Sequence record: NC_028881.1 | Length of the DNA: 64,000 bases | DNA from: Escherichia phage vb_EcoM-VR5 | Reading direction: 5' to 3' (one strand) | In this document: piece by piece, positions 1 to 64,000 of the stretch | Layout: each line of letters begins with the position of its first letter | How positions within the stretch are numbered: the first letter of the stretch is position 1 | Made by a program: the position numbers and the translations under genes | The notes under the pieces: model-generated | Seen by the model: only the letters and a program-made list of their open reading frames with translations | What the model was told of the DNA's origin: nothing | Databases searched by the model: none

Positions 1-1204
1 TCGTGCTTCTATTGCCAAGGCGGTATTTAATTACGGTCCACAAACAGATGACCAATATGCTATTATTGTTAGACGCGATGGTGCTATCGTAGAATCTGTC
101 GTACTTTCTACCAAAGAAGGTGAAAAAGACGTTTACGGTAATAACATTTATCTTGATGATTATTTCGCTAAAGGTACTTCTAACTATATTTTTGCTACCT
201 CTTTGAATTGGCCTAAAGGCTTTAGTGGTATCATCAATCTTATGGGTGGTGTATCTGCGAACGATCAAGTTACTGCCGGTGATTTGATGCAGGGTTGGGA
301 TTTGTTTGCTGATCGCGAAGCATTACACATTAACCTGCTTATTGCTGGTGCTGTTGCAGGTGAAGGTGATGAAGTAGCTTCTACTGTTCAGAAACATGTT
401 GTGAGCATTGCTGATGAACGCCAGGATTGCTTAGCATTTATTTCTCCTCCTAAAGGACTGTTGGTTAACGTTCCACTGACTCGTGCAGTAGATAACCTTA
501 TTGACTGGCGTACAGGTGGCGGCACATTCGATACTAACAACATGAACATCAGTACTACTTATGCTGCTATTGACGGTAACTATAAATATCAGTATGACAA
601 ATATAACGACGTAAACCGTTGGGTACCACTGGCCGCCGATATGGCAGGTTTGTGTGCTCGTACCGATGATGTGGCTCAACCTTGGATGTCTCCTGCCGGT
701 TATAACCGTGGTCAGATTCTTAACGTTCTGAAATTGGCAATTGAACCGCGTCAAGCACAACGTGACCGCATGTACCAGGAAGCTATTAACCCGGTTGTTG
801 GTTTTGCTGGCGGTGATGGTTTCGTATTGTTTGGTGATAAGACTGCAACTAAAGTTCCATCTCCGATGGACCATATTAACGTTCGCCGTCTGTTCAACAT
901 GCTTAAGAAAAATATTGGTGATGCCTCTAAATATAAACTGTTTGAGTTGAACGATAACTTCACTCGTTCAAGCTTCCGTATGGAAGTTTCTCAGTACTTA
1001 GATGGTATTAAGGCACTTGGTGGGATTTATGAAGGACGTGTGGTTTGTGATACTACAGTGAACACCCCTGCGGTTATTGACCGTAACGAGTTTATTGCTA
1101 ATATCTATGTTAAGCCTGCTCGTTCTATTAACTACATCACGTTGAACTTCGTTGCAACGAGTACTGGTGCTGATTTTGATGAATTGATTGGACCGCTAGT
1201 ATAA
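1..1204 (+). CDS. 18: Tail sheath protein gp18, C-terminal part (gene begins upstream of window)
   Basis: Reading frame is open from window position 2 and continues into the listed ORF 203..1204; sits immediately upstream of the tail tube gene as in T4. Confidence 0.75.
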   Translation, partial: RASIAKAVFNYGPQTDDQYAIIVRRDGAIVESVVLSTKEGEKDVYGNNIYLDDYFAKGTSNYIFATSLNWPKGFSGIINLMGGVSANDQVTAGDLMQGWDLFADREALHINLLIAGAVAGEGDEVASTVQKHVVSIADERQDCLAFISPPKGLLVNVPLTRAVDNLIDWRTGGGTFDTNNMNISTTYAAIDGNYKYQYDKYNDVNRWVPLAADMAGLCARTDDVAQPWMSPAGYNRGQILNVLKLAIEPRQAQRDRMYQEAINPVVGFAGGDGFVLFGDKTATKVPSPMDHINVRRLFNMLKKNIGDASKYKLFELNDNFTRSSFRMEVSQYLDGIKALGGIYEGRVVCDTTVNTPAVIDRNEFIANIYVKPARSINYITLNFVATSTGADFDELIGPLV

Positions 1205-1330
1205 TCTATTATCCCAGGCTGTAATATAAAGGACCTAAAACCATTATACCATGTGTTTGGTTACAGCGTATATCACGCAGGAATTGCGCCTGGGATTGAT
1301 TAACTATCAGGAATATGATTTATCAACTGT

Positions 1331-1338
1331 TATAAATA
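1331..1338 (+). promoter_or_regulatory. T4-type late promoter (TATAAATA) for gene 19
   Basis: Exact TATAAATA about 40 nt upstream of the gene 19 start. Confidence 0.6.
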
Positions 1339-1378
1339 AATTAATCAGAACGTTCCTGGTGTGGCCAGGAACTGACTT

Positions 1379-1882
1379 ATGAGGCATCCCATGGAGTTGA
1401 CAGATATCACTCGTGCGTTTGAGTCAGGTGACTTTGCACGCCCTAACCTTTTCGAAGTGGAAATTCCATTTCTTGGTAAAAACTTTAGCTTTAAATGTAA
1501 AGCAGCACCTATGCCGGCTGGCATTGTAGAAAAAGTACCAGTTGGCTACATGAACCGTAAAATTAACGTAGCTGGTGACCGTACATTTGATGATTGGACC
1601 ATTACCATTTATAACGATGATGCTCATGACACCCGTCAGGCAATTGTTGATTGGCAGAACCTCTGTCATGGTATGACTAATGAAATTACCGGTGCTGCAC
1701 CTGCAGAATATAAGAAACAAGCAATTGTTCGTCAGTTCCACCGTGACGGCAAAACTGTGACTAAAGAAGTTACAATTTACGGCTTATGGCCTACTAACGT
1801 TGGTGAAGTCCAGATGGATTGGGATTCAAACAACGAGGTAGAAACTTTCGAATCTACGTTCGCTATCGATTGGTGGGAATGA
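1379..1882 (+). CDS. 19: Tail tube protein gp19
   Basis: 167 aa; sequence (TRAFESGDFARPNLF...KINVAGDRTFDDWT...GLWPTNVGE) matches T4 gp19 from memory; TATAAATA late promoter upstream. The true start may be the ATG 12 nt downstream (MELTDI). Confidence 0.9.
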   Translation: MRHPMELTDITRAFESGDFARPNLFEVEIPFLGKNFSFKCKAAPMPAGIVEKVPVGYMNRKINVAGDRTFDDWTITIYNDDAHDTRQAIVDWQNLCHGMTNEITGAAPAEYKKQAIVRQFHRDGKTVTKEVTIYGLWPTNVGEVQMDWDSNNEVETFESTFAIDWWE

Positions 1883-1883
1883 G

Positions 1884-1891
1884 TATAAATA
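1884..1891 (+). promoter_or_regulatory. T4-type late promoter (TATAAATA) for gene 20
   Basis: Exact TATAAATA between genes 19 and 20. Confidence 0.6.
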
Positions 1892-1901
1892 GAACTATAA
1901 A

Positions 1902-1921
1902 GGAGCTTCGGCTCCTTATCC
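1902..1921 (+). terminator. Hairpin GGAGC-TTCG-GCTCC after gene 19
   Basis: GC stem with UUCG tetraloop seen directly; lies between the late promoter and the gp20 start, so may be a leader or processing element rather than a terminator. Confidence 0.4.
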
Positions 1922-1939
1922 CATTCATCGGAGACTCTA

Positions 1940-3514
1940 ATGGCAAACTTTAATACAATATTAAGTTTTCTTAAGCCATGGGCTAATGAAGACGAAAAAG
2001 AATATAAACAACAATTAAATAACAATTTAGAGTCTGTCACTGCACCTAAGCTTGATGATGGCGCTCGCGAAATTGAAACCCAAGAGCAAAATATCCCTTA
2101 TAACGCTCTTATGCAACAAATGTTTGGTAGTAATGAGCCTGAAGTAAAAAACACCAGGGAACTCATTGATACCTACCGTAATTTGATGAATAACTATGAA
2201 GTCGATAATGCAGTTCAAGAAATTGTGTCCGATGCTATTGTCTACGAGGATGATAAAGAAGTAGTTGCATTAAATTTAGACGGGACAGATTTCAGTCAAG
2301 GGATTAAAGATAAAATTCTAGACGAATTCAGTGAAGTTTTGAATCTTTTAAATTTCCAACGTAAAGGCACCGACCATTTCCAGCGTTGGTATGTAGACTC
2401 GAGAATATTCTTTCATAAAATTATAAACCCTAAAAAAATGAAAGATGGTGTACAAGAGCTCCGTCGTTTAGACCCTCGCCAACTCCAATATATCCGTGAA
2501 ATTGTTACACGTATGGAAGACGGTGTTAAAATTGTAGACGGATATCGCGAGTTTTTCGTTTACGATACAGGTCATGAAAGTTATTGTGCTGATGGACGCG
2601 TTTATTCAGCTGGGACTAAAGTTAAAATTCCTCGTGCCGCTGTGGTTTATGCACATTCCGGATTATTAGATTGTTGTGGTAAAAACATCATAGGTTATTT
2701 GCAACGGGCTATCAAACCTGCAAACCAGCTTAAATTGATGGAAGACGCAATGGTCATCTATCGTATTACCCGTGCTCCAGACCGTCGTGTATTTTATATC
2801 GATACAGGAAATATGCCTTCTCGTAAGGCCGCAGCACAAATGCAACATATCATGAACACGATGAAAAACCGTGTAGTATATGATGCTTCGACAGGTAAAA
2901 TTAAAAACCAACAACACAATATGTCAATGACTGAAGACTATTGGTTGCAACGTCGAGACGGTAAAGCAGTTACAGAAGTTGATACCATGCCAGGTGCCAC
3001 AGGTATGAGTGATATGGATGACGTTCTTTATTTCCGCACAGCACTTTATCGTGCGCTGCGTATCCCAGAGTCACGTATCCCTAGTGAATCTAATTCCGGC
3101 GTTATGTTTGATGCTGGCACGGCTATAACTCGTGATGAGTTGAAATTTGCTAAATGGATTCGTCAGCTCCAAAATAAATTCGAAGAAATTTTCTTAGACC
3201 CATTAAAAACAAACCTCATTCTTAAAAAGATTATTACAGAAGATGAGTGGGAAAGAGAAATAAATAATATTAAAGTTACGTTCAATCGTGATAGCTATTT
3301 CAGTGAAATGAAAGATGCTGAAATCATGGAACGCAGAATCAATATGCTAACGATGGCTGAACCATTTATTGGTAAGTATATTTCACATCAAACGGCTATG
3401 AAAGATTTCCTTCAGATGACTGACGAAGAAATTAATCAAGAAGCTAAGCAAATTGAAGAAGAGTCTAAAGAGGCTCGTTTCCAAAACCCAGATGAAGAAG
3501 AAGAGGATTTCTAA
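1940..3514 (+). CDS. 20: Portal vertex protein gp20
   Basis: 524 aa, the size and position of T4 gp20; late promoter upstream. Confidence 0.9.
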
Positions 3515-3780
3515 TGGAAGATTTAATCGAAGCTATTAAATCAAACGACCTCGTAGCAGTTCGTAAAGCAGCAGCCCCGCTTATCGAATCTCGAGTAGCC
3601 GCTTTGATTGAAGCCCGTAAAGCAGAAATTGCTCGCTCCGTTATGATTGAAGGCGAAGAAGCCGAAGATGACGAAGACGAAGATAAAGACGAAAAATCCG
3701 ATAAAGCAGATAAGAAAGACAAAAAAGAATCTGATGATGCGGATGAAGGTGATGATGGCGATGACGAGGACGACGAATAA
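3514..3780 (+). CDS. 67: Prohead core protein gp67-like (acidic C-terminus)
   Basis: 88 aa with a strongly acidic D/E/K-rich tail; lies between the portal and gp68/gp21 genes as in T4. Confidence 0.7.
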
Positions 3781-4208
3781 TGTTCCTTATCCCTGATGAT
3801 TACGAATTAACTCTAGAAAGTGTAGAGGCCAAAATTCCAGAAGCACAGGGACGTTTTGCTGCTCTTTCTGAAGCCCTCGAGAAAAGCGATATAAATAATC
3901 TTGTAGAGAACATGATTGCTGATGGTGATATTGATACAGCTATTGCCATCGCCTCTTTGAATGAAAATATGGCTCTTAACGAATTTATCGTTAAGCACGT
4001 CTCCTCTAAAGGTGAGCTTACTCGTACTAAAGATATTAAAACCCGTCAACGCAACGCCTATCAAACGACTGGGTTATCTAAAGCAAAACGCCGTCAGATT
4101 GCTCGCAAAGCATCTAAAACCAAGCGTGCTAATCCATCTACTCAAGTACGTGCCGAACGTAAGCGTAAAAAAGCTCGTTCTAAACGTAAAGCCTTTGGAC
4201 TTAACTAA
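3780..4208 (+). CDS. 68: Prohead core protein gp68-like
   Basis: 142 aa with a basic C-terminus; position between gp67 and the prohead protease. Confidence 0.7.
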
Positions 4209-4843
4209 TGAAACCTGAATTGCTCATCGAACATTGGGGACAACCAGGTGAAATTATCGATGGGGTTCCTATGTTGGAATCTCATGATGGAAAAAATTCT
4301 GGACTTGCCCCAGGCCTTTATATAGAAGGCATATTCATGCAAGCCGAAGTAGTTAACCGTAATAAACGTCTTTATCCAAAACCTATTTTGGAAAAAGCGG
4401 TAGCCAACTATATGGCTGAACAGGTTGCTACTAAACAAGCTTTAGGAGAATTAAACCATCCGCCGCGTGCTAACGTTGACCCTATGCAAGCCGCTATTAT
4501 TATTGAAGATATGTGGTGGAAAGGTAATGACGTTTATGGACGTGCTCGTATTATTGAAGGCGACCATGGTCCTGGTGATAAACTAGCTGCTAATATTAGA
4601 GCCGGTTGGGTGCCTGGTGTTAGTTCTCGTGGTCTAGGTTCTTTAACCGAAACCAATAAAGGATATAAGCGTGTAAACGAAGGTTATAAATTAACCGTCG
4701 GTGTTGATGCAGTATGGGGCCCTTCTGCTCCGGATGCTTATGTAACGCCGAAACAAATTACAGAATCACAAACGGTAGAAACCGATACCAGTGCCGATGA
4801 CGCCTTTATGGCTCTCGCAGAGGCCATGAAAAAAGCGTTATAA
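4208..4843 (+). CDS. 21: Prohead core protease gp21
   Basis: 211 aa; position and size match T4 gp21. Confidence 0.85.
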   Translation: MKPELLIEHWGQPGEIIDGVPMLESHDGKNSGLAPGLYIEGIFMQAEVVNRNKRLYPKPILEKAVANYMAEQVATKQALGELNHPPRANVDPMQAAIIIEDMWWKGNDVYGRARIIEGDHGPGDKLAANIRAGWVPGVSSRGLGSLTETNKGYKRVNEGYKLTVGVDAVWGPSAPDAYVTPKQITESQTVETDTSADDAFMALAEAMKKAL

Positions 4844-4846
4844 ATA
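4839..4846 (+). promoter_or_regulatory. T4-type late promoter (TATAAATA) for gene 22
   Basis: Exact TATAAATA overlapping the gp21 stop, about 28 nt before the gp22 ATG. Confidence 0.6.
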
Positions 4847-4873
4847 TTATTATCTAAACAACAGGACTACAAA

Positions 4874-5689
4874 ATGCTTAAAGAACAACTGATCGCCGAA
4901 GCACAGAATATTGATGCTTCCGTTGCTCTTGATAGTATTTTCGAATCAGTTAATATTTCTCCGGAAGCAAAAGAAACTTTCGGCACTGTATTCGAAGCTA
5001 CCGTCAAGCAACACGCCGTGAAACTGGCTGAATCTCACATCGCTAAAATCGCTGAGAAAGCGGAAGAAGAAGTTGAGAAAAATAAAGAAGAAGCTGAAGA
5101 TAAAGCTGATAAGAAAATCCAAGAAGCTGCTGGTCGTTTCCTTGACCACGTCGCTAAAGAATGGATGGCTGAAAACCAGCTGGCTGTTGATAAAGGTATT
5201 AAAGCCGAACTGTTCGAATCCATGTTGATGGGTATGAAAGAACTGTTTGTTGAACACAATGTGGTTGTTCCAGAAGAAGCAGTAGATGTTGTTGCTGAAA
5301 TGGAAGAAGAACTGGCTGAACAGAAAGCCGAAACCGCTAGTCTGTTCGAAGAAGTTTCTAAGCGTGATGCTTATATCAATTATGTCCAACGTGAAGTTGC
5401 GTTGACTGAAGCAACTAAAGACCTGACTGAATCCCAGAAAGAAAAAGTTGGTTCTCTGGTAGAAGGCATGGATTATTCCGATGCATTTGGTAAAAAAATT
5501 GGCGCTATCGTTGAAATGGTTAAGGGTCAGACCGACGTTGAAAAACCAATCACTGAAGCCGCTATAAATAAAACTGAAGACGATGCTGCAGCACTGAATT
5601 ATATTTCGGAAGCAGTTGAAGAAAAAGGCGCTAAGCCTACCCTGTCCTTCGCGGACCTGTCTGCAATCGCAGCATCTCGAATTTCTTAA
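4874..5689 (+). CDS. 22: Prohead core scaffold protein gp22
   Basis: 271 aa, acidic, E/K/A-rich coiled-coil-like composition; TATAAATA at 4839-4846; immediately upstream of the major capsid gene. Confidence 0.85.
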   Translation: MLKEQLIAEAQNIDASVALDSIFESVNISPEAKETFGTVFEATVKQHAVKLAESHIAKIAEKAEEEVEKNKEEAEDKADKKIQEAAGRFLDHVAKEWMAENQLAVDKGIKAELFESMLMGMKELFVEHNVVVPEEAVDVVAEMEEELAEQKAETASLFEEVSKRDAYINYVQREVALTEATKDLTESQKEKVGSLVEGMDYSDAFGKKIGAIVEMVKGQTDVEKPITEAAINKTEDDAAALNYISEAVEEKGAKPTLSFADLSAIAASRIS

Positions 5690-5710
5690 TTTAATAAGGT
5701 TATACAACAC

Positions 5711-7270
5711 ATGAAAAAGAATGCATTAGTACAAAAATGGTCCGCTCTGCTGGAAAACGAAGCTCTTCCTGAAATCGTTGGTGCTTCTAAACAAGCTATC
5801 ATCGCTAAAATCTTTGAAAACCAGGAACAAGATATTCTGACCGCTCCTGAATATCGTGACGAAAAAATCTCCGAAGCATTTGGTTCTTTCCTGACTGAAG
5901 CTGAAATCGGTGGTGACCACGGTTATGATGCTACCAATATCGCAGCTGGCCAGACCTCTGGTGCAGTAACTCAGATTGGGCCGGCAGTTATGGGTATGGT
6001 TCGTCGTGCTATTCCTCATCTGATTGCTTTTGATATTTGTGGTGTCCAGCCTCTGAATAACCCTACCGGCCAGGTATTTGCCCTGCGTGCAGTTTACGGT
6101 AAAGACCCTGTAGCTGCTGGTGCTAAAGAAGCTTTCCACCCGATGTATGCTCCGAACGCTATGTTCTCTGGTCAGGGCGCTGCTGAAGCTTTCGAAGCTC
6201 TGGCTGCAAGCAAAGTTCTTACCGTTGGTAAAATTTATTCTCACTTCTTCGAAGCAACCGGTTCTGCACACTTCCAGGCTGTTGAAGCTGTAACCGTTGA
6301 TGCCGCCGCTACTGATGCCGCTAAACTTGACGCTGAAGTTACCAAACTGCTCGAAGCTGGTAAGCTGGCAGAAATCGCTGAAGGTATGGCTACTTCTATC
6401 GCCGAACTTCAGGAAGGCTTTAACGGTTCCCAGGATAACCCGTGGAACGAAATGGGCTTCCGCATCGATAAACAAGTTATCGAAGCTAAATCCCGTCAGC
6501 TGAAAGCAAGCTACTCCATCGAACTGGCACAGGACCTTCGTGCAGTACACGGTATGGATGCAGATGCTGAACTGAGTGGTATTCTTGCTACTGAAATTAT
6601 GTTGGAAATCAACCGTGAAGTTATCGATTGGATTAACTATTCTGCACAGGTTGGTAAATCTGGTATGACCAACACCGTTGGCGCTAAAGCTGGTGTGTTT
6701 GACTTCCAGGACCCGATTGATATCCGTGGTGCTCGTTGGGCCGGTGAAAGCTTTAAAGCTCTCCTGTTCCAGATTGATAAAGAAGCCGCCGAAATCGCTC
6801 GTCAGACCGGTCGTGGTGCTGGTAACTTCATCATCGCTTCCCGTAACGTAGTTAACGTACTGGCTGCAGTTGATACTTCTGTAAGTTATGCCGCTCAGGG
6901 TCTTGGTCAAGGTTTCAACGTTGACACCACTAAAGCAGTATTTGCCGGTGTTCTTGGTGGTAAATATCGCGTTTACATCGACCAGTATGCTCGTGCTGAT
7001 TACTTCACCATCGGTTATAAAGGTTCTAACGAAATGGACGCAGGTATCTACTATGCTCCTTACGTTGCACTGACCCCACTGCGTGGTTCCGATCCGAAGA
7101 ACTTCCAGCCGGTAATGGGCTTCAAAACTCGTTACGGTATCGGTATTAACCCGTTCGCTGACCCAGCTGCTCAGGCACCTACCAAACGTATTCAGAATGG
7201 TATGCCGGACATCGTTAACAGCCTCGGTCTGAATGGTTACTTCCGTCGTGTTTACGTTAAAGGTATCTAA
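5711..7270 (+). CDS. 23: Major capsid protein gp23
   Basis: 519 aa; matches T4 gp23 in size, position and sequence character; followed by a strong hairpin. Confidence 0.95.
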   Translation: MKKNALVQKWSALLENEALPEIVGASKQAIIAKIFENQEQDILTAPEYRDEKISEAFGSFLTEAEIGGDHGYDATNIAAGQTSGAVTQIGPAVMGMVRRAIPHLIAFDICGVQPLNNPTGQVFALRAVYGKDPVAAGAKEAFHPMYAPNAMFSGQGAAEAFEALAASKVLTVGKIYSHFFEATGSAHFQAVEAVTVDAAATDAAKLDAEVTKLLEAGKLAEIAEGMATSIAELQEGFNGSQDNPWNEMGFRIDKQVIEAKSRQLKASYSIELAQDLRAVHGMDADAELSGILATEIMLEINREVIDWINYSAQVGKSGMTNTVGAKAGVFDFQDPIDIRGARWAGESFKALLFQIDKEAAEIARQTGRGAGNFIIASRNVVNVLAAVDTSVSYAAQGLGQGFNVDTTKAVFAGVLGGKYRVYIDQYARADYFTIGYKGSNEMDAGIYYAPYVALTPLRGSDPKNFQPVMGFKTRYGIGINPFADPAAQAPTKRIQNGMPDIVNSLGLNGYFRRVYVKGI

Positions 7271-7286
7271 GACATAACCTTATTAT

Positions 7287-7315
7287 GGGAGACTTCGGTC
7301 TCCCATTCTTGTTTC
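7287..7315. terminator. Hairpin GGGAGAC-TTCG-GTCTCCC after gene 23
   Basis: 7-bp GC stem with UUCG loop followed by a T-rich run; sits between convergent gp23 and the antisense gene. Confidence 0.6.
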
Positions 7316-7319
7316 TGTA

Positions 7320-7586
7320 CTATACAATCTTGACTCGACGGTTGATAATATCGCGGAAGTCAATACGATTTTCTTGGATTTTCAACCAGTTACCAGATTT
7401 GTCTTTGGTGTGGGTAGAATATTCACCATTCCACCAGAAGTCAGTAGCATAAGTCATGGTTTCGTATTTCTTAACTAACGCATTAACTGCATTACCGTTA
7501 GGATTGCGGCCAAATTTTTCTACCAAGGCTTTGATGTCTTTATCAAGAGCTGAAAGTGTAGTACGAATAAAGTTTAACTTGTTCAT
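7320..7586 (-). CDS. Hypothetical small protein, antisense to the late capsid cluster
   Basis: About 88 aa taken from the internal ATG at 7584-7586; preceded on the minus strand by GAGGAG and an early-type promoter (GTTTAC/TACTAT). Confidence 0.5.
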   Translation of the reverse strand: MNKLNFIRTTLSALDKDIKALVEKFGRNPNGNAVNALVKKYETMTYATDFWWNGEYSTHTKDKSGNWLKIQENRIDFRDIINRRVKIV

Positions 7587-7615
7587 TTTTAATCTCCTCA
7601 TGTTTTGATAGGTTT

Positions 7616-7645
7616 ATAGTAACACGTGAGAACCTTGCTGTAAAC
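7616..7645 (-). promoter_or_regulatory. Early sigma70-like promoter for the antisense gene 7320..7586
   Basis: Minus strand GTTTAC, 18 nt, TACTAT, then leader with GAGGAG and ATG. Confidence 0.5.
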
Positions 7646-7651
7646 AACTTT

Positions 7652-7659
7652 TATAAATA
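7652..7659 (+). promoter_or_regulatory. T4-type late promoter (TATAAATA) for gene 24
   Basis: Exact TATAAATA about 29 nt upstream of the gp24 ATG. Confidence 0.6.
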
Positions 7660-7687
7660 AACATATACCCTCAATAAGGAAAGCGCA

Positions 7688-8968
7688 ATGGCAAAGATTA
7701 ACGAATTACTGCGCGAGTCAACAACTACTACCAGCAACTCATTGGGTCGCCCTAATCTTGTTGCTTTGACCCGTGCTACCACTAAACTAATTTATCGCGA
7801 TATCATCGCTGAACAGCGTACAAACCAGCCTATCGCTGCGTTATACGGTGTCAAATACCTTACCCCTGATAATGAATTTAGCTTCCAGACCGGTGCTACT
7901 TACGGTGGTGAAGTTGGTTCTAAAGACCGTGAAACTATCCCAGAATTAACAGATAAGTCCCAGGCTATTGCCAAGGGTGGCTACTTTAAGTATCAGAATG
8001 TGGTTTATAAGGCTTTGGTTGCAAGCCCACTCGCATCTACTAGCGCCATAGATTTGTCTGATGCTCTCCAAGAAGGTTTGGTGTCATTAACTTGCCGTCT
8101 TGTCCCTGATGCAGCTCATACCGAGAAATTCGAAGCTGGAGATGTTGAAATTAGTAATGCCGTGTTCCAGGTCAATAAATGGAACGCACCAGTTAAATCT
8201 CGTAAGCTGAAAACGGCTTTGACTGTAGAACTAGCCCAGGATATGGAATCTAATGGCTTTGATGCTCCAGCATTCCTTGAAGACCTCCTGGCTACAGTAA
8301 TGGCCGATGAAATTAACAAAGATGTTCTGCAGTCATTGATTACCGTATCTAAACGTTATAAAGTTACTGGTGTTTCTGATAACGGTATTATCGACCTTTC
8401 TTATGACTCTGCACCAGAATCTGCTCGTAAGCTGTACGAAATGGTTTGTGAAATGAATTCCGAAATCCAGAAAACAACTTCTTATTCCGCTACATTTGTT
8501 GTAGCTTCTTCACGTGTTGCTGCTATGCTTGCTGGTTCAGGTTGGTTAAAACACAAGCCGGAAGATGAGGCTTGGCTCCCGGAAACCGCGTATGGTTATT
8601 TGATTAATGGCTTACCTGTGTTCTGTGATGTGAATAGTCCATTGGATTATGTTACCGTAGGCGTTAAAGAAAACTATGGTGGTAATGAAGTTGTTGGTTC
8701 TATTTTCTATGCGCCGTATACTGAAGGCCTAGATTTAGATGATGAAGAACACGTCGGTGCTTATAAGGTAATTGTCGACCCAGACAGTTTACAACCTTCT
8801 ATTTCTCTGATGGTTCGTTATGCGTTGTCTGCCAACCCTTATACCGTAGCCAAAGATGATAAAGAAGCCCGTGTTATCGATGCAACTAATATGGACTTGA
8901 TGGCGGGCCAGAGCAATATGTCTTATCTGCTTGGTGTTAAATTGCCTAAAATAATTTATGAGGCGTAA
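7688..8968 (+). CDS. 24: Capsid vertex protein gp24 (T4-orthologous copy)
   Basis: 426 aa; N-terminus MAKINELLRESTTT...GRPNLVALTRATTKLIY matches T4 gp24 from memory; late promoter at 7652-7659. Confidence 0.9.
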   Translation: MAKINELLRESTTTTSNSLGRPNLVALTRATTKLIYRDIIAEQRTNQPIAALYGVKYLTPDNEFSFQTGATYGGEVGSKDRETIPELTDKSQAIAKGGYFKYQNVVYKALVASPLASTSAIDLSDALQEGLVSLTCRLVPDAAHTEKFEAGDVEISNAVFQVNKWNAPVKSRKLKTALTVELAQDMESNGFDAPAFLEDLLATVMADEINKDVLQSLITVSKRYKVTGVSDNGIIDLSYDSAPESARKLYEMVCEMNSEIQKTTSYSATFVVASSRVAAMLAGSGWLKHKPEDEAWLPETAYGYLINGLPVFCDVNSPLDYVTVGVKENYGGNEVVGSIFYAPYTEGLDLDDEEHVGAYKVIVDPDSLQPSISLMVRYALSANPYTVAKDDKEARVIDATNMDLMAGQSNMSYLLGVKLPKIIYEA

Positions 8969-10249
8969 ATGCAAAAGATTAACGCACTAATCCATGAATC
9001 AACTCTGACGGCGGCCAACTCGGTCGCTCGTCCTACTCTTCTCTCATATACTAAAGCTACTAACAAACGTATCTTTAAATCACTTGTAGCCGAACAAAAG
9101 ACACGCCAGCCTGTGGCGGCGCTTTATGGTATTCGTGTTCTGAACCCAGCAGATAAAATGACTTATCTTGGCGGCGCAACGTTTGCTGGTGAAATTGGTA
9201 TGTTTGAACGTTCTCAGATTCCAGAGGTAGTAGGTCCTAATGAAGCTTATGTCGTCGGTGATATGTTCCAATTTGAAAATGTTGTTTTCAAAGTACTAGA
9301 AGCATCTCCTTTCGCCGGTACAGCCGAAACTGAGATGGGTGAAGTTATTTCTGAAGCTATTGCTGCTGGTCATATTCGTATGGTTTCTGATGCGGCTCAG
9401 ACTTCTAAATTTGAAAAAGGTCATCCTGAGATTGCCGAAGCCGGATTCCGTATCGATAAATGGCAGACTGAAGTTAAATCTCGTAAGTTAAAAACTTCAT
9501 TAACTGTAGAACTAGCCCAAGACCTAGAATCCAATGGATTCAATGCCCCAGGATTTATCGAAGATATTCTTGGAATCCAGATGGCAGAGGAAATTAATAA
9601 GGACGTACTTCAGTCATTGATTACTGTAAGTTCCCGTTTTAAAGTCCAAGGTGTTTCTGAAAAAGGTGTTCTTAACCTTACAGACCCACAGTATGATAAT
9701 GCCCAAGACCGAGCTCGTACATTGTATTATTATATGTGTGAAATGAACTCAGCGGTCCAACGTAATACATCATTCGCTGGTACATATGCCGTAGCTAGTT
9801 CCCGTTGTGCCGCTATTCTTGCCGCGTCCGGCTGGGTCGAGAAAAAAGATGACCAAGACGAATTAGCTTATGGTGTTCTGAAGAACGGTCTACCACTTTA
9901 TGCTGATGTGAATAGTCCGTGTGATTATGTTATCGTCGGTGTGAATGCAGATATTGGTGAAGGACAGACGGTCGCATCTTTGTACTATGCGCCTTATGTG
10001 GAAGGCCTGGACAACGTAGATGATGAGGGTGATACTTCTGTAGGTGAATTCAAGGTTATCGTTGACCCTGAAAGCTTACAGCCTACCGTCGCCTTGTTGG
10101 CTCGATATGCACTGACAGCAAACCCGTATACCGTTGCCAAAGATGATAAAGAAGCTCGTATTATTGATGGGTCCGATATGGATAAGATGGCTAACCAAAG
10201 TCAATTGAGTTCTTATCTTGGTGTTAAACTTCCACCACTAGAAAAATAA
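8969..10249 (+). CDS. Capsid vertex protein gp24 paralog (second tandem copy)
   Basis: 426 aa, collinear with the preceding gp24 and sharing long identical motifs (KSRKLKT.LTVELAQD.ESNGF, EINKDVLQSLITVS, YALSANPYTVAKDDKEAR) but diverged elsewhere. Confidence 0.85.
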   Translation: MQKINALIHESTLTAANSVARPTLLSYTKATNKRIFKSLVAEQKTRQPVAALYGIRVLNPADKMTYLGGATFAGEIGMFERSQIPEVVGPNEAYVVGDMFQFENVVFKVLEASPFAGTAETEMGEVISEAIAAGHIRMVSDAAQTSKFEKGHPEIAEAGFRIDKWQTEVKSRKLKTSLTVELAQDLESNGFNAPGFIEDILGIQMAEEINKDVLQSLITVSSRFKVQGVSEKGVLNLTDPQYDNAQDRARTLYYYMCEMNSAVQRNTSFAGTYAVASSRCAAILAASGWVEKKDDQDELAYGVLKNGLPLYADVNSPCDYVIVGVNADIGEGQTVASLYYAPYVEGLDNVDDEGDTSVGEFKVIVDPESLQPTVALLARYALTANPYTVAKDDKEARIIDGSDMDKMANQSQLSSYLGVKLPPLEK

Positions 10250-10251
10250 AA

Positions 10252-10275
10252 GGGACCGTAAGGTCCCTTTATCGT
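10252..10275. terminator. Hairpin GGGACC-GTAA-GGTCCC between the gp24 paralog and rnlB
   Basis: Perfect 6-bp stem with tetraloop and flanking T-run, between convergent genes. Confidence 0.6.
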
Positions 10276-11283
10276 TTATTTGGATACTAATTCAATCCAC
10301 ACAGCTCGTAGCGTATCTTTAACACACTCAATGAGCTGCTTTTTAACTTCAACAGGATTTTCTGCATCGGTTAATTCTAATTCTTCACGGGACGCCTCTT
10401 CCAAAATATCTTGGACTGTTAGTCCCATTACCTTTCCGAAATCCTTAGGCGTTACTTCACCAATCTTACTGATAACATTGTTAATACGGTTAACAGTCAC
10501 ATAATCAGTGAATTGCCACATCAGGTCCATGTCATCTTGGGACAATACTACTACAGCCTTGATAGGCTTATCGGATTTTTTCTTCTCGCTGAATTTAGAG
10601 TTCTTACATTTAATCGCTACTCGATTTCCATTTGGAAGCCAGGTAGGAACATCAGGTTTCAGTACAAAGCCTTCAGCCGTAAATACTTTGCCTTCAACCT
10701 TTGGAATAAAATCAGTCGAGTTTGCGATAGTCAGGCCTGCATTATCCACCGCAAAATTGTAATCAGGAACCACAGAATCAAAATCATTAGGGAGCTTAAT
10801 AAGGTCTTCAAAGCTACCAGTAGCCAGACATGGAGCCACCTTAAACTTGTGGATAATACAGAAAGCTTCCATCAATGTATCAGTCAGAACAGATTCTGTG
10901 CCGTCGTCTTTAGTAACGCGGATATCGAACACATAAAAATCTTTATCACCATAATCCACATTCTTCTGAATACCTGAACCGGCGAACTCGCCATAAATCT
11001 GGTACGACTGATAATCAATCGATTCAATTAGATGCTGAACAGATTTAATAGAATCAGCATAATTCTTTAAAACAATTTCATAACCATAAAAGTCTTCAGC
11101 AGGAAGAATAGGGCCTGTGCGCTTAGCGCATGTGACTGCGTCACGTTCAATAATTAAACTAAAGTTCGTACCATGAATCTTCTCACGTGCTACCCACTCA
11201 CCATCGGTCATACCATGGGTACGGAGTTTTTCAATGAACTTATTGTTGTAGTGGTTTTCCAGACTGCTATATTTCTTGAACAT
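10276..11283 (-). CDS. rnlB: RNA ligase 2 (RnlB)
   Basis: 335 aa; N-terminus [19 protein letters not shown] matches T4 Rnl2 from memory; position after gene 24. Confidence 0.9.
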
Positions 11284-11362
11284 AAATCACCATAATAAAT
11301 ATAATTAAATAGAAGAGCTAGTAATCTTCTGTCACCAAGCCAAATGGTTTAACGGAAGGACC

Positions 11363-11400
11363 TAGACCCATTATAACACACCTAAATTTAAAGCATATTA
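11363..11400 (-). promoter_or_regulatory. Candidate MotA-dependent middle promoter for rnlB
   Basis: Minus strand TGCTTTA (MotA-box-like), about 13 nt, TATAAT (with preceding TGT), then GGGTCTAGGTCC. Confidence 0.4.
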
Positions 11401-11622
11401 CTTTAGACAAAAAACGCGCTTAGCGCCGACCTTTTTATTAACCAAACGTTTACGATACACTACTTTTTCTCGTGCTTTAAATTTCTCTTTGGCATTTTCA
11501 ACTTCAACCCAGGCCTTACCCATTTCTTTAGCAGTACCGCCTAAGAGCTTGGCTATTTCAATAAACGTCATACCGGATTCATGTAAAAAATGTACTTTAA
11601 CCTTATCCATAATGATTCCCAT
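11398..11622 (-). CDS. Hypothetical small basic protein
   Basis: 74-aa ORF (alternative start at 11610); occupies the T4 24.2/24.3 position. Confidence 0.4.
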   Translation of the reverse strand: MGIIMDKVKVHFLHESGMTFIEIAKLLGGTAKEMGKAWVEVENAKEKFKAREKVVYRKRLVNKKVGAKRVFCLK

Positions 11623-11760
11623 GTTGAGTTAGTGAAGCTATCTTAACATGGGATTTTTAACTTGTAAACAGGAGTTTTATGCCAGATATTCTTGAACGTA
11701 AAGATTTACTTTACATACCGCTAGTACCTTAATAAATATTAAATTAATAACGGGGGATTT

Positions 11761-13062
<1,302 letters not shown>

Positions 13063-13071
13063 GGACTACAA

Positions 13072-13890
13072 ATGGCTATTACATTAAGTCCATCTTCAAT
13101 AGACGTAGAATACGGTGACTCTTATACAGTCACTGCTAATATTCCAGATATTAGCCCTGGTTCATCTATTGTGTATAACTGGACTAAGAATAAAAAATTT
13201 ATTAGTTCCGGAACTAATGTATTCACTGAAATAGCATCATCGGTAGAAACATTCAGTATTGCGTGCCGAATTGAAATTATATCACCTGATAAAAACACTG
13301 AATATATTTTATCGGATTCTTGCTTGGTTAATGTTAGTAAAAACATAAAAGCGGACGGTATAAATTCTCAGCTAGTTTATTCACCGGATGTTCATAAAAT
13401 AGGTGACCAAGTTATTCTTTCTGTAGAATCCCACCATGTAGACCCTGGCTATATTAAAGGAGTTATTTGGAAAGATCCATCGGGTAATGTCGTGTCAATT
13501 GGTAAAGAATATACGCATAAGATTAAGACGACAGAAGATGTTGTAGATGTAAAAATAGATTTGGCTTCTGAAAATTATGCATATTACAATAAAACACTTC
13601 AAATTGTTCTTAAAGCTATTGAAGAAGATAATTCGGAGTGTAGTGTAAGATATATTCATCCTTTAGACCACAGGGATTCAGGATACATCTGGATGGGTTG
13701 GTGGGTTATGGACGAAATTGAAAGGGCTACGGTAGAAGGATTAAATTGGAAAGCGCCGGACGGTACTGACCTGAAGTATAAGTGCGACTTGAAAACTCTT
13801 TCTATAATGCTTGACTTATATAATAATGTTGAAGTACAAGAATCAAGGAATGGTTATATTCTAAACAGGGCAGATTTACTTCCAAAATAA
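13072..13890 (+). CDS. Hoc-like protein (Hoc-type C-terminal capsid-binding region, distinct N-terminus)
   Basis: 272 aa; C-terminus (IHPLDHRDSGYIWMGWWVMDEIE...VEVQESRNGYIL) closely parallels the C-terminus of the adjacent hoc product. Confidence 0.7.
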   Translation: MAITLSPSSIDVEYGDSYTVTANIPDISPGSSIVYNWTKNKKFISSGTNVFTEIASSVETFSIACRIEIISPDKNTEYILSDSCLVNVSKNIKADGINSQLVYSPDVHKIGDQVILSVESHHVDPGYIKGVIWKDPSGNVVSIGKEYTHKIKTTEDVVDVKIDLASENYAYYNKTLQIVLKAIEEDNSECSVRYIHPLDHRDSGYIWMGWWVMDEIERATVEGLNWKAPDGTDLKYKCDLKTLSIMLDLYNNVEVQESRNGYILNRADLLPK

Positions 13891-13893
13891 AAA

Positions 13894-13913
13894 GGGCCGC
13901 AAGGCCCTTTATC
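13894..13913. terminator. Hairpin GGGCC-GCAA-GGCCC between the Hoc-like gene and hoc
   Basis: Perfect 5-bp stem with GCAA loop and TTTAT, between convergent genes. Confidence 0.6.
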
Positions 13914-13914
13914 A

Positions 13915-15018
13915 TTAATAGACGTAATCGTATATAATACCAGCTTCCAATGCCGAACGGTGGACGATACGACCGTTACGAGATTCCTGTACATCAACTT
14001 CCGGGTAATCACTAAGCATTTTGGCTAATACCGCCAGATGACAATAATATGGTGTATTCTCTTTAGTGGCTTTTTTCCAATCTGTACTTTCAGATGTTAA
14101 TTTCTGAATGGCGTCCATAACCCACCAACCACACCAAATATACGCAGTACTACGAACAGGAAGTGGATGTACATAAATTAAAGGACATTCTTCTGGAACA
14201 ACAGGCTCTGCTTCTGCCACCGTAACAGACTTATTACCTGATTTAACTGAATTTGTAAAGCCTGTTTGCGATGCTGTAACTTCACAAGTATATGACTTCA
14301 AGCCTTCAGTGGATTCCGTTATTGCTCTTGTTGCTTCTGTTGAGTTGTCGTCCCATTTATATGCAAGAGTAGCGCCAGGAATAGCAGGGGACACAGAAGC
14401 TGTCAAATTGAATGGAACATCAACCGTCGCAGTAGACGGGCCTGAAATCTCAACAGTGAACTCAGGAAATGTATTGTTTTCGACCGTAACAACTACTGCA
14501 TCAGGATTAATAACTTGATTGTCATAATCTGCCGCAGAAACGGTAATTTGGCAAGTTAAAGAAACCGGTCCTGCAACAGTAGCGGTACGAGTAATATCTT
14601 TAGTAGTTTCACCAGTAGACCACAAATATGCTATTGTAGCTCCACCTGGTTCACCTGTTACATTAGCCGAAGCGTTATATTCCTGACCAACTTTAACAGT
14701 AGGAGTGGAAGTTGTTAATGTTGCAGTTGCAGCCATAGTCTTATTATTAACCGTGATGGTTGTTTGAGCCTCTGCCGTTTCAGGCTCTCCTTCTTCCGGC
14801 GTTGTGGTGGCAACAACTTTAATTACTTTTGAACCTGCTGGCCCAGCTGCAATATAATCCATAGTAGCAATAACAGAATCTTGTGGAACATCATCAACGG
14901 TCCATACAAAAGATTCGGTACCAGCGACAGCGGCTCCAGCTCCAGTGGCAGTAAAATTAGTTGTTGCACCTATAACCGCTGTAGGTGTTAAAGGGGCAAT
15001 TGATACAGTATAAGCCAT
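13915..15018 (-). CDS. hoc: Highly immunogenic outer capsid protein Hoc
   Basis: 367 aa; N-terminus and the C-terminal YVHPLP.RS.AYIWCGWWVMD.IQK...DYPEVDVQESRNG motif match T4 Hoc from memory. Confidence 0.85.
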   Translation of the reverse strand: MAYTVSIAPLTPTAVIGATTNFTATGAGAAVAGTESFVWTVDDVPQDSVIATMDYIAAGPAGSKVIKVVATTTPEEGEPETAEAQTTITVNNKTMAATATLTTSTPTVKVGQEYNASANVTGEPGGATIAYLWSTGETTKDITRTATVAGPVSLTCQITVSAADYDNQVINPDAVVVTVENNTFPEFTVEISGPSTATVDVPFNLTASVSPAIPGATLAYKWDDNSTEATRAITESTEGLKSYTCEVTASQTGFTNSVKSGNKSVTVAEAEPVVPEECPLIYVHPLPVRSTAYIWCGWWVMDAIQKLTSESTDWKKATKENTPYYCHLAVLAKMLSDYPEVDVQESRNGRIVHRSALEAGIIYDYVY

Positions 15019-15044
15019 AAAATCTCCAAAAGGCCCTAGTGGCC

Positions 15045-15728
15045 TTAGTTTAAACGAATAAAAGATGAGTTACGTGTTTCACGAATAAGAATGGAACCGT
15101 CACGATTGATATAGTAAATCAAACTAAACAATGTTTGGTGTGCGCTTGCATGAGTAAAAGAAGTAGGGCGTTCTTTCCAGTCCGGGGTCTCTTTAATCCA
15201 CTGGTAAATCCACCAAGGAAGAGTACAATAACCTGGGGCTTTGCCCAGCATAAGCAGATTAGGACTAAAATTTTCAGGTAATTTAAATTTAGGGTTTTCA
15301 GATTCAACAATCTTAGATACCGCTTCTTCGAACTTCTCTTCAACAAAAGGAGTTTCAACAACAGCTATTTCAACTGTTTCTGGGATATCTTTGATTTCAA
15401 TAACTTCAACAGGTTCGGCAGGGGCCGTCGGAGCGTCAAATAATAATTTAGCTTCAATTTTAGATTCTTCAACATTTGCCAGGTGAGCATTAGTGCCCTG
15501 AAGCTCATCGTCGGCATCGATTAAATCAGTAATAGATAAACCTTCAGTTTCAGGTATAGGTTCATCTGCTATAGCCTTAAGGGCTTCAGCGATGTCTATT
15601 ACCAAGTTGTCAAAACTTTTAGTTTTCTTAAGTTTTAAACCGAACTGTTCGCCGTATTCGATTAACTTAGCTTTAGCTTCTTTTTTATCTTCGAGTGAAC
15701 GAAGCTCTTCAATATATTGAGTATCCAT
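15045..15728 (-). CDS. inh: Inh-like protein (prohead protease inhibitor position)
   Basis: 227 aa, acidic, directly downstream of hoc on the same strand as in T4; C-terminus shows a weaker Hoc-like W-rich motif. Confidence 0.55.
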   Translation of the reverse strand: MDTQYIEELRSLEDKKEAKAKLIEYGEQFGLKLKKTKSFDNLVIDIAEALKAIADEPIPETEGLSITDLIDADDELQGTNAHLANVEESKIEAKLLFDAPTAPAEPVEVIEIKDIPETVEIAVVETPFVEEKFEEAVSKIVESENPKFKLPENFSPNLLMLGKAPGYCTLPWWIYQWIKETPDWKERPTSFTHASAHQTLFSLIYYINRDGSILIRETRNSSFIRLN

Positions 15729-15747
15729 AATTAGTCTCTTGTTGGTG

Positions 15748-15755
15748 TATAAATA
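15748..15755 (+). promoter_or_regulatory. T4-type late promoter (TATAAATA) for uvsW
   Basis: Exact TATAAATA about 29 nt upstream of the uvsW ATG. Confidence 0.6.
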
Positions 15756-15783
15756 TAACTATATTTATAACTGAGAATTAGAC

Positions 15784-17280
15784 ATGCAAATTCAAGTACA
15801 TTTTGATAATTTTAGTCATGTTCGTATTGAGTGTGATGAATCCACATTCTACGAACTTAGAGACTATTTCAGTTTTGAAGCTGATGGATACAAATTTAAC
15901 CCTAAATATCGTTATGGTCAATGGGACGGGAGAATTCGTCTTCTAGATTATAACCGTAAACTTCCATACGGTTTAGTCCCACAAATTAAAAAATTCGCTG
16001 ACCAGTTTGAATACTCTCTTTGGATAGACCCTCGTATTCTTGAACAAGAAGATATTTCTCGTGAAGATTTTGACTCATGGGTGGCTTCCCAGGAAATTTA
16101 TTCGGGTTCTACCAAGATTGAGCCTCATTGGTATCAGAGTGAAGCAGTATACAACGGCCTGACAAAACGTCGTGCAATTCTGAATTTACCTACATCTGCA
16201 GGTAAATCATTGATTCAGGCGCTCCTGAGTCGATATTACGTTGAGAACTATGAAGGTAAAATTTTAATCCTTGTCCCAACTACTGCACTCGTCGACCAGA
16301 TGATTAATGACTTCATCGATTATCGCTTGTTCCCTAAATCTGCTATGCTTGGTATTCGTTCAGGTACTGCACGTGATTCAGATGCAATGATTTATGTTTC
16401 AACTTATCAGACTGCTATTAAACAACCTAAAGAATGGTTTGCCCAGTTTGGTATGTTTATGAACGATGAATGTCATTTGGCTACAGGTAAATCAATTTCT
16501 ACTATTATCGAAGGCCTTACCAATTGTATGTTTAAATTTGGTTTGTCTGGTTCTTTAAAAGATGGTAAAGCTAACCTTATGCAATACATGGGTTTGTTTG
16601 GTGATATTTTTAAACCCGTTTCCACCTCCCAATTAATGGAAGAAGGACAGGTCACTGATTTAAAAATAAACAGTATTTTCCTTCGTTACCCTGATGAATT
16701 CACCATTAAGATGAAAGGTAAAGATTACCAATCAGAAATTAAAGTCATTACTAAGGCTACTCGTCGTAATAAATGGGTTGCTAATTTAGCTGTTAAACTC
16801 GCTAAGAAAGAAGAGAATGTATTCTTGATGTTTAAAAACATCGAGCATGGTAAAACTCTTTTTGAAATGGTTAAAGAGCAACATAAAGAAGTTTATTACG
16901 TATCAGGCGAAGTTAATACAGAAACTCGTAATGCTCTTAAGTTAATGGCTGAAAATGGTAAGGGTATTATTGTTGTGGCAAGTTATGGTGTATTTTCTAC
17001 AGGTATTTCTGTTAAGAATCTCCATCACGTAATATTTGCCCATCCTGTAAAATCTAAAATTATTGTGCTGCAAACCATCGGTCGTGTACTTCGTAAACAT
17101 GCATCCAAGACCACCGCACAGGTTTGGGATATTATAGACGACATGGGCGTTAAGCCTAAATCAGCAAATGCCAAAAAGAAGTATGTTCATTTGAATTATG
17201 CATTAAAACATGCCTTAGAACGTATTCAACGTTATGCTGACGAAAAATTTAATTACGTAATGAAACAGGTGGATTTATGA
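15784..17280 (+). CDS. uvsW: UvsW DNA/RNA helicase
   Basis: 498 aa; N-terminus VHF.DFSHVRI.C.ESTF.ELRD.FSFEADGY.FNP matches T4 UvsW from memory; late promoter at 15748-15755. Confidence 0.9.
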   Translation: MQIQVHFDNFSHVRIECDESTFYELRDYFSFEADGYKFNPKYRYGQWDGRIRLLDYNRKLPYGLVPQIKKFADQFEYSLWIDPRILEQEDISREDFDSWVASQEIYSGSTKIEPHWYQSEAVYNGLTKRRAILNLPTSAGKSLIQALLSRYYVENYEGKILILVPTTALVDQMINDFIDYRLFPKSAMLGIRSGTARDSDAMIYVSTYQTAIKQPKEWFAQFGMFMNDECHLATGKSISTIIEGLTNCMFKFGLSGSLKDGKANLMQYMGLFGDIFKPVSTSQLMEEGQVTDLKINSIFLRYPDEFTIKMKGKDYQSEIKVITKATRRNKWVANLAVKLAKKEENVFLMFKNIEHGKTLFEMVKEQHKEVYYVSGEVNTETRNALKLMAENGKGIIVVASYGVFSTGISVKNLHHVIFAHPVKSKIIVLQTIGRVLRKHASKTTAQVWDIIDDMGVKPKSANAKKKYVHLNYALKHALERIQRYADEKFNYVMKQVDL

Positions 17281-17504
17281 AGTCCTTTAAAGAAGTTATC
17301 TATGAAGCCTCTATCGAGAGCTTCATGTCTAAAATTAGTTCTTGCCAAACCATGGACGGTTTGGAGGAATTGGAGAAGTATTACAAAACCCGAAGTAAAG
17401 AAGCCGAACTTCGTGATTCGGATGATATCAGTGTCCGTGATGCCCTAGCAGGTAAACGATCTGAATTAGAATCTATGGATGATGACGAAGAAGAAGAGTT
17501 CTAA
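17277..17504 (+). CDS. uvsW.1: UvsW.1-like small acidic protein
   Basis: 75 aa, start overlaps the uvsW stop; acidic C-terminus. Confidence 0.6.
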   Translation: MKSFKEVIYEASIESFMSKISSCQTMDGLEELEKYYKTRSKEAELRDSDDISVRDALAGKRSELESMDDDEEEEF

Positions 17505-17567
17505 AACAAAAAAAGGCCCAACCTTTCGGAAGGGCCAATAACCATAAAAATGGCTATACACACTAGA

Positions 17568-17735
17568 CTAAAGCAATAATTGTGTTTCGTTCAGCTGTTC
17601 TTCAGTGTTTTCCGTAACAGGCATGCTTTGAACGTAATTATAACATGGACCTGGATGAACCGGACCTTTTTCTGTTTCAACAACCAATGCAGCATCGATT
17701 GGAGTTTTACAGACAACGCAAATCTTATCTGACAT
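17568..17735 (-). CDS. Small Cys-containing protein (uvsY.-2 position)
   Basis: 55-aa ORF found by hand (below the ORF-track cutoff), MSDKICVVCKTP...; strong AAGGAG site 6 nt before the ATG. Confidence 0.45.
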   Translation of the reverse strand: MSDKICVVCKTPIDAALVVETEKGPVHPGPCYNYVQSMPVTENTEEQLNETQLLL

Positions 17736-17875
17736 GATTGTCTCCTTAGTTTATCTTACATATCTATTTATTACTCTTCATAATAGCAGCACGAGCTTTC
17801 ATCTCATTAACAATTTCGGTTATTCGGTTTGCAGAGATAACCATCTCGTCGAGAATCTTACTAATATTTTTTCAT

Positions 17876-18109
17876 TTAACTTTCCTTAAAGTATCTCATA
17901 CCCGTATCTATCCCCATATTGTGAGAATAGAACGCATCATCGATGTATCCTGCAAATTTACCTTTAACATAGATAACATCTTCACCACAAGGGTGGTCAG
18001 CGCAGATACGAATATCTGCACGATTCAATTTCCATTCCTTCATCATATACTTAATTTCTTCTTCGAACTCTTCGTCTTGGTTAAACGCATCGTCGATAGA
18101 ATATCGCAT
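17876..18109 (-). CDS. Hypothetical protein (uvsY.-1 position)
   Basis: 77 aa; its start overlaps the uvsY stop. Confidence 0.5.
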   Translation of the reverse strand: MRYSIDDAFNQDEEFEEEIKYMMKEWKLNRADIRICADHPCGEDVIYVKGKFAGYIDDAFYSHNMGIDTGMRYFKES

Positions 18110-18543
18110 TACTTGCCTGCCTCAAATTGTCTCATCTCATGCATTGTCTTAAGGTTAAAACCCCGTGCCTTAATAGCATCTAATGCCGAACTACAAAAGT
18201 CTTGTAATAAAGCCCAATACTGGATTGATGTATCGATTTTAATTACGCTTGAATCCGCAGCCATTACGGTCTTTAATTCCGACTTCTCGTACTGGTCCAT
18301 ACAAACCTCATCACCAGGCTCTCCACGTCCCGTGTAGAAATCTAATCTCTTCTTAAGAGAGGTCTTTTTCTGGATTTCTAATCGCATTATCTCTTTCTTA
18401 CAATTCGTATATAGTCTTAGCCATTTGCTGTGCAGCAAAACGTTGTTCTGTACTTCATACTGTAAACGAGTCCCATCAATCTTTAAATCTTCATCTAATG
18501 CATCTTGGAACGATTCTAATTTATATTCAATCTCTTTACTCAT
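18109..18543 (-). CDS. uvsY: Recombination mediator UvsY
   Basis: Sequence from the internal Met (MSKEIEYK...LQYE..NNV.L.SKWL...GFNLK...FEAGK) matches T4 UvsY from memory; the track ORF is extended upstream to 18609. Confidence 0.9.
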   Translation of the reverse strand: MSKEIEYKLESFQDALDEDLKIDGTRLQYEVQNNVLLHSKWLRLYTNCKKEIMRLEIQKKTSLKKRLDFYTGRGEPGDEVCMDQYEKSELKTVMAADSSVIKIDTSIQYWALLQDFCSSALDAIKARGFNLKTMHEMRQFEAGK

Positions 18544-18601
18544 AGCATGTTTCCTGTTGAATGACCGTAGGACCATTATACACCATTTGTTTGTACAGCA
18601 A

Positions 18602-18991
18602 TTAACCACTCTGTGAGAGCTGGATTCTAATTTGCTCTAATGTGTCCGGGTCGTCAACAATACTAAACTGGACTGTTACTATAATAGAGTTGTCATCATA
18701 AACAGGGGTTACACCTACAGCAAGAGCAGAAATTCTGGGTTCGAAGTTCCGCACGGCGGAAACTATATTACGCTTAATGGTATCTGTTATTAATGGGGTA
18801 ATATTCTCAAACAACTGATTGCTAATATCACATCCAAATTCAGGCATAAAAGGGCGAGAACCTTTACGAGTAGTAATAATGCCTAACAAACTATTTTTTA
18901 CTGCACGGGACCCTGTAGCTTTAGCGACGTCTCTATTCCAAGACGTCCTCATTTCGGGGTCCAAATCTGAATACATTTTATTGATATTCAT
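18602..18991 (-). CDS. 25: Baseplate wedge protein gp25
   Basis: 129 aa; size, position and sequence character consistent with T4 gp25. Confidence 0.85.
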   Translation of the reverse strand: MNINKMYSDLDPEMRTSWNRDVAKATGSRAVKNSLLGIITTRKGSRPFMPEFGCDISNQLFENITPLITDTIKRNIVSAVRNFEPRISALAVGVTPVYDDNSIIVTVQFSIVDDPDTLEQIRIQLSQSG

Positions 18992-19614
18992 TACATCACC
19001 TTAAAGAACTCTTTAAGTCCCTCAATAACGTGGACGGTGTGCTCACCACATTCACAAGAAATAGGTATAGCCAAAATAGGCTTAGGGGCGACTAGAGCGT
19101 CATAAACTTCTTTTATATCTTTTTCTGTTATCACAGAATAAAGGTCATCTAGTTCCGCATCACTTAAATCGGAAAGAAGAAGCTTTTCGCCTGCAGAAGT
19201 TAAAATATAATCGATACACCCTGCGACCATCATAGCTCTATTTTTGTCTTCAAAGAGTTTAGGATATCTGAACACAATTTTAAAGTTACCAAAGTCCTTA
19301 ATAACATCAGGCTCTTTACCTAATGTAGCGCGAGTTAATGTCATAGGGACAACCTGTGAGCGACCACAACTACAAACCCACTCACGTTCTATATTCACTT
19401 CAGCTAATGAATGGGCCCACAGGTTTATCACCAGGAGATCAGATTCTTGCTTGTTTAAATCACGAGCATCTGTGCAATTCAAAATGAGTTCATTGATAAA
19501 GGACTCTATTCTGTCTTCTAATTTAGCTTGGAGCAAGTCCTTATACTCTCTGAGGGTAAATGCTCTGCATTTTATAGTCTTGTTTTTAATTTTTACATCA
19601 AAAGTATAATTCAT
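18991..19614 (-). CDS. 26: Baseplate hub protein gp26
   Basis: 207 aa; transcribed divergently from gene 51 as in T4. Confidence 0.8.
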   Translation of the reverse strand: MNYTFDVKIKNKTIKCRAFTLREYKDLLQAKLEDRIESFINELILNCTDARDLNKQESDLLVINLWAHSLAEVNIEREWVCSCGRSQVVPMTLTRATLGKEPDVIKDFGNFKIVFRYPKLFEDKNRAMMVAGCIDYILTSAGEKLLLSDLSDAELDDLYSVITEKDIKEVYDALVAPKPILAIPISCECGEHTVHVIEGLKEFFKVM

Positions 19615-19636
19615 TGTCTTCTCCTTTAAGCTTATT

Positions 19637-19644
19637 TATAAATA
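19637..19644 (+). promoter_or_regulatory. T4-type late promoter (TATAAATA) for gene 51
   Basis: Exact TATAAATA about 21 nt upstream of the gp51 ATG. Confidence 0.6.
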
Positions 19645-19664
19645 CATCAATAAGAGGATACCTT

Positions 19665-20417
19665 ATGGCTAATATAGTACGTTGCGAAATGCCTGATGGA
19701 GTCCACCGATTTAAACCTTTTACCGTAGCTGATTATCGTGATTTTATTTTGATTCGAAATGATATGAATAACAAATCACCTGAAGAGCAAAAACAAATTT
19801 TAGATGAGTTACTAGAAGAATATTTCGGTGAGTACCCTATGTCATGGCGACCATACATGTTTATTGAACTGTATACGTCATCTCTCGGCAAGACCAAAAT
19901 TCCTATCCGTTACACTTGCAGTAAGTGTGAAAAAGATAGACAAGTTTTATTTAATTTGAAGCAGACTAAGTTAGATAACCCTACAATTGAAGTGGCTGGC
20001 TTGAAACTGACCTTCAAATTCCCTGAAATAGAATATCATGATAAATCTGAATTGATTTTGAATACCCTCCAAACCGTAGAAGATGAAAACGGGGTTTATA
20101 ATTGGGTAGACCTTTCTGAAGAGGACCAGTTAGCTGTAATAGATGCTATAGACTTATCTACTTTAGAGGATATAGTCAAACAAACCAGCCCTATTCATTT
20201 CGAACTCAAGTATGGATGCTGTAATCGTAGAACAATTACGTATACCGATATTTTAGAAGTGTTTAAGCTTATAGTCAATCCGGATGAGATATTTTTATTT
20301 TACCAAATAAACCATTTACTGGTAAAGAACAATTATTCGTTAGAAAGCATTATGCAGATGATTCCAATCGAACGCGGTATTGCTTTGTCTTTGGTTGAAA
20401 AGGACCTTAAGAAATGA
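19665..20417 (+). CDS. 51: Baseplate hub assembly protein gp51
   Basis: About 250 aa from the ATG at 19665 (AAGAGGA site upstream); the track ORF starts at an upstream TTG; late promoter at 19637-19644. Confidence 0.8.
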
Positions 20418-21583
20418 GTTCAAAAACTATGCAGCGTGAAGGCTTTCCTAATATTAGTATACGCCTTTACGAAGATTATGACGCCTGGTTAGAGCATCGT
20501 TTTGTTGAACTAGGCGCGACATTTACTACCCTAACAATGCGAGACGGGCTTTACGGTAGTAATGAAGGATTGCTCCAGTTTTATGATGCAAAAAACCTTC
20601 ATACCAAAATGGATGGTGAACAGATTATCCAAGTTTCCGTTAAGAACGCCAACTCAGAACGTACCCAATCAAGAATTTATGGAACCAAGCATTTTGCCGT
20701 AGGAGTGGATTCTAAGGGCGATAATATCATAACAATACAACTCGCCCCGATCCACTTTTTAGAAAATCTTAAATTCGGACGTATGTTTTTCCCTAGTGTT
20801 CAAGAAACATTAACTGAAATGATTGGGGTTATTTACCAGGACCGACCGCTTCTTGCCCCACCACTGAACGGGATAAACGTTTATGTTCCTAATGTCCCGT
20901 GGTGTGATTCTATGGATAGATATATGGAGTTTGTACGAGAAGTCGGTATGGCCGTTGAATCTGATAAATTTGTATTTGTTTGGGAAGATATAGATGGTAT
21001 TTCTATTATGGACTACGAATTTATGGTTAATCAAGAGCCGATCAATTTTGTAGTAGGTGAGCCTCGTTTAATAGGACAGTATGTCCAAGATATGGACACT
21101 CCTATTGCATTTGATTTTGAGTGGCTAACTAAAGCTAACCAACATAGCCGAAAACCATACGAAAACGCCACAGTATACGCCCATTCGTTCTTAGATAAAA
21201 ACGCTACACGAATTACTTTTGGAGACGGGCAAAACAGTATATTAGTTTCTCGTTCCGGTGGATATTCTGATTATACATATCGAAACGGATTTGAAGAAGC
21301 CGATAGATTAGTTACTATGGCCCAGTATGATGGATATGCTCATTGCAAGGTATACGGGAACTTTGAATTAACCCCAGGTGATAAGATTAATTTCTATGAC
21401 CCTAAAAACCAATTCCAGTACGATTTTTATGTAGACGAAGTTATTCATGAAGTGAGTAACAATACATCAATTACAAACCTTTATATGTTTACCAATGGTA
21501 AGCCTATTAAGATTGAAGAACCACCGAAGGTTAAAAATGAACTTAAAACTGATACTCCCGATCAAGAAAATAACGCTGGGTGA
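20414..21583 (+). CDS. 27: Baseplate hub protein gp27
   Basis: 389 aa; size and order 51-27-28-29 as in T4. Confidence 0.85.
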
Positions 21584-22058
21584 TAAAGAGATTTCTATTC
21601 CTAAATTAGGTCTTAAACACCAGAAATTGGTTAAAGATGAAAAGGACCCTTATAAAGCTCTTCATATATTAATGGATTCCATTTATAAGGGTTTAACTGC
21701 AGCAGAAACTGATTTTGCTGCACTCCATCTTTTAGAATTCAACGGACGGCTAAAAGAAAAAGTAACCAAAGACGGGTTTACATATAATCTAAATGACCTT
21801 TATATCTGTCAACGTCTTGAATTCCAATTCCAAGGTAAAACGTTTAAATTTAAATCACACAATCCATTCCAAACATTTGGTCCTGTTGATAGTGTACTAC
21901 AATCTCTTTATCTTGGTGATGATGTACCAGATTTTCTGGATATGCCTGCCTTTGTTGCGACATGGGCCGACGATATAACTTCTACTGTAGCTATCCCTGG
22001 TCCTAATGGTCCTATTAAAGGATTGCTTAAAATCATGGATATCTTAAATGAAGAATGA
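21537..22058 (+). CDS. 28: Baseplate hub distal protein gp28
   Basis: About 173 aa from the internal ATG at 21537 (GAAGG site upstream), overlapping the gp27 end. Confidence 0.7.
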
Positions 22059-23784
22059 ATCTAATCAGAATAGTTTTCGTCGCAATAAACTGATTGAAGA
22101 AATGGCTCCTCAGCGTCGTGCTGAGGCGCTAGCCCAAACTCAGAACGACGAATTAGGGAATATAACAGAAGCTTTATCAGAAACCCAGGCGACGTCTGAA
22201 TTGCTCTCTGAAGTTGTTGAAACAAAGTCTAATCAGATTATTAGTTCTGTAGACCGAGTAGATAAAAGTGTCCAAGATGTTGTCGCCGGAACAGAATTAA
22301 CAGCTGAAGCTATATCAGAACAGACCCAACAATCTAAAGCTCTTTCAGACGCATTAAACGAAAAGATTAATAAGCTTTCTAATATGTTGGAGGCTAAATT
22401 TTCTGGTATTTCTATACCTCCAGAAGGGAGCTCGCTAAAGGTTATTGAGGACTCTATTCCAGAAGAACCTAAGGCCGAAACTCCTAAAGTCCCGGCAGTT
22501 ATTGAAGATATTCTCCCGCCGGAAGATAATAAACCTGATGCTGAATTTGTACCAGAGCCTCCTAAAAATTCGGATGAAGGTGGAGAAGGTGGTAAGAGTT
22601 CTCTTTCTGATAAAATTGAAGCCCTTACAAAAATAACCGAAAAAGGATTTAAAGCTTCTGTAAGCGTAGCCGATAGAATTTCAGGTATGCTTTTTAAGTA
22701 TACCATTACTGCTGCCGCTGAAGCAGCTAAACTGGCCGCTGGTCTGGTCCTTTTAATATTTGGTATAGATGCCATTAGAGTTTACTTCCAATATTTTATG
22801 AAGCAATTTGAAGCCGGTTGGAAAGAATTTAATGAAAAGTTTAAAGAGTGGGGACCCGTACTTGAAGGATTAATGACTTGGGCCAAGAATGCTGAAGCCA
22901 TGTTTAGTGAAGGAAATTGGCTAGGCCTGGCTGAAGCTATTATTCGTGGTATGGTTAATCTTACTAAAAATATGGCACAACTTTTAATGCTTGGTATTTC
23001 TAAGTTGATTTCAGCTATTTTAAGTAAAATACCTGGTATGGGTGATTTAGCTGAAAATGTAGAGGCGTCCGCTTTAATGTCGTATCAACAAAATACAGGA
23101 GCCACTTTAGATGACGAAGACCAAACTAAAGTAGCCAAGTACCATGATAGACGTTCAGCAGAGGCTTTAGAAACAGCCGAGAAAATGAATAAGAAGTATA
23201 AAGATAAACCTGAGCTTATAAACCAGGCAGAGAAATACGGTAACCTTACCAAAGAACAAGCTGACCAGTTACGTGCAGGTGGTATTGACACAAGCTTCCG
23301 CGATCTCCCTGAAGAAGAACGTTTGGACTATTTCAAGAAACGTGATAAAGCCCAGGCTGATATTATTCGTTTAACCCAAACCGCTGATAATATAATGAAG
23401 CCTGATTCTAAAGATATCGAAAACGCTAAGGCATTTAAAGCGGATATCGAGAAACAATTAGCCGACCCTATTATGGCTAAAGGTGGAGCACCCAAAGACC
23501 TTAATATTCAGCAATTACTTGATAAGATGAATAACTCTTTAGAGAAATTTAATGATGCTGAAAAGCCTAAACCTGCTTCTGTAGCTGAAGCCCCTGAAAC
23601 AGCTCAAGCTAAAAAGGTTGACGAGCAAATGAGAGCAAAGGAAAATGCTAAATATAGTCAGCAAGCTCCAACTCAAATAAATCAGCAAACGAATATCAAG
23701 AAAACGAGTAAGACTAGTTATAATTTACCACCACAGTCTTCTACTCCTGCCCCTGGTATGCGTCAAGCTACTAAAGTTAATTAG
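22048..23784 (+). CDS. 29: Baseplate hub protein gp29 (tail length determination)
   Basis: 578 aa, low-complexity A/E/K-rich; position matches T4 gp29. Confidence 0.8.
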   Translation: MKNESNQNSFRRNKLIEEMAPQRRAEALAQTQNDELGNITEALSETQATSELLSEVVETKSNQIISSVDRVDKSVQDVVAGTELTAEAISEQTQQSKALSDALNEKINKLSNMLEAKFSGISIPPEGSSLKVIEDSIPEEPKAETPKVPAVIEDILPPEDNKPDAEFVPEPPKNSDEGGEGGKSSLSDKIEALTKITEKGFKASVSVADRISGMLFKYTITAAAEAAKLAAGLVLLIFGIDAIRVYFQYFMKQFEAGWKEFNEKFKEWGPVLEGLMTWAKNAEAMFSEGNWLGLAEAIIRGMVNLTKNMAQLLMLGISKLISAILSKIPGMGDLAENVEASALMSYQQNTGATLDDEDQTKVAKYHDRRSAEALETAEKMNKKYKDKPELINQAEKYGNLTKEQADQLRAGGIDTSFRDLPEEERLDYFKKRDKAQADIIRLTQTADNIMKPDSKDIENAKAFKADIEKQLADPIMAKGGAPKDLNIQQLLDKMNNSLEKFNDAEKPKPASVAEAPETAQAKKVDEQMRAKENAKYSQQAPTQINQQTNIKKTSKTSYNLPPQSSTPAPGMRQATKVN

Positions 23785-23786
23785 GA

Positions 23787-24881
23787 TTGATAATGAAAGT
23801 AAAAGAAATTGACATTGACGTAGCCTCCTTATTTAAAGGAGGTTCAAAAACCTCCGCGGGACAATCTAAAGCTAAACCGGTCCAAACTACGGTAACAGCC
23901 CAGTATCCAGCAGAGAGGGCTTCCGGTAATGATACTTCTACAGATATGGTACTAAACGATTTATATAAAAATGGTTTACTTTTTACAGCATATAATTTTA
24001 GCTCTCGTGTATCACCCGATTTGCGTAATGACCGTTCGAGCCAAATGACTAAAAAGTTTTCAAAAGCCGCTAATAAACTTACCGGTAATACTGGTGGGTT
24101 CAGTGCGGTTAAAAACTTGTTTAGTAGCAACTCTAAAGGAGTAAAATTTGATAGCCAGGCTTTAGCAAACATTTTACTCCCACGTTCCAAGTCTGATGTG
24201 GATTCGGTCACCCATAAATTTAATGATGTAGGCGAATCATTAATTACTAAAGGCGGTGGTACTGCTACAGGTATTTTGAGTAACGTTGCTAGTACGGCGG
24301 TATTTGGTGCATTGGAATCTGTAACTAATGGGGTAATGGCTGATTCAGGAGAACAGATATATACCACAGCTCGTAGTATGTACGCAGGACCTGATAACCG
24401 TACTAAAGTATTTACTTGGGAAATGACCCCTAGAAATGCTCAGGACCTTATCCAGATTATCAAAATATACGAAATCTTTAATTATTATTCTTATGGCGAA
24501 ACAGGCAACTCCGCCTTCGCAGGTGAATTAAAAGAGAAGATTGACACATGGTACAGGTCTACATTTAAAAAAGAAGCTATTGATAACTTTGATGGTAAGC
24601 TATTAGGAGAAGGTATTACAAGTTTCCTTTCCAATGTTATTGTAGTAAGTAACCCAACCATTTGGTATATTCGAAACTTTGGCGATACAAGTTCATATGA
24701 CGGGCGCGAAGATATTTTTGGGCCGTGTCAAATCCAGAGTATACGATTTGACAAAACTCCCGATGGGCATTTTAATGGTTTGGCTATTGCTCCTAACTTA
24801 CCATCTACATTTAGTTTAGAAGTTACTTTCCGTGAAATCATTACTTTGAACCGTGGCTCACTTTATACGGAAGGATTCTAA
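23787..24881 (+). CDS. 48: Baseplate tail-tube junction protein gp48
   Basis: 364 aa, the T4 gp48 size; position. Confidence 0.85.
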   Translation: MIMKVKEIDIDVASLFKGGSKTSAGQSKAKPVQTTVTAQYPAERASGNDTSTDMVLNDLYKNGLLFTAYNFSSRVSPDLRNDRSSQMTKKFSKAANKLTGNTGGFSAVKNLFSSNSKGVKFDSQALANILLPRSKSDVDSVTHKFNDVGESLITKGGGTATGILSNVASTAVFGALESVTNGVMADSGEQIYTTARSMYAGPDNRTKVFTWEMTPRNAQDLIQIIKIYEIFNYYSYGETGNSAFAGELKEKIDTWYRSTFKKEAIDNFDGKLLGEGITSFLSNVIVVSNPTIWYIRNFGDTSSYDGREDIFGPCQIQSIRFDKTPDGHFNGLAIAPNLPSTFSLEVTFREIITLNRGSLYTEGF

Positions 24882-25834
24882 TGTATACTTTACAAGAATT
24901 TCAGAATCAGGCAATTAATATTGACCTACAAAGGAATAACCTGTTTAGCGTAGTATTTGCTACAGTTCCTTCTTCTAAATCCCAAGCGCTCCTCGACCAG
25001 TTCGGTGGAGCTTTATTTAACAACATCCCTTTAAATACAGATTTGTTGGGTATTACACAAGGAGAGTTGACTCAAGGTGTTACGACATTAGTGACAGCGG
25101 GCACTCAGAAGTTGATTCGTAAGTCAGGCATAAGTAAATATCTGATTGGTGCTATGTCATCCAGGGTTGTGCAGAGTTTACTAGGTGAGTTTGAAGTCGG
25201 GACTTATCTTATGGATTTTTTCAATATGGCTTATCCTACTGCAGGGCTTTTAGTCCATGCAGTTAAAATCCCGGATAACACGTTGAATTATGAAATGGAC
25301 CTTAACCATAACTCTCCTAATATAAAAATCACCGGAAGAGAATATTCCCCATTAGTATTAAGCTTCCGTATGGATTCTGAAGCTGCTAACTATCGTGCTT
25401 TTAATGATTGGGTCAATAGTGTCCAAGACCCTATTACGCAGCTAAGAGCATTACCTGAAGATGTTGAAGCTGACATCCAAGTTAACCTTCATTCTCGTAA
25501 TGGATTGCCGCATACGGTAGTAATGCTTAATGGATGCGTTCCTGTTAGTGTTTCATCACCGGAATTATCCTACGACGGTGATAACCAAATTGCTTCGTTT
25601 GATGTTACATTTGCTTATAGAAGTATACAGACAGGTGCAGTTGGTAAACAAGCTGCTTACGAATGGTTGGAAGATAAAGTCCTTAAAGGTGTAGCGGGTC
25701 TAAGTGAGAGTAACTCATTAAGTTCTTCTGTAGCTAAATTGAGTAGACTTTCAGGAGCTTCTAGTGGATTGACTGGATTGGTTAATACATTTGGCGGGCG
25801 TGCTATCAATAACGGAATATCAAGGTTGTTATAA
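24881..25834 (+). CDS. 54: Baseplate tail-tube initiator gp54
   Basis: 317 aa; position; followed by a hairpin. Confidence 0.85.
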   Translation: MYTLQEFQNQAINIDLQRNNLFSVVFATVPSSKSQALLDQFGGALFNNIPLNTDLLGITQGELTQGVTTLVTAGTQKLIRKSGISKYLIGAMSSRVVQSLLGEFEVGTYLMDFFNMAYPTAGLLVHAVKIPDNTLNYEMDLNHNSPNIKITGREYSPLVLSFRMDSEAANYRAFNDWVNSVQDPITQLRALPEDVEADIQVNLHSRNGLPHTVVMLNGCVPVSVSSPELSYDGDNQIASFDVTFAYRSIQTGAVGKQAAYEWLEDKVLKGVAGLSESNSLSSSVAKLSRLSGASSGLTGLVNTFGGRAINNGISRLL

Positions 25835-25841
25835 CAAAAAA

Positions 25842-25866
25842 GGAGAGCGTATGCTCTCCTTTAGGG
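25842..25866. terminator. Hairpin GGAGAGC-GTAT-GCTCTCC after gene 54
   Basis: 7-bp stem with tetraloop then TTTAGGGG, between convergent genes. Confidence 0.6.
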
Positions 25867-25868
25867 GT

Positions 25869-26159
25869 TTACTTACGGAACGAAATGAAACCTGCTGCAG
25901 TCATTAAGGGTTGCTTTTTAACAAATACAGTAACTGAAATAGGAGCTTCGGATTCAAGCTGACCTGTCACTACACCATTAAAGATGTTTTCGGTTTGCTC
26001 AGGTTGTGAAAAATTTTCAACCGGGCGTAAGTCGAACTGCTTGTCTTCACCGAAAACACGACGTAATTCATTACCTACTGCACTGTCGAACTCTTCAGAA
26101 GCCGGGATAACGTTTTCAACTACCAGTTCTTGACCATTAAAGCGGAATGATGATTTCAT
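25869..26159 (-). CDS. Hypothetical early protein
   Basis: 96 aa; preceded on the minus strand by an early promoter and GAGGAG leader. Confidence 0.5.
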   Translation of the reverse strand: MKSSFRFNGQELVVENVIPASEEFDSAVGNELRRVFGEDKQFDLRPVENFSQPEQTENIFNGVVTGQLESEAPISVTVFVKKQPLMTAAGFISFRK

Positions 26160-26187
26160 AATGTTCTCCTCATGTTTGTGTAAGGTA

Positions 26188-26217
26188 ATAGTACCACATC
26201 CTTGTGGTGTTGTAAAC
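26188..26217 (-). promoter_or_regulatory. Early sigma70-like promoter for gene 25869..26159
   Basis: Minus strand GTTTAC, 18 nt, TACTAT; leader ...CATGAGGAGAACATT then ATG. Confidence 0.5.
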
Positions 26218-26219
26218 TG

Positions 26220-28268
26220 TTATCTGAATTTTTCCGGAAGGGCATTGATATCAGTCAATGCACACAGGATTTTATCAACTTCGTTATCTGAAGCTTCTTT
26301 AGATTCTGTAAGGAACCCAGAGAAAGATAATGTTTTGTTTACTGGTTCCAACTTACCGGATTCCAAGAACAAATCACCGTCGTAAACTACTTCGCTTTCG
26401 GCGACGATACGGTCCAGGTCCATTACTTCACACTCTAACAAGAAACGGTTAAAGGATTTAGACAGGCTAGCCGTAGTGGTCTTGTTAACTCGCAGTGTAG
26501 TACCACGTGGCAACAGAACTTCAGCCTCTTCAGGGTATTCAGACAAACTACCTGGCATAATAACCTTAATCTTCTCAATACCACGAATAACAAATGAGAT
26601 ATCAATCTTAGAATTACCTTCGGTTTTCAGTGCATTAGTTACTGTCTGGTTAGCATCTTGTGAACGCCAATCATCAGAGAATGCATGACCATCAGTATAA
26701 GTAGACGAGAAGTCATCTAATGTGATACCCATACCATTGCCGGACATTTGTCCAGGAACGTTACTAAAAATGTTAGGCTTCAACGAAGTAGAAACATAGT
26801 TACGGAAGTAGAATGTACGGCCTGTAATATTGCGACGAAGAGTATTAGAATCACCACCCTGACCACGATAAACCGTAGTACCCTTAGGCAAAGTTACACC
26901 TTTAGAGAACGCGCTATCAAGTTTCTCAATTTCACCTTCAACAAACTTAATGGAAGTATCCTCATCAGGAGTACCAAGCAAGAACGTGTTAATATCATAG
27001 AACGAGTTCATACAATATTCTGATACAGCCTGTTTTTCTTCCTTGGTAAGGTCTGCTTCTGGTTCAACGTTCTGGGCCACTTCATACGAATTGGTAAAAA
27101 CATCATCAATCATCTGAGTAATAATAGCCATAGGACGTTGAAGAGCCTGGGCCTTAACATCTACATCTACCGAAGAACCTGCAGTAATTTCACGAACAAT
27201 TCTTTGCATGATTTCGTACGAGTTTGTAGTATCAAGATTTTTAAATTCTTCAGCCATCAATCTAACGATGTCAGAAGGGTAATTTCTGGTACGTAGCTTA
27301 CCTTTAGCTTCGGATAATGCATCCATTAAAGAAGATACTTGAGGTGATAAACCGGAACTAGACGAAATATTAATATAAGCCAATTCAGATTGGGTTTTCT
27401 TAGCAAAGGTCTTCATAGAGGCTTCAAATGATTCGAATTCTTTAGATTTCTTACCATCTGATTTATATAAAGGAACTTCGTCATCATACTTAGCAAAGAT
27501 TTTAGCAGTCTCTGCATCGGCCTCAATATTTTCAGGAGTAACTGCGTATTGAGCCGCAATAGTAGCACGAACGTTTAATTTAGTACGAGAGATAACAGCC
27601 TTATCGGTACGCTTTTCTTCAACCTGCGCTACAGAAGCTACAACGGCTTCAACCTTACTTACGGCTTGGCCAGTTTTCTTGGAAACATAAACTTCGCCAA
27701 CTTTAGAATCAACTTTAGTATAAAGGTCAGCATCAATTTCCGGCATGCCTTTGATGTCTTCGATATTCGCACCACGACGTACTAAAAGAACGTAAGTATG
27801 TTTACCGCTGAACTGGAACATATCATTAACAACTTTAAACTTACCACCTGTACGAGCCATGGCCAAACGAGCCAATACACGTTGTACAGTAGGACCCTTA
27901 CCTTTCATTTTCTTAGTAGGGAAACGGAACAGAACTGCATCCATTTTAAGTTTATTTACTTGTTCATATACCGTATCGAAAATAGTATTCAATGCACCAA
28001 GTGGGTCAGAACCAAGTCCACCTTTGAGTTCAGCCGGGGCACCTTTGCTTGACAAACTCATTAGAATAACATGAACATATTTGTCACCTGGCTTAACCAT
28101 TTTAACTGCGTCTCCTTGAGACGCATAAGATACCATACGAGCCACAAGGTTATCATTACCTGGTGCTTGGATAGAGAAAATCTGTGGGATACCGGAACCT
28201 GGTTTAAGATTTGTTACTGGATAGTTTTTAGCTGAATCACTATCAAAAACTTCGTTTAAATTTTCCAT
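26220..28268 (-). CDS. alt: Alt-like ADP-ribosyltransferase, copy A
   Basis: 682 aa, the T4 Alt size; C-terminal region carries an Arg (YRGQ), an STS (YVSTSL) and an E-x-E (EAEVLLP) motif. Confidence 0.85.
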   Translation of the reverse strand: MENLNEVFDSDSAKNYPVTNLKPGSGIPQIFSIQAPGNDNLVARMVSYASQGDAVKMVKPGDKYVHVILMSLSSKGAPAELKGGLGSDPLGALNTIFDTVYEQVNKLKMDAVLFRFPTKKMKGKGPTVQRVLARLAMARTGGKFKVVNDMFQFSGKHTYVLLVRRGANIEDIKGMPEIDADLYTKVDSKVGEVYVSKKTGQAVSKVEAVVASVAQVEEKRTDKAVISRTKLNVRATIAAQYAVTPENIEADAETAKIFAKYDDEVPLYKSDGKKSKEFESFEASMKTFAKKTQSELAYINISSSSGLSPQVSSLMDALSEAKGKLRTRNYPSDIVRLMAEEFKNLDTTNSYEIMQRIVREITAGSSVDVDVKAQALQRPMAIITQMIDDVFTNSYEVAQNVEPEADLTKEEKQAVSEYCMNSFYDINTFLLGTPDEDTSIKFVEGEIEKLDSAFSKGVTLPKGTTVYRGQGGDSNTLRRNITGRTFYFRNYVSTSLKPNIFSNVPGQMSGNGMGITLDDFSSTYTDGHAFSDDWRSQDANQTVTNALKTEGNSKIDISFVIRGIEKIKVIMPGSLSEYPEEAEVLLPRGTTLRVNKTTTASLSKSFNRFLLECEVMDLDRIVAESEVVYDGDLFLESGKLEPVNKTLSFSGFLTESKEASDNEVDKILCALTDINALPEKFR

Positions 28269-28271
28269 TAT

Positions 28272-30326
28272 TTACCCTTGGATGAATTTTTCTGGCATAT
28301 CATTAAGATTCATACATGATGCTAAAAGAGGTAGTACATCAAACTTAGTTGATTTTACAAATGAGTCAAAAGATACAGGGTTTTCGGTAGTATCGAAATC
28401 ATCTTGATACACAACCAATTCACCGGTTTCCATTAACATGTTTCCATCATATACTACTGACTCTTGAAGCTCATCTGATGTCATAACTTCGGCTTGAACT
28501 AATTTATTATTAGTTTTAGAAGTACCGTCGTTATAAGAAGCATCTGTTATTTTATTAATTTTGAGCATTAACCCACGTGGAAGAATAATTTCCATTTCGT
28601 TAGAAGGAGCAAGACCTGCACCAGGGAACACCACGTTTATTTTGTGAGCACCTGAAATAGCCCAACCGATACCAACTTGGTCGTCATTAGACTTAACAAG
28701 TCCTTCATCCGATTTGTCTATGGAAACATCTAAACGGACTTCATCAGGCAGAGTACCTACTGAAGCATCTGTCATCCAAGTACCAAAAATATTAGGATAT
28801 AAAGATGTAGATACAAAGTTTCTGAAATAGAATACCTTGTTTTTAACCATTGCTTCGTAAATAGGTGGAATCATTTTCTGGGAACGATACAGTGTAATTC
28901 CTTCTGGTAATCTATCACCATTTTTAAAAGCATCATCTAAGTTATCAATAGCTTTTTCGATTTCCGGGCCAGTCAAAATACTAGAACGAACTTCTGGATT
29001 GTATATACCTAAAAGTGCATTGTTCATATCTTCATAACCGGAACCAACATACTCACGGATACCACGTTTTTGTGCTGGAGTATACTGGGTTTCATCTCGG
29101 TTATCAACAATAGAGAACATTGTCCAACCGGCAGCCAATGCAAATCCACGAATTTCTTTTTTAATGACCTTAGTCTTAGCGACGTTCCAAGAGCTTTCAG
29201 ACAATTCCATGGCTACAGTATAATCTAAATTAGAATGTTTAGCAAAGAATTTTCCTAACCAGGCACCTTTATATTCTTCAAGAACTTCGTTTAGTACTGA
29301 AGCAAAACTGCTTAATGCATCCATAGACGTTATAGGCTTACCGTGGATTTTTTGGAATGCACGAACTTTAACATCATGGTCGACTTCTTTTATTTTGCTT
29401 TTAGTTACTATTCCGCTATCGGCAAAGGCATCACCAACACCATTTATATTTGTAACTGTATTAAGAACACTTTCTAAAGAAAACGATGCGGTAGAAATAG
29501 TAGATAATTCGTTAGATTGTGGAATAAGTGGCGCGGTAGCAGGTTTACTTAATTCGGATGCAGAAGCTTCAAATTTGGTAAACATAGGTGTTTCAAAACG
29601 CGCTGATTCTAAGGATTGCGACATAGCAATAGCACGTCGTGAAATCTTGGTCTTAGTAATAACGGTTTTATCTGTACGGCGTTCTTCAACCTTAGCAATA
29701 CTACCTGCAATAGCGGTTTCTTTAGTAACCTGTACACCTTCTTTTTTGCTTACATAAACATCACCAACATCAGAATCAACTTTAGTATAAAGTTCAGCAT
29801 TAATTTCTGGAATACCTTTGATGTCTTCAATATTAGCTTGTTTACGGACAACTAAAATATAAGTATGCTTGCCAGTGAATTCATACATGGCAGGAACTAC
29901 TTTAAAACGGCCACCAGTTTTCTGTGCAACTAAACGTTGAATAAGGCGCTGTACGATAGGACCTTGTCCTTTCATTTTCTTAGTAGGAAAACGGAACATA
30001 ACCGCGTCCATACGAAGTTTTTTAACTTGCTCGTATACTACATCAAAAATGGTATTAATAGCATCAATAGGAGTTGCTCCTAAGCCACCTTTTAATTCGG
30101 CAGGGGCGCCTTTGGCTGACAGACTCATTAAAATAACGTGAGCATATTTGTCGCCTAATTTAACTTGTTTGATAGCATCACCTTCAGATGAATATGACAC
30201 CATACGTGCTACCAATTGAGACTCAACGCCGCCAATCTTCCAAATCTGTGGTACTTTAAGTTTCGGGTTCAAGTTTACAGTAGGTAATGTACCTTCAGAC
30301 TCGAACACTTCATTTAATTGGGTCAT
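28272..30326 (-). CDS. Alt-like ADP-ribosyltransferase, copy B (tandem paralog)
   Basis: 684 aa; N-terminal half near-identical in pattern to copy A; C-terminus has LYRSQ, FVSTSL and EMEIILP motifs. Confidence 0.85.
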   Translation of the reverse strand: MTQLNEVFESEGTLPTVNLNPKLKVPQIWKIGGVESQLVARMVSYSSEGDAIKQVKLGDKYAHVILMSLSAKGAPAELKGGLGATPIDAINTIFDVVYEQVKKLRMDAVMFRFPTKKMKGQGPIVQRLIQRLVAQKTGGRFKVVPAMYEFTGKHTYILVVRKQANIEDIKGIPEINAELYTKVDSDVGDVYVSKKEGVQVTKETAIAGSIAKVEERRTDKTVITKTKISRRAIAMSQSLESARFETPMFTKFEASASELSKPATAPLIPQSNELSTISTASFSLESVLNTVTNINGVGDAFADSGIVTKSKIKEVDHDVKVRAFQKIHGKPITSMDALSSFASVLNEVLEEYKGAWLGKFFAKHSNLDYTVAMELSESSWNVAKTKVIKKEIRGFALAAGWTMFSIVDNRDETQYTPAQKRGIREYVGSGYEDMNNALLGIYNPEVRSSILTGPEIEKAIDNLDDAFKNGDRLPEGITLYRSQKMIPPIYEAMVKNKVFYFRNFVSTSLYPNIFGTWMTDASVGTLPDEVRLDVSIDKSDEGLVKSNDDQVGIGWAISGAHKINVVFPGAGLAPSNEMEIILPRGLMLKINKITDASYNDGTSKTNNKLVQAEVMTSDELQESVVYDGNMLMETGELVVYQDDFDTTENPVSFDSFVKSTKFDVLPLLASCMNLNDMPEKFIQG

Positions 30327-30362
30327 AATAATTCCTCTCTAATAACCTTATTTATGCCATAA

Positions 30363-30376
30363 AGGGCCCGAAGGCC
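30363..30376 (-). terminator. Hairpin GGGCC-CGAA-GGCCC upstream of Alt copy B
   Basis: GC stem with tetraloop between the small ORF 30381..30587 and the alt-B start. Confidence 0.45.
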
Positions 30377-30380
30377 CATA

Positions 30381-30587
30381 TCAGTATAGTGGAACAATAG
30401 GGACTAAAGTTCGATATAGCTCGAAATTATATCCTTTTTCATATTTTGATAACTTTCCTGCAAATACTTCAAACTCATCACGCGAGTTGAAATCAAGGAT
30501 AGTCGTTGTTACAGAGGTAGAAACTTCACCAGAGCCGTTACCACCTTGACGTTGTGCAATAATAACTAATTCTAAATAAGCTTTCAT
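30381..30587 (-). CDS. Hypothetical small protein
   Basis: About 68 aa from the ATG at 30585-30587, which abuts the ligase stop; the track ORF extends further upstream. Confidence 0.4.
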   Translation of the reverse strand: MKAYLELVIIAQRQGGNGSGEVSTSVTTTILDFNSRDEFEVFAGKLSKYEKGYNFELYRTLVPIVPLY

Positions 30588-30588
30588 A

Positions 30589-32112
30589 TTAAAGTCCTGT
30601 CTGAGACCAATCACCAAATACGTCTTCAAACGTATCAGCTTCTGTTTTATCAAATCGCCAACCTTTAATGATTGGAAGGAAAATACCTACAGTATCAGTA
30701 CGTCCTTTAGAATGAACCCAACCATTGCATTCACAATCAGCAATACGTCCAATCAACTTACCTTCACGTGCTTGTTTCATAAGAAGTTCACGGTCTAAAT
30801 CAGGACGGTCTTCCAATGGAATCAACACCTTTTTACCTGATTTATCTTTCTTATGGGTAGTATCTTTAAAGCCGGAACCACAGTCACTTGTAATTCGACG
30901 ACAACGTGATACTAACTCGACACCACCAAGTTTGTTAGGGTCTTTAGAGTGTTCATAATAACCTACTACTTCTAAAGCGATATCGATTACTTCTTTGAAC
31001 TTGATAAGATTCTTAGAACGGCGGTTTTCCCAGTAGGAGTCCATGTTCTTAAGGATAATACCTTCCAGACCTTGGTCGACGTATTTTTTATAAACGACTT
31101 TAGCTTCAGCCAAATTGTTAACCCATTGGTTTTCAATAGCTTCAACACGTGTTGTACCATGCAATACGACATTATGAGCAACCATAAGTTCTAAGGCAGT
31201 AAAGCGTACATCATACTTATCGCCTTTAATTTTACCTTCAGAATACACTACATCTAACGGAACGTAATCCCACGCCTGTAATACCATGCCAGCAGCTTCA
31301 GTAGCAGAAATAGTTCCTTGAAGAGCTTTGTTAGCCAAGCCGTTTGATGTAGAACGATCGGCGACGGTTTGGAATTCCTTTGCCTTACTTAATTCAGGGA
31401 CTTCTTCATCAAACATGCTAAACAAGTCATTGGATGTTTTAGGTTCAACCTTAGGGGTATGGTAAACTAATTCACCATCAATCATAACACCATTAGGATG
31501 ACGTTTACGAGCTTCTTCAGTCATCACCATTAATTCGGCTGCCAAAAGATTAAGTCCTTGGTATTCATTACCACCACGGGTAAGGAATGTAACACCCGAA
31601 TCACGTACTTCAGCAAAGCAACGGGCCCCATCAGCTTTTAATTGAGCAAATGCGGGCCATTTAATATTTTTCTTAATCAGAGCTTCATCATAAGAACTAG
31701 CCAACATCTGAGGTTGTTCAGGGATTAAACCTTTCCAAACCTTGTTGGCAATAGAAATCGATGCACCACATTCAAGGTCCCGCATCATTACTCGACGTAA
31801 AACCTCAGCATCCGGACCCTTGGCATCAGCAATAATTTGGGCAAGTTCTTCAATAGCCGCATTACCTGTAATCTTACGGGTGGCTAGTGTGAACTCAGCG
31901 AAATCAAGAAGGTCTTCAAGTGTAATCATACCAAAGGATTGAGACGTAAATCCAGGTTCTGGCCACTTTTTAATACCGTAGTTTAATCGACGCGTATAAG
32001 CCATACGATAAACACGTTTAAGAAGCTCATTATCCTTTTCACGAGCAATAATAGCTTCTTTAGCTTTAGTAGAATCAATAGCAGCAATTTCGTTTAAAAT
32101 ATCTAAAATCAT
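30589..32112 (-). CDS. 30: ATP-dependent DNA ligase gp30
   Basis: 507 aa; N-terminus MIL.ILNEIA.I.STK.K...NELLKRVYR matches T4 DNA ligase from memory. Confidence 0.9.
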   Translation of the reverse strand: MILDILNEIAAIDSTKAKEAIIAREKDNELLKRVYRMAYTRRLNYGIKKWPEPGFTSQSFGMITLEDLLDFAEFTLATRKITGNAAIEELAQIIADAKGPDAEVLRRVMMRDLECGASISIANKVWKGLIPEQPQMLASSYDEALIKKNIKWPAFAQLKADGARCFAEVRDSGVTFLTRGGNEYQGLNLLAAELMVMTEEARKRHPNGVMIDGELVYHTPKVEPKTSNDLFSMFDEEVPELSKAKEFQTVADRSTSNGLANKALQGTISATEAAGMVLQAWDYVPLDVVYSEGKIKGDKYDVRFTALELMVAHNVVLHGTTRVEAIENQWVNNLAEAKVVYKKYVDQGLEGIILKNMDSYWENRRSKNLIKFKEVIDIALEVVGYYEHSKDPNKLGGVELVSRCRRITSDCGSGFKDTTHKKDKSGKKVLIPLEDRPDLDRELLMKQAREGKLIGRIADCECNGWVHSKGRTDTVGIFLPIIKGWRFDKTEADTFEDVFGDWSQTGL

Positions 32113-32396
32113 TTTACCGTCCTTACAGTTTGTGTACTTCTATTATAAGCTACTTCATCTAAAAGCTCATTTAAAGTTTTGTGGTACGATATAATACGCT
32201 TATCTTTAATATCGTATTCAGTAACATACATAAATCCACGCCGAACACATTGGATAAAGATATCTTCATCTTTGGCTTGGAAATATACAGGGTTCAATCG
32301 AAGGAATTGTCTAAGGTTTCCATAATCATGGGATTTAGGGGTTCCATCAGTAATAGTATGAACAACAAACATATTAACCTCGAGCAACCCATTCAA
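32109..32396 (-). CDS. Hypothetical protein
   Basis: 95-aa ORF overlapping its neighbours by 4 nt (operon arrangement). Confidence 0.5.
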   Translation of the reverse strand: MNGLLEVNMFVVHTITDGTPKSHDYGNLRQFLRLNPVYFQAKDEDIFIQCVRRGFMYVTEYDIKDKRIISYHKTLNELLDEVAYNRSTQTVRTVK

Positions 32397-33012
32397 CAGC
32401 CGTATTATTACGAAGAGATTCGATAGCTGCTATATCGTCCCACGAATTAACCTTTACTGCTAAATTAGGTTTAAAGTCACGTTCACCACGGGCTAACCAA
32501 TAAACTTGGATATCCATAAGAACATTAGATGCAGCATCACAGTGGTGAGCCAAATCATCGACATAAAACTTAATACGCTTACCATATGTATTTTTAGCTC
32601 TTACGAACAGGTCTTCTTTTGATTCTGAATGGCCACACATCAGAATCTCCTTGAATGCACCAGGGAACAAAGCATTCAAATTGAATTGTCTATTCAGCAG
32701 GGCATCAATTGAGTCGCCTAGCGCAGTCACGGCTACAAAATCGAAGTCTTTTTTGAGCTTGTTGATGTGTTTTAATGCGTCCATATAAGGAGACAGATAA
32801 CGAATGAAATCTGACTGATTGTATTTCTCGATTAAACGAGCGCCTAATTCGTTGTCACAATTAAACAGCTCACCTGGAGATAAGAAACGTTCGTCCTGAA
32901 TCATATTCAAAATATGTTCTAAAGGCAAATTATATTTCTGAGCGAAATAAGGCAAGCCGGACTGCCAACTTAAACATACTCCATCGATATCTGTTAAGAT
33001 AACTGGTTTCAT
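32374..33012 (-). CDS. HAD-superfamily hydrolase-like protein
   Basis: 212 aa; N-terminal ILTDIDGV (HAD motif I, DxDG[TV]) and a later FYVDD motif. Confidence 0.55.
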   Translation of the reverse strand: MKPVILTDIDGVCLSWQSGLPYFAQKYNLPLEHILNMIQDERFLSPGELFNCDNELGARLIEKYNQSDFIRYLSPYMDALKHINKLKKDFDFVAVTALGDSIDALLNRQFNLNALFPGAFKEILMCGHSESKEDLFVRAKNTYGKRIKFYVDDLAHHCDAASNVLMDIQVYWLARGERDFKPNLAVKVNSWDDIAAIESLRNNTAVEWVARG

Positions 33013-33476
33013 AATAAATCTCTCAATTTGTTTAGGATGTCGATAAACTCTTTTTCAGTTAGTATTGTATCACATTCTGTAAGGTGGCTTGCCATAGAAT
33101 GCTTTAAAACTTTACCTTTTGTAGCTTGTAAGGCGTCACGGAATCCTTTGTTTTGGAGCGCTGCTTCAAAATATGCACTTGTATACAACTCTTTCCATGC
33201 TGCAGAGTATCTTGAAAAGGGAATTCCAAGCCAGAAAAGCGTCCCACGGTCCACAGCTCTTGCATAAGCTCTTCCAGTTTGTTGTGCGACCAGTCCGGAC
33301 ATCCCAAATATACGTTTTTGTTGTTCATAATTTCTCACCTTGCACCCTTGGAGGAAGCCTTCAAGACCTCCAAACTGGATACCATCCATAACAAAAGGCC
33401 ATTTGGCAAAGTTACTTAATGCACATGATGGCCACGGGAAATTGCTTCTGATTTCTAACTCAGACATCTTTGACAC
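33009..33476 (-). CDS. NADAR (YbiA/DUF1768)-like protein
   Basis: 155 aa; LSNFAKWPFVMDG...E.FLQ..K resembles the NADAR signature SNFAAWP..DG...SEHYFQAQK. Confidence 0.5.
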   Translation of the reverse strand: MSKMSELEIRSNFPWPSCALSNFAKWPFVMDGIQFGGLEGFLQGCKVRNYEQQKRIFGMSGLVAQQTGRAYARAVDRGTLFWLGIPFSRYSAAWKELYTSAYFEAALQNKGFRDALQATKGKVLKHSMASHLTECDTILTEKEFIDILNKLRDLL

Positions 33477-33672
33477 TTATAATATCGATATCACACCAAT
33501 GGCCATAACCTGGTAGACGGTCTTCAACAGATAAACCGCTGACATATTTGAGCATCGTTGTTTTCATTATAACAGGTTCAATATCTTGACCGCCTGGGCG
33601 AACATCAGTCACACGATAAGTCACTTCGACCATTTCAGTACCTAACAATTTCTGAATCAGTTTCTTAAACAT
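33460..33672 (-). CDS. Hypothetical small protein
   Basis: 70-aa ORF in a tightly packed minus-strand series. Confidence 0.4.
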   Translation of the reverse strand: MFKKLIQKLLGTEMVEVTYRVTDVRPGGQDIEPVIMKTTMLKYVSGLSVEDRLPGYGHWCDIDIISVKDV

Positions 33673-33673
33673 A

Positions 33674-33868
33674 TTATCCTCGCTTTAAATATTTGATTAC
33701 AGACAATTCTTGTCCCATGCGTACGTCTTCAGTTCCGTCAACCCACAGGACTGCATAGGCTTCTTTAATTACTTTACCGTTAATTTTAAAAGCAGGTAAA
33801 ACCTTTGAAATCATTCCAGGAATACCTATGCCTTTTAACTGGACTGTTTGTGATAAAAATAATTTCAT
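33674..33868 (-). CDS. Hypothetical small protein
   Basis: 64-aa ORF in the same series. Confidence 0.4.
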   Translation of the reverse strand: MKLFLSQTVQLKGIGIPGMISKVLPAFKINGKVIKEAYAVLWVDGTEDVRMGQELSVIKYLKRG

Positions 33869-33875
33869 GTTAGCC

Positions 33876-34178
33876 TCAATATTTCATTTGGAAGCAACGT
33901 GGCTCGTCACATTCAATAAAGAACTTACAGTCTGCAGCAGAAATAATGATTCGCTCATCTTGACGGGCATCTGTTTTGATAGATTTCATATCATAAGACA
34001 CGTTATCATCTGGTATATAGATTTTATACACGTCGCCATTATGGGCGAAATCAACACGGAACAGCTCTAGACCTATTAAATCAGTCACAAGACTGTTTAT
34101 AGCGTAGAACTCATCAAGCTGACTAGTAGGCAAACAATACCATTTACCTTCAGTAAACTCTAACATAATTAACCTCAA
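33876..34178 (-). CDS. Hypothetical protein, paralog 1 of a tandem pair
   Basis: 100 aa ending ...FQMKY; its upstream leader (cctcaatatttcatttggaagc) is repeated before the next gene. Confidence 0.5.
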   Translation of the reverse strand: MRLIMLEFTEGKWYCLPTSQLDEFYAINSLVTDLIGLELFRVDFAHNGDVYKIYIPDDNVSYDMKSIKTDARQDERIIISAADCKFFIECDEPRCFQMKY

Positions 34179-34462
34179 TATTTCATTTGGAAGCCGTATG
34201 GCTTAACGTCACCGCCATCCATATTTGATGTATTAATTTCGCTGGCATCAACCATGGAAATATCAACATCATTGCGCAGTTTAACGATTGCTAGAGTATC
34301 GCGACCATTTACAGTGCGGAATTCTAGTGGACAAACTACATCAACATAGTTCTTAATGGAATCGCGTGTTGGTTCACACCCAGCAGGAACATTAGGGCCT
34401 TTTTTAGAGAAAACAACTTCACAGAAATTTTTACGAGTATCGAAATAAGTGGTCATAAACAT
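34175..34462 (-). CDS. Hypothetical protein, paralog 2 of a tandem pair
   Basis: 95 aa ending ...GFQMKY; shares the leader repeat. Confidence 0.5.
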   Translation of the reverse strand: MFMTTYFDTRKNFCEVVFSKKGPNVPAGCEPTRDSIKNYVDVVCPLEFRTVNGRDTLAIVKLRNDVDISMVDASEINTSNMDGGDVKPYGFQMKY

Positions 34463-34476
34463 AATATTTTCCTCAA

Positions 34477-34492
34477 GGAGGCCGAAGCCTCC
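34477..34492 (-). terminator. Hairpin GGAGGC-CGAA-GCCTCC
   Basis: GC stem with tetraloop between genes 34501..34866 and 34175..34462. Confidence 0.45.
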
Positions 34493-34500
34493 ATTTAAGA

Positions 34501-34866
34501 TTAGATATCAAACTCGTTAAGAACTACATCAAAGATTGCTTCAAGATGTTCAGGTTTAGCTCGGTTACTCAGAATATGTCGAATCCAAGTTTTAACTAAG
34601 AGTTTACGATTATCACCGTTCCAACAAGGATGAGTGCCTAAATCGCGTTCACGGAAATCATCATCTAGAGCGATTTTAAAGTTGGAACCTTCCTTAGTGA
34701 TTGAAAGAGTGATACCGTTTTCAAATCGCATATAAACGTAGTTAGGAGTCATGCACTGCTCGATTTCACATACTGAACCGTTTTCATGTTTCCACAGGCA
34801 AATAACTTCAGAAGAACCAGCGATACCATTAGAAACATATTTACGTTCGAAGTTGATGTAGTTCAT
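34501..34866 (-). CDS. Hypothetical protein
   Basis: 121-aa ORF with an early-type promoter upstream and a hairpin downstream. Confidence 0.5.
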   Translation of the reverse strand: MNYINFERKYVSNGIAGSSEVICLWKHENGSVCEIEQCMTPNYVYMRFENGITLSITKEGSNFKIALDDDFRERDLGTHPCWNGDNRKLLVKTWIRHILSNRAKPEHLEAIFDVVLNEFDI

Positions 34867-34942
34867 TTTATTATCCTTTGGTTTGTTTTCGTATTATTTG
34901 GTACAGGTCTATAATAACACAACCTGTACCAAAGTAAAACAT

Positions 34943-35275
34943 TTATTTCACAACATTCCAATTTTTCATATCAAGTTTACCAACTTTTTTCATCTGAGTA
35001 ATCAGACGTTCGGCACGCTCACGAGCAGTAACATAATAGAATTCACCGATTTTGTTTTCTTCAATACGACCTGTAATTACAGTTTTCAGTTCGTAAATCC
35101 AACCTGTAAAGAAGTTGTGAAGCTCAATAGTAAAGGTGAAATCAGTACCCATACCTTCAGTGGTTTCAACTTCAATAATATCACCTTCAACTGCTGTCAG
35201 GACCCACATGGTTTCTTGATATTCACCGTTGAAACATTTAGCTTTAACAGATGCATTCAGGTTTACAGTTTTCAT
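34943..35275 (-). CDS. Hypothetical protein
   Basis: 110-aa ORF with an early-type promoter upstream. Confidence 0.5.
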   Translation of the reverse strand: MKTVNLNASVKAKCFNGEYQETMWVLTAVEGDIIEVETTEGMGTDFTFTIELHNFFTGWIYELKTVITGRIEENKIGEFYYVTARERAERLITQMKKVGKLDMKNWNVVK

Positions 35276-35374
35276 TTTATTCTCCAGTTTGTTTTCGTAT
35301 TATTTGGTACATGTCTATAGTATCATGCCTACCGGAGATGTACACCCTTTTTTTAAAGATTTAGAAACAAAAAT

Positions 35375-35392
35375 GGGACTCCGAAGAGTCCC
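35375..35392 (-). terminator. Hairpin GGGACTC-CGAA-GAGTCCC after the 53-aa basic ORF
   Basis: 7-bp stem with tetraloop 6 nt beyond the small ORF stop. Confidence 0.5.
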
Positions 35393-35397
35393 ATAAC

Positions 35398-35559
35398 TTA
35401 TGCAATCACTTTACCGAAGCAAGCAGCATCTGCACGCAATACTGCACGAGCACGAGCTTGAAGCTTATCAACTACCTGATTGATACGCTTGTTGGACGCA
35501 CGCTTGTAACCAGCGCGTTTAGAGGTCCCGTCAACTACTTTAACTTCTTTCTTAGCCAT
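35398..35559 (-). CDS. Small basic protein (53 aa), unlisted ORF
   Basis: Hand-translated MAKKEVKVVDGTSKRAGYKRASNKRINQVVDKLQARARAVLRADAACFGKVIA; a GC hairpin (35375-35392) follows its stop. Confidence 0.4.
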   Translation of the reverse strand: MAKKEVKVVDGTSKRAGYKRASNKRINQVVDKLQARARAVLRADAACFGKVIA

Positions 35560-35954
35560 TATAAAATCTCTTTAAATGAAAATGCAGGACTTATTGGCAT
35601 TGCCTGCGCAAGCCCTCAAGGGGAACATAGGTTTTGGATATTTAACGACAGGATAACCATAAACCTCGTCATCATACTTATAGCTCTTATCTGTTGCACA
35701 CCGTTAGCTTAAAGGTTCCGGGTTCGATTTCTCGAGGATAAGATATATACTGATGGGTATATAGGCCTTGAGGCGTACTCCCGATTGGCCATCACCTCGG
35801 GGTAGCATGCACTTGCCGCTATAAAATAACATTCAAGAGGTACACCGTAAAACTGCCGGGGTCTTAAAACTATAATGATTCTCAAATCATTAATCAGACA
35901 GTTCGACGGCTCCTCGATTTTCTAGCCGCACTAAGGTAGCGAATCACCTAAAAC

Positions 35955-36203
35955 TTATTTAAGGGTAATAACAAAATGACGTACTGCTTTACGAGCTGCA
36001 GAAGCCAAAGGCTTAGCAAATTTCAGTTCATCTTTAGCTTCCAGCTCAGAAGCCAGGGCAGCCTGTACCGGGTTCAGATGTTTGAAATAACGCAGGATTT
36101 CCAGTGCTTCGGCTTCAACATCAATAGATGCGCCATAGTTTTCGTGACCGTTGTTCCAAGCGTTGCGTTGCAGTTCAAGAGCGTGATTCAGATGTTTGTT
36201 CAT
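35955..36203 (-). CDS. rIII: rIII-like lysis inhibition accessory protein
   Basis: 82 aa (the T4 rIII size) adjacent to gene 31; assignment by size and synteny only. Confidence 0.55.
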   Translation of the reverse strand: MNKHLNHALELQRNAWNNGHENYGASIDVEAEALEILRYFKHLNPVQAALASELEAKDELKFAKPLASAARKAVRHFVITLK

Positions 36204-36349
36204 TTTAGTTTCTCAATTCGAGATAAAGATTGGTGGACACGTTCTTCTGAATTTCACTTCCTTTCGGCAAGTCTCTCAGTTGTAGTCCACCGCTTAGAAT
36301 TGTTCGGTTAACTTATTATTCCGACACCCAATTCATATTATTATTTATA

Positions 36350-36673
36350 TCACTTATAAAGACACGGAATAGCTTTATAGTGACAAGTAACGAATTTCTG
36401 TTTAATTTCTTTAGGCTGTTTAATACCTAATGCAACTAATGGATGAGGCACGTTAGCAATCTTACCGACAGGAAGTGGGGTCAAATCACCTACTTCACAA
36501 AAATCTTCAGGGACATCAGGTCCTACAGAATAAACTTCACAGAGTTCAGGGATTTCACCTTGATGAAGTTTGCCAATAACGATACCTGATGCAGTAGTTT
36601 CTTCATCACCAGCTTGTTTTGGTTCGGAAACGAGAATAATATATTCTCCGACCGCTTTAATAGGAAGTTCCAT
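36350..36673 (-). CDS. 31: Head assembly co-chaperonin gp31 (GroES-like)
   Basis: 107 aa; I.AVGEY.ILVSEP.QAGDEE...[19 protein letters not shown]...[17 protein letters not shown] matches T4 gp31 from memory. Confidence 0.9.
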
Positions 36674-36731
36674 ATTTAATCCATGTTGTTTTGTTGATAA
36701 GATAATATTATCACATTATTCTTAAAGCATA

Positions 36732-37031
36732 TTACATGACAAGCAGAGTTTCAGTCTGGAGCCCATTAACAGAAACCAGTTTATCGAAACGGAACGAGCG
36801 CCATTCGTTGAGCTTAGTATCAAATACCCTGATATAGCTAACAGGTTCTTTACTAGCTTCCGGCCTAGGGGCCTGGATTTCTTTATATGGGAGCAGGTCC
36901 AGGTCGCGAGTACAAGTCATACGACGGACACTGCCATCTGCTTTTTCAAACAGAACTTCATGAAAGCCGACAGACAAGATAGTCTTGACTTTTTCACGAA
37001 GACGGATAGTTTCTTGTTCAGTTAAAATCAT
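36732..37031 (-). CDS. Hypothetical protein
   Basis: 99-aa ORF downstream of cd. Confidence 0.5.
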   Translation of the reverse strand: MILTEQETIRLREKVKTILSVGFHEVLFEKADGSVRRMTCTRDLDLLPYKEIQAPRPEASKEPVSYIRVFDTKLNEWRSFRFDKLVSVNGLQTETLLVM

Positions 37032-37033
37032 AA

Positions 37034-37267
37034 TTATTCCAAGACAGTTTTAATAGTGGTTGCATTACGCTCTTTTAGAGCCCTTAATAGGTTATGGCAA
37101 TTATCAAGAATAGGCACCGTTTTATATTTCATGTCGGCATAAACCCACTCAGATTTATAGTACGATTTCCACCGAGAGAAAAAGTACTTTTTGTATTCTA
37201 CTGAAAAGGCTACTAAGCTTTCGCCTTTTGAGTTCAGACCTGAAAACTTAACTATTCGAAATTTCAT
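37034..37267 (-). CDS. Hypothetical protein
   Basis: 77-aa ORF abutting cd. Confidence 0.45.
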   Translation of the reverse strand: MKFRIVKFSGLNSKGESLVAFSVEYKKYFFSRWKSYYKSEWVYADMKYKTVPILDNCHNLLRALKERNATTIKTVLE

Positions 37268-37812
37268 TATTCACCACAATAGTTTTGAATTGATTCCCAG
37301 TTCAGAGAACGGAGACCTGTACGGTTATACTGGATAACTTCAATCCCTGATTCACGGAGGATATCATCCCATCCTTCAGGATTTCGGTCATAGAGTTCAG
37401 CATAAACCAATGTTTTAATTCCGGACTGCGCAATAGACTTAGCACAATCTGCACACGGAGATAATGTCACGTACATCGTAGCTCCGTCAATAGAACTTCC
37501 GGTACGGGCCGCAAACAAAATAGCGTTCAGTTCGGCGTGGATTTCATTTTTAGATGACCATGCGGCATGAGCCATACGATGTTCTTTAAGAAGAATTGAT
37601 TTATGCGACATTCGTGCCGTGTCATACACAACCCGAGTCCAGTCTTGTTCAGCCGCATGGTCACAACAGTTAACACCACCGGAAGGCGAACCATTATACC
37701 CTGTAGAAATAATACGGCCATTCTTTTCGATAACTGCACCCACTTTCCATGAACAACATTTTGATTCTTGAGAAATCAGATATGCAATCTGAAGGTATGT
37801 GCTTGCTTTCAT
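37267..37812 (-). CDS. cd: dCMP deaminase
   Basis: 181 aa; cytidine/dCMP deaminase zinc motifs HAELNAI and PCADC are present. Confidence 0.9.
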   Translation of the reverse strand: MKASTYLQIAYLISQESKCCSWKVGAVIEKNGRIISTGYNGSPSGGVNCCDHAAEQDWTRVVYDTARMSHKSILLKEHRMAHAAWSSKNEIHAELNAILFAARTGSSIDGATMYVTLSPCADCAKSIAQSGIKTLVYAELYDRNPEGWDDILRESGIEVIQYNRTGLRSLNWESIQNYCGE

Positions 37813-38150
37813 TACATCACCATGATATAGGCAGATTTATCAGTTTCAACACGATATAATTCATGTCGCAATTTCGTGATTGATTTAACACGTGAGGTTA
37901 ATATACCATAACCATCTTTAAAGCGTTTTTTCTTATCAAAGAATACCACGCCTGCTAATGAATTACCGATTTCAACTGGTAACATAGTCAACAACACGCC
38001 ATCATAATCAGCTGGGCTAATGCTTTTAAACAAAGTATCATTCATCAACAAAGCCCGGATAAGTTGTATAGCACCATCAGAGAGACCGCGATGGTCTCCA
38101 TCCTTGTCTTCCTGTAATGCAGTGGTAATAGCTTCTACTAAACTAATCAT
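37812..38150 (-). CDS. Hypothetical protein
   Basis: 112-aa ORF abutting its neighbours. Confidence 0.5.
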   Translation of the reverse strand: MISLVEAITTALQEDKDGDHRGLSDGAIQLIRALLMNDTLFKSISPADYDGVLLTMLPVEIGNSLAGVVFFDKKKRFKDGYGILTSRVKSITKLRHELYRVETDKSAYIMVM

Positions 38151-38380
38151 TGAATGTACACTCGCTGAGCTTCGACCAAACCATCAGAACCGAGTTTCAA
38201 CTGGGTAATCTGGTCGCCATCTTTAGGATTAACAATAACTAGTACTGCACGTGGTGATTCCTGGATTACACGCAGAGTCGCATCCGGAAAACGTACAGAA
38301 ACCTTATTAATCAGGGCCTGAGCAAATTCTTTAACTTTAACGTGAAACTGCTCTACAGTAATAGGTTGTTCGCTCAGCAT
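38147..38380 (-). CDS. Hypothetical protein
   Basis: 77-aa ORF with 4-nt overlap to neighbours. Confidence 0.45.
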   Translation of the reverse strand: MLSEQPITVEQFHVKVKEFAQALINKVSVRFPDATLRVIQESPRAVLVIVNPKDGDQITQLKLGSDGLVEAQRVYIQ

Positions 38381-38934
38381 CAGATAGTCTCCAACTTAAG
38401 TTGTCTTGTAGTGGTAGCTTGGGTAACGTCGCCTTTGACGATATAACACACTTGTTGGAACGAATTAATCAAAAGCTCCTCGGCTTGTCGATCAGCTTGT
38501 TCCTTTGTGTTATGGCGAGAATGAACTGTAATCTTACCATTTTTAACTACAAGCACTTTCCAGTCGGCAGTAGTTTTTACAGGTTTAGGCTCATCATTTT
38601 CAGGAATACTCACTGATGCCAATGGACGTACCACTTCAATAAAGCATTCAAATTCATGGCCAAAAAAGCCTGCTGAATTAAAAAGAATACTATTTGAATC
38701 ATCAGGATTACCGGTGATTTTACTCAGGTCAACAAACATCATCTCATCATGTACACGAATTCGGCTTACACTTTCGCGACCATTATGATAATCAATTTCA
38801 ACTTCAAATGGATTCATACCTACATACTTGGCAAAAGCAGTGTTAAGCCTGTAAGCACCGTTATTAGTGAATTTATTTTTATAATGCTCGCTTATAAATT
38901 TGTAAAACTTACGTTCTTCAAAGAACTTACCCAT
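38380..38934 (-). CDS. Hypothetical protein
   Basis: 184-aa ORF with an early-type promoter (38963-38992) upstream. Confidence 0.5.
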   Translation of the reverse strand: MGKFFEERKFYKFISEHYKNKFTNNGAYRLNTAFAKYVGMNPFEVEIDYHNGRESVSRIRVHDEMMFVDLSKITGNPDDSNSILFNSAGFFGHEFECFIEVVRPLASVSIPENDEPKPVKTTADWKVLVVKNGKITVHSRHNTKEQADRQAEELLINSFQQVCYIVKGDVTQATTTRQLKLETI

Positions 38935-38962
38935 TTCGATTTCCTCATGTGTTGGTAGGACT

Positions 38963-38992
38963 ACTATACCACAGTCCTACCATGGTGTAAAC
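38963..38992 (-). promoter_or_regulatory. Early sigma70-like promoter for gene 38380..38934
   Basis: Minus strand GTTTAC, 18 nt, TATAGT. Confidence 0.45.
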
Positions 38993-38994
38993 AC

Positions 38995-39273
38995 TTAAAT
39001 TGCTTCGACAACTACCGTTTGTTTCTGGAAGTCCATTTTGCATGAAATAGCCAAAATATGGTCATCAATTTTAAATGGAACAATTGCAAATGCTGCACCT
39101 GGTGTGAGTTGAACAGTGATTGCATCAACTGCATCCGGGAACATGATTTCCAGAATAGCAGACAAACGACCATGCACTTTTAGTTCAGTCGACACGTCTA
39201 GGCTTTCGTATAGATAATCAGATACAATCTGACTAAAAACTACTTTAACAATTTCAGAATATGTAGGAAACAT
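38995..39273 (-). CDS. Hypothetical protein
   Basis: 92-aa ORF; MotA-box-like promoter element upstream (39311-39345). Confidence 0.5.
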   Translation of the reverse strand: MFPTYSEIVKVVFSQIVSDYLYESLDVSTELKVHGRLSAILEIMFPDAVDAITVQLTPGAAFAIVPFKIDDHILAISCKMDFQKQTVVVEAI

Positions 39274-39310
39274 TTCTTTTCTCGCTCAGTTATTGGGGTT
39301 ATTCAAAGGA

Positions 39311-39345
39311 CCTAGACCCATTATAACATAAAAGTTTTAAAGCAT
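39311..39345 (-). promoter_or_regulatory. Candidate MotA-dependent middle promoter for gene 38995..39273
   Basis: Same TGCTTTA ... TGTTATAAT GGGTCTAGGTCC arrangement as upstream of rnlB. Confidence 0.4.
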
Positions 39346-39560
39346 TAATGAACGGTATGCACCTTGACATTAACGATAAATCGGTCGATGACTTCAGTCA
39401 GCGGAACGAATTCAACATAGTACTCGCCTTTATAACGTTCGTTCAAATCGTTACGCAGTGCAGCCAGGTTATTGATAAGAGCAGGAGACATATTCTGCCC
39501 TACCAGTTTCTGAAGCTCTTTATAAGCTTCTTCTTCAACTTCATGATGTTTATTATACAT
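39345..39560 (-). CDS. Hypothetical small protein
   Basis: Start taken at the internal ATG 39558-39560 to avoid a long overlap with the upstream gene; the track ORF extends to 39635. Confidence 0.35.
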   Translation of the reverse strand: MYNKHHEVEEEAYKELQKLVGQNMSPALINNLAALRNDLNERYKGEYYVEFVPLTEVIDRFIVNVKVHTVH

Positions 39561-39749
39561 AATGTTCTTCCAAGAAGGCAAGGAGTTCAGGTGCGGATTT
39601 AAAAATACCACCATCCACCTTGTCTTCATTATCATAGTCCATTACATCCAGGCCAATACGTCCATCAGTTAAAGGCCATACGCCGAAGTAAAAGCATTTA
39701 CGTTTTTCAATTTCTTCGATTGTACGAAAAATCTTTTCGATGTTATTCA

Positions 39750-39750
<1 letters not shown>
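39553..39750 (-). CDS. Hypothetical small protein
   Basis: 65-aa ORF directly downstream of pseT. Confidence 0.45.
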
Positions 39751-40950
<1,200 letters not shown>

Positions 40951-40954
<4 letters not shown>

Positions 40955-41433
40955 ACACCAAGCTCCTTATAAAGTTCTTCGCGACAGGTTTTAAGGATTT
41001 TACCAGTTTCATAAGCTGTGCTTTCAGAAACATCACCAAGTGCAGCGGCAGCTTGCATTTGGCCGTGGCGTTTAGCTGCGTATTCAAAACTTTTTACTAG
41101 CTCACGAATACGTTCTTTTTCATTGTACTCTTCAATGAATTCAGGGTATTCCCAAACCGGGCGCATCATACGATACCACTGTTGGATGGTAATATAATTA
41201 CTTCCATTCAAATTAATAATCTGTGAAGGCTCAATAGACCCTGGAGCATAAAAAGTTACCTGTCTTACTACATCAATACCGTCTACAATAGCCCAAGCAA
41301 AATCGAAAGTTGCCTTCTTTTCAATCGGCGTGCTTGCACAGGACCCTAGTTTAAGGAGCTTTTGTAATACAGGAGATTTAATACTTGAAATGTATTCAGG
41401 CTTAGCCACAAAACTGTTATCACGTAATGTCAT
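40951..41433 (-). CDS. Hypothetical protein (pseT.1 position)
   Basis: About 160 aa from the ATG at 41431-41433, preceded by GAGGAA. Confidence 0.5.
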
Positions 41434-41600
41434 AATAATTTCCTCAATTTTTATAATCCGTAGGAGCATTATACTCTGCTCCCAAGAGTTTGTAAACTAC
41501 TTTCCAAAAAGACCGTGCATACACATGCTGAACACAATTCCGAAACAAAAGAATGCGGCGCCAAATCTAACAGCATCCCAACCACAAACACATGTCTCGA

Positions 41601-41891
41601 TCATTTACACCTCTCCTCTTTTAACCCAGAACGATAATAACATAACATAGATTTCTGGTCTTGTACATATCTTTTTACATCGTTTAACCAAATGCGATGT
41701 TCTTGGGAGTCTTCGAATGGCATTCCAACCCAAGCCTTACCATCGATTACCTTGACCTGCCATTTAACCGAATGTTTGGTAATAGATTGTGGCCATGAAG
41801 GGTGTAGTTGTTGCTTAGGCGCCACAGGAATATCCTGAGCACACCCGACTAATAAGCCAATAGATAACATTACTGCAGACAATTTAATCAT
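41601..41891 (-). CDS. Outer-membrane spanin (o-spanin, lipoprotein)
   Basis: 96 aa; N-terminal signal with lipobox LLVGC; start overlaps the stop of the upstream membrane-anchored partner; T4 PseT.2 position. Confidence 0.7.
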   Translation of the reverse strand: MIKLSAVMLSIGLLVGCAQDIPVAPKQQLHPSWPQSITKHSVKWQVKVIDGKAWVGMPFEDSQEHRIWLNDVKRYVQDQKSMLCYYRSGLKEERCK

Positions 41892-42241
41892 TCTGTGATG
41901 CTCCTGAAGTCTTTGGCAAAGGAATCGAAGGAGTTGTTGATTTGTTTTTCGACCAATCCTGGCTTACTTGCCACCACGTGCGCCTTCTTCGAATCTTTAC
42001 GGAGCTTTTCATTTTCTACCTTAATTTTATCCATTCGGGCGTTCATTTCAGTAGTACGGAATTCAATATCAGCGTATTGGCCATGAAGGTCTTCTAAAGC
42101 TTCAGCGTTCTGTTTAGCTGTTTGCTGGGTTGTTTTCAGTTCTTCAGTTAGGGTATCAATACGGCTTGATTGATACGAAATAAGACCGTAAGCACCTACT
42201 ACAATGGCTCCGGCTAAAAGGTAAATACTTAATTTAGACAT
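41888..42241 (-). CDS. Inner-membrane spanin (i-spanin)
   Basis: 117 aa; one N-terminal transmembrane segment (IYLLAGAIVVGAYGLI) then a charged coiled-coil-like region; T4 PseT.3 position. Confidence 0.7.
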   Translation of the reverse strand: MSKLSIYLLAGAIVVGAYGLISYQSSRIDTLTEELKTTQQTAKQNAEALEDLHGQYADIEFRTTEMNARMDKIKVENEKLRKDSKKAHVVASKPGLVEKQINNSFDSFAKDFRSITE

Positions 42242-42729
42242 TTTGTAATAATCTCGATGATGTCATCACGTGACAGGGAATTAATAAGAACCGTTTTAGG
42301 ATTTTCACACTGAATTTTGTATGTTTCAAACATCACACACAATTCTTCAGAGGTATGGTAAGGACTTGAAATACCGAGGCGATTAGTTTTATCACCCAGT
42401 GGGTCGCAAATCAAATAGAAAGTGATGCCATCGATTTTAACATTAGGTTGACTGATATTAATGAACACGTTGGCATCATATTTGGAAAGGTTGTTCTGAA
42501 GGAATTCGACCATAGCATTAACAGCTTCCGGCATGGCTTCACGTTTCTCTTCAGTATAACGAGTAGAATATTCTTTTTGTTTAATTTTCTTTTTAGCATT
42601 ACGAGCCATCGTAACACGAAGGTCGGTGAGGTAACCAACTGCACGAGAACCTTTAAAAACTTGGATACCGTCAGTTGAGTCACCATAAGCCTTAACAATC
42701 ATTTCGTTAGTGATAAGTTGCATGTTCAT
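42229..42729 (-). CDS. alc: Alc-like protein (by synteny only)
   Basis: About 166 aa from the ATG at 42727-42729 (GAGGAG leader); lies between rnlA and the spanins as alc does in T4. Confidence 0.45.
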   Translation of the reverse strand: MNMQLITNEMIVKAYGDSTDGIQVFKGSRAVGYLTDLRVTMARNAKKKIKQKEYSTRYTEEKREAMPEAVNAMVEFLQNNLSKYDANVFINISQPNVKIDGITFYLICDPLGDKTNRLGISSPYHTSEELCVMFETYKIQCENPKTVLINSLSRDDIIEIITKCLN

Positions 42730-42757
42730 AATGTTCTCCTCATGTTTGTGTAAGGTC

Positions 42758-42786
42758 ATACTATCACATCATGAGGAGATGTAAAC
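42758..42786 (-). promoter_or_regulatory. Early sigma70-like promoter for the alc-like gene
   Basis: Minus strand GTTTAC, 17 nt, TAGTAT; leader identical to that of gene 25869..26159. Confidence 0.5.
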
Positions 42787-43934
42787 TACTCTACCACAAT
42801 TTCTTTCAAATATTTTTCAGGGATTTGAGCCTTATGATTTTTCAAGAACACAGAGTTAATCTGGTCCATGACTGTATCATAATTAATACCGCCTACGTAC
42901 GCCTGCATAAGAATAGAGAACAAACCTGGGAAGTCTTTGAGGATTAACTGTCCGGTAACAGCATAGTCCTTACGGTCGCGTCCCTTGAGTTGAGAATAAG
43001 CCGCTTCTAACAAGGCTAAAGATTGTTCTAAGTAGTCTAAATGGATACGTTCAAACGCATTGATTTTCTCGATGGCAAATGAATCCGTACTGAACAACCC
43101 TCGGAGGTCATCAGTTCCACCAGCCACTACAACTTCAAACAAACGTTCGTTATTGTTAATGGAATCCTTAGTATGATGCAGTGCACTATACCAAGCAGTT
43201 TTGAGTTTAAAGAACGTGCCATCTTTAAGCACAAAGATAAAGCCTTCAATACCCTCTTGTTTACGGATATCGCCAACAAAATCGCCTTCAGAGAGTTTGT
43301 AGCTTTTAACCAAATGCTTACGCAGAGCACCATCTTTAAACAGTTCAGCGTAAGGGATATACTCGCCTGTTTCGTTATTACGGACGTTCAGTAAGATAAG
43401 GTTTGTTTCTTGGTAAGCCAGCACAATACGGTTAGTAGGAGCGACGTACTCAAGGTTGCATGTATATCCTGCTTTAGTAATTTCTTCTAAACGGGCCGCG
43501 AAGGCTTCGTTTTCAGGGAGACGAAGGAAACGTAAAGAATCATACACCATCGACGAATGGATGGAGCCTTTAGATTTAACAGAAAGATACTGCCGGTCCA
43601 TGAAGGTAGAAATCAAGGAACCATCTTCCTTAGCCATAACCAAGTCAATATTTTCTGGCGATAAATCCAGACCAATGGTCATAGGGTTTTCATCGAGATT
43701 AAAGAACTTTTGCATAGGACGAGCCGCAATACGTACAGGACCTTGTTCGTCCATTTCAAACATGATGCCTCTGCATTCCAGGGCATCGTCCTCCAACCAA
43801 TCAGAGTATGAGGCATAGTTATAACTAAAGATGCGATAATTGACTCCTAGCGCACTCTGGAAGTCTTTAAAGAAGAACTTAGATTTAGTTGAGTTTTTAA
43901 CCAAAGTCATCAAGTTATTATATAATTCAATCAT
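42786..43934 (-). CDS. rnlA: RNA ligase 1 (RnlA)
   Basis: 382 aa; N-terminus ...YRIFSYNYASYSDWL..DALECRGIMFEMD...PVRIA.RPM.KFFNL.ENP matches T4 Rnl1 from memory. Confidence 0.9.
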   Translation of the reverse strand: MIELYNNLMTLVKNSTKSKFFFKDFQSALGVNYRIFSYNYASYSDWLEDDALECRGIMFEMDEQGPVRIAARPMQKFFNLDENPMTIGLDLSPENIDLVMAKEDGSLISTFMDRQYLSVKSKGSIHSSMVYDSLRFLRLPENEAFAARLEEITKAGYTCNLEYVAPTNRIVLAYQETNLILLNVRNNETGEYIPYAELFKDGALRKHLVKSYKLSEGDFVGDIRKQEGIEGFIFVLKDGTFFKLKTAWYSALHHTKDSINNNERLFEVVVAGGTDDLRGLFSTDSFAIEKINAFERIHLDYLEQSLALLEAAYSQLKGRDRKDYAVTGQLILKDFPGLFSILMQAYVGGINYDTVMDQINSVFLKNHKAQIPEKYLKEIVVE

Positions 43935-44344
43935 TGCTTTATCCTATGTTGGGTATTCCAAGGTGGATTAAATTTCTTTATGAACATTGGCTCTTCAAGA
44001 GACATGGTCTCAACTGACATAGTTCCAAGTTCGTTAGTCATTGACAGATTAAAGCACTGCCGTGCATAGAACTCTACCTTTTTACCCGCCATTAATGCTT
44101 CATGAATCAGAATGGACTTAGTCGAATCCGACGTTTGGTCCTTACGATTAATAGCCGTACGATAGTAGTTAATACGCTTACGAAGATTTTTAGTCTTCCC
44201 GATGTAGACTAGTATATCATCAACAGCTATAGCATATATGACATTTTGTTTATTTGGAACCGTGATAGGGGCTATAGTAGCATCTGTTTGGAGCTCTAGT
44301 GTAACGTACTTGATAAAGCTAAATTCATCTGCGATTTCTTTCAT
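43931..44344 (-). CDS. denA: Endonuclease II (DenA)
   Basis: Sequence from the internal Met (MKEIA.E.SFIKY...NVIYAIA..D.LVYIGKTKNLRKRINYYRTAINRKD) matches T4 DenA from memory. Confidence 0.9.
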   Translation of the reverse strand: MKEIADEFSFIKYVTLELQTDATIAPITVPNKQNVIYAIAVDDILVYIGKTKNLRKRINYYRTAINRKDQTSDSTKSILIHEALMAGKKVEFYARQCFNLSMTNELGTMSVETMSLEEPMFIKKFNPPWNTQHRIKQ

Positions 44345-44352
44345 AGCAATAA

Positions 44353-44366
44353 GGGGCCGAAGCCCC
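44353..44366 (-). terminator. Hairpin GGGGC-CGAA-GCCCC between nrdB and denA
   Basis: GC stem with tetraloop in the nrdB-denA intergenic gap. Confidence 0.45.
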
Positions 44367-44371
44367 ATTCC

Positions 44372-45550
44372 TTAAAAATATTTCTTGTATGATGCCATTA
44401 CTTTTTCATCGACATCATTATCAATTTGTGCTACTAAGTAAGAACTGATTTCCACTTCCTGAGGAGCTGCCTGTACTGCATCAGAGTTCAGATATTCACG
44501 AATCCAAGGGTAAGGATGTCGAGTAGGGGCATCAGTAATTGGACACGGTAATCCACACTGCTTCATACGCGAAACAGTCAAGTAATCGACAAAAGCACCC
44601 ATGTTCTGGGTATTTAATCCTGGGCAGGTACCATCTTTGAATAGGTGAGCGGCCCATTCTTTTTCTTGTCGGTTAACTTCCATGAAAATATCAACTGCTT
44701 CTTGTTCAAGCTCTTGAGCAATTTTAACCCATTCATCACCGTCGGTACCAAGTTGGAGTTGACGAATAATGTATTGGGTACCCTTAAGGTGAAGCTGTTC
44801 ATCACGTGCGATGAACTTCATAATCTTGGCATTACCTTCCATGATTTCCATATTCTTGTGGAAGTTAAAGGTGCATGCGAAAGATACGTAAAAACGAATA
44901 GCTTCCAATGCATTGATTACGTGGAGGCAGAGATAAAGAGATTTCATCAATGCTCGTTTAGCAATAGCTTCTTGTTTGATAGCTCGTTCCAAACGTTGGT
45001 CCGCTTCGGGAGTTTCTTTAGCTAGTTCAATAAAAGCAATTTGGTTTTGCCATTGACGTGTTTTCTCAAGAACATCATCATAATAACGACCGATAGATTC
45101 GGCGCGTTTCATAATTGCATCATCTAACAGAATTTCATCAAATACCTTAGATGGGTCTGTATAGAGGTTACGCATGATATGGGTATACGAACGAGAGTGG
45201 ATAGTTTCACTAAAGGTCCATGTAGCAACCCATGTATCAAGGCTGGGGTCTGAAATCAATGCTTGGAGTGCAGCAGACGGTGCACGACCCTGAATACTAT
45301 CCAGAAGCGATTGGTACTTCAGGTTATTAGTAAAAATATTTTGCTGGAATTGCGGAAGCTTATTAAACTGAGCGGCATCCATCATCAAGTTAACTTCTTC
45401 TGGGCGCCAGAAAAAACTCAACTGCTTTTCACAAAGCTCTTCGAATACTTTATGACGCTGGATATCGTAACGAGCAATACCCAATCCTGAACCAAAGAAC
45501 ATCGGTTCGACTAAAACATCAACTGGGGTGGTATTAAAAACTGTAGACAT
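44372..45550 (-). CDS. nrdB: Ribonucleotide reductase small subunit NrdB (uninterrupted)
   Basis: Sequence from MSTVFNT.PVDVL.EPMFFGSGLG.ARYDIQRHKVFEE matches T4 NrdB from memory; one continuous ORF. Confidence 0.9.
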   Translation of the reverse strand: MSTVFNTTPVDVLVEPMFFGSGLGIARYDIQRHKVFEELCEKQLSFFWRPEEVNLMMDAAQFNKLPQFQQNIFTNNLKYQSLLDSIQGRAPSAALQALISDPSLDTWVATWTFSETIHSRSYTHIMRNLYTDPSKVFDEILLDDAIMKRAESIGRYYDDVLEKTRQWQNQIAFIELAKETPEADQRLERAIKQEAIAKRALMKSLYLCLHVINALEAIRFYVSFACTFNFHKNMEIMEGNAKIMKFIARDEQLHLKGTQYIIRQLQLGTDGDEWVKIAQELEQEAVDIFMEVNRQEKEWAAHLFKDGTCPGLNTQNMGAFVDYLTVSRMKQCGLPCPITDAPTRHPYPWIREYLNSDAVQAAPQEVEISSYLVAQIDNDVDEKVMASYKKYF

Positions 45551-45603
45551 ATTATTCTCATTTGTTAGTGACTCATCCATGAGTCAATTATAATCAGATT
45601 TTC

Positions 45604-47859
45604 TTAAAGCTTACATGCTGCGCAATCATCGGCTTTAGGAGTTTCGATTTCGTAATCGTCAGTACCAGAGCCATCACGGGTATTATGATAATAGAGGTTT
45701 TTTCCGCCATAATACCAGAAGTACATCAAGTCGTCAAGCATTACCGACATAGGAACTTTTCCTTTTGGAAAAATCTGTGGGTCGTAATATGTATTAGCTG
45801 ACGCAGATTGGCATACCCATTTCAACATAATCGCTACCTGAGTCAGATAAGGTTTATTACCTTTCTTAACCAGGGTCCAAGCGTAATCATACAATCCTTG
45901 GTTATGTTCTACATTAGGAACTACCTGACGGAAGTTACCTTCTTTAGATTCTTTAATACTTACTGGGCCACGCGGAGGTTCGATACCGTTGGTAGAGTTT
46001 GAAACCTGGCTGCTTGACTCACATGGCATGAGTGCTGATAATGTGCTATTACGGATGCCATGTGCAGATAAGTCTTCCCGCAACTGCGACCAGTCACAAA
46101 CGTATTTTGGAGCTGCGATTTGGTCAATCTTTTTATTGTACCAGTCGATAGGAAGCTCGCCTCGAGACCATTTAGTGTCTGAATAATACTCGCAAGGTCC
46201 TTTTTCTTTGGCGAGCTTGATTGATGCTCGGATAAGGCCATACTGTAATCTCTCAAATAATTCATGGGTTAAATCATTAGCATCTTCATAAGAAGCAAAG
46301 TTGCTTGCCAACCAAGCGGCATAGTTCGTAACACCGACACCCAGGTTACGGCGCTTCTTAGCCTTCAGAGCTTCAGGAACAGGATAGCTTTGATAATCTA
46401 ATAGGTTATCCAGTGCTCGCACTTGTACTTCAGCGAGTTCGTTAATCTTGTCTTGGTCTTGCCAATCAAAGTTATCCAATACGAATGCAGACAGAGTACA
46501 TAACCCGATTTCAGCTTCAGGGCTATTTACGTCATTAGTCGGGATTGCAATTTCACAACACAAGTTGCTCTGACGAATAGGAGCACGTTCACGAATAAAT
46601 GGGGTGAAGTTGTTAGTGTTATCTACGAACTGAGGATAAATTCGAGCTGTTCCTGAACGTTCAGTCATGAACAATTCGAAGAGGTCACGTGCTTTAATAC
46701 GTTTCTTACGAATACTAGGGTCTTTTTCAGCCGCTTCATACAATTCGCGGAAACGGTCTTGGTCTTCAAAATAAGAATAATAAAGCTCACCGCTCATTTC
46801 ATGAGGACTGAATAACGTGATGTAATCATTTTTACCGAAACGTTCCATCATAAGGTCGTTCAACTGGATTCCGTAGTCCATATGACGAATACGGTTCTCA
46901 TCAACGCCTTTGTTGTTTTTCAGAACGAGCAGATTTTCAACTTCCAAATGCCAAATAGGATAATAAGCAGTAGCAGCGCCGCCACGGATTCCACCTTGTG
47001 AACATGATTTAACTGCAGTCTGGAAATGCTTCCAGAATGGAATAACACCGGTATGTTTGACTTCACCCATACCAATACGAGAACCTTCAGCACGAATCAT
47101 ACCAACGTTGATACCAATACCTGCACGTTTAGAAATATACTCGATTATTGAGTTAGCAGTTTTATTAATTGATTTCAGCGAGTCACCTGCTTCAATAACA
47201 ACGCAAGAACTAAACTGACGGGTCGGGGTACGAGCACCAGCCATAATAGGAGTAGGCAATGAAATCTGACGGGTGCTAACAGCATCATAAAAACGAATAA
47301 TATGTGCTAAACGATTACCCGGTTCTTCTTGGTGAAGAGCCATACCAATACACATGATAGAGAATTGAGGGGTTTCGTAGATTTTACCTGTAGTCTTATC
47401 TTTAACCAAGTATTTCTCTTTCAGCTGCATCGCACCAGCGTAGGTCAATTCGAAATCACGCTCATGCTTAATATGCGATTCTAAAAAAGTAATCTCTTCT
47501 GCAGAATATCGAGACAACAATTCAGGGTCATATTTGCCTTCGTTAACGCAATAGGAAATATGGTCAATAAAACTACGAGGTTCAAACTGACCGTAAACTT
47601 CTTTACGCAGGGCAAACATCAATTCCTTTGCAGCTACATACTGGTAATCAGGTTCTTCAACCGAAATAAGGTTGGCTGCAACTTTTACAGTAAGATTCTG
47701 GATATCTTTGGTGGTCATACCATCACGAAGATGTGGTTTAATTTCTTCGTATAATTCGTAGGGATCGATTTGGGTTCCTTCACATCCCCAAGTCAAAACT
47801 TTAATAATTTTTTGTGAGTCAAAATCTTGGGATACACCACTACTCTTTTGTACTTGCAT
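45604..47859 (-). CDS. nrdA: Ribonucleotide reductase large subunit NrdA
   Basis: 751 aa; N-terminus IKSSGVSQ.FD.QKIIKVL.W..EGT..DPYELYE.IK..LRDGMTT.DIQ matches T4 NrdA from memory. Confidence 0.9.
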   Translation of the reverse strand: MQVQKSSGVSQDFDSQKIIKVLTWGCEGTQIDPYELYEEIKPHLRDGMTTKDIQNLTVKVAANLISVEEPDYQYVAAKELMFALRKEVYGQFEPRSFIDHISYCVNEGKYDPELLSRYSAEEITFLESHIKHERDFELTYAGAMQLKEKYLVKDKTTGKIYETPQFSIMCIGMALHQEEPGNRLAHIIRFYDAVSTRQISLPTPIMAGARTPTRQFSSCVVIEAGDSLKSINKTANSIIEYISKRAGIGINVGMIRAEGSRIGMGEVKHTGVIPFWKHFQTAVKSCSQGGIRGGAATAYYPIWHLEVENLLVLKNNKGVDENRIRHMDYGIQLNDLMMERFGKNDYITLFSPHEMSGELYYSYFEDQDRFRELYEAAEKDPSIRKKRIKARDLFELFMTERSGTARIYPQFVDNTNNFTPFIRERAPIRQSNLCCEIAIPTNDVNSPEAEIGLCTLSAFVLDNFDWQDQDKINELAEVQVRALDNLLDYQSYPVPEALKAKKRRNLGVGVTNYAAWLASNFASYEDANDLTHELFERLQYGLIRASIKLAKEKGPCEYYSDTKWSRGELPIDWYNKKIDQIAAPKYVCDWSQLREDLSAHGIRNSTLSALMPCESSSQVSNSTNGIEPPRGPVSIKESKEGNFRQVVPNVEHNQGLYDYAWTLVKKGNKPYLTQVAIMLKWVCQSASANTYYDPQIFPKGKVPMSVMLDDLMYFWYYGGKNLYYHNTRDGSGTDDYEIETPKADDCAACKL

Positions 47860-47987
47860 AATTTCCTCAATATGTTAGGTTCTACATCTATAATAACATA
47901 GAACCTGTTAAGCATGGACTGATATTTATAGAATGAAATTCAGCCCAATCATAATAATCAAAAATAAGGTACCTATGATTTGAATTT

Positions 47988-49763
<1,776 letters not shown>

Positions 49764-49764
<1 letters not shown>

Positions 49765-49955
49765 TATAATTTCCTCAAATATTTTTTAACCATGTAATAT
49801 TGAAATTCAAACATTCTGGAATCAATTACCCAAATCTGACGTTCAGGACACTCATTCAAACGCACCGCAGAACACCCAAAAGAAAGGAACGAATACTGTT
49901 TCTTTTCTGTTTCGGAAAGGCCCGTTCTTAAAAAGCGGAAAAATAAATCATGCAT
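49764..49955 (-). CDS. Hypothetical small protein
   Basis: About 63 aa from the internal ATG at 49953-49955; the track ORF is longer and overlaps its upstream neighbour. Confidence 0.35.
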
Positions 49956-50196
49956 TTTTATTTGCCTTAACGATTTTCCAATCAGCTTTGAACTGGTCGA
50001 CATCCGAGTGATAAATCCAGAATCCGGATGATATACCGTCTTCGTAAAGAGGGCAACCGTCACATTCATCTTTCCAACCCATATCACACAAAGCTTGTTC
50101 AGCTTTTTCTAGAGCTTCCGGGTTGTTACCTTGGATTGTGAAGTACCATTTGCCTTTAACTTCAGAATCGTTGATTGATTCACGTTGTAATTTCAT
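49948..50196 (-). CDS. Hypothetical protein
   Basis: 82-aa ORF with an early-type promoter upstream (50223-50252). Confidence 0.5.
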   Translation of the reverse strand: MKLQRESINDSEVKGKWYFTIQGNNPEALEKAEQALCDMGWKDECDGCPLYEDGISSGFWIYHSDVDQFKADWKIVKANKNA

Positions 50197-50222
50197 TTTA
50201 TTCTCCTCAAGTTGATAAGGCT

Positions 50223-50252
50223 ATAGTATCACTACCATAGCCTGGTGTAAAC
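50223..50252 (-). promoter_or_regulatory. Early sigma70-like promoter for gene 49948..50196
   Basis: Minus strand GTTTAC, 18 nt, TACTAT. Confidence 0.45.
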
Positions 50253-50254
50253 AT

Positions 50255-50482
50255 TTATTTTTGAATTAAGCCCATATAAAATTCAGCATCTTCAGCATGC
50301 ATACCATCACAATACTCGTCAGCCATAAAACGAGTCAGGTCTTCAAGAGGGCCTTGGATTTCAATTTGGATACTAAAGAATTGAGTATCTTTGATGTAAG
50401 CCATACTCAAAGAAGGATAACGATTACGGATAACTTCGTAAGTGTATTCAAAATCAACGATATCAATATTAACATTAGCCAT
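50255..50482 (-). CDS. Hypothetical protein
   Basis: 75-aa ORF with an early-type promoter and GAGGAA leader upstream (50512-50540). Confidence 0.5.
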
Positions 50483-50511
50483 TTTATTTTCCTCATGTAG
50501 TTGATAGGTCT

Positions 50512-50540
50512 ATAGTATCATGTTTAAAGATATTGTAAAC
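50512..50540 (-). promoter_or_regulatory. Early sigma70-like promoter for gene 50255..50482
   Basis: Minus strand GTTTAC, 17 nt, TACTAT, then GAGGAA leader. Confidence 0.45.
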
Positions 50541-50544
50541 TACT

Positions 50545-50814
50545 TTATGAAATTTTATCGAGCCATTTACCAAGTTTAATCATTTCTTTGGTGGCCTTTT
50601 CCATACTTCTGAACTTAACTAATAAAGGATAAGTATCTACACCCATAACTAAAGTGGTTACAAGACTATGCTCACCTACAAGCCATAGAGAATACGTTTG
50701 AATATCAAGTCCGTAATTTCGGTCTTTATGAACACGTACACCCATCACTTCAAACTGTTTACTGGCTTTTTCTACTGCATCCAGGAAATCATCTTTAGTC
50801 ATATTAAATTCCAA
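50545..50814 (-). CDS. Hypothetical protein
   Basis: 89-aa ORF overlapping its upstream neighbour by about 11 nt. Confidence 0.5.
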   Translation of the reverse strand: MEFNMTKDDFLDAVEKASKQFEVMGVRVHKDRNYGLDIQTYSLWLVGEHSLVTTLVMGVDTYPLLVKFRSMEKATKEMIKLGKWLDKIS

Positions 50815-51169
50815 AGGTAGCTTTAATCAGGGCAATGACTTCAGCCGCATTTTTATGATTTACCTGCACATGAATGGTTTGCGTGTCAACAACAGGAGCA
50901 TCTTCATCAACTTCCAGGAAGTGACGGAATTCACCTTCAGCGAGTTCAAAGTACTCATCAGCATCATCCATACTATCCAGGATGGTGCCATCTTTCATTT
51001 CAACTTTTTCGACAAAATAATCGCCATCAATATAGCACATATCCAGGACTTTGAAGGAACTGCCATGCTGTTCCATCAGCTTGACCATGCGCGAATTATC
51101 ATCTGGACAGTCGGCGATGAAACGTTTTTTAGCAGCAGGGTCTAATACGTAAGTTTTACCAGTTTCCAT
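50804..51169 (-). CDS. Hypothetical acidic protein
   Basis: 121-aa ORF with an early-type promoter and GAGGAA leader upstream (51198-51226). Confidence 0.5.
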   Translation of the reverse strand: METGKTYVLDPAAKKRFIADCPDDNSRMVKLMEQHGSSFKVLDMCYIDGDYFVEKVEMKDGTILDSMDDADEYFELAEGEFRHFLEVDEDAPVVDTQTIHVQVNHKNAAEVIALIKATFGI

Positions 51170-51197
51170 TTTTATTTCCTCATGTTTTGATAGGTCT

Positions 51198-51226
51198 ATA
51201 GTATCATGTTCCTAGAGGGTGTAAAC
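51198..51226 (-). promoter_or_regulatory. Early sigma70-like promoter for gene 50804..51169
   Basis: Minus strand GTTTAC, 17 nt, TACTAT, then GAGGAA leader. Confidence 0.45.
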
Positions 51227-51241
51227 CATTAAATGCCAAAA

Positions 51242-51261
51242 AGGGAAGACCGAAGTCTTCC
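51242..51261 (-). terminator. Hairpin GGGAAGAC-CGAA-GTCTTCCC after gene 32
   Basis: 8-bp stem with tetraloop just beyond the gp32 stop. Confidence 0.55.
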
Positions 51262-51278
51262 CATTATAAATCAATAAC

Positions 51279-52190
51279 TTATAGACCAGCTAACAGGTCG
51301 TCCAGACCATCGTCATCAGAAGGACTTACTGACGGCTCAGGAGTAGTGGAACGAGCTGGGGTAGACGGTTTAGAATCATATGCATCAAGGTCTGCACTGA
51401 ATGCGTCTAGGTCATCACCGATCTTATCAGCGGCAGCAGAAGCTTTAGCGGCAGCACCACCAAGAGCAGCTGTACCAACAACTTTCTTAAACTTGGCTTC
51501 ATTAGTTTCAAAGGATTTGAATTCGAGCAGTTTAGAAAGGTCGTGCATTTCTTCCATCAATTTAGCTTGGTAAGCTTCGTCATTGATGTTAGGAATTTCG
51601 GACTGGTTCATGAACTTGGAATCATCATAGTTCTTGAAGTCGCCAACTTTCTTAGATTTCAGTACGAAGTTCGCGCCATCAAACGGACAGGTAACATCAA
51701 TTGGCGTTTCACCAATATCAGTGTCAACTTCAACCATCTGGTTGATTTTATCCATGATTTTCTGACCGAAACGGAATTTAAACACTTTACCTTCGTTAGC
51801 AGGCACTGCACTATCCTTAATAACAAGGATGTTAGCCCAGAAGGAAGTTTTACGTTTCATCAGTTTGTATTCAGCGTTATTAGTATTAAAGCTGTCGTTC
51901 TGGTTCATGTATTTACATACAGGACATGAATCGAAATCACCGTGAGTAGACGTACATGATTCAATATACCATTGACCATTTTTCTTAAAGCCATGATTAA
52001 CAAGCTTAACAAATGGTGATGGATTAGCTTCGTCTTTCGAAGGAAGGAATCTAATAACTGCGGTCCCTACGCCATTGTCGTCTTTCAATTTCCACTCTGA
52101 TTTATCGTCGGAAGAGAAAGAACTACCGCCTTTAAGGGCATTAAGCTGAGCGGCAAGTTGAGAAGGATCGCGACGTTTAAACATAGACAT
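51279..52190 (-). CDS. 32: Single-stranded DNA-binding protein gp32
   Basis: 303 aa; matches T4 gp32 from memory (MFKR...LAAQ...FLPSK...HGFKKNG.WYIE.C.STHGD.DS.PVC, acidic tail DDLLAGL). Start may be 52184. Confidence 0.95.
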
Positions 52191-52288
52191 ATTATTTACC
52201 TTATTTGATATATTTAATTATTAACAGTTGGTGTTATCACATTTACCTTGATAACTAGGTTTTGTTGATGAAGTAATTATATACTACT

Positions 52289-52918
52289 TCATGTTAAGCA
52301 TTTTAATTTAATAAACTCAGGGTCTTCATTAGGAATCCATCCTTTATTAAATTGCTTAATCATACTTTTAGCTGTTGTTTCGCTAACAGAAATACCGGAA
52401 CCTATAAGACGGCGCCAGCCACACGTTCTTCCTTGTGAATTTATTATAATATATTTATTATAAGCAATATCACTAAGCTTCCAATCATTAGGATTTGCTC
52501 TAGAAGTTTTCCAAGGGCGATAATCAGGTTGATTCATGTAATTAGAAGCTTTCATATTAGCTCTAACTTCAGGGCGTTTAGCCGGATGGGTATGTCCGAA
52601 GACTCCAAATCCTCCGCCAGCATAAACCAAATTAAAATAATCATCGTTATCTCTAGCTTGAACTTTCAATTGTTCAGAACGTTCAATATTGATAACAATA
52701 TCAAATGGCGTTATAGCCAAAATTTCGACAATAGGCTTTTCTTCTTCAATGGCTCTTTTAAATCTAGGCTGTTCGCAAGAAGTCCAGTACTCTTTACCTT
52801 TACAATCAAACATTACACCATTTTCAAAAGTACAATTAGTTTTAGAACCTATATATAAAAATGGTTTAATGTTATTACTTTGCCTCTTAGGCCATAGCAT
52901 TTTATATACTATATTCAA
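52289..52918 (-). CDS. Hypothetical protein at the position T4 uses for segG
   Basis: 209-aa ORF between gene 32 and gene 59; no clear GIY-YIG or HNH motif. Confidence 0.5.
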   Translation of the reverse strand: MNIVYKMLWPKRQSNNIKPFLYIGSKTNCTFENGVMFDCKGKEYWTSCEQPRFKRAIEEEKPIVEILAITPFDIVINIERSEQLKVQARDNDDYFNLVYAGGGFGVFGHTHPAKRPEVRANMKASNYMNQPDYRPWKTSRANPNDWKLSDIAYNKYIIINSQGRTCGWRRLIGSGISVSETTAKSMIKQFNKGWIPNEDPEFIKLKCLT

Positions 52919-53568
52919 AATTTACAACCCTTAATTGTTTCAATGAACAATTTACGAGCTTCTAAATTATCGATTATAAGAATTTTCTTATAAGCATTTA
53001 ATTTAGTTGAATACTTAGACCAAACCAAGTCGTTGGTTTGGTCATCATGTTTATTTATTATGTCCATAAATGAATCAAGCAAAATAAACGTTTCGAACGA
53101 AATAACATTCGATTGAAGGAGCTTAAAAATATAGCTCGAGTTAACTTTTTTATTATAATCAAAAATTTCAGAAAGCGCTTGAACTTCCACTTTCTTACTG
53201 AAATAATAGATGTTTTTGATATCATCCTCAAAAACTTGTTTTATTCTTTTAAGCCTACCAATATATTCTCGGTAAAAGACTAAGGCGTCAGCATCACTGA
53301 TGTCGCCAATCCATGCGTCTTGGTTAGCCACCAAGTTACTCATGAAGATAAGAGCAAGCTCTTTCAAAGTGTATTTATCACTCAATTTCTCAAAGAAATA
53401 TTTGTCACGACGTTTTTGGTAAGCCGTATCAGAGATTCGCATGACCCAGTTATATTTTATAACGTCGTATTTGGCATTGAAGTGATGTTTGAGCATTAAG
53501 TATAATGAATATACGCTCTTACCATTCACCATACGATTATTGTTTGGTGGCATGCGAATCTTAATCAT
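52915..53568 (-). CDS. 59: Helicase loader gp59
   Basis: 217 aa; matches T4 gp59 from memory (DVIKYNW.MR.SD.AYQKRRDKYFF.KLS.KY.LKELALIF.SNLVANQDAWIGDISDADALVFYREYIGRLK). Confidence 0.9.
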   Translation of the reverse strand: MIKIRMPPNNNRMVNGKSVYSLYLMLKHHFNAKYDVIKYNWVMRISDTAYQKRRDKYFFEKLSDKYTLKELALIFMSNLVANQDAWIGDISDADALVFYREYIGRLKRIKQVFEDDIKNIYYFSKKVEVQALSEIFDYNKKVNSSYIFKLLQSNVISFETFILLDSFMDIINKHDDQTNDLVWSKYSTKLNAYKKILIIDNLEARKLFIETIKGCKF

Positions 53569-53867
53569 AACAAGAAATCCAGAGTATTAGTTTTTTGCGT
53601 TCGTGCCATTGAAGGACGAAGCAAGTTATCATCAATGGCTTCGTTCATAATTTTATCAATAATTCCTGCAGGCAAATAACGAGCAAAGTTACCTTCAGGG
53701 ATGCTGTTCTCTTCCAACCATGCAGTAGCCGCTTCGAGATAGCTACATCCTTCAGACTCAACAAAGGCCTCAATATCAAGACCATTTTGTTGCTTGTTCA
53801 CCAATACATGGACCGGTTCGGAAGCGGTATTAACCGCTCCATCAAAATCATTCAAAGATTGTGTCAT
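53565..53867 (-). CDS. 33: Late transcription co-activator gp33
   Basis: 100 aa, acidic; position after gene 59. Confidence 0.8.
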   Translation of the reverse strand: MTQSLNDFDGAVNTASEPVHVLVNKQQNGLDIEAFVESEGCSYLEAATAWLEENSIPEGNFARYLPAGIIDKIMNEAIDDNLLRPSMARTQKTNTLDFLL

Positions 53868-54126
53868 ACAGTTCTACCACTTCAGTTTTCTCATCTTCGA
53901 AACGTTCACGAGTACCTTTATGATACAGAGAGAACAGTTGATTAAACATTTTACCATCGACACCAAGTTCGGTCTTGGCACGATCTTTGATATCTTTAAT
54001 TTCATCGCCGTATGCTTCCATTTTTAATTTAGTATCGGAAGCGGTTTTAATCAACTGGGCCAGGGTATTACCATGTTCTTCTTGATTGAATTCAACTTTC
54101 ACTTTTTCTTTAGCCATTATATTCAC
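53848..54126 (-). CDS. dsbA: DsbA-like late transcription accessory protein
   Basis: 92-aa ORF (possible start at 54117, MAKEKVKV); position between rnh and gene 33. Confidence 0.55.
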   Translation of the reverse strand: MNIMAKEKVKVEFNQEEHGNTLAQLIKTASDTKLKMEAYGDEIKDIKDRAKTELGVDGKMFNQLFSLYHKGTRERFEDEKTEVVELYDTIFE

Positions 54127-54127
54127 C

Positions 54128-55075
54128 TTAATAGAAATCAGCTACTGTAGCGGTTAGTTTAGACAAACCTGATTTAACGAAATAAGGATAAACTTTAGAT
54201 TTCGAAGGTTTGATGTAGTTATTATATCTTTCAGTAATTAAAGCAACAATATCATCTGGGATAAAGTCCATATCAATTAAGATTTGGTTTTCGCAGAAAC
54301 GTTCATATTGTTCTTCAGTAAGAAGTGTTTTAATTATATCATGGTCGTAATAATTCAGAGCAATTGCTTCAAGTTCTTTAGCACGAGTACTTGGAGTACG
54401 TTCGCCTTCAACCATGGTCAACCAATAATCACCGCGAACTTTAATACTTGCGACGTTATCCTTGCGGTCGCCTTTAACAACTTTAGTTACACAATCAAGC
54501 AACGAGTCACCGGATTTAGTTTTGACGAATTTTTTCTGCATTGGTGACCATTGTTTTACCCCAGGGAATTTATGAAGTTGGGTAAAGTCACCGTCAGAAG
54601 AACCAATCATTACAGGGTGACCTAAAGCAGTGAGGATTCGAGTCAAAACAGCAATATGGTCATCAGCCTCGATTGTATCGATATTCATAACAATATAAGG
54701 CATGTTTTGTTCTAGTTCATCCACAATAATATGCATTGCAGTAAATAGACCTTCCCAATCAAATGGCGATTCATCACGTGCCTTAGCACGGTTTTTCTTA
54801 TAATAAGAAGAATAACGACGTCGCCAATACCCTGATTTAGAGTTATCAACGCAAACGATTAATTGGTTGTAACCTTGTTTTTTAAAGTCTTTAATATTTT
54901 TCTTAATTGAGTTCAGCACGAGGTGCCGAAGCATTGCTGTAGTTACTTTAGGAAATCCAGCGTTTTCACCGAATTCTTGGAAGGCCGCAGCCATAATGAT
55001 TTGGCTAAAGTCTAACAATAAAAATCCGTCTTTTTGTCGTTCTTCTTCAGGAAGTAAAAAATCTAAATCGTTCAT
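54128..55075 (-). CDS. rnh: RNase H (5'-3' exonuclease / flap endonuclease)
   Basis: Start at the internal ATG 55073-55075 with an AGAGG site; matches T4 RNase H from memory (KSGYWRR..YYKKNR.KAR.ES.DWEG...YIVM.ID..EADDHIAVL...ISSDGDFTQLHK.P.VKQWSPM.KK). Confidence 0.9.
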   Translation of the reverse strand: MNDLDFLLPEEERQKDGFLLLDFSQIIMAAAFQEFGENAGFPKVTTAMLRHLVLNSIKKNIKDFKKQGYNQLIVCVDNSKSGYWRRRYSSYYKKNRAKARDESPFDWEGLFTAMHIIVDELEQNMPYIVMNIDTIEADDHIAVLTRILTALGHPVMIGSSDGDFTQLHKFPGVKQWSPMQKKFVKTKSGDSLLDCVTKVVKGDRKDNVASIKVRGDYWLTMVEGERTPSTRAKELEAIALNYYDHDIIKTLLTEEQYERFCENQILIDMDFIPDDIVALITERYNNYIKPSKSKVYPYFVKSGLSKLTATVADFY

Positions 55076-55142
55076 ATGAACCTCTGTCCAATTAGTGTAG
55101 GAGTTCATTATATCATGGCCCTAGAAGAAGTAAACACTTTGC

Positions 55143-55150
55143 TATAAATA
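55143..55150 (+). promoter_or_regulatory. T4-type late promoter (TATAAATA) for gene 34
   Basis: Exact TATAAATA about 33 nt upstream of the gp34 ATG. Confidence 0.6.
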
Positions 55151-55182
55151 GTTCTATACCCTGAAAACGAAAAGGAAATAAA

Positions 55183-58100
55183 ATGGCTGATATTTTAAAA
55201 CCTGCATTCCGTGCTACATCCGGACTCGATGCTGCGGGCGAGAAAGTTATCAATGTTGCCAAAGCCGATTACAATGTACTAGATGATGGCGTCAACGTTG
55301 AATTCTTTATAGATGAGAACACCATCCAGGCGTACGACGAGACGCGCGGATATAAGAAAGGGTTTGCAGTAATCCATGACCAACGTATTTGGGTTGCTCA
55401 ACGTGATATTGATGCCCCTGCTGGAACTTTTGTACCTGGTTATTGGACTGCCACTCGTACCGACCCTAAGTGGATTACTGTGGCATCTCCTACGCGCCAG
55501 TTGGCTTCCGGTGAATATATTGCTGTTGATTCAGCTGCAAGCTTTACTACATTTACGTTACCTCCGAATCCTACAGATGGTGATACCGTCGTAATAAAAG
55601 ATATTGGTGGACGTGTAGGTTATAATGAAATAAAGGTCCAATCTAGTTCTGCTCCGGGTGGTGGTAACCAGAAAATTGTTCGATTTGGCAATCAGTTCGC
55701 TGAAACCCTAATTACGAAACCTTTTTCTTATAACATGATTATCTTTGCCAACCGTTTATGGCATTTCTGGGAAGCAGGTAACGAAGAACGCGGTGTTCGT
55801 GTAGAACCTAACACGGCCCAGTTCCAGGCCCAAGCAGGTGATAATGTTCTCCGTCGTTATACTTCAGGTGCGGTAATTAAGTTTACTCTTCCTAAGTATG
55901 CGAACCAAGGTGATATGATTAAAACCGTTGATATCGATGGCCTTGGAAGTAAGTTCCATTTAATCGTTGAAACATTCGATGCTTCGTCTGCTTTAGGTAA
56001 ACAAGGTCAGCATAGCATGGAATTCCGTACCTCTGGTGATGGATTCTTCGTTTATAACTCTACAGAAAAATTATGGTATGTTTGGGATGGTGATCGTCAA
56101 ACTCGTCTGCGTGTTATTCGTGATGACGTAGAACTATTGGCTAACGAAAGTATTATTGTTTTTGGTCCTAATAACACGACTCCTCAGACAATTAATATTA
56201 CATTACCTACTGGTGTAGCCCAAGGTGATACGGTTAAAATTGCTCTGAACTATCTTCGTAAAGCGCAGACGGTAAATATTAAAGCTGCTGTAGGAGATAA
56301 GATTGCTTCTTCTGTTCAATTGCTCCAGTTCCCTAAACGTTCAGAATATCCACCTGATACTGAATGGGTGTTAAATGATGTACTAACCTTCAATGGTAAT
56401 TTGAGCTATACCCCGGTTATTGAACTGAGTTATATCGAAGACATCACTACAGGTGGAAAATATTGGGTTGTTGCTCAGAACGTTCCTACTGTAGAGCGTG
56501 TAGATTCTAAGGACGATTTAACTCGTGCTCGTCTTGGTGTTATTGCCCTTGCGTCTCAGACCCAGGCAAACGTAGACCATGAAAATAACCCTGAAAAAGA
56601 ATTGGCTATTACTCCACAGACTTTGGCCAACCGTGTAGCGACTGAATCACGTCGTGGTATTGCTCGTATTGCTACAACGACTCAGGTGAACCAAGACACA
56701 ACTTTCGCTTTCCAGGATGATTTGATTATTTCTCCTAAGAAATTAAACGAACGTACTGCAACCGAAACCCGTCGTGGTGTAGCTGAAATTGCTACGCAAC
56801 AGGAAACTGATTCAGGTGTTGACGATACCACCATTATCACTCCTAAGAAGCTACAAGAGCGCCAGGGCTCTGAAAGTCTTTCAGGTATTGTAAAATATAC
56901 TTCTACGGTAGGCACTACTCCTGCGACTGCTAGGGACACTGTAGGTACTAACGTTTATAATAAGAACGTAAATAACCTTGTTATTTCTCCTAAAGCTTTA
57001 GACCAATATAAAGCTACTCAAGCTCAACAAGGTACGGTATATCTTTCTAATCAATCTGAAGTTAATACAGGACAATCCGCGAGTGGATTCTCTAACAGCG
57101 CTGTTTCTCCGGAAACATTACATGCTCGTGTGGCTCTTGATACTCGTACTGGGTTAATTGAAATTGCTACGCAAGCAGAGACTGATGCCGGAACAGATTA
57201 TACTCGTGCGGTAACGCCTAAGACGTTAAATGATAGGAAAGCTACGGAAGGACTAACTGGTATTGCTAGAATTGCAACACAGGTAGAATTTGATGCAGGT
57301 ACGTTAGATAATGTTATTTCAACTCCGTTGAAAGTTAAAACTCGTTTTAATGATACTGCTAGAACTTCTGTCTCAGCAGCCAGTGGTTTGGTTGAATCAG
57401 GAACCTTATGGAACCATTATACACTAGATATCCGTGAAGCAAATGAGACTCAACGTGGTACTGCTCGCCTGGCAACCCAGACCGAAGTCAATGTTGGCAC
57501 TGATGACAAAACCATCATCACTCCTTTGAAATTGCATTCTAAAAAATCTACCGAAAGTTCTGAAGGTATTATTCGTGTTGCAACGAATGCTGAAACCACC
57601 GCAGGAACTTCTAAAGTTCTAGCTATAAGTCCTTCTGGTTTAAAATATGTAGTACAGACCGAAACCACTTGGGAATCCACCGCCCTTCGTCGTGGATTTG
57701 TTAAATTGACTGAAGGCGCTTTGACTTACTCAGGAAATAAAGTTACTGGTTCTGGTGTTAAATTTAACCCAGGTACAGGCCTTTATGAGAATGATGATGA
57801 CATTCTGGGTGCAGCGAACTACCCTAAAACGGGTTATGCTGTTTCATCTTACGAGATGAATAAAACTTTACAGAACTTTTTACCTATAAATGCTACGGCA
57901 GTGAACTCCGAGAAATTGGATGGCCTGGATTCACTTCAGTTCATTCGTAGGGACGTCGATCAAACGGTTAATGGTTCTTTAACCCTAACCAAACAATTGA
58001 ATCTAGCGGCCCCTCTGGTGTCTTCTAGTACCGCTACATTTACAGATGTTACGGCTACGAATTCCACCTTCGGTACAGTGTACGTTGTTAATGGAACCAA

Positions 58101-59151
58101 CAAGTGGAAAATCACTGCTCCTTCCACCGGAACGACAATGACTATTGGCGATACGACTAACGTATTGACATTAAACACCGCCTCGGGTAATGTTGCTGTA
58201 TTGAACAACCTTAGTGCCGGAAACGATGTTCAAGCCAAAAATAATTACGTTCTAAACGGTCGTACTATTGCTACCACGACGGGTGAAGTTTCTGGTGCTA
58301 CATTATCTTTAGGCGATAATTCGCAGAATTTGGTGCTCAAAACTCTTGATGCTGGTAATATCATAGCAAATGGTGGCGGTGCATTTAAAGTCCTGACCGA
58401 GAAAAACGCTGTTGAGATTGTTGATAGAAACTTTGTTAATCAGGCCGGTGATACAATGTCTGGTGTGCTCCGTGTGAATGCTCCGGTCCGTGTATTCGGT
58501 ACTAAGCCTACATTAGCATCACAGGTTCCTACTGCAGAAACTGTCGGCTTCTGGTCTGTTGATATCAATGATGAACTGACTTATAGTAAGTTCCCTGGTT
58601 ATTGGACTATGAAAACCAAACGCCAAGTTAATATTGACACGACTCAAACTAAACCTACCGGCGTTTCTGATGAAGTGTGGAATGCTTCCGGTTGGTTAAC
58701 GGAAACTGGTGCCTTTAGTTCTCCGGCCATCAGATATCGTAATGAAGACGGTAGTTTTGGCGATGAAGTTCTTGGTACGACTGGACAGAAATTACGTGGT
58801 ACTTGGTTTGATTATTCTGTTCGTGATAAGGAAGTTAAATATCCAGGTACATTAACCCAGTTTGGTAATACTCTGGATTCATGTTATCAGGATTGGGTGT
58901 GTTATCCTACAGGACTGAATGGTGGTACTATCCGTTATACCCGCACCTGGCAGAAAAATAAAAGCGCATGGACTACGTTCTCAATGGTCTATACGGCAGA
59001 TAACCCTCCTTCTGCAGAAGACGTTGGCGCACTACCGGCAGATAACGCTACGATGGGTAATATTACAATCCTTGATTGGTTACGTATTGGTAACGTTCGT
59101 GTTATTCCCGACCCAGTCACTAAATCCGTTAAGTTTGAGTGGATTGAATAA
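55183..59151 (+). CDS. 34: Long tail fibre proximal subunit gp34
   Basis: 1322 aa; matches T4 gp34 from memory along its length (KIASSVQLLQFPKRSEYPP, PTVERVDS...TRARLGVIALA, C-terminal FGNTLDS.YQDW..YPT...RIGNVR..PDPV.K.VKFEW.E); late promoter at 55143-55150. Confidence 0.95.
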   Translation: MADILKPAFRATSGLDAAGEKVINVAKADYNVLDDGVNVEFFIDENTIQAYDETRGYKKGFAVIHDQRIWVAQRDIDAPAGTFVPGYWTATRTDPKWITVASPTRQLASGEYIAVDSAASFTTFTLPPNPTDGDTVVIKDIGGRVGYNEIKVQSSSAPGGGNQKIVRFGNQFAETLITKPFSYNMIIFANRLWHFWEAGNEERGVRVEPNTAQFQAQAGDNVLRRYTSGAVIKFTLPKYANQGDMIKTVDIDGLGSKFHLIVETFDASSALGKQGQHSMEFRTSGDGFFVYNSTEKLWYVWDGDRQTRLRVIRDDVELLANESIIVFGPNNTTPQTINITLPTGVAQGDTVKIALNYLRKAQTVNIKAAVGDKIASSVQLLQFPKRSEYPPDTEWVLNDVLTFNGNLSYTPVIELSYIEDITTGGKYWVVAQNVPTVERVDSKDDLTRARLGVIALASQTQANVDHENNPEKELAITPQTLANRVATESRRGIARIATTTQVNQDTTFAFQDDLIISPKKLNERTATETRRGVAEIATQQETDSGVDDTTIITPKKLQERQGSESLSGIVKYTSTVGTTPATARDTVGTNVYNKNVNNLVISPKALDQYKATQAQQGTVYLSNQSEVNTGQSASGFSNSAVSPETLHARVALDTRTGLIEIATQAETDAGTDYTRAVTPKTLNDRKATEGLTGIARIATQVEFDAGTLDNVISTPLKVKTRFNDTARTSVSAASGLVESGTLWNHYTLDIREANETQRGTARLATQTEVNVGTDDKTIITPLKLHSKKSTESSEGIIRVATNAETTAGTSKVLAISPSGLKYVVQTETTWESTALRRGFVKLTEGALTYSGNKVTGSGVKFNPGTGLYENDDDILGAANYPKTGYAVSSYEMNKTLQNFLPINATAVNSEKLDGLDSLQFIRRDVDQTVNGSLTLTKQLNLAAPLVSSSTATFTDVTATNSTFGTVYVVNGTNKWKITAPSTGTTMTIGDTTNVLTLNTASGNVAVLNNLSAGNDVQAKNNYVLNGRTIATTTGEVSGATLSLGDNSQNLVLKTLDAGNIIANGGGAFKVLTEKNAVEIVDRNFVNQAGDTMSGVLRVNAPVRVFGTKPTLASQVPTAETVGFWSVDINDELTYSKFPGYWTMKTKRQVNIDTTQTKPTGVSDEVWNASGWLTETGAFSSPAIRYRNEDGSFGDEVLGTTGQKLRGTWFDYSVRDKEVKYPGTLTQFGNTLDSCYQDWVCYPTGLNGGTIRYTRTWQKNKSAWTTFSMVYTADNPPSAEDVGALPADNATMGNITILDWLRIGNVRVIPDPVTKSVKFEWIE

Positions 59152-59159
59152 GAGGTATT

Positions 59160-60284
59160 ATGGAAAGATTTATGGCAGAATTTGGACAAGGATATGTCCA
59201 GGTTCCTACATTATCTGAAAACAATGCTGTAAGGTATAAACTTAGTATAGCTGGTAGTTGTACTAAGTCTACCAAAAAAGCATATGTTAAATTTCAAGAT
59301 GGGGACTTTGGTCCCCAGAATTTTCAAAATGGATTAAATCTTATAGAAATAGATGTTAGTGCTGAACCTAAAATAGTAGCTAACAAAACATATAGTTTTA
59401 CAAAAGATTTTGATGTTATATCTGAAGCTTTTATAACGTATATAACTTCAATACCGGCAAACAGAATAGTTTGTTTAGTATCTTCAGGCAGATTAAATGC
59501 TTCACAGAAGCTTATTGACTGGTTCCACGCCGCAGGAAGTACTGCATTTCCATCTAAATGGTTAATAGACCGATTTGAACCGTCTTATTCCGCCTTTTAT
59601 GTTTCTGGTAGAAATACAATAGTAATGGAACACGTCCTTTATAATGACGGAGTGTTTGTTGAAGATGTTTCTACCCCATTAGAAGTTGTTTTTGACGATA
59701 TCAGTGATGTTGGTGGTACCGGATATCCTATAAGAATAGTAGAAGATGAAAGTACTTATCTAAGTAATGGAGGGGAGGAAATAAAACGGTTCCCTACGGA
59801 GTCTCCTACTACCCCTTGTGCTGATTATAATATGAAGCCTGGAGAGTTCTTTTATCTTAAATTCCAAATGATGCGCGACCAGGAATTAAAAGATTTAGCA
59901 GGGACTTCTCAAATGTCTGTTAGATTTTTTGATTCTAATAGTGCTTTGACGGGTACTGTAAATATGGAAATCCCGACTAATTTCCCTGCCGGGTCTTGGA
60001 TGACTTTTGAGCGAGTAATTGAAGTTCCTGCTAATACAGAAACATTTACATTATACGCAAGAAAAACGGTGGCAAATGGAGTTGGTGGTGTGCGTAATGT
60101 GATGTTTGGGGAAGTATCTGAGCCAGAATCACAGCCTAAGTCAGCCGAATTTGGTGTAAATGGTATTCGTATGAATTTTGGTACTGAAACTGAGAATATG
60201 GGTACTACTATAGCCCAGTTATATGATAAAACCGGTAAGAAACCTGGACAGGTCTGGGTTGCTGAATTTAGAGAAAAATATTAA
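59160..60284 (+). CDS. 35: Long tail fibre hinge protein gp35
   Basis: 374 aa, about the T4 gp35 size; order 34-35-36-37; followed by a hairpin. Confidence 0.8.
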   Translation: MERFMAEFGQGYVQVPTLSENNAVRYKLSIAGSCTKSTKKAYVKFQDGDFGPQNFQNGLNLIEIDVSAEPKIVANKTYSFTKDFDVISEAFITYITSIPANRIVCLVSSGRLNASQKLIDWFHAAGSTAFPSKWLIDRFEPSYSAFYVSGRNTIVMEHVLYNDGVFVEDVSTPLEVVFDDISDVGGTGYPIRIVEDESTYLSNGGEEIKRFPTESPTTPCADYNMKPGEFFYLKFQMMRDQELKDLAGTSQMSVRFFDSNSALTGTVNMEIPTNFPAGSWMTFERVIEVPANTETFTLYARKTVANGVGGVRNVMFGEVSEPESQPKSAEFGVNGIRMNFGTETENMGTTIAQLYDKTGKKPGQVWVAEFREKY

Positions 60285-60307
60285 GGAACCTTCGGGTTCC
60301 TTTTTCG
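60285..60307 (+). terminator. Hairpin GGAACC-TTCG-GGTTCC plus T-run after gene 35
   Basis: Perfect 6-bp stem with UUCG loop followed by TTTTTCGTTTTC. Confidence 0.6.
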
Positions 60308-60359
60308 TTTTCTACAGCCATAAATATATAAAAGGCTATAACTCCCAAAGGAAACTCAA

Positions 60360-61007
60360 ATGGCAGATTTAAAATTAGGTTCTACAGCAGGAGGTTCAGT
60401 ATTATGGCACCAAGGTAATTTTCCCTTGACGCCTGTATCAAATGACCTTCTTTACAAAACATATAAAGTTTACACCGAATATAATAAACCTCAAGCTACT
60501 GATAACGACTTTGTTTCAAAAGCTAATGGCGGTAATTATCAGAACAACGTGTATTTTGAAAAAGGTTTAACCTTTAATGATACTAACGGATATGGTATTA
60601 AATTAGGAGCAAGAGCCGGCGGAGCCCCGTTCACTGCTTCTTTCCGTATTAAAGGTGCTTTTGGATATGAAACGGAAAACGGTACTCCGTTTATAATATT
60701 TGACCCAAGTACAGCAGTAGGTGCTAAACGCCTTACAGTAATGGGTGATTCATTATTCCGTCAGGTATACGATGAATCAGGTCGCGTATTCAGCCCTGGC
60801 AACACCCCTACTAAAGCCCAAGTTGGATTGTCATTAGTAGATAATGCAAAACAGGTCCAAATAAATAATACTAATATGCAAACAATGACTGGGGTACTTT
60901 CTGCTCCTAACTTCATTTCATTAAATCCGGCCTCTGACGCAGGACATGTTCCGCGTTTTGACCAGATTGTTATTAAAGATTCTATCCAAGATTTTGGTTA
61001 TTATTAA
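60360..61007 (+). CDS. 36: Long tail fibre distal connector gp36
   Basis: 215 aa, about the T4 gp36 size; position between 35 and 37. Confidence 0.8.
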   Translation: MADLKLGSTAGGSVLWHQGNFPLTPVSNDLLYKTYKVYTEYNKPQATDNDFVSKANGGNYQNNVYFEKGLTFNDTNGYGIKLGARAGGAPFTASFRIKGAFGYETENGTPFIIFDPSTAVGAKRLTVMGDSLFRQVYDESGRVFSPGNTPTKAQVGLSLVDNAKQVQINNTNMQTMTGVLSAPNFISLNPASDAGHVPRFDQIVIKDSIQDFGYY

Positions 61008-61015
61008 GAGGCATT

Positions 61016-64000
61016 ATGGCTACTTTAAAACAGATACAATTTAAAAGAAGTAAAGTAGCTGGTGTACGTCCTACGCCAGCACAGTTGGCTGAAGGTGAGC
61101 TGGCTATTAACTTAAAGGACCGTTTACTTTTTACTAAAGACGACTCTGGCGCTATCATCGACCTTGGCTTTGCTAAGGGCGGTAATATTGATGGTAATGT
61201 TATTCACAAAGGTAATTATAACCAAACCGGTAATTATACTTTAAATGGTACCTTTACTCAGACAGGTAATTATACGACAACCGGAAGTGTAACGGCCAAC
61301 GGTGATGTTACAGCGAAATCTCGTCTAATGACAGATAATGGTGAAGTTCTTGTACGGGGTGCAGGAACCGCCCACGTTCGATTCCAGGATTTGGCTGATG
61401 CGCGTGAAAGAGGCATAATTTATTCACAATCACGCCCAGGAAATACCAAGCAAATCTTGAACGTTCGTGTCCAGGATTATACTAATTCAACATCTAATAT
61501 TTTTGCATTCAATGGTGACGGTTTATTTTATGCTCCATCTATTTCCGGTGGAACATCGATAAAATCTCCGGTAATTTATACTAATACCGTTGATACCGGT
61601 AATAAATCAGCTCTTGATTATGATATATCTTCATTGGCAAATAATAATTCTAACACAGATAAAAATAATTTGCGCGTTGTACGTACTGATGCAACCGCCG
61701 CAATGCTCCATGAAATTTGTGAAAATAACGGTATCAGTTGGTATTCTGGTTCAACCCCTACTGATTATATATTATCTTTTGCTTATTCGGGTGGTTTTCA
61801 AGCAGGCCATTCGATTGCAGTAGGTATGGAATCAGGGCCTATGACATATTCAGCCTTAGGTAAAGGTTCTATTGCTTTAGGTGATAATGATACCGGCTTA
61901 AAATGGCATCAAGATGGATATTTTCATACAGTAAACAACGGCACTAGAACTTTCATCTACGGTCCAGAAGAAACCGCTAGCCTTAGAAAAATGGTTATAG
62001 GTTATTCTGTAAATGGTACTGATTTAACTACGCCGCCGACAGAAAACTATGCGCTTGGTACCGTTGTTACTTATCATGATAATAACGCCTTCGGTGATGG
62101 ACAAACTCTTTTAGGATATTATCAAGGTGGAGCATACCACCACTATTTTCGTGGTAAAGGCACTACAAACATTAACACCGCGGGTGGTTTGTTAGTTACT
62201 CCAGGCAATATCGACGTGATTGGCGGTTTAATTAATATCGACGGTCGCAGTAATGCTTCAACCTTACTGTTTAGTAGCTATACTTCTGGTCAAAGCTCTG
62301 TCGATAATATGAATATACGCGTTTGGGGCGATACTTTTGCTACTGTAGGTGGTACTCGCAAAAACGTAATGGAAATATCTGATGCCACTAGCTGGATGCA
62401 CTATATTCAACGAACTACAGCAGGTAAAGTCGAATCTTATTTAAACGGCGCGATGAACATCGTCGAAGGATTGTCTGTCGGTCAAGATGCATCCTTAAAA
62501 CGCAATCTGTACGTTTCCAATGAAATTAAAGTTCGCGGTTCTAGTGGACTTCGTATTTGGAACGATAAGTATGGTGTTATTTTCCGAAATTCAGAAGACC
62601 AGCTGCATATTATCCCAACCAATATTAATGCCGGCGAAAGTGGCGGATTAGGCCCATTACGCCCATTAAGTATTACGTTAGACACGGGCCGGGTTAAAAT
62701 CCCTAACTTAGAAGCAGACCAGGTTTATTTTAGGGGTAATGGTGCATTGGAATTCCCTAATAGTAACGGTGCATCTTATGCCAACCAGAACACGACTAAA
62801 GCTCTGTTGTATCAAACGCTCGATGCTGCAACTCAAGCATTTTATCCTATTACTAAGCAGAAAAATATCGATTCGAATGTAACTGTTACTCAAGGTATGG
62901 ACCGCGCTACGAGCGAATACCGAATTGTTGCTCAAGGTGATTTGCTTGGTGATGGTGATGCTACAGGATTAAAATACTGGCGCTTTACTAAAGAAGGTAA
63001 CTTCATAACTCAGAACCACTTATATGCCGGTACAGCCTTCTTGGACACTGAAGGTAACATTTCTGGTTCTATCTGGAACAAATACTCTGGCGCCACTAAC
63101 CTTGATGCAGCGGTGAATACCCGTGTCGGTAAAAGCGGTGATACAATGACCGGAAAATTGACTATTGAGGCTCCGGGTGATGCATTAGTATTAAGAACAA
63201 CCACAGGTAATAGCTCGCATATCCGTTCTGATGTAAATGGTACGGGCAACTGGTACGTTGGTAAAGGTGGCGATGATAACGGGATAGCCCTTTATAGTTA
63301 TGCTACCAATTCTGGTATGTACATCACTAATAGCGGCGCTTTCAACGTAGAACTTTCCGGCTCCGGCTTAGCAATGCAGATGAATTATTATCGCATGTAT
63401 GTTAATGGTCGCCAATGGGTTGCTTCACAGGGTCATGGTTATGGAAACCAATGGCAAACCGAAGCTCCTTATTTCGTTGACTTTGGCGAGGCTGTTCCTA
63501 AAGATAGTTATATGCCGATTATCAAAGGAAGAAGCACTCTAATTACCGATGGATATTCTACTAAAGCAGACTTCGGTATTATTCGAAGCGCTGGAGCATC
63601 TACATGGGGTTCTGCTGTTATTCGTGTGGGTTCTGCTGAAAGCGGTGATGCAAGTCATCCTAATGCTATATACGTTTTTGGCGCCGACGGCACCTTAACC
63701 GCTCCCAATGCTGTGAATGCCGCATCTAGAATGGGTGTCGGTACATCATGTTCATTACCAAATGCTTCTATTGCTATTGGCGATAACGATACAGGTCTTT
63801 CCACTAGAGGTGATGGTAGTCTAGGCGCGTATGCTAATGCTCAGAGTGTATTTTTCTGGGAAGCGGGTGGTATTACGACCGAGCAAAACAAATTCTTAAA
63901 CGTTAACGCAGGGATGTATGTTCGTGATAACATTGATGTTAACGACGTTTATATCCGTTCTGATATTCGTTGTAAGTCAGAAATTAAGCTTATTGAGAAC
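61016..64000 (+). CDS. 37: Long tail fibre distal subunit gp37, N-terminal part (continues past window end)
   Basis: ATG at 61016 starts a frame (MATLKQIQFKRSKVAGVRPT...) still open at position 64000; position after gene 36. Confidence 0.85.
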   Translation, partial: MATLKQIQFKRSKVAGVRPTPAQLAEGELAINLKDRLLFTKDDSGAIIDLGFAKGGNIDGNVIHKGNYNQTGNYTLNGTFTQTGNYTTTGSVTANGDVTAKSRLMTDNGEVLVRGAGTAHVRFQDLADARERGIIYSQSRPGNTKQILNVRVQDYTNSTSNIFAFNGDGLFYAPSISGGTSIKSPVIYTNTVDTGNKSALDYDISSLANNNSNTDKNNLRVVRTDATAAMLHEICENNGISWYSGSTPTDYILSFAYSGGFQAGHSIAVGMESGPMTYSALGKGSIALGDNDTGLKWHQDGYFHTVNNGTRTFIYGPEETASLRKMVIGYSVNGTDLTTPPTENYALGTVVTYHDNNAFGDGQTLLGYYQGGAYHHYFRGKGTTNINTAGGLLVTPGNIDVIGGLINIDGRSNASTLLFSSYTSGQSSVDNMNIRVWGDTFATVGGTRKNVMEISDATSWMHYIQRTTAGKVESYLNGAMNIVEGLSVGQDASLKRNLYVSNEIKVRGSSGLRIWNDKYGVIFRNSEDQLHIIPTNINAGESGGLGPLRPLSITLDTGRVKIPNLEADQVYFRGNGALEFPNSNGASYANQNTTKALLYQTLDAATQAFYPITKQKNIDSNVTVTQGMDRATSEYRIVAQGDLLGDGDATGLKYWRFTKEGNFITQNHLYAGTAFLDTEGNISGSIWNKYSGATNLDAAVNTRVGKSGDTMTGKLTIEAPGDALVLRTTTGNSSHIRSDVNGTGNWYVGKGGDDNGIALYSYATNSGMYITNSGAFNVELSGSGLAMQMNYYRMYVNGRQWVASQGHGYGNQWQTEAPYFVDFGEAVPKDSYMPIIKGRSTLITDGYSTKADFGIIRSAGASTWGSAVIRVGSAESGDASHPNAIYVFGADGTLTAPNAVNAASRMGVGTSCSLPNASIAIGDNDTGLSTRGDGSLGAYANAQSVFFWEAGGITTEQNKFLNVNAGMYVRDNIDVNDVYIRSDIRCKSEIKLIEN

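What the first reader, a model, noticed from the sequence alone, without database searches (positions are those of the whole stretch)
32374..33476. HAD-family hydrolase and NADAR-like genes paired immediately downstream of DNA ligase
The 212-aa ORF has a canonical HAD motif I (ILTDIDGV) and a downstream DD motif; the overlapping 155-aa ORF has a NADAR/YbiA-like signature (SNFAKWPFVMDG ... E.FLQ..K). NADAR proteins are N-glycosidases, and some remove ADP-ribose from guanine bases. Sitting about 3 kb from two Alt-like ADP-ribosyltransferases and next to ligase, this pair could process modified nucleotides or DNA, for example reversing ADP-ribosylation of DNA imposed by a host defence. The functional link is speculative.
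Basis: partly seen in the sequence, partly recalled or inferred. Interest (0 to 1): 0.55.

Follow-up and report, generated by a model that had tools for sequence, protein, structure and literature searches.

The report
Known anti-DarT enzyme beside unrelated phosphatase
The two genes are T4-type phage genes 30.3 and 30.2: 30.3 is the already published AdfN enzyme that strips host-added ADP-ribose from phage DNA, and 30.2 is an uncharacterised phosphatase that sits beside it through gene order, not because the two work together.

Summary
Both ORFs are real genes on the minus strand of a JS98-like (Dhakavirus) T4-type phage.

**Gene 30.3 (33467..33009, 152 aa).** It is 85% identical, without gaps, to T4 gp30.3, also called AdfN. 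AdfN is a NADAR DNA ADP-ribosylglycohydrolase shown experimentally to defeat the DarTG1 defence (Nat Commun 2025; Toxins 2024). The window copy keeps E36, K43, H123 and the C-terminal helix. Its model matches only the three solved NADAR structures.

**Gene 30.2 (33012..32374, 212 aa).** It is a C1-capped HAD phosphatase with all four catalytic motifs invariant. It is closest to 5'(3')-deoxyribonucleotidases (NT5C). Its substrate is unknown.

**The proposed functional pair is not supported.**
- In 77 loci the HAD gene stays just upstream of DNA ligase in 73, but the NADAR gene is within 4 kb in only 38.
- In 13 of 39 contigs holding both genes they lie 53-69 kb apart.
- One close relative has lost the adfN catalytic core while keeping 30.2 intact.
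- In T4 transposon data on a DarTG1 host, 30.3 insertions vanish (log2FC -7.25) and 30.2 insertions are neutral (-0.12).

Interest is low.

The parts
33009..33467 (-). Gene 30.3 / adfN: a NADAR-superfamily DNA (guanine-N2) ADP-ribosylglycohydrolase, 152 aa from the ATG at 33467.
   Evidence: Pfam PF08010 at E=1e-63. It is 85% identical, full length and gapless, to T4 gp30.3. The AlphaFold model has pLDDT 80.5. The only meaningful Foldseek PDB hits are YbiA 2b3w (E=1.6e-5), PnNADAR 8bau and G. lovleyi NADAR 8bat. The family profile hits YbiA at E=0.004.
33360..33362 (-). Codon for catalytic Glu36 of AdfN (GAA).
   Evidence: Invariant in alignments A2 and A3. The T4 E36A mutant is impaired (PMC11825919).
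33339..33341 (-). Codon for Lys43 of AdfN (AAG).
   Evidence: Invariant in A2, and K or R in the divergent set A3. The T4 K43A mutant is impaired.
33099..33101 (-). Codon for His123 of AdfN (CAT), in the last beta-strand. This residue marks the phage gp30.3 subfamily.
   Evidence: Invariant in A2 and A3. Predicted strand E120-123. The subfamily definition comes from PMC11125620.
32374..33012 (-). Gene 30.2: a C1-capped HAD-superfamily phosphatase, NT5C-like, 212 aa. Its start overlaps the stop of 30.3 by 4 nt (ATGA).
32983..32991 (-). HAD motif I, D8-I-D10. D8 is the nucleophile and D10 the general acid/base.
   Evidence: D8 and D10 are invariant across A1 (31 sequences) and A4 (40 sequences at 21-43% identity).
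32554..32559 (-). HAD motif IV, D152-D153, which binds Mg2+.
   Evidence: Both are invariant in A1, and D153 is invariant in A4.
32109..32372 (-). Context: gene 30.1 (DUF3045). It starts 1 nt after the 30.2 stop and overlaps the ligase start by 4 nt.
   Evidence: Pfam PF11243 at E=9e-20. Sequence read.
30589..32112 (-). Context: gene 30, ATP-dependent DNA ligase. This is the conserved downstream neighbour of the HAD gene.
   Evidence: Pfam PF01068 at E=7e-23. Ligase lies downstream of the HAD gene on the same strand in 73 of 77 loci, with a median gap of 265 nt.
33460..33672 (-). Context: gene 30.4 (70 aa, unknown function). Its end overlaps the 30.3 start by 8 nt.
   Evidence: phrog_2042 at E=2e-30. 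T4 annotation. T4 30.4 insertions are mildly depleted on DarTG1 (log2FC -1.79, q=0.014).

Best explanation
The region holds two independent early genes of a JS98-like T4-type phage. They are transcribed leftward in one tightly packed block: 30.4, 30.3, 30.2, 30.1, then 30 (ligase).

**Gene 30.3 is adfN.** When the host DarT1 toxin ADP-ribosylates guanines in replicating phage DNA, AdfN hydrolyses the N-glycosidic bond, releases ADP-ribose and restores replication. It is a NADAR enzyme with catalytic Glu36, Lys43 and the phage-type His123. This mechanism was shown for the T4 orthologue and is inferred here from 85% identity and conserved catalytic residues.

**Gene 30.2 is a Mg2+-dependent HAD phosphomonoesterase.** It should form an aspartyl-phosphate intermediate on D8, with D10 as acid/base, T96 and K132 binding phosphate, and D152/D153 binding metal. 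A five-helix C1 cap closes over the active site. This architecture and its closest relatives (NT5C 5'(3')-deoxyribonucleotidases) point to a small nucleotide-monophosphate substrate. The substrate and the biological role are inferred, not shown.

**The adjacency is gene order, not a functional module.** In T4-like phages the HAD gene belongs to the conserved block just upstream of ligase. The NADAR gene sits next to it only in some lineages.
For: AdfN identity:
- Pfam PF08010 at 213.6 bits.
- 129 of 152 residues identical to T4 gp30.3 with no gaps. E36, K43 and the C-terminal helix are present.
- E36 and H123 are invariant in divergent homologues.
- Foldseek returns only the three NADAR structures. 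The family profile returns only YbiA.
- Function is published for the T4 protein: in vitro de-ADP-ribosylation of DarT1-modified DNA, loss of DarTG1 resistance in the deletion mutant, and complementation. Transposon insertions in 30.3 are lost on DarTG1, log2FC -7.25.

HAD identity:
- All four motifs are invariant in 31 family members. D8, D10, K132 and D153 stay invariant down to 21% identity.
- Model pLDDT 93.9, with five helices between motifs I and II.
- HAD fold hits at probability 1.0, including the deoxyribonucleotidases cdN and mdN.
- NT5C is the only Pfam family seen for the window protein, and it is the commonest family among distant relatives, 17 of 40, best E=4e-10.

Independence of the two genes:
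- Ligase is downstream in 73 of 77 HAD loci, but the NADAR gene is upstream in only 38.
- The genes are 53-69 kb apart in 13 of 39 contigs that hold both.
- 54 of 80 NADAR loci have no HAD gene within 4 kb.
- There is no phosphatase beside the NADAR gene at its alternative position.
- A relative has adfN with its catalytic core deleted and 30.2 intact.
- T4 30.2 insertions are neutral on DarTG1 (log2FC -0.12, q=1), in LB and in M9.
Against: No activity was measured for the window's own proteins.

T4 AdfN fails to work in uninfected cells or with non-T-even phages, and the authors suspect an unidentified T-even factor. Redundancy could mask a contribution from gp30.2 in the transposon data.

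The two genes are translationally coupled (ATGA overlap) in Tevenvirinae-type genomes, and both are near-universal in T4-like phages (1508 and 1436 phage records).
Confidence: 0.8

Rival explanations
1. The two genes form a functional NADAR-HAD module. In this view gp30.2 either processes the ADP-ribose (or a phosphorylated derivative) released by AdfN, or it is the unidentified T-even-specific factor that AdfN needs in order to work in vivo.
For: The 4-nt ATGA overlap implies co-translation in T4- and JS98-like genomes. The genes abut in 17 of 77 loci. T4 AdfN needs an unknown T-even factor. Host ADP-ribosylglycohydrolase (ARG) neighbourhoods are often coupled to phosphatases, including HAD 5'-nucleotidases (PMC9503650).
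Against: T4 30.2 transposon mutants are fully fit on DarTG1 (log2FC -0.12, p=0.61, 71 sites), while 30.3 mutants are lost. Adjacency is absent in about half of T4-like lineages, where the genes are 53-69 kb apart. There is no phosphatase next to the NADAR gene at its other position. The adfN core is deleted in a relative whose 30.2 is intact. Tight overlaps are typical of the whole 30.4-to-30 block and not special to this pair.
Confidence: 0.05
2. gp30.2 is a DNA-end 3'-phosphatase that prepares nicks for the adjacent DNA ligase, forming an end-healing and sealing pair like the phosphatase domain of T4 Pnkp.
Against: The model has a roughly 65-80-residue helical C1 cap between motifs I and II. 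From established HAD knowledge (Burroughs et al. 2006), such caps restrict the site to small molecules, and polynucleotide phosphatases are capless. The Pnkp hits align only about 125-131 core residues. Gene order is broadly conserved in T4-like genomes, so adjacency is weak evidence. 30.2 is non-essential in T4 while ligase is essential.
Confidence: 0.1
3. gp30.2 is a conditional counter-defence enzyme. In this view it dephosphorylates a nucleotide-derived immune signal or a toxic or modified nucleotide produced by a host defence that E. coli K-12 lacks.
For: The gene is conserved in about 1400 T4-like phage records, yet it is dispensable on K-12 in LB, in M9 and with DarTG1. That pattern is typical of anti-defence genes. 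It lies in an early-gene region that also holds adfN and the Alt ADP-ribosyltransferases. Its fold is nucleotidase-like.
Against: There is no direct evidence. Conservation next to ligase across very divergent phages looks more like a housekeeping or accessory nucleotide-metabolism gene than a fast-evolving anti-defence gene. The catalytic core is highly conserved.
Confidence: 0.15

Closest known systems
T4 gp30.3 = AdfN (anti-DarT factor NADAR), Johannesman et al., Nat Commun 2025 (PMC11825919). In vitro activity in Toxins 2024 (PMC11125620).
   Same: The two proteins are the same length (152 aa) and 85% identical with no gaps. Both have E36, K43, H123 and the C-terminal helix. Both lie between 30.4 and 30.2. 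Both have the NADAR fold.
   Different: There are 23 substitutions, several of them in the last 30 residues (for example HLTECD against GLTKDD). Activity and DarTG1 protection have not been measured for this allele or for the JS98-like host range.
DarG1-type NADAR antitoxin (Geobacter lovleyi, PDB 8bat) and E. coli YbiA (PDB 2b3w)
   Same: They share the fold and the SNF-x-(7-16)-EGxxQxxK-type active-site motif. They share the guanine-ADP-ribose glycohydrolase chemistry (literature).
   Different: The window gene is an orphan with no DarT partner. It has His rather than Asp or Glu in the last strand. The T4-type enzyme does not neutralise DarT1 in uninfected cells. There is no direct Pfam PF08719 hit.
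T4 gp30.2 (278 aa, uncharacterised; PHROG 420)
   Same: The HAD core is 74% identical over 194 residues. The position and the ATGA overlap with 30.3 are the same.
   Different: The window protein is 212 aa. It lacks the roughly 70-80-residue variable C-terminal tail found in T4 and many relatives.
NT5C family 5'(3')-deoxyribonucleotidases (human and mouse cdN/mdN; S. epidermidis 3bwv; Pfam PF06941)
   Different: The window protein scores below Pfam's gathering score (13.3 against 24.8 bits). Identity to solved members is about 16-18%. Substrate-contact residues could not be mapped. The family has its own invariant residues (W16, R108, N111) of unknown role.

Membership tests
Phage gp30.3 / AdfN subfamily of the NADAR superfamily | Match to Pfam PF08010 (Phage_30_3) above its gathering score | tested here: met
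   213.6 bits against a cut-off of 36, E=1.1e-63, covering profile positions 2-138 of 138.
Phage gp30.3 / AdfN subfamily of the NADAR superfamily | Direct match to the general NADAR/YbiA Pfam model (PF08719) | tested here: not met
   No PF08719 hit at E<=0.1. Single-sequence phmmer against YbiA gives only E=0.56. The link appears at profile level (E=0.004) and at fold level.
Phage gp30.3 / AdfN subfamily of the NADAR superfamily | [quoted passage not shown] | tested here: met
   The model has pLDDT 80.5. The top three Foldseek PDB hits are 2b3w (E=1.6e-5, TM 0.65), 8bau (probability 0.99) and 8bat (probability 0.98). All other hits have probability <=0.06.
Phage gp30.3 / AdfN subfamily of the NADAR superfamily | Catalytic Glu and Lys (T4 E36 and K43) | tested here: met
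   Both are present at the same positions. E36 is invariant, and K43 is K or R across divergent homologues.
Phage gp30.3 / AdfN subfamily of the NADAR superfamily | Histidine in the last beta-strand, the marker of the phage subfamily (PMC11125620) | tested here: met
   H123 in 'KVLKHS' is invariant in A2 and A3. The predicted strand is E120-123.
Phage gp30.3 / AdfN subfamily of the NADAR superfamily | Intact C-terminal helix (lost in the inactive RB69 allele) | tested here: met
   The alignment to T4 runs full length to residue 152. Helix H138-151 is predicted.
Phage gp30.3 / AdfN subfamily of the NADAR superfamily | Removes ADP-ribose from guanine in DNA and protects the phage from DarTG1 | not testable with these tools
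   Shown only for the T4 orthologue. Inferred here from 85% identity.
HAD superfamily phosphatase | Motif I DxD (nucleophile and acid/base), motif II T/S, motif III K, motif IV DD | tested here: met
   D8 and D10, K132 and D152/D153 are invariant, and T96 is nearly invariant, in 31 family members. D8, D10, K132 and D153 are invariant in 40 distant relatives.
HAD superfamily phosphatase | Rossmann-like HAD core fold with a cap | tested here: met
HAD superfamily phosphatase | Any Pfam or NCBIfam HAD model above its curated cut-off | tested here: not met
   Only NT5C at 13.3 bits (cut-off 24.8). No NCBIfam hit.
NT5C 5'(3')-deoxyribonucleotidase family (PF06941) | Sequence membership, direct or transitive | tested here: inconclusive
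   The direct match is below the cut-off. Transitively, 17 of 40 relatives found by the family profile hit NT5C (best E=4e-10), against 5 for HAD_2 and 4 for Hydrolase.
NT5C 5'(3')-deoxyribonucleotidase family (PF06941) | Closest structural neighbours are deoxyribonucleotidases | tested here: inconclusive
NT5C 5'(3')-deoxyribonucleotidase family (PF06941) | Dephosphorylates (deoxy)nucleoside monophosphates | not testable with these tools
Proposed NADAR-HAD functional module | Adjacency conserved across lineages | tested here: not met
   The NADAR gene is within 4 kb in 38 of 77 HAD loci. The HAD gene is within 4 kb in 26 of 80 NADAR loci. The genes are 53-69 kb apart in 13 of 39 shared contigs.
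Proposed NADAR-HAD functional module | Both genes needed under the same selective condition (DarTG1) | tested here: not met
   Published T4 transposon data read here: 30.3 log2FC -7.25 (q=0) and 30.2 log2FC -0.12 (q=1).

The most novel reading that the evidence does not exclude
gp30.2 may define a large, unstudied branch of NT5C-like HAD phosphatases. The branch has about 1300 cluster representatives and is present in about 1400 T4-like phage genomes, almost always just upstream of DNA ligase. Its real substrate could be a defence-related or damaged nucleotide, which would make it a conditional counter-defence or nucleotide-pool-sanitising enzyme that shows no phenotype on laboratory K-12. A weaker variant of this reading is that gp30.2 or the small upstream gene 30.4 contributes to the unexplained T-even specificity of AdfN.
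Probability: 0.15. Interest if true: 0.5.

Novelty: already known. Interest (0 to 1): 0.15.

Why it matters
It shows that reading raw sequence can recover real biology. But it was demonstrated experimentally for the T4 orthologue in 2024-2025, so this locus adds only another intact allele in a JS98-like phage.

The residual value lies in the neighbour. gp30.2 is a widespread, catalytically intact phosphatase linked to ligase, and it has no known function and no literature. This analysis narrows what it is (NT5C-like, small-molecule substrate). It also shows what it is not: a required partner of AdfN.

Tried and rejected
- Direct Pfam and NCBIfam assignment. There was no NADAR (PF08719) hit and no HAD model above its cut-off, and NCBIfam returned nothing. 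I had to use family profiles and folds instead.
- Single-sequence and profile searches of gp30.2 against PDB sequences. They gave only non-significant hits (cdN at E=0.25-0.31, plus spurious TPR and clathrin-adaptor hits).
- Literature searches for 'gp30.2' and for '30.2 / phage T4 / haloacid dehalogenase'. Both found no papers.
- Pfam scan of longer fusion-like relatives of gp30.2 (P0197, P0241, P0143, P0188 and others). No informative extra domains appeared.
- Source names for 10 distant relatives. They are nearly all unnamed metagenomic singletons.
- Promoter and terminator scan of 30400-36400. It found fewer promoter-like sites than in shuffled sequence and nothing that separates 30.3 from 30.2.
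- Neighbours of the NADAR gene at its alternative position in phage Moon. There is no phosphatase there, and the downstream gene is a DUF1190 protein.
- Supplement part 17 of the HIDEN-SEQ table missed the 30.x rows. Part 16 supplied them.
- I considered gp30.2 as the missing T-even cofactor of AdfN and rejected it on the transposon data.

Full report
**What is there.** The window is a T4-type myovirus closest to the JS98/QL01/ESCO10 group (Dhakavirus). The 4-kb stretch around the finding is about 90-95% identical to those genomes, and their records label the genes 30, 30.1, 30.2, 30.3 and so on. All genes here are on the minus strand.

The order in the direction of transcription is:
- 30.4 (33672..33460)
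- 30.3 (33467..33009)
- 30.2 (33012..32374)
- 30.1 (32372..32109)
- gene 30, DNA ligase (32112..30589)
- two Alt-like ADP-ribosyltransferases (30326..28272 and 28268..26220)

This matches T4. The two ORFs therefore lie upstream of ligase, not downstream, and 30.1 sits between them and ligase. The junctions along the block are an 8-nt overlap, a 4-nt overlap (ATGA), a 1-nt spacer and a 4-nt overlap. The 30.3/30.2 overlap is therefore typical of the whole block.

**Gene 30.3 is adfN.**
- The ORF matches Pfam PF08010 (Phage_30_3) at E=1e-63. It does not match the general NADAR model.
- From the ATG at 33467 it is 152 aa and aligns with T4 gp30.3 over its full length, with 129 of 152 residues identical and no gaps.
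- A family profile finds E. coli YbiA as its only significant PDB sequence match (E=0.004).
- An AlphaFold model (pLDDT 80.5) matches only the three solved NADAR structures. These are YbiA 2b3w, Phytophthora NADAR with ADP-ribose 8bau, and the Geobacter DarG1-type NADAR 8bat. Everything else is noise.
- The catalytic Glu36 and Lys43 are present, as is His123 in the last strand, which marks phage gp30.3-type NADARs. Glu36 and His123 are invariant, and position 43 is K or R, in homologues down to 35% identity.

The biology is published. T4 gp30.3 removes ADP-ribose from guanine-modified DNA in vitro (PMC11125620). It was renamed AdfN after genetic mapping, deletion, complementation and mutagenesis showed that it protects T-even phages from DarTG1. 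RB69 is sensitive because its allele lacks the last 15 residues (PMC11825919). A T4 transposon screen confirms it. The window allele has the full C-terminal helix, so it is expected to be active.

**Gene 30.2 is a HAD phosphatase of the deoxyribonucleotidase type.**
- It matches PHROG 420, annotated 'unknown function', at E=1e-70. It is 74% identical to the core of T4 gp30.2. The T4 protein carries an extra, variable C-terminal tail of about 70-80 residues.
- In 31 family members the four HAD motifs are conserved. D8/D10, K132 and D152/D153 are invariant, and T96 is nearly invariant.
- The model is confident (pLDDT 93.9). It shows five helices inserted between the first two core strands, which is a C1 cap.
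- A full profile search found 1283 cluster representatives. Of 40 distant ones at 21-43% identity, 17 hit Pfam NT5C (best E=4e-10), against 5 and 4 for the generic HAD models.
- NT5C is also the only Pfam family that the window protein touches, and it does so below the cut-off.

The DxD motif and the cap point to a phosphomonoesterase acting on a small molecule, most likely a nucleoside monophosphate. This is an inference. No paper mentions gp30.2.

**Are the two genes a functional pair?** Both are near-universal in T4-like phages, with 1508 and 1436 phage records and matching host genera. Their linkage, however, is not conserved.
- In 77 loci anchored on the HAD gene, ligase lies downstream on the same strand in 73. 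The median gap is 265 nt, usually filled by 30.1.
- In the same 77 loci, a gp30.3 homologue lies upstream within 4 kb in only 38. It abuts in 17 and is 0.5-1.2 kb away in 16.
- In 80 loci anchored on the NADAR gene, only 26 have the HAD gene nearby.
- Of 39 contigs present in both sets, 13 have the two genes 53-69 kb apart. These include phages Moon, PG7 and CBH8.
- At that second position the NADAR gene has no phosphatase neighbour.
- One JS98-like relative carries an in-frame deletion of about 99 nt. It removes the AdfN catalytic core, while the adjacent 30.2 stays 99% identical.

The published T4 transposon tables settle the point.

| Gene | Condition | TA sites | Mean reads, control → test | log2FC | q |
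|---|---|---|---|---|---|
| 30.3 | DarTG1 host | 28 | 261 → 0.7 | -7.25 | 0 |
| 30.2 | DarTG1 host | 71 | 271.5 → 249.8 | -0.12 | 1 |
| 30.2 | LB vs M9 | 71 | 329.2 → 306.7 | -0.10 | 1 |

30.2 is also non-essential on K-12, with insertions at 72 of 72 TA sites.

The AdfN authors do report that the T4 enzyme works only during a T-even infection, and they suspect an extra phage factor. These data argue that gp30.2 is not that factor.

**Verdict.**
- The NADAR interpretation is right but already known.
- The HAD call is right at superfamily level, and this analysis refines it to an NT5C-like phosphatase of unknown substrate.
- The proposed functional link is not supported.

Interest is low. The only open thread is the function of the conserved, ligase-linked phosphatase.

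Noticed in passing
window 33460..33672 (-), gene 30.4 homologue: In the published T4 transposon data on a DarTG1 host, 30.4 is significantly depleted (log2FC -1.79, q=0.014). This gene lies just upstream of adfN and overlaps its start by 8 nt. The likeliest cause is a polar effect on adfN, but a helper role is not excluded. A 30.4 homologue also sits directly upstream of the HAD gene in some phages whose NADAR gene is elsewhere (L018, L019, L030).
   Followed up: partly
L090 3500-4400 (same contig as L003, IMGVR_UViG_2974741249_000001): A JS98-like relative has an in-frame deletion of about 99 nt in adfN. It removes residues about 9-43, including the SNFA motif, E36 and K43, while 30.4 and 30.2 are intact. 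Other database homologues are also truncated, at 89-126 aa, for example in phages UGJNEcP4 and SV76. Natural loss of adfN therefore seems common.
   Followed up: partly
IMG/VR contigs (for example L146 and L025, Citrobacter phage Moon): The gp30.3-type NADAR gene occupies two alternative positions in T4-like genomes. One is next to 30.2 and ligase. The other is about 53-69 kb away, followed by a DUF1190 gene. This implies relocation or independent insertion.
   Followed up: partly
window 26220..28268 and 28272..30326 (-): There are two tandem Alt-like ADP-ribosyltransferase paralogues of 682 and 684 aa, both matching PF03496. The T4 stretch shown here lists a single alt gene after alt.1.
   Followed up: no
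window 33104..33328 (-): A 74-aa ATG ORF lies in another frame inside adfN. It corresponds in position to the T4-annotated internal gene 30.3'. I did not test whether it is expressed or merely carried along by nucleotide conservation.
   Followed up: no
window 32374..32440 (-), C-terminus of gp30.2; alignment A1 columns 210-400: The gp30.2 family has a highly variable C-terminal tail. Proteins range from about 200 to about 350 aa. The window allele (212 aa) lacks the tail that T4 has (278 aa). One metagenomic member (P0012, 302 aa) is fused to a DUF3045 (30.1) domain.
   Followed up: no
window 35373..35394 (-): This is the strongest terminator-like hairpin in the region (9-bp stem with 5 GC pairs, followed by a T-run). 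It lies between two small ORFs (35398..35559 and 34943..35275), upstream of the block that runs from the 30.7-like gene down to ligase, and may mark the start of that early transcription unit.
   Followed up: no

Follow-up and report, generated by a model that had tools for sequence, protein, structure and literature searches.

A conserved folded RNA domain predicted in the rIII-30.9 spacer of T4-type phages

Introduction

Several described RNAs combine a closing helix, a multi-helix junction and a contact between loops. In the lysine (L-box) and purine riboswitches, a closing helix leads into a multi-helix junction with invariant nucleotides, and neighbouring arms are joined by a covarying kiss, which in the lysine riboswitch is 6 bp long. 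tRNA has a four-way junction, a terminal closing helix and a loop-loop contact. Among phage RNAs, the pRNA of phi29 is a non-coding molecule of about 120-170 nt with a multi-helix junction and two complementary loops that covary across phages; the loop pairing is intermolecular and 4 bp long, and the RNA binds the packaging motor of Bacillus podoviruses. The ornate orphan RNAs ROOL and GOLLD (500-800 nt; Firmicutes and prophages) are linked to phages or prophages and have an elaborate conserved tertiary structure. In T-even phages, rnaC and rnaD (species 1 and 2 RNAs) are small stable non-coding RNAs cut from longer transcripts. Finally, T4 gene 32 has an H-type pseudoknot in its leader, which is conserved among relatives.

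In this study, we analyzed the spacer between rIII and gene 30.9 in a stretch of 64,000 nt (hereafter the window) of Escherichia phage vb_EcoM-VR5 (NC_028881.1), a T4-type myovirus of the JS98-like group (Dhakavirus), and found a predicted RNA domain, M2, that shares features with all of these RNAs except the gene 32 pseudoknot, which instead resembles a neighbouring module (3a). M2 has the closing helix, the junction with invariant nucleotides and the 6-bp kiss of the lysine riboswitch; however, its core is a four-way junction with a nested three-way junction rather than a five-way or three-way core, no similarity to lysine or purine riboswitches was found in Rfam 15 at E <= 10, there is no fixed expression platform, and M2 lies in the spacer of a lytic phage, with one copy lacking a downstream gene. 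Unlike the phi29 pRNA, M2 is optional, occurs in T4-type myoviruses and shows no detectable relationship to it in Rfam 15; to our knowledge, T4-type myoviruses package DNA without RNA. In contrast with ROOL and GOLLD, M2 is only 145 nt long and without a match in Rfam, and its carriers are limited to T4-like phages of Enterobacterales (and Aeromonas). rnaC and rnaD differ in lying in the tRNA cluster and, for rnaC, in ending in a true tRNA-like T arm; T4 possesses both of them and has no M2. Compared with tRNA, the kissing arms of M2 are adjacent (arms 2 and 3) instead of being the D and T arms, the arm lengths are wrong, and the T-loop-like motif at this locus is antisense. Module 3a parallels the gene 32 pseudoknot in its H-type topology, its place in the 5' leader of a T-even early gene and its conservation among relatives, but it has a different sequence, precedes a different gene, has no known binding protein and is supported by comparative evidence only.

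Results

The rIII-30.9 spacer and its transcription unit

The spacer covers 395 nt (35560-35954), since gene 30.9 covers 35398-35559 and rIII 35955-36203, both on the minus strand (Table 1). A preliminary description, made from the letters of the window, had noted a gene-free interval of unusual length here, and both points hold. We found no conserved ORF and no PHROG match in the interval, and its counterpart in JS98 (352 nt) is the longest spacer of the 30.4-cd stretch, where the others range from -1 to 160 nt. The gap contains just two ORFs, one of 58 aa that starts with TTG and one of 42 aa, and neither matched PHROG or Pfam. The orthologous site held an intact tRNA or ORF in none of the relatives compared. 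Parts of the gap match about 1000 phage records at 90-98% identity. In public records the spacer is mostly left blank, and elsewhere it is given spurious "hypothetical proteins" or even a "glucan branching enzyme".

The downstream product, gp30.9 (53 aa), is basic and rich in lysine and arginine. Its homologues are confined to T4-like phages and have uninformative names, and no relative was found in PDB. An intrinsic terminator 3' of gene 30.9 closes the unit that holds the gap. Beyond it lies a repeated cassette (family D18; 35277-35325 and 34871-34919), which we read as early-promoter-like. An ORF-poor stretch at 61-64 kb was considered as a second gap and rejected, being a long tail-fibre ORF that runs off the window.

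A promoter and terminator scan of 35200-36400 gave two promoter-like sites and one terminator-like site, none within the gap modules and with counts no higher than the shuffle means. A promoter at the 5' edge of M2 was also rejected, as only weak -10-like hexamers occur there, in some lineages. In Aeromonas phage PS49, EcS1 and Citrobacter phages, M2 begins 0-28 nt past the rIII stop codon with no promoter, and co-transcription with rIII is therefore more likely. The best explanation of the gap is a transcribed non-coding spacer of the rIII-30.9 unit that consists of a chain of independently folding RNA modules.

Table 1. Features of the rIII-30.9 region in the window, in the 5' to 3' order of the minus strand
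Feature	Position	Strand	Basis or remark
rIII CDS, upstream gene of the unit	35955..36203	-	82-aa ORF; annotated rIII in JS98 and others
Module A, AGGUGAUUCGCUACCUUAGUGCGGCUAGAAAAU; small hairpin CGC-UACCUUAGU-GCG at 35926-35942	35917..35949	-	Conserved in T4, Klebsiella, Yersinia and Karamvirus-like phages
Module 1b, long imperfect hairpin (GAGG/CCUC, GCCGU/ACGGU, CUGUC/GGCAG)	35834..35916	-	Predicted in MFE fold
Module 1b apical hairpin, UUAAUGAUU-UGAG-AAUCAUUAU	35872-35893	-	
M2 core RNA domain, 145 nt, P0 5' strand to P0 3' strand	35679..35823	-	Covariance model and comparative pairing
P0 closing helix, UAUAGC with GCUAUA	35818..35823 with 35679-35684	-	5 of 6 pairs change on both sides
P1-P2 arm	35764..35817	-	Helices 2 and 3 of pairing analysis
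P1, GGC with GCC	35815-35817 with 35764-35766	-	
Conserved internal loop of P1-P2 arm, AAGUGCA / CGCCUCAAG		-	
P2	35797-35807 with 35776-35784	-	
Loop L2	35785-35796	-	Kissing hexamer UGAUGG at 35789-35794
P3 hairpin, UAUAUAC-CCAUCA-GUAUAUA	35744..35763	-	Loop CCAUCA (35751-35756) pairs with L2 hexamer
P4 arm	35685..35743	-	Helices 6-8 of pairing analysis; contains GGTTCGATT antisense
P4	35737-35743 with 35685-35691	-	5 of 7 pairs covary
P5, UCGA-GAAA-UCGA	35724-35735	-	4 of 4 pairs covary
P6, conserved loop ..AGCUAA	35719-35723 with 35698-35703	-	
Invariant junction GCAACA	35692-35697	-	
Module 3a, H-type pseudoknot: S1 GAC(G)AGG/CCUGUC; S2 GGUU (hairpin loop)/AACC (3' tail)	35627..35677	-	Comparative
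Module H hairpin, GUUCCCCUUGAGGGCUUG (consensus GUACCC-loop-GGGGCUUG)	35609..35626	-	Most conserved block of alignment A1
Stem GCAGG-N14-CCUGC just 5' of 30.9 ribosome-binding site	35584..35607	-	Direct reading
Gene 30.9 CDS and Shine-Dalgarno region AAAGAG..AUG	35398..35573 (CDS 35398-35559)	-	53 aa; PHROG 1427, E = 6.5e-26
Intrinsic terminator 3' of 30.9, end of unit holding the gap	35373..35394	-	9-bp stem, UUCG loop, T run

Predicted fold of the M2 domain

The covariance model R1 matched the spacer at 35683-35819 on the minus strand (165 bits, E = 2.6e-41), which was the sole copy in the window. In the predicted fold, P0, P1, P3 and P4 meet in a four-way junction without linker bases, and P4 opens into a three-way junction with P6 and a GNRA-capped (GAAA) P5. 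The P1-P2 arm holds an invariant G·U at alignment columns 25:59, and two single-stranded blocks, GGYAAGnGCAU and GCUAAYRGUGUGCAAC, are invariant. The sequence of P0 varies among lineages (UAAAC/GUUUA in Klebsiella, AUAAGC/GCUUAU in Citrobacter and UAGUAG/CUACUA in Slopekvirus phages).

Pairing was evaluated over 23 distinct copies from about 10 genera, with 47 pairs (P0 and the kissing helix included) and 500 shuffles. Paired cells amounted to 96.4%, compared with 85.7% after shuffling and 30-43% when the partners were slid, and more than half of the pairs (28/47) changed on both sides, compared with 12.3 after shuffling; none of the 500 shuffles reached the observed values. RNAalifold predicted 38 pairs in M2, 21 of them with compensatory changes. 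The loops L2 and L3 could form exactly six Watson-Crick pairs in every one of the 23 distinct copies, using five different hexamer pairs, whereas non-cognate loops averaged 3.8 pairs and shuffled loops 3.2. Two candidate pairings, the GGCC...GGCC repeat and the inner L2 pairs of RNAalifold, were superseded by this kissing helix. Another, between the J2/1 strand of M2 GCCUCAAGGC and hairpin H CCCUUGAGGG, was rejected because H varies without matching changes in M2 (L011, Serratia, Aeromonas).

The single-sequence centroid fold reproduced P0-P6, but its folding energy was not exceptional (z = -1.6), and that of the whole gap was not significant either (z = -1.3 and -0.9 for the minus and plus strands, respectively). 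Thus, the evidence for M2 is comparative and not energetic. On this comparative basis, the predicted fold with its four-way junction, kissing helix and nested three-way junction can be regarded as shown.

The covariation of L2 and L3 fits intramolecular and intermolecular pairing alike, and in every copy all bases of the 6-nt L3 loop find a partner in L2. M2 molecules might therefore assemble with each other, their loops pairing hand in hand as in the phi29 pRNA, to give dimers or rings that serve as a scaffold. The P3 arm (7 bp) is far shorter than P1, the internal loop and P2 together, so that by direct reading an intramolecular kiss would demand a sharp bend, which speaks for such assembly. 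On the other hand, a stacked four-way junction places adjacent arms side by side and favors intramolecular contact, the 6-bp L2-L3 kiss of the lysine riboswitch is intramolecular, and there is no sign of a partner structure such as a packaging motor. Phage-associated ornate RNAs provide a precedent, ROOL and GOLLD being described as forming multimers (10.1101/2024.12.08.627333). On balance, we regard self-assembly of M2 as improbable.

Strand, coding capacity and small motifs

Strand assignment relied on the asymmetry of non-Watson-Crick cells (67 G·U versus 4 A·C) and on the proportion of paired cells, which was 96.4% for the minus strand of the window and 90.5% for the plus strand. These comparisons indicate that the predicted M2 RNA is the minus strand. 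The gap as a whole is far from random and shows dense compensatory base-pair changes. The earlier suggestion of a small structured RNA is strongly supported, although on the strand opposite to the T-loop-like motif that had been noted with it. This motif, GGTTCGATT at 35721-35729, is the antisense of AAUCGAACC. The latter runs from the last bases of the GAAA tetraloop through the 3' side of P5 into the first bases of P6, and both helices covary on the minus strand.

The resemblance of GGTTCGATT to a T-loop, together with the short hypothetical proteins annotated here in some GenBank records, could point to a tRNA gene in decay or to a small protein gene that annotation has missed. However, ARAGORN found no tRNA or tmRNA gene in the 64-kb window, nor in any of 18 orthologous loci that represent about 12 genera, the plus-strand flanks of the motif are not complementary by direct reading and so provide no T-stem, and the motif is antisense to covarying helices. 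When the T4 tRNA region was searched with R1 with filters off, nothing was found over rnaC or rnaD, and the best chance match (10.9 bits) lay elsewhere in that locus. All six frames of the M2 core contained at least one stop in all 22 scorable copies (of 23), and the gap ORFs lacked PHROG matches as stated above. We consider either gene hardly credible, and the tRNA remnant proposed earlier, like a small protein gene, is refuted as far as sequence analysis can do so.

The other motifs of the preliminary description were located exactly (TATAAT at 35871-35876; GGCC tetramers at 35764-35767 and 35787-35790), apart from the CGGCT...AGCCG pair, which is present but lies one base away, at 35907-35911 and 35924-35928. 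None of them carries significance individually: TATAAT is outside every site of the promoter scan, and the GGCC tetramers are not partners in the supported fold.

The gap might instead act as DNA, as a cluster of promoters and terminators, a replication origin or a recombination hotspot, with its conservation reflecting protein-binding sites. In the GenBank record of ATK47, 10 bp of the corresponding gap are annotated as an 'ori type 2 repeat', module A resembles, in our reading, a middle promoter of the MotA-box type, and modules are shuffled between phages at this site. Nevertheless, eight helices show compensatory changes, G·U cells outnumber A·C cells (67 versus 4) and the loop-loop helix covaries, all of which marks a folded RNA rather than sites in duplex DNA, and the promoter and terminator scans inside the gap did not exceed shuffled expectation. 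We also know of no T4 origin that maps here. A DNA-level function of the gap thus appears very improbable; for the regulatory or recombination site suggested earlier, the evidence on the core points elsewhere, and the flanking modules may still fit.

Comparison with RNA families

No match to Rfam 15 was found in the gap: the whole window at gathering thresholds and 35670-35840 at E <= 10 gave none, and a search over 35200-36300 gave a lone chance match (wcaG, E = 7) outside the gap. The Slopekvirus copy of M2 had no Rfam match over M2 either. As in riboswitches, M2 has a closing helix of variable sequence, judged by the covariation of P0, and invariant junction bases; a fixed adjacent expression platform and a consistent regulated gene were not found. 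As in pRNA of the phi29 type, two loops have covarying complementarity; there is no match in Rfam 15, and the genome is T4-type and not phi29-like.

M2 could also be a catalytic RNA of a new class, self-cleaving or otherwise, that processes the polycistronic rIII-30.9 transcript. It sits between two cistrons, and its compact fold, with contacting loops and two junctions that contain invariant unpaired bases, would suit such an activity; moreover, phage genomes commonly encode small self-cleaving ribozymes (hammerhead, twister, HDV-like). However, no model of hammerhead, twister, twister-sister, pistol, hatchet, hairpin, HDV or glmS ribozymes matched, nor was any Rfam 15 ribozyme family similar even at E <= 10. 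M2 also exceeds, at 145 nt, most small self-cleaving ribozymes, and no candidate cleavage site can be named. Catalysis of this kind seems unlikely to us.

A full-text literature search found no RNA described for the rIII-30.9 spacer, and a T4 dRNA-seq/NAD-cap preprint does not mention the region. M2 belongs to an RNA family without a match in Rfam 15, and an earlier prediction in large uncurated sets of viral RNA motifs is possible.

Distribution and conservation of M2

M2 of the window is 94-99% identical to its counterparts in Tequatrovirus, Moonvirus or Klebsiella phages, whereas rIII, 30.9, 31 and 30.8 are only 60-83% identical between the same phages. These identities indicate that M2 is under strong purifying selection, apparently stronger than that on the neighbouring genes. 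Recent horizontal spread instead of constraint could in part account for the high identity between genera. Diverged copies in Yersinia phages, EcS1 and Slopekvirus (72-84% identical) retain every helix, which counts against recent spread.

The domain was present in about 405 phage records, compared with about 1122 that have rIII. T4, Mosigvirus and others lack exactly the M2 block and keep its flanks, and the order of modules around M2 differs among genera. Some Slopekvirus phages have M2 at a second locus. In K41P2, a copy lies in a spacer of the uvsY-uvsW region with no convincing downstream ORF on its strand, and the stretch stops where phage Miro has an annotated terminator. At this site, most Slopekvirus records among those listed lack the M2 block.

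Carriers of M2 were T4-like phages of Enterobacterales (and Aeromonas) and included many phages of Klebsiella, E. coli and Enterobacter that had been isolated for therapy. Gualtarvirus and Acinetobacter phages had no M2 downstream of rIII, and two patterns of the conserved core had no match in 185,579 bacterial and archaeal species genomes. All matches in metagenomes and viral contigs were on contigs resembling T4-like phages, and those in metagenomes were all of the common type. Four extra viral-contig matches to an 18-mer were rejected as chance matches inside coding sequence. Judged from these occurrences, M2 behaves as an autonomous, optional, cassette-like block restricted to phages.

More than 95% of the genomes have M2 upstream of 30.9 in the same orientation, and at the rIII locus this holds always. 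M2 might therefore be a cis-acting sensor in the 30.9 leader, either a riboswitch-like aptamer or a protein-binding site (possibly for gp30.9), that controls downstream translation or stability. It looks like an aptamer, with its variable closing helix, multi-helix junction, loop-loop contact and invariant junction bases, and gp30.9 is small and rich in lysine and arginine. In addition, many leaders outside E. coli phages end in UUUCUCCAAAAUGGAAGA, a hairpin in which the Shine-Dalgarno sequence of 30.9 is sequestered and which would suit an expression platform. However, 50-190 nt of other autonomous modules, whose order shifts by genus, lie between M2 and the 30.9 start; neither a fixed expression platform nor a terminator directly follows P0; the phages without M2 keep 30.9 and the rest of its leader; and the Slopekvirus copy has no convincing ORF downstream on its strand. 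Control of 30.9 by such a sensor is, in our view, a minor possibility.

Flanking modules

In Klebsiella and Yersinia phages, module A immediately precedes M2. Its stem, by direct reading, is CGC/GCG in the window, CAC/GUG in T4 and UGC/GCA in Klebsiella phages, and the module could be either an RNA hairpin or a MotA-type promoter. We also considered a solitary type I-F CRISPR repeat acting as an RNA anti-CRISPR. T4 module A matches 18 of 23 positions of the type I-F repeat but keeps only three of the five Cas6f stem pairs because its 3' arm reads GUGAG, and the copy in the window has diverged further from the repeat. Since the Cas6f hairpin CUGCC-loop-GGCAG is not retained, this candidate was rejected.

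Module 1b, found in Tequatro-, Dhaka-, Mosig- and Gaprivervirus, contains TATAAT (antisense) and part of the CGGCT...AGCCG pair; in VR26, GCCAU/AUGGU replaces GCCGU/ACGGU by direct reading. The module 3a pseudoknot is preceded by the conserved GUAUGAUG. Over 18 distinct copies including T4, 75% of its cells were paired, compared with 31-49% with partners slid, and covariation was 0.344 versus 0.146 for shuffled alignments. Relative to M2, module 3a is placed upstream in phages of Serratia and Klebsiella and downstream in those of E. coli, and module H is found on either side according to genus.

Discussion

The features of M2 lead us to favor, at roughly even chances, an autonomous accessory RNA that would act in trans in host takeover or counter-defence and would not be a switch of a neighbouring gene. 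M2 would be transcribed within the rIII-30.9 message, and its closed, compact fold could let it persist as a stable RNA. The scaffold would present two invariant single-stranded blocks, and the invariant loops may bind a putative conserved partner, for which a host protein, a phage protein or further copies of M2 joined through the kissing loops are candidates. More tentatively, M2 might be the first member of a new functional class of RNA in T4-type phages: a self-cleaving ribozyme, a ligand-sensing aptamer, or a decoy or inhibitor directed at a host nuclease or RNA-binding defence. In the last case, M2 would be a counter-defence gene made of RNA that moves between phage genera as a cassette.

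T4-type phages are among the best-studied viruses, yet this spacer appears to hold an RNA of complex fold in about 400 sequenced phages. The optional, cassette-like distribution of M2 matches that of accessory genes for host takeover and counter-defence, here in the form of an RNA. At a minimum, our results correct the annotation and provide a well-defined covariance model, together with a small RNA that lends itself to structural and genetic studies. If a partner or an activity is found, M2 would be a new RNA player in the conflict between phage and host, or a new class of ribozyme or aptamer.

Genomic context and coding potential of the rIII-30.9 spacer

By megablast, the window belongs to the Dhakavirus (JS98) group of T4-type phages, and 35300-36300 showed 95-96% identity to phages NC-G, CLB_P2 and JS98. 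Minus-strand genes run in the order cd, 31.2, 31.1, 31, rIII, the spacer, 30.9, 30.8 and onward. An intrinsic terminator follows 30.9, and beyond it lies a repeated cassette (family D18) that we read as early-promoter-like; thus, the spacer belongs to a transcription unit ending just past 30.9. The equivalent spacer of JS98 (352 nt) is the longest in its annotated 30.4-cd stretch, and that of T4 (AF158101 130541-130784) carries no annotation on record.

The preliminary description had proposed a gene-free interval of 395 nt that might hold a small structured RNA, a tRNA remnant or a regulatory or recombination site. We found that the interval is real, that the listed motifs all lie within 1 base of their reported positions, and that about 1000 phage records contain parts of it, with 90-98% identity. 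By themselves, these small motifs carry little weight: the TATAAT did not register in a promoter scan, and folding of the whole gap was unremarkable (z = -1.3 and -0.9). Neither the 64-kb window nor 18 orthologous loci (about 12 genera) yielded a tRNA or tmRNA with ARAGORN. Rfam 15 gave no match in the whole window at gathering thresholds, none in 35670-35840 at E <= 10, and only a chance wcaG match outside the gap in 35200-36300 at E <= 10. The interval is also non-coding, as neither of its ORFs (one of 58 aa starting at TTG, the other of 42 aa) had a PHROG match. In its core domain, designated M2, stop codons interrupt all frames on both strands of every scorable copy (22 of 23). Automated annotations over M2 as 'hypothetical proteins' or '1,4-alpha-glucan branching enzyme' (GenBank OL770107, OQ845958, PV402692, PQ341120, OR352951 and others) are therefore spurious, because no frame is open across homologues. 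A tRNA relic or a small gene, to which the T-loop-like motif or these annotations might point, has a negligible probability.

Positions in the window of the features discussed
Feature	Position (nt)	Strand	Description
rIII	35955-36203	minus	gene
Spacer	35560-35954		rIII-30.9 gap
Module A	35917-35949	minus	3-4-bp stem
Module 1b	35834-35916		long imperfect hairpin
M2	35679-35823	minus	core RNA domain
R1 match	35683-35819		M2 covariance model
Module 3a	35627-35677	minus	H-type pseudoknot
30.9	35398-35559	minus	gene
Terminator	35373-35394		3' of 30.9
D18 cassette	35277-35325; 34871-34919	minus	two copies
Other cassettes	7568-7632; 26155-26200; 38931-38979; 42725-42770; 50469-50549; 51150-51235	minus	intergenic
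9-nt repeat run	11833-12627	plus	D1-D3, D6
Duplication 1	8096-8946; 9377-10233		D4, D5, D7, D8
Duplication 2	27592-28145; 29659-30212		D4, D5, D7, D8
ORF-poor region	17281-17920		no ORF >=80 aa
Apparent ORF-free region	61008-64000	plus	ORF running off window end

Comparative evidence for the M2 fold

We aligned 17 and then 23 distinct M2 copies (A3 and A4) from Dhaka-, Tequatro-, Gapriver-, Moon-, Karam-, Teguna-, Muldoon-, Kagamiyama-, Kanagawa- and Slopekvirus and from Klebsiella T4-like phages. RNAalifold predicted 38 pairs, 21 of which showed compensatory double changes. Two helices were added by inspection, namely a closing helix formed by the flanks (P0) and a helix between the loops of P2 and P3 (L2 and L3), giving a full model of 47 pairs in eight helices. 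Pairing was retained in 96.4% of 1059 cells, compared with 85.7 ± 0.5% in shuffled alignments and 30-43% when partners were slid by 1-3 columns. Both sides had changed in 28 pairs (12.3 ± 2.3 shuffled) and the covariation score was 0.337 (0.142 shuffled); none of 500 shuffles reached the observed values. The loop-loop helix was scored directly because MAFFT mis-registers the long L2 loops in three lineages. Exactly six contiguous Watson-Crick pairs were present in all 23 copies, built from five hexamer pairs (UGAUGG/CCAUCA, CGAUGG/CCAUCG, CUAUGG/CCAUAG, CAAUGA/UCAUUG and UGCAUU/AAUGCA), whereas non-cognate and shuffled loops averaged 3.8 and 3.2 pairs, respectively.

On the minus strand, G·U cells numbered 67 and A·C cells 4, with one pair being G·U in 22 of 23 copies and another U·G in 17; read on the plus strand, the structure was 90.5% paired. 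This G·U excess and the better minus-strand pairing indicate that the M2 RNA is codirectional with rIII and 30.9. Beside such strand-biased covariation, a site acting at the DNA level appears very improbable.

P0 (UAUAGC/GCUAUA) continues into P1 (GGC/GCC) with no linker base; the P1 3' strand abuts P3, P3 abuts P4 and P4 abuts P0, forming a perfect four-way junction. Along the P1 arm, a conserved internal loop (AAGnGCA / CGCCUCAAG) precedes P2, whose 12-17-nt loop includes the kissing hexamer, and P3 is a 7-bp hairpin with all six loop nucleotides taken up by the kiss. In stacked four-way junctions, neighbouring arms that are not coaxial lie side by side; such stacking would set the P2 arm beside P3, making the kiss possible, and P4 beside P0. 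P4 (7 bp) leads to a three-way junction of P5, P6 and the invariant strand GUGUGCAACA. The P6 loop is conserved (..GA(A/C)CC...AGCUAA), and P5, usually UCGA-GAAA-UCGA, is peripheral since a longer stem replaces it in Slopekvirus. Two blocks, GGYAAGnGCAU and GCUAAYRGUGUGCAAC, are invariant.

The suggestion of a structured RNA held for the fold, given covariation across 23 copies, and failed for the motif: the T-loop-like GGTTCGATT is the antisense of AAUCGAACC (tetraloop end, P5 3' strand and start of P6). Likewise, the two GGCC tetramers taken for an inverted repeat are not partners; one comprises the end of J2/1 (the strand joining P2 to P1) and the P1 3' strand, and the other the end of the kissing hexamer and two loop bases.

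Distribution and autonomy of M2

M2 of the window was 99% identical to that of Tequatrovirus SHFML-26 and 94% identical to those of Klebsiella and Citrobacter phages, whereas rIII, 30.9, 31 and 30.8 showed 60-83% identity in the same phages. More diverged copies, with 83-84% identity in Serratia and Aeromonas phages, 82% in Yersinia phages (across roughly half of M2) and 72% in EcS1, kept all helices. The covariance model R1 found a single copy in the window (165 bits), no M2 in T4, Mosigvirus, Gualtarvirus or an Acinetobacter phage, and no match over T4 rnaC and rnaD. By BLAST, M2 occurred in about 405 phage records, compared with about 1122 encoding rIII. Two pattern scans covering 185,579 species of bacteria and archaea, one genome each, gave no match, and the viral-contig and metagenome matches fitting R1 were all on T4-type-like contigs, every long one included.

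A second locus was found in Slopekvirus K41P2 and two metagenomic relatives, where M2 lies in a spacer that has small ORFs on its uvsY side and the convergent helicase gene uvsW on the other. No convincing ORF follows M2 at this locus; a hairpin, annotated as a terminator in the phage Miro record, closes the stretch. M2 is missing here from most of the listed Slopekvirus records. M2 thus behaves as a self-contained, optional cassette; it is an autonomous RNA under constraint, with a defined fold and strand, and is restricted to phages.

Modular organization of the spacer

Alignment of ten phages and inspection of 24 loci revealed that the spacer consists of discrete blocks that are present, missing or reordered. 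The window and SHFML-26 share the order rIII-A-1b-M2-3a-H-stem-30.9; T4 has this order without M2, and Mosigvirus has another short filler in its place. Klebsiella and Serratia phages show rIII-3a-A-M2-H..., Aeromonas PS49 and EcS1 show rIII-H-M2-3a..., and in Citrobacter Moonvirus M2 starts at the rIII stop codon.

Other blocks are structured as well. Module 3a, preceded by GUAUGAUG, forms a pseudoknot that is found in this spacer in T4 (AF158101 ~130620-130670) and nearly all relatives examined and appears to be unannotated; despite register problems, 75% of its cells were paired versus 31-49% when slid, with covariation of 0.344 versus 0.146. Module 1b has one clear compensatory change, in VR26, and direct reading of the module A stem gave the variants CGC/GCG, CAC/GUG and UGC/GCA. 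At the leader end, most non-E. coli relatives have a hairpin burying the 30.9 Shine-Dalgarno sequence. Klebsiella, Citrobacter, Serratia and Karamvirus-like phages (loci L006 ~1230-1260, L008, L024, L026, L019 and others) carry, at the end of the leader, UUUCUCCAAAAUGGAAGA, in which an anti-SD-like UCUCC pairs with the Shine-Dalgarno GGAAGA just upstream of the start; its sequence suggests translational control of 30.9. Thus, the spacer as a whole is a chain of structured RNA elements.

T4 module A (TTCACTGCCTTAGTGTGAGCTAA, at the 5' end of the gap at locus L005) matched, at 18 of 23 ungapped positions, the sequence that we take to be the type I-F CRISPR repeat, a level reached in none of 500 shuffles. 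The Cas6f hairpin is not retained in T4, and module A of the window is further diverged; the likeness may be due to chance or possibly reflect a decayed solitary repeat.

Other repeated and ORF-poor regions

Repeated intergenic cassettes of 45-60 nt (families D9-D11, D15, D18 and D20) read, from their minus-strand sequence, like T4-type early promoters after terminator hairpins (PeSL-like units). A long 9-nt periodic run (GGT ATT CAA GGT ...) encodes collagen-like Gly-X-Y repeats within a coding region. Two diverged tandem duplications (70-75% identity; spacing 1281-1287 and 2067 nt) are probably paralogous genes. The window end looks ORF-free because an ORF of >1008 aa (MATLKQIQFKRSKVAG...), taken to be tail-fibre gp34, runs off it. 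Finally, a 640-nt region, 371 nt of which lack any ORF >=60 aa, may hold small genes or a further non-coding element.

Possible role of M2

In architecture, M2 is closest to the lysine and purine riboswitch aptamers, which also combine a junction with a covarying loop-loop contact, and to phi29 pRNA, likewise a phage RNA whose complementary loops covary. Membership tests for these, for tRNA, T4 rnaC/rnaD and any Rfam 15 family were negative. Searches of the full-text literature, though not of large uncurated prediction sets, gave no account of an RNA in this spacer. We regard M2 as one of the orphan non-coding RNAs with complex folds that phages carry; a new functional class, be it a ribozyme, an aptamer or an RNA for counter-defence, is possible but doubtful.

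M2 would be transcribed within the rIII-30.9 message: in Citrobacter, Aeromonas PS49 and EcS1 phages it starts 0-28 nt past the rIII stop, and no promoter was detectable between the two. Its place ahead of 30.9 might suit a cis-acting aptamer or operator for that gene, which we consider unlikely; a role in trans is favoured because M2 occurs in varied module orders, because no gene follows it at its second locus, and because phages that keep 30.9 can do without it. The trans-acting mechanism by itself is put at somewhat below even odds. The compact RNA, protected by P0, would use the invariant bases of its junctions and loops to bind a conserved partner, which could be a host protein, a phage protein or fellow M2 molecules joined by kissing loops. 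Self-assembly in the manner of pRNA, in spite of those loops, seems remote, and a new self-cleaving ribozyme, for which the invariant bases might speak, is only slightly less improbable. We give the combined explanation, with M2 as a trans-acting RNA, about an even chance. The patchy and horizontally mobile spread of M2 matches the pattern of accessory genes for host takeover and counter-defence.
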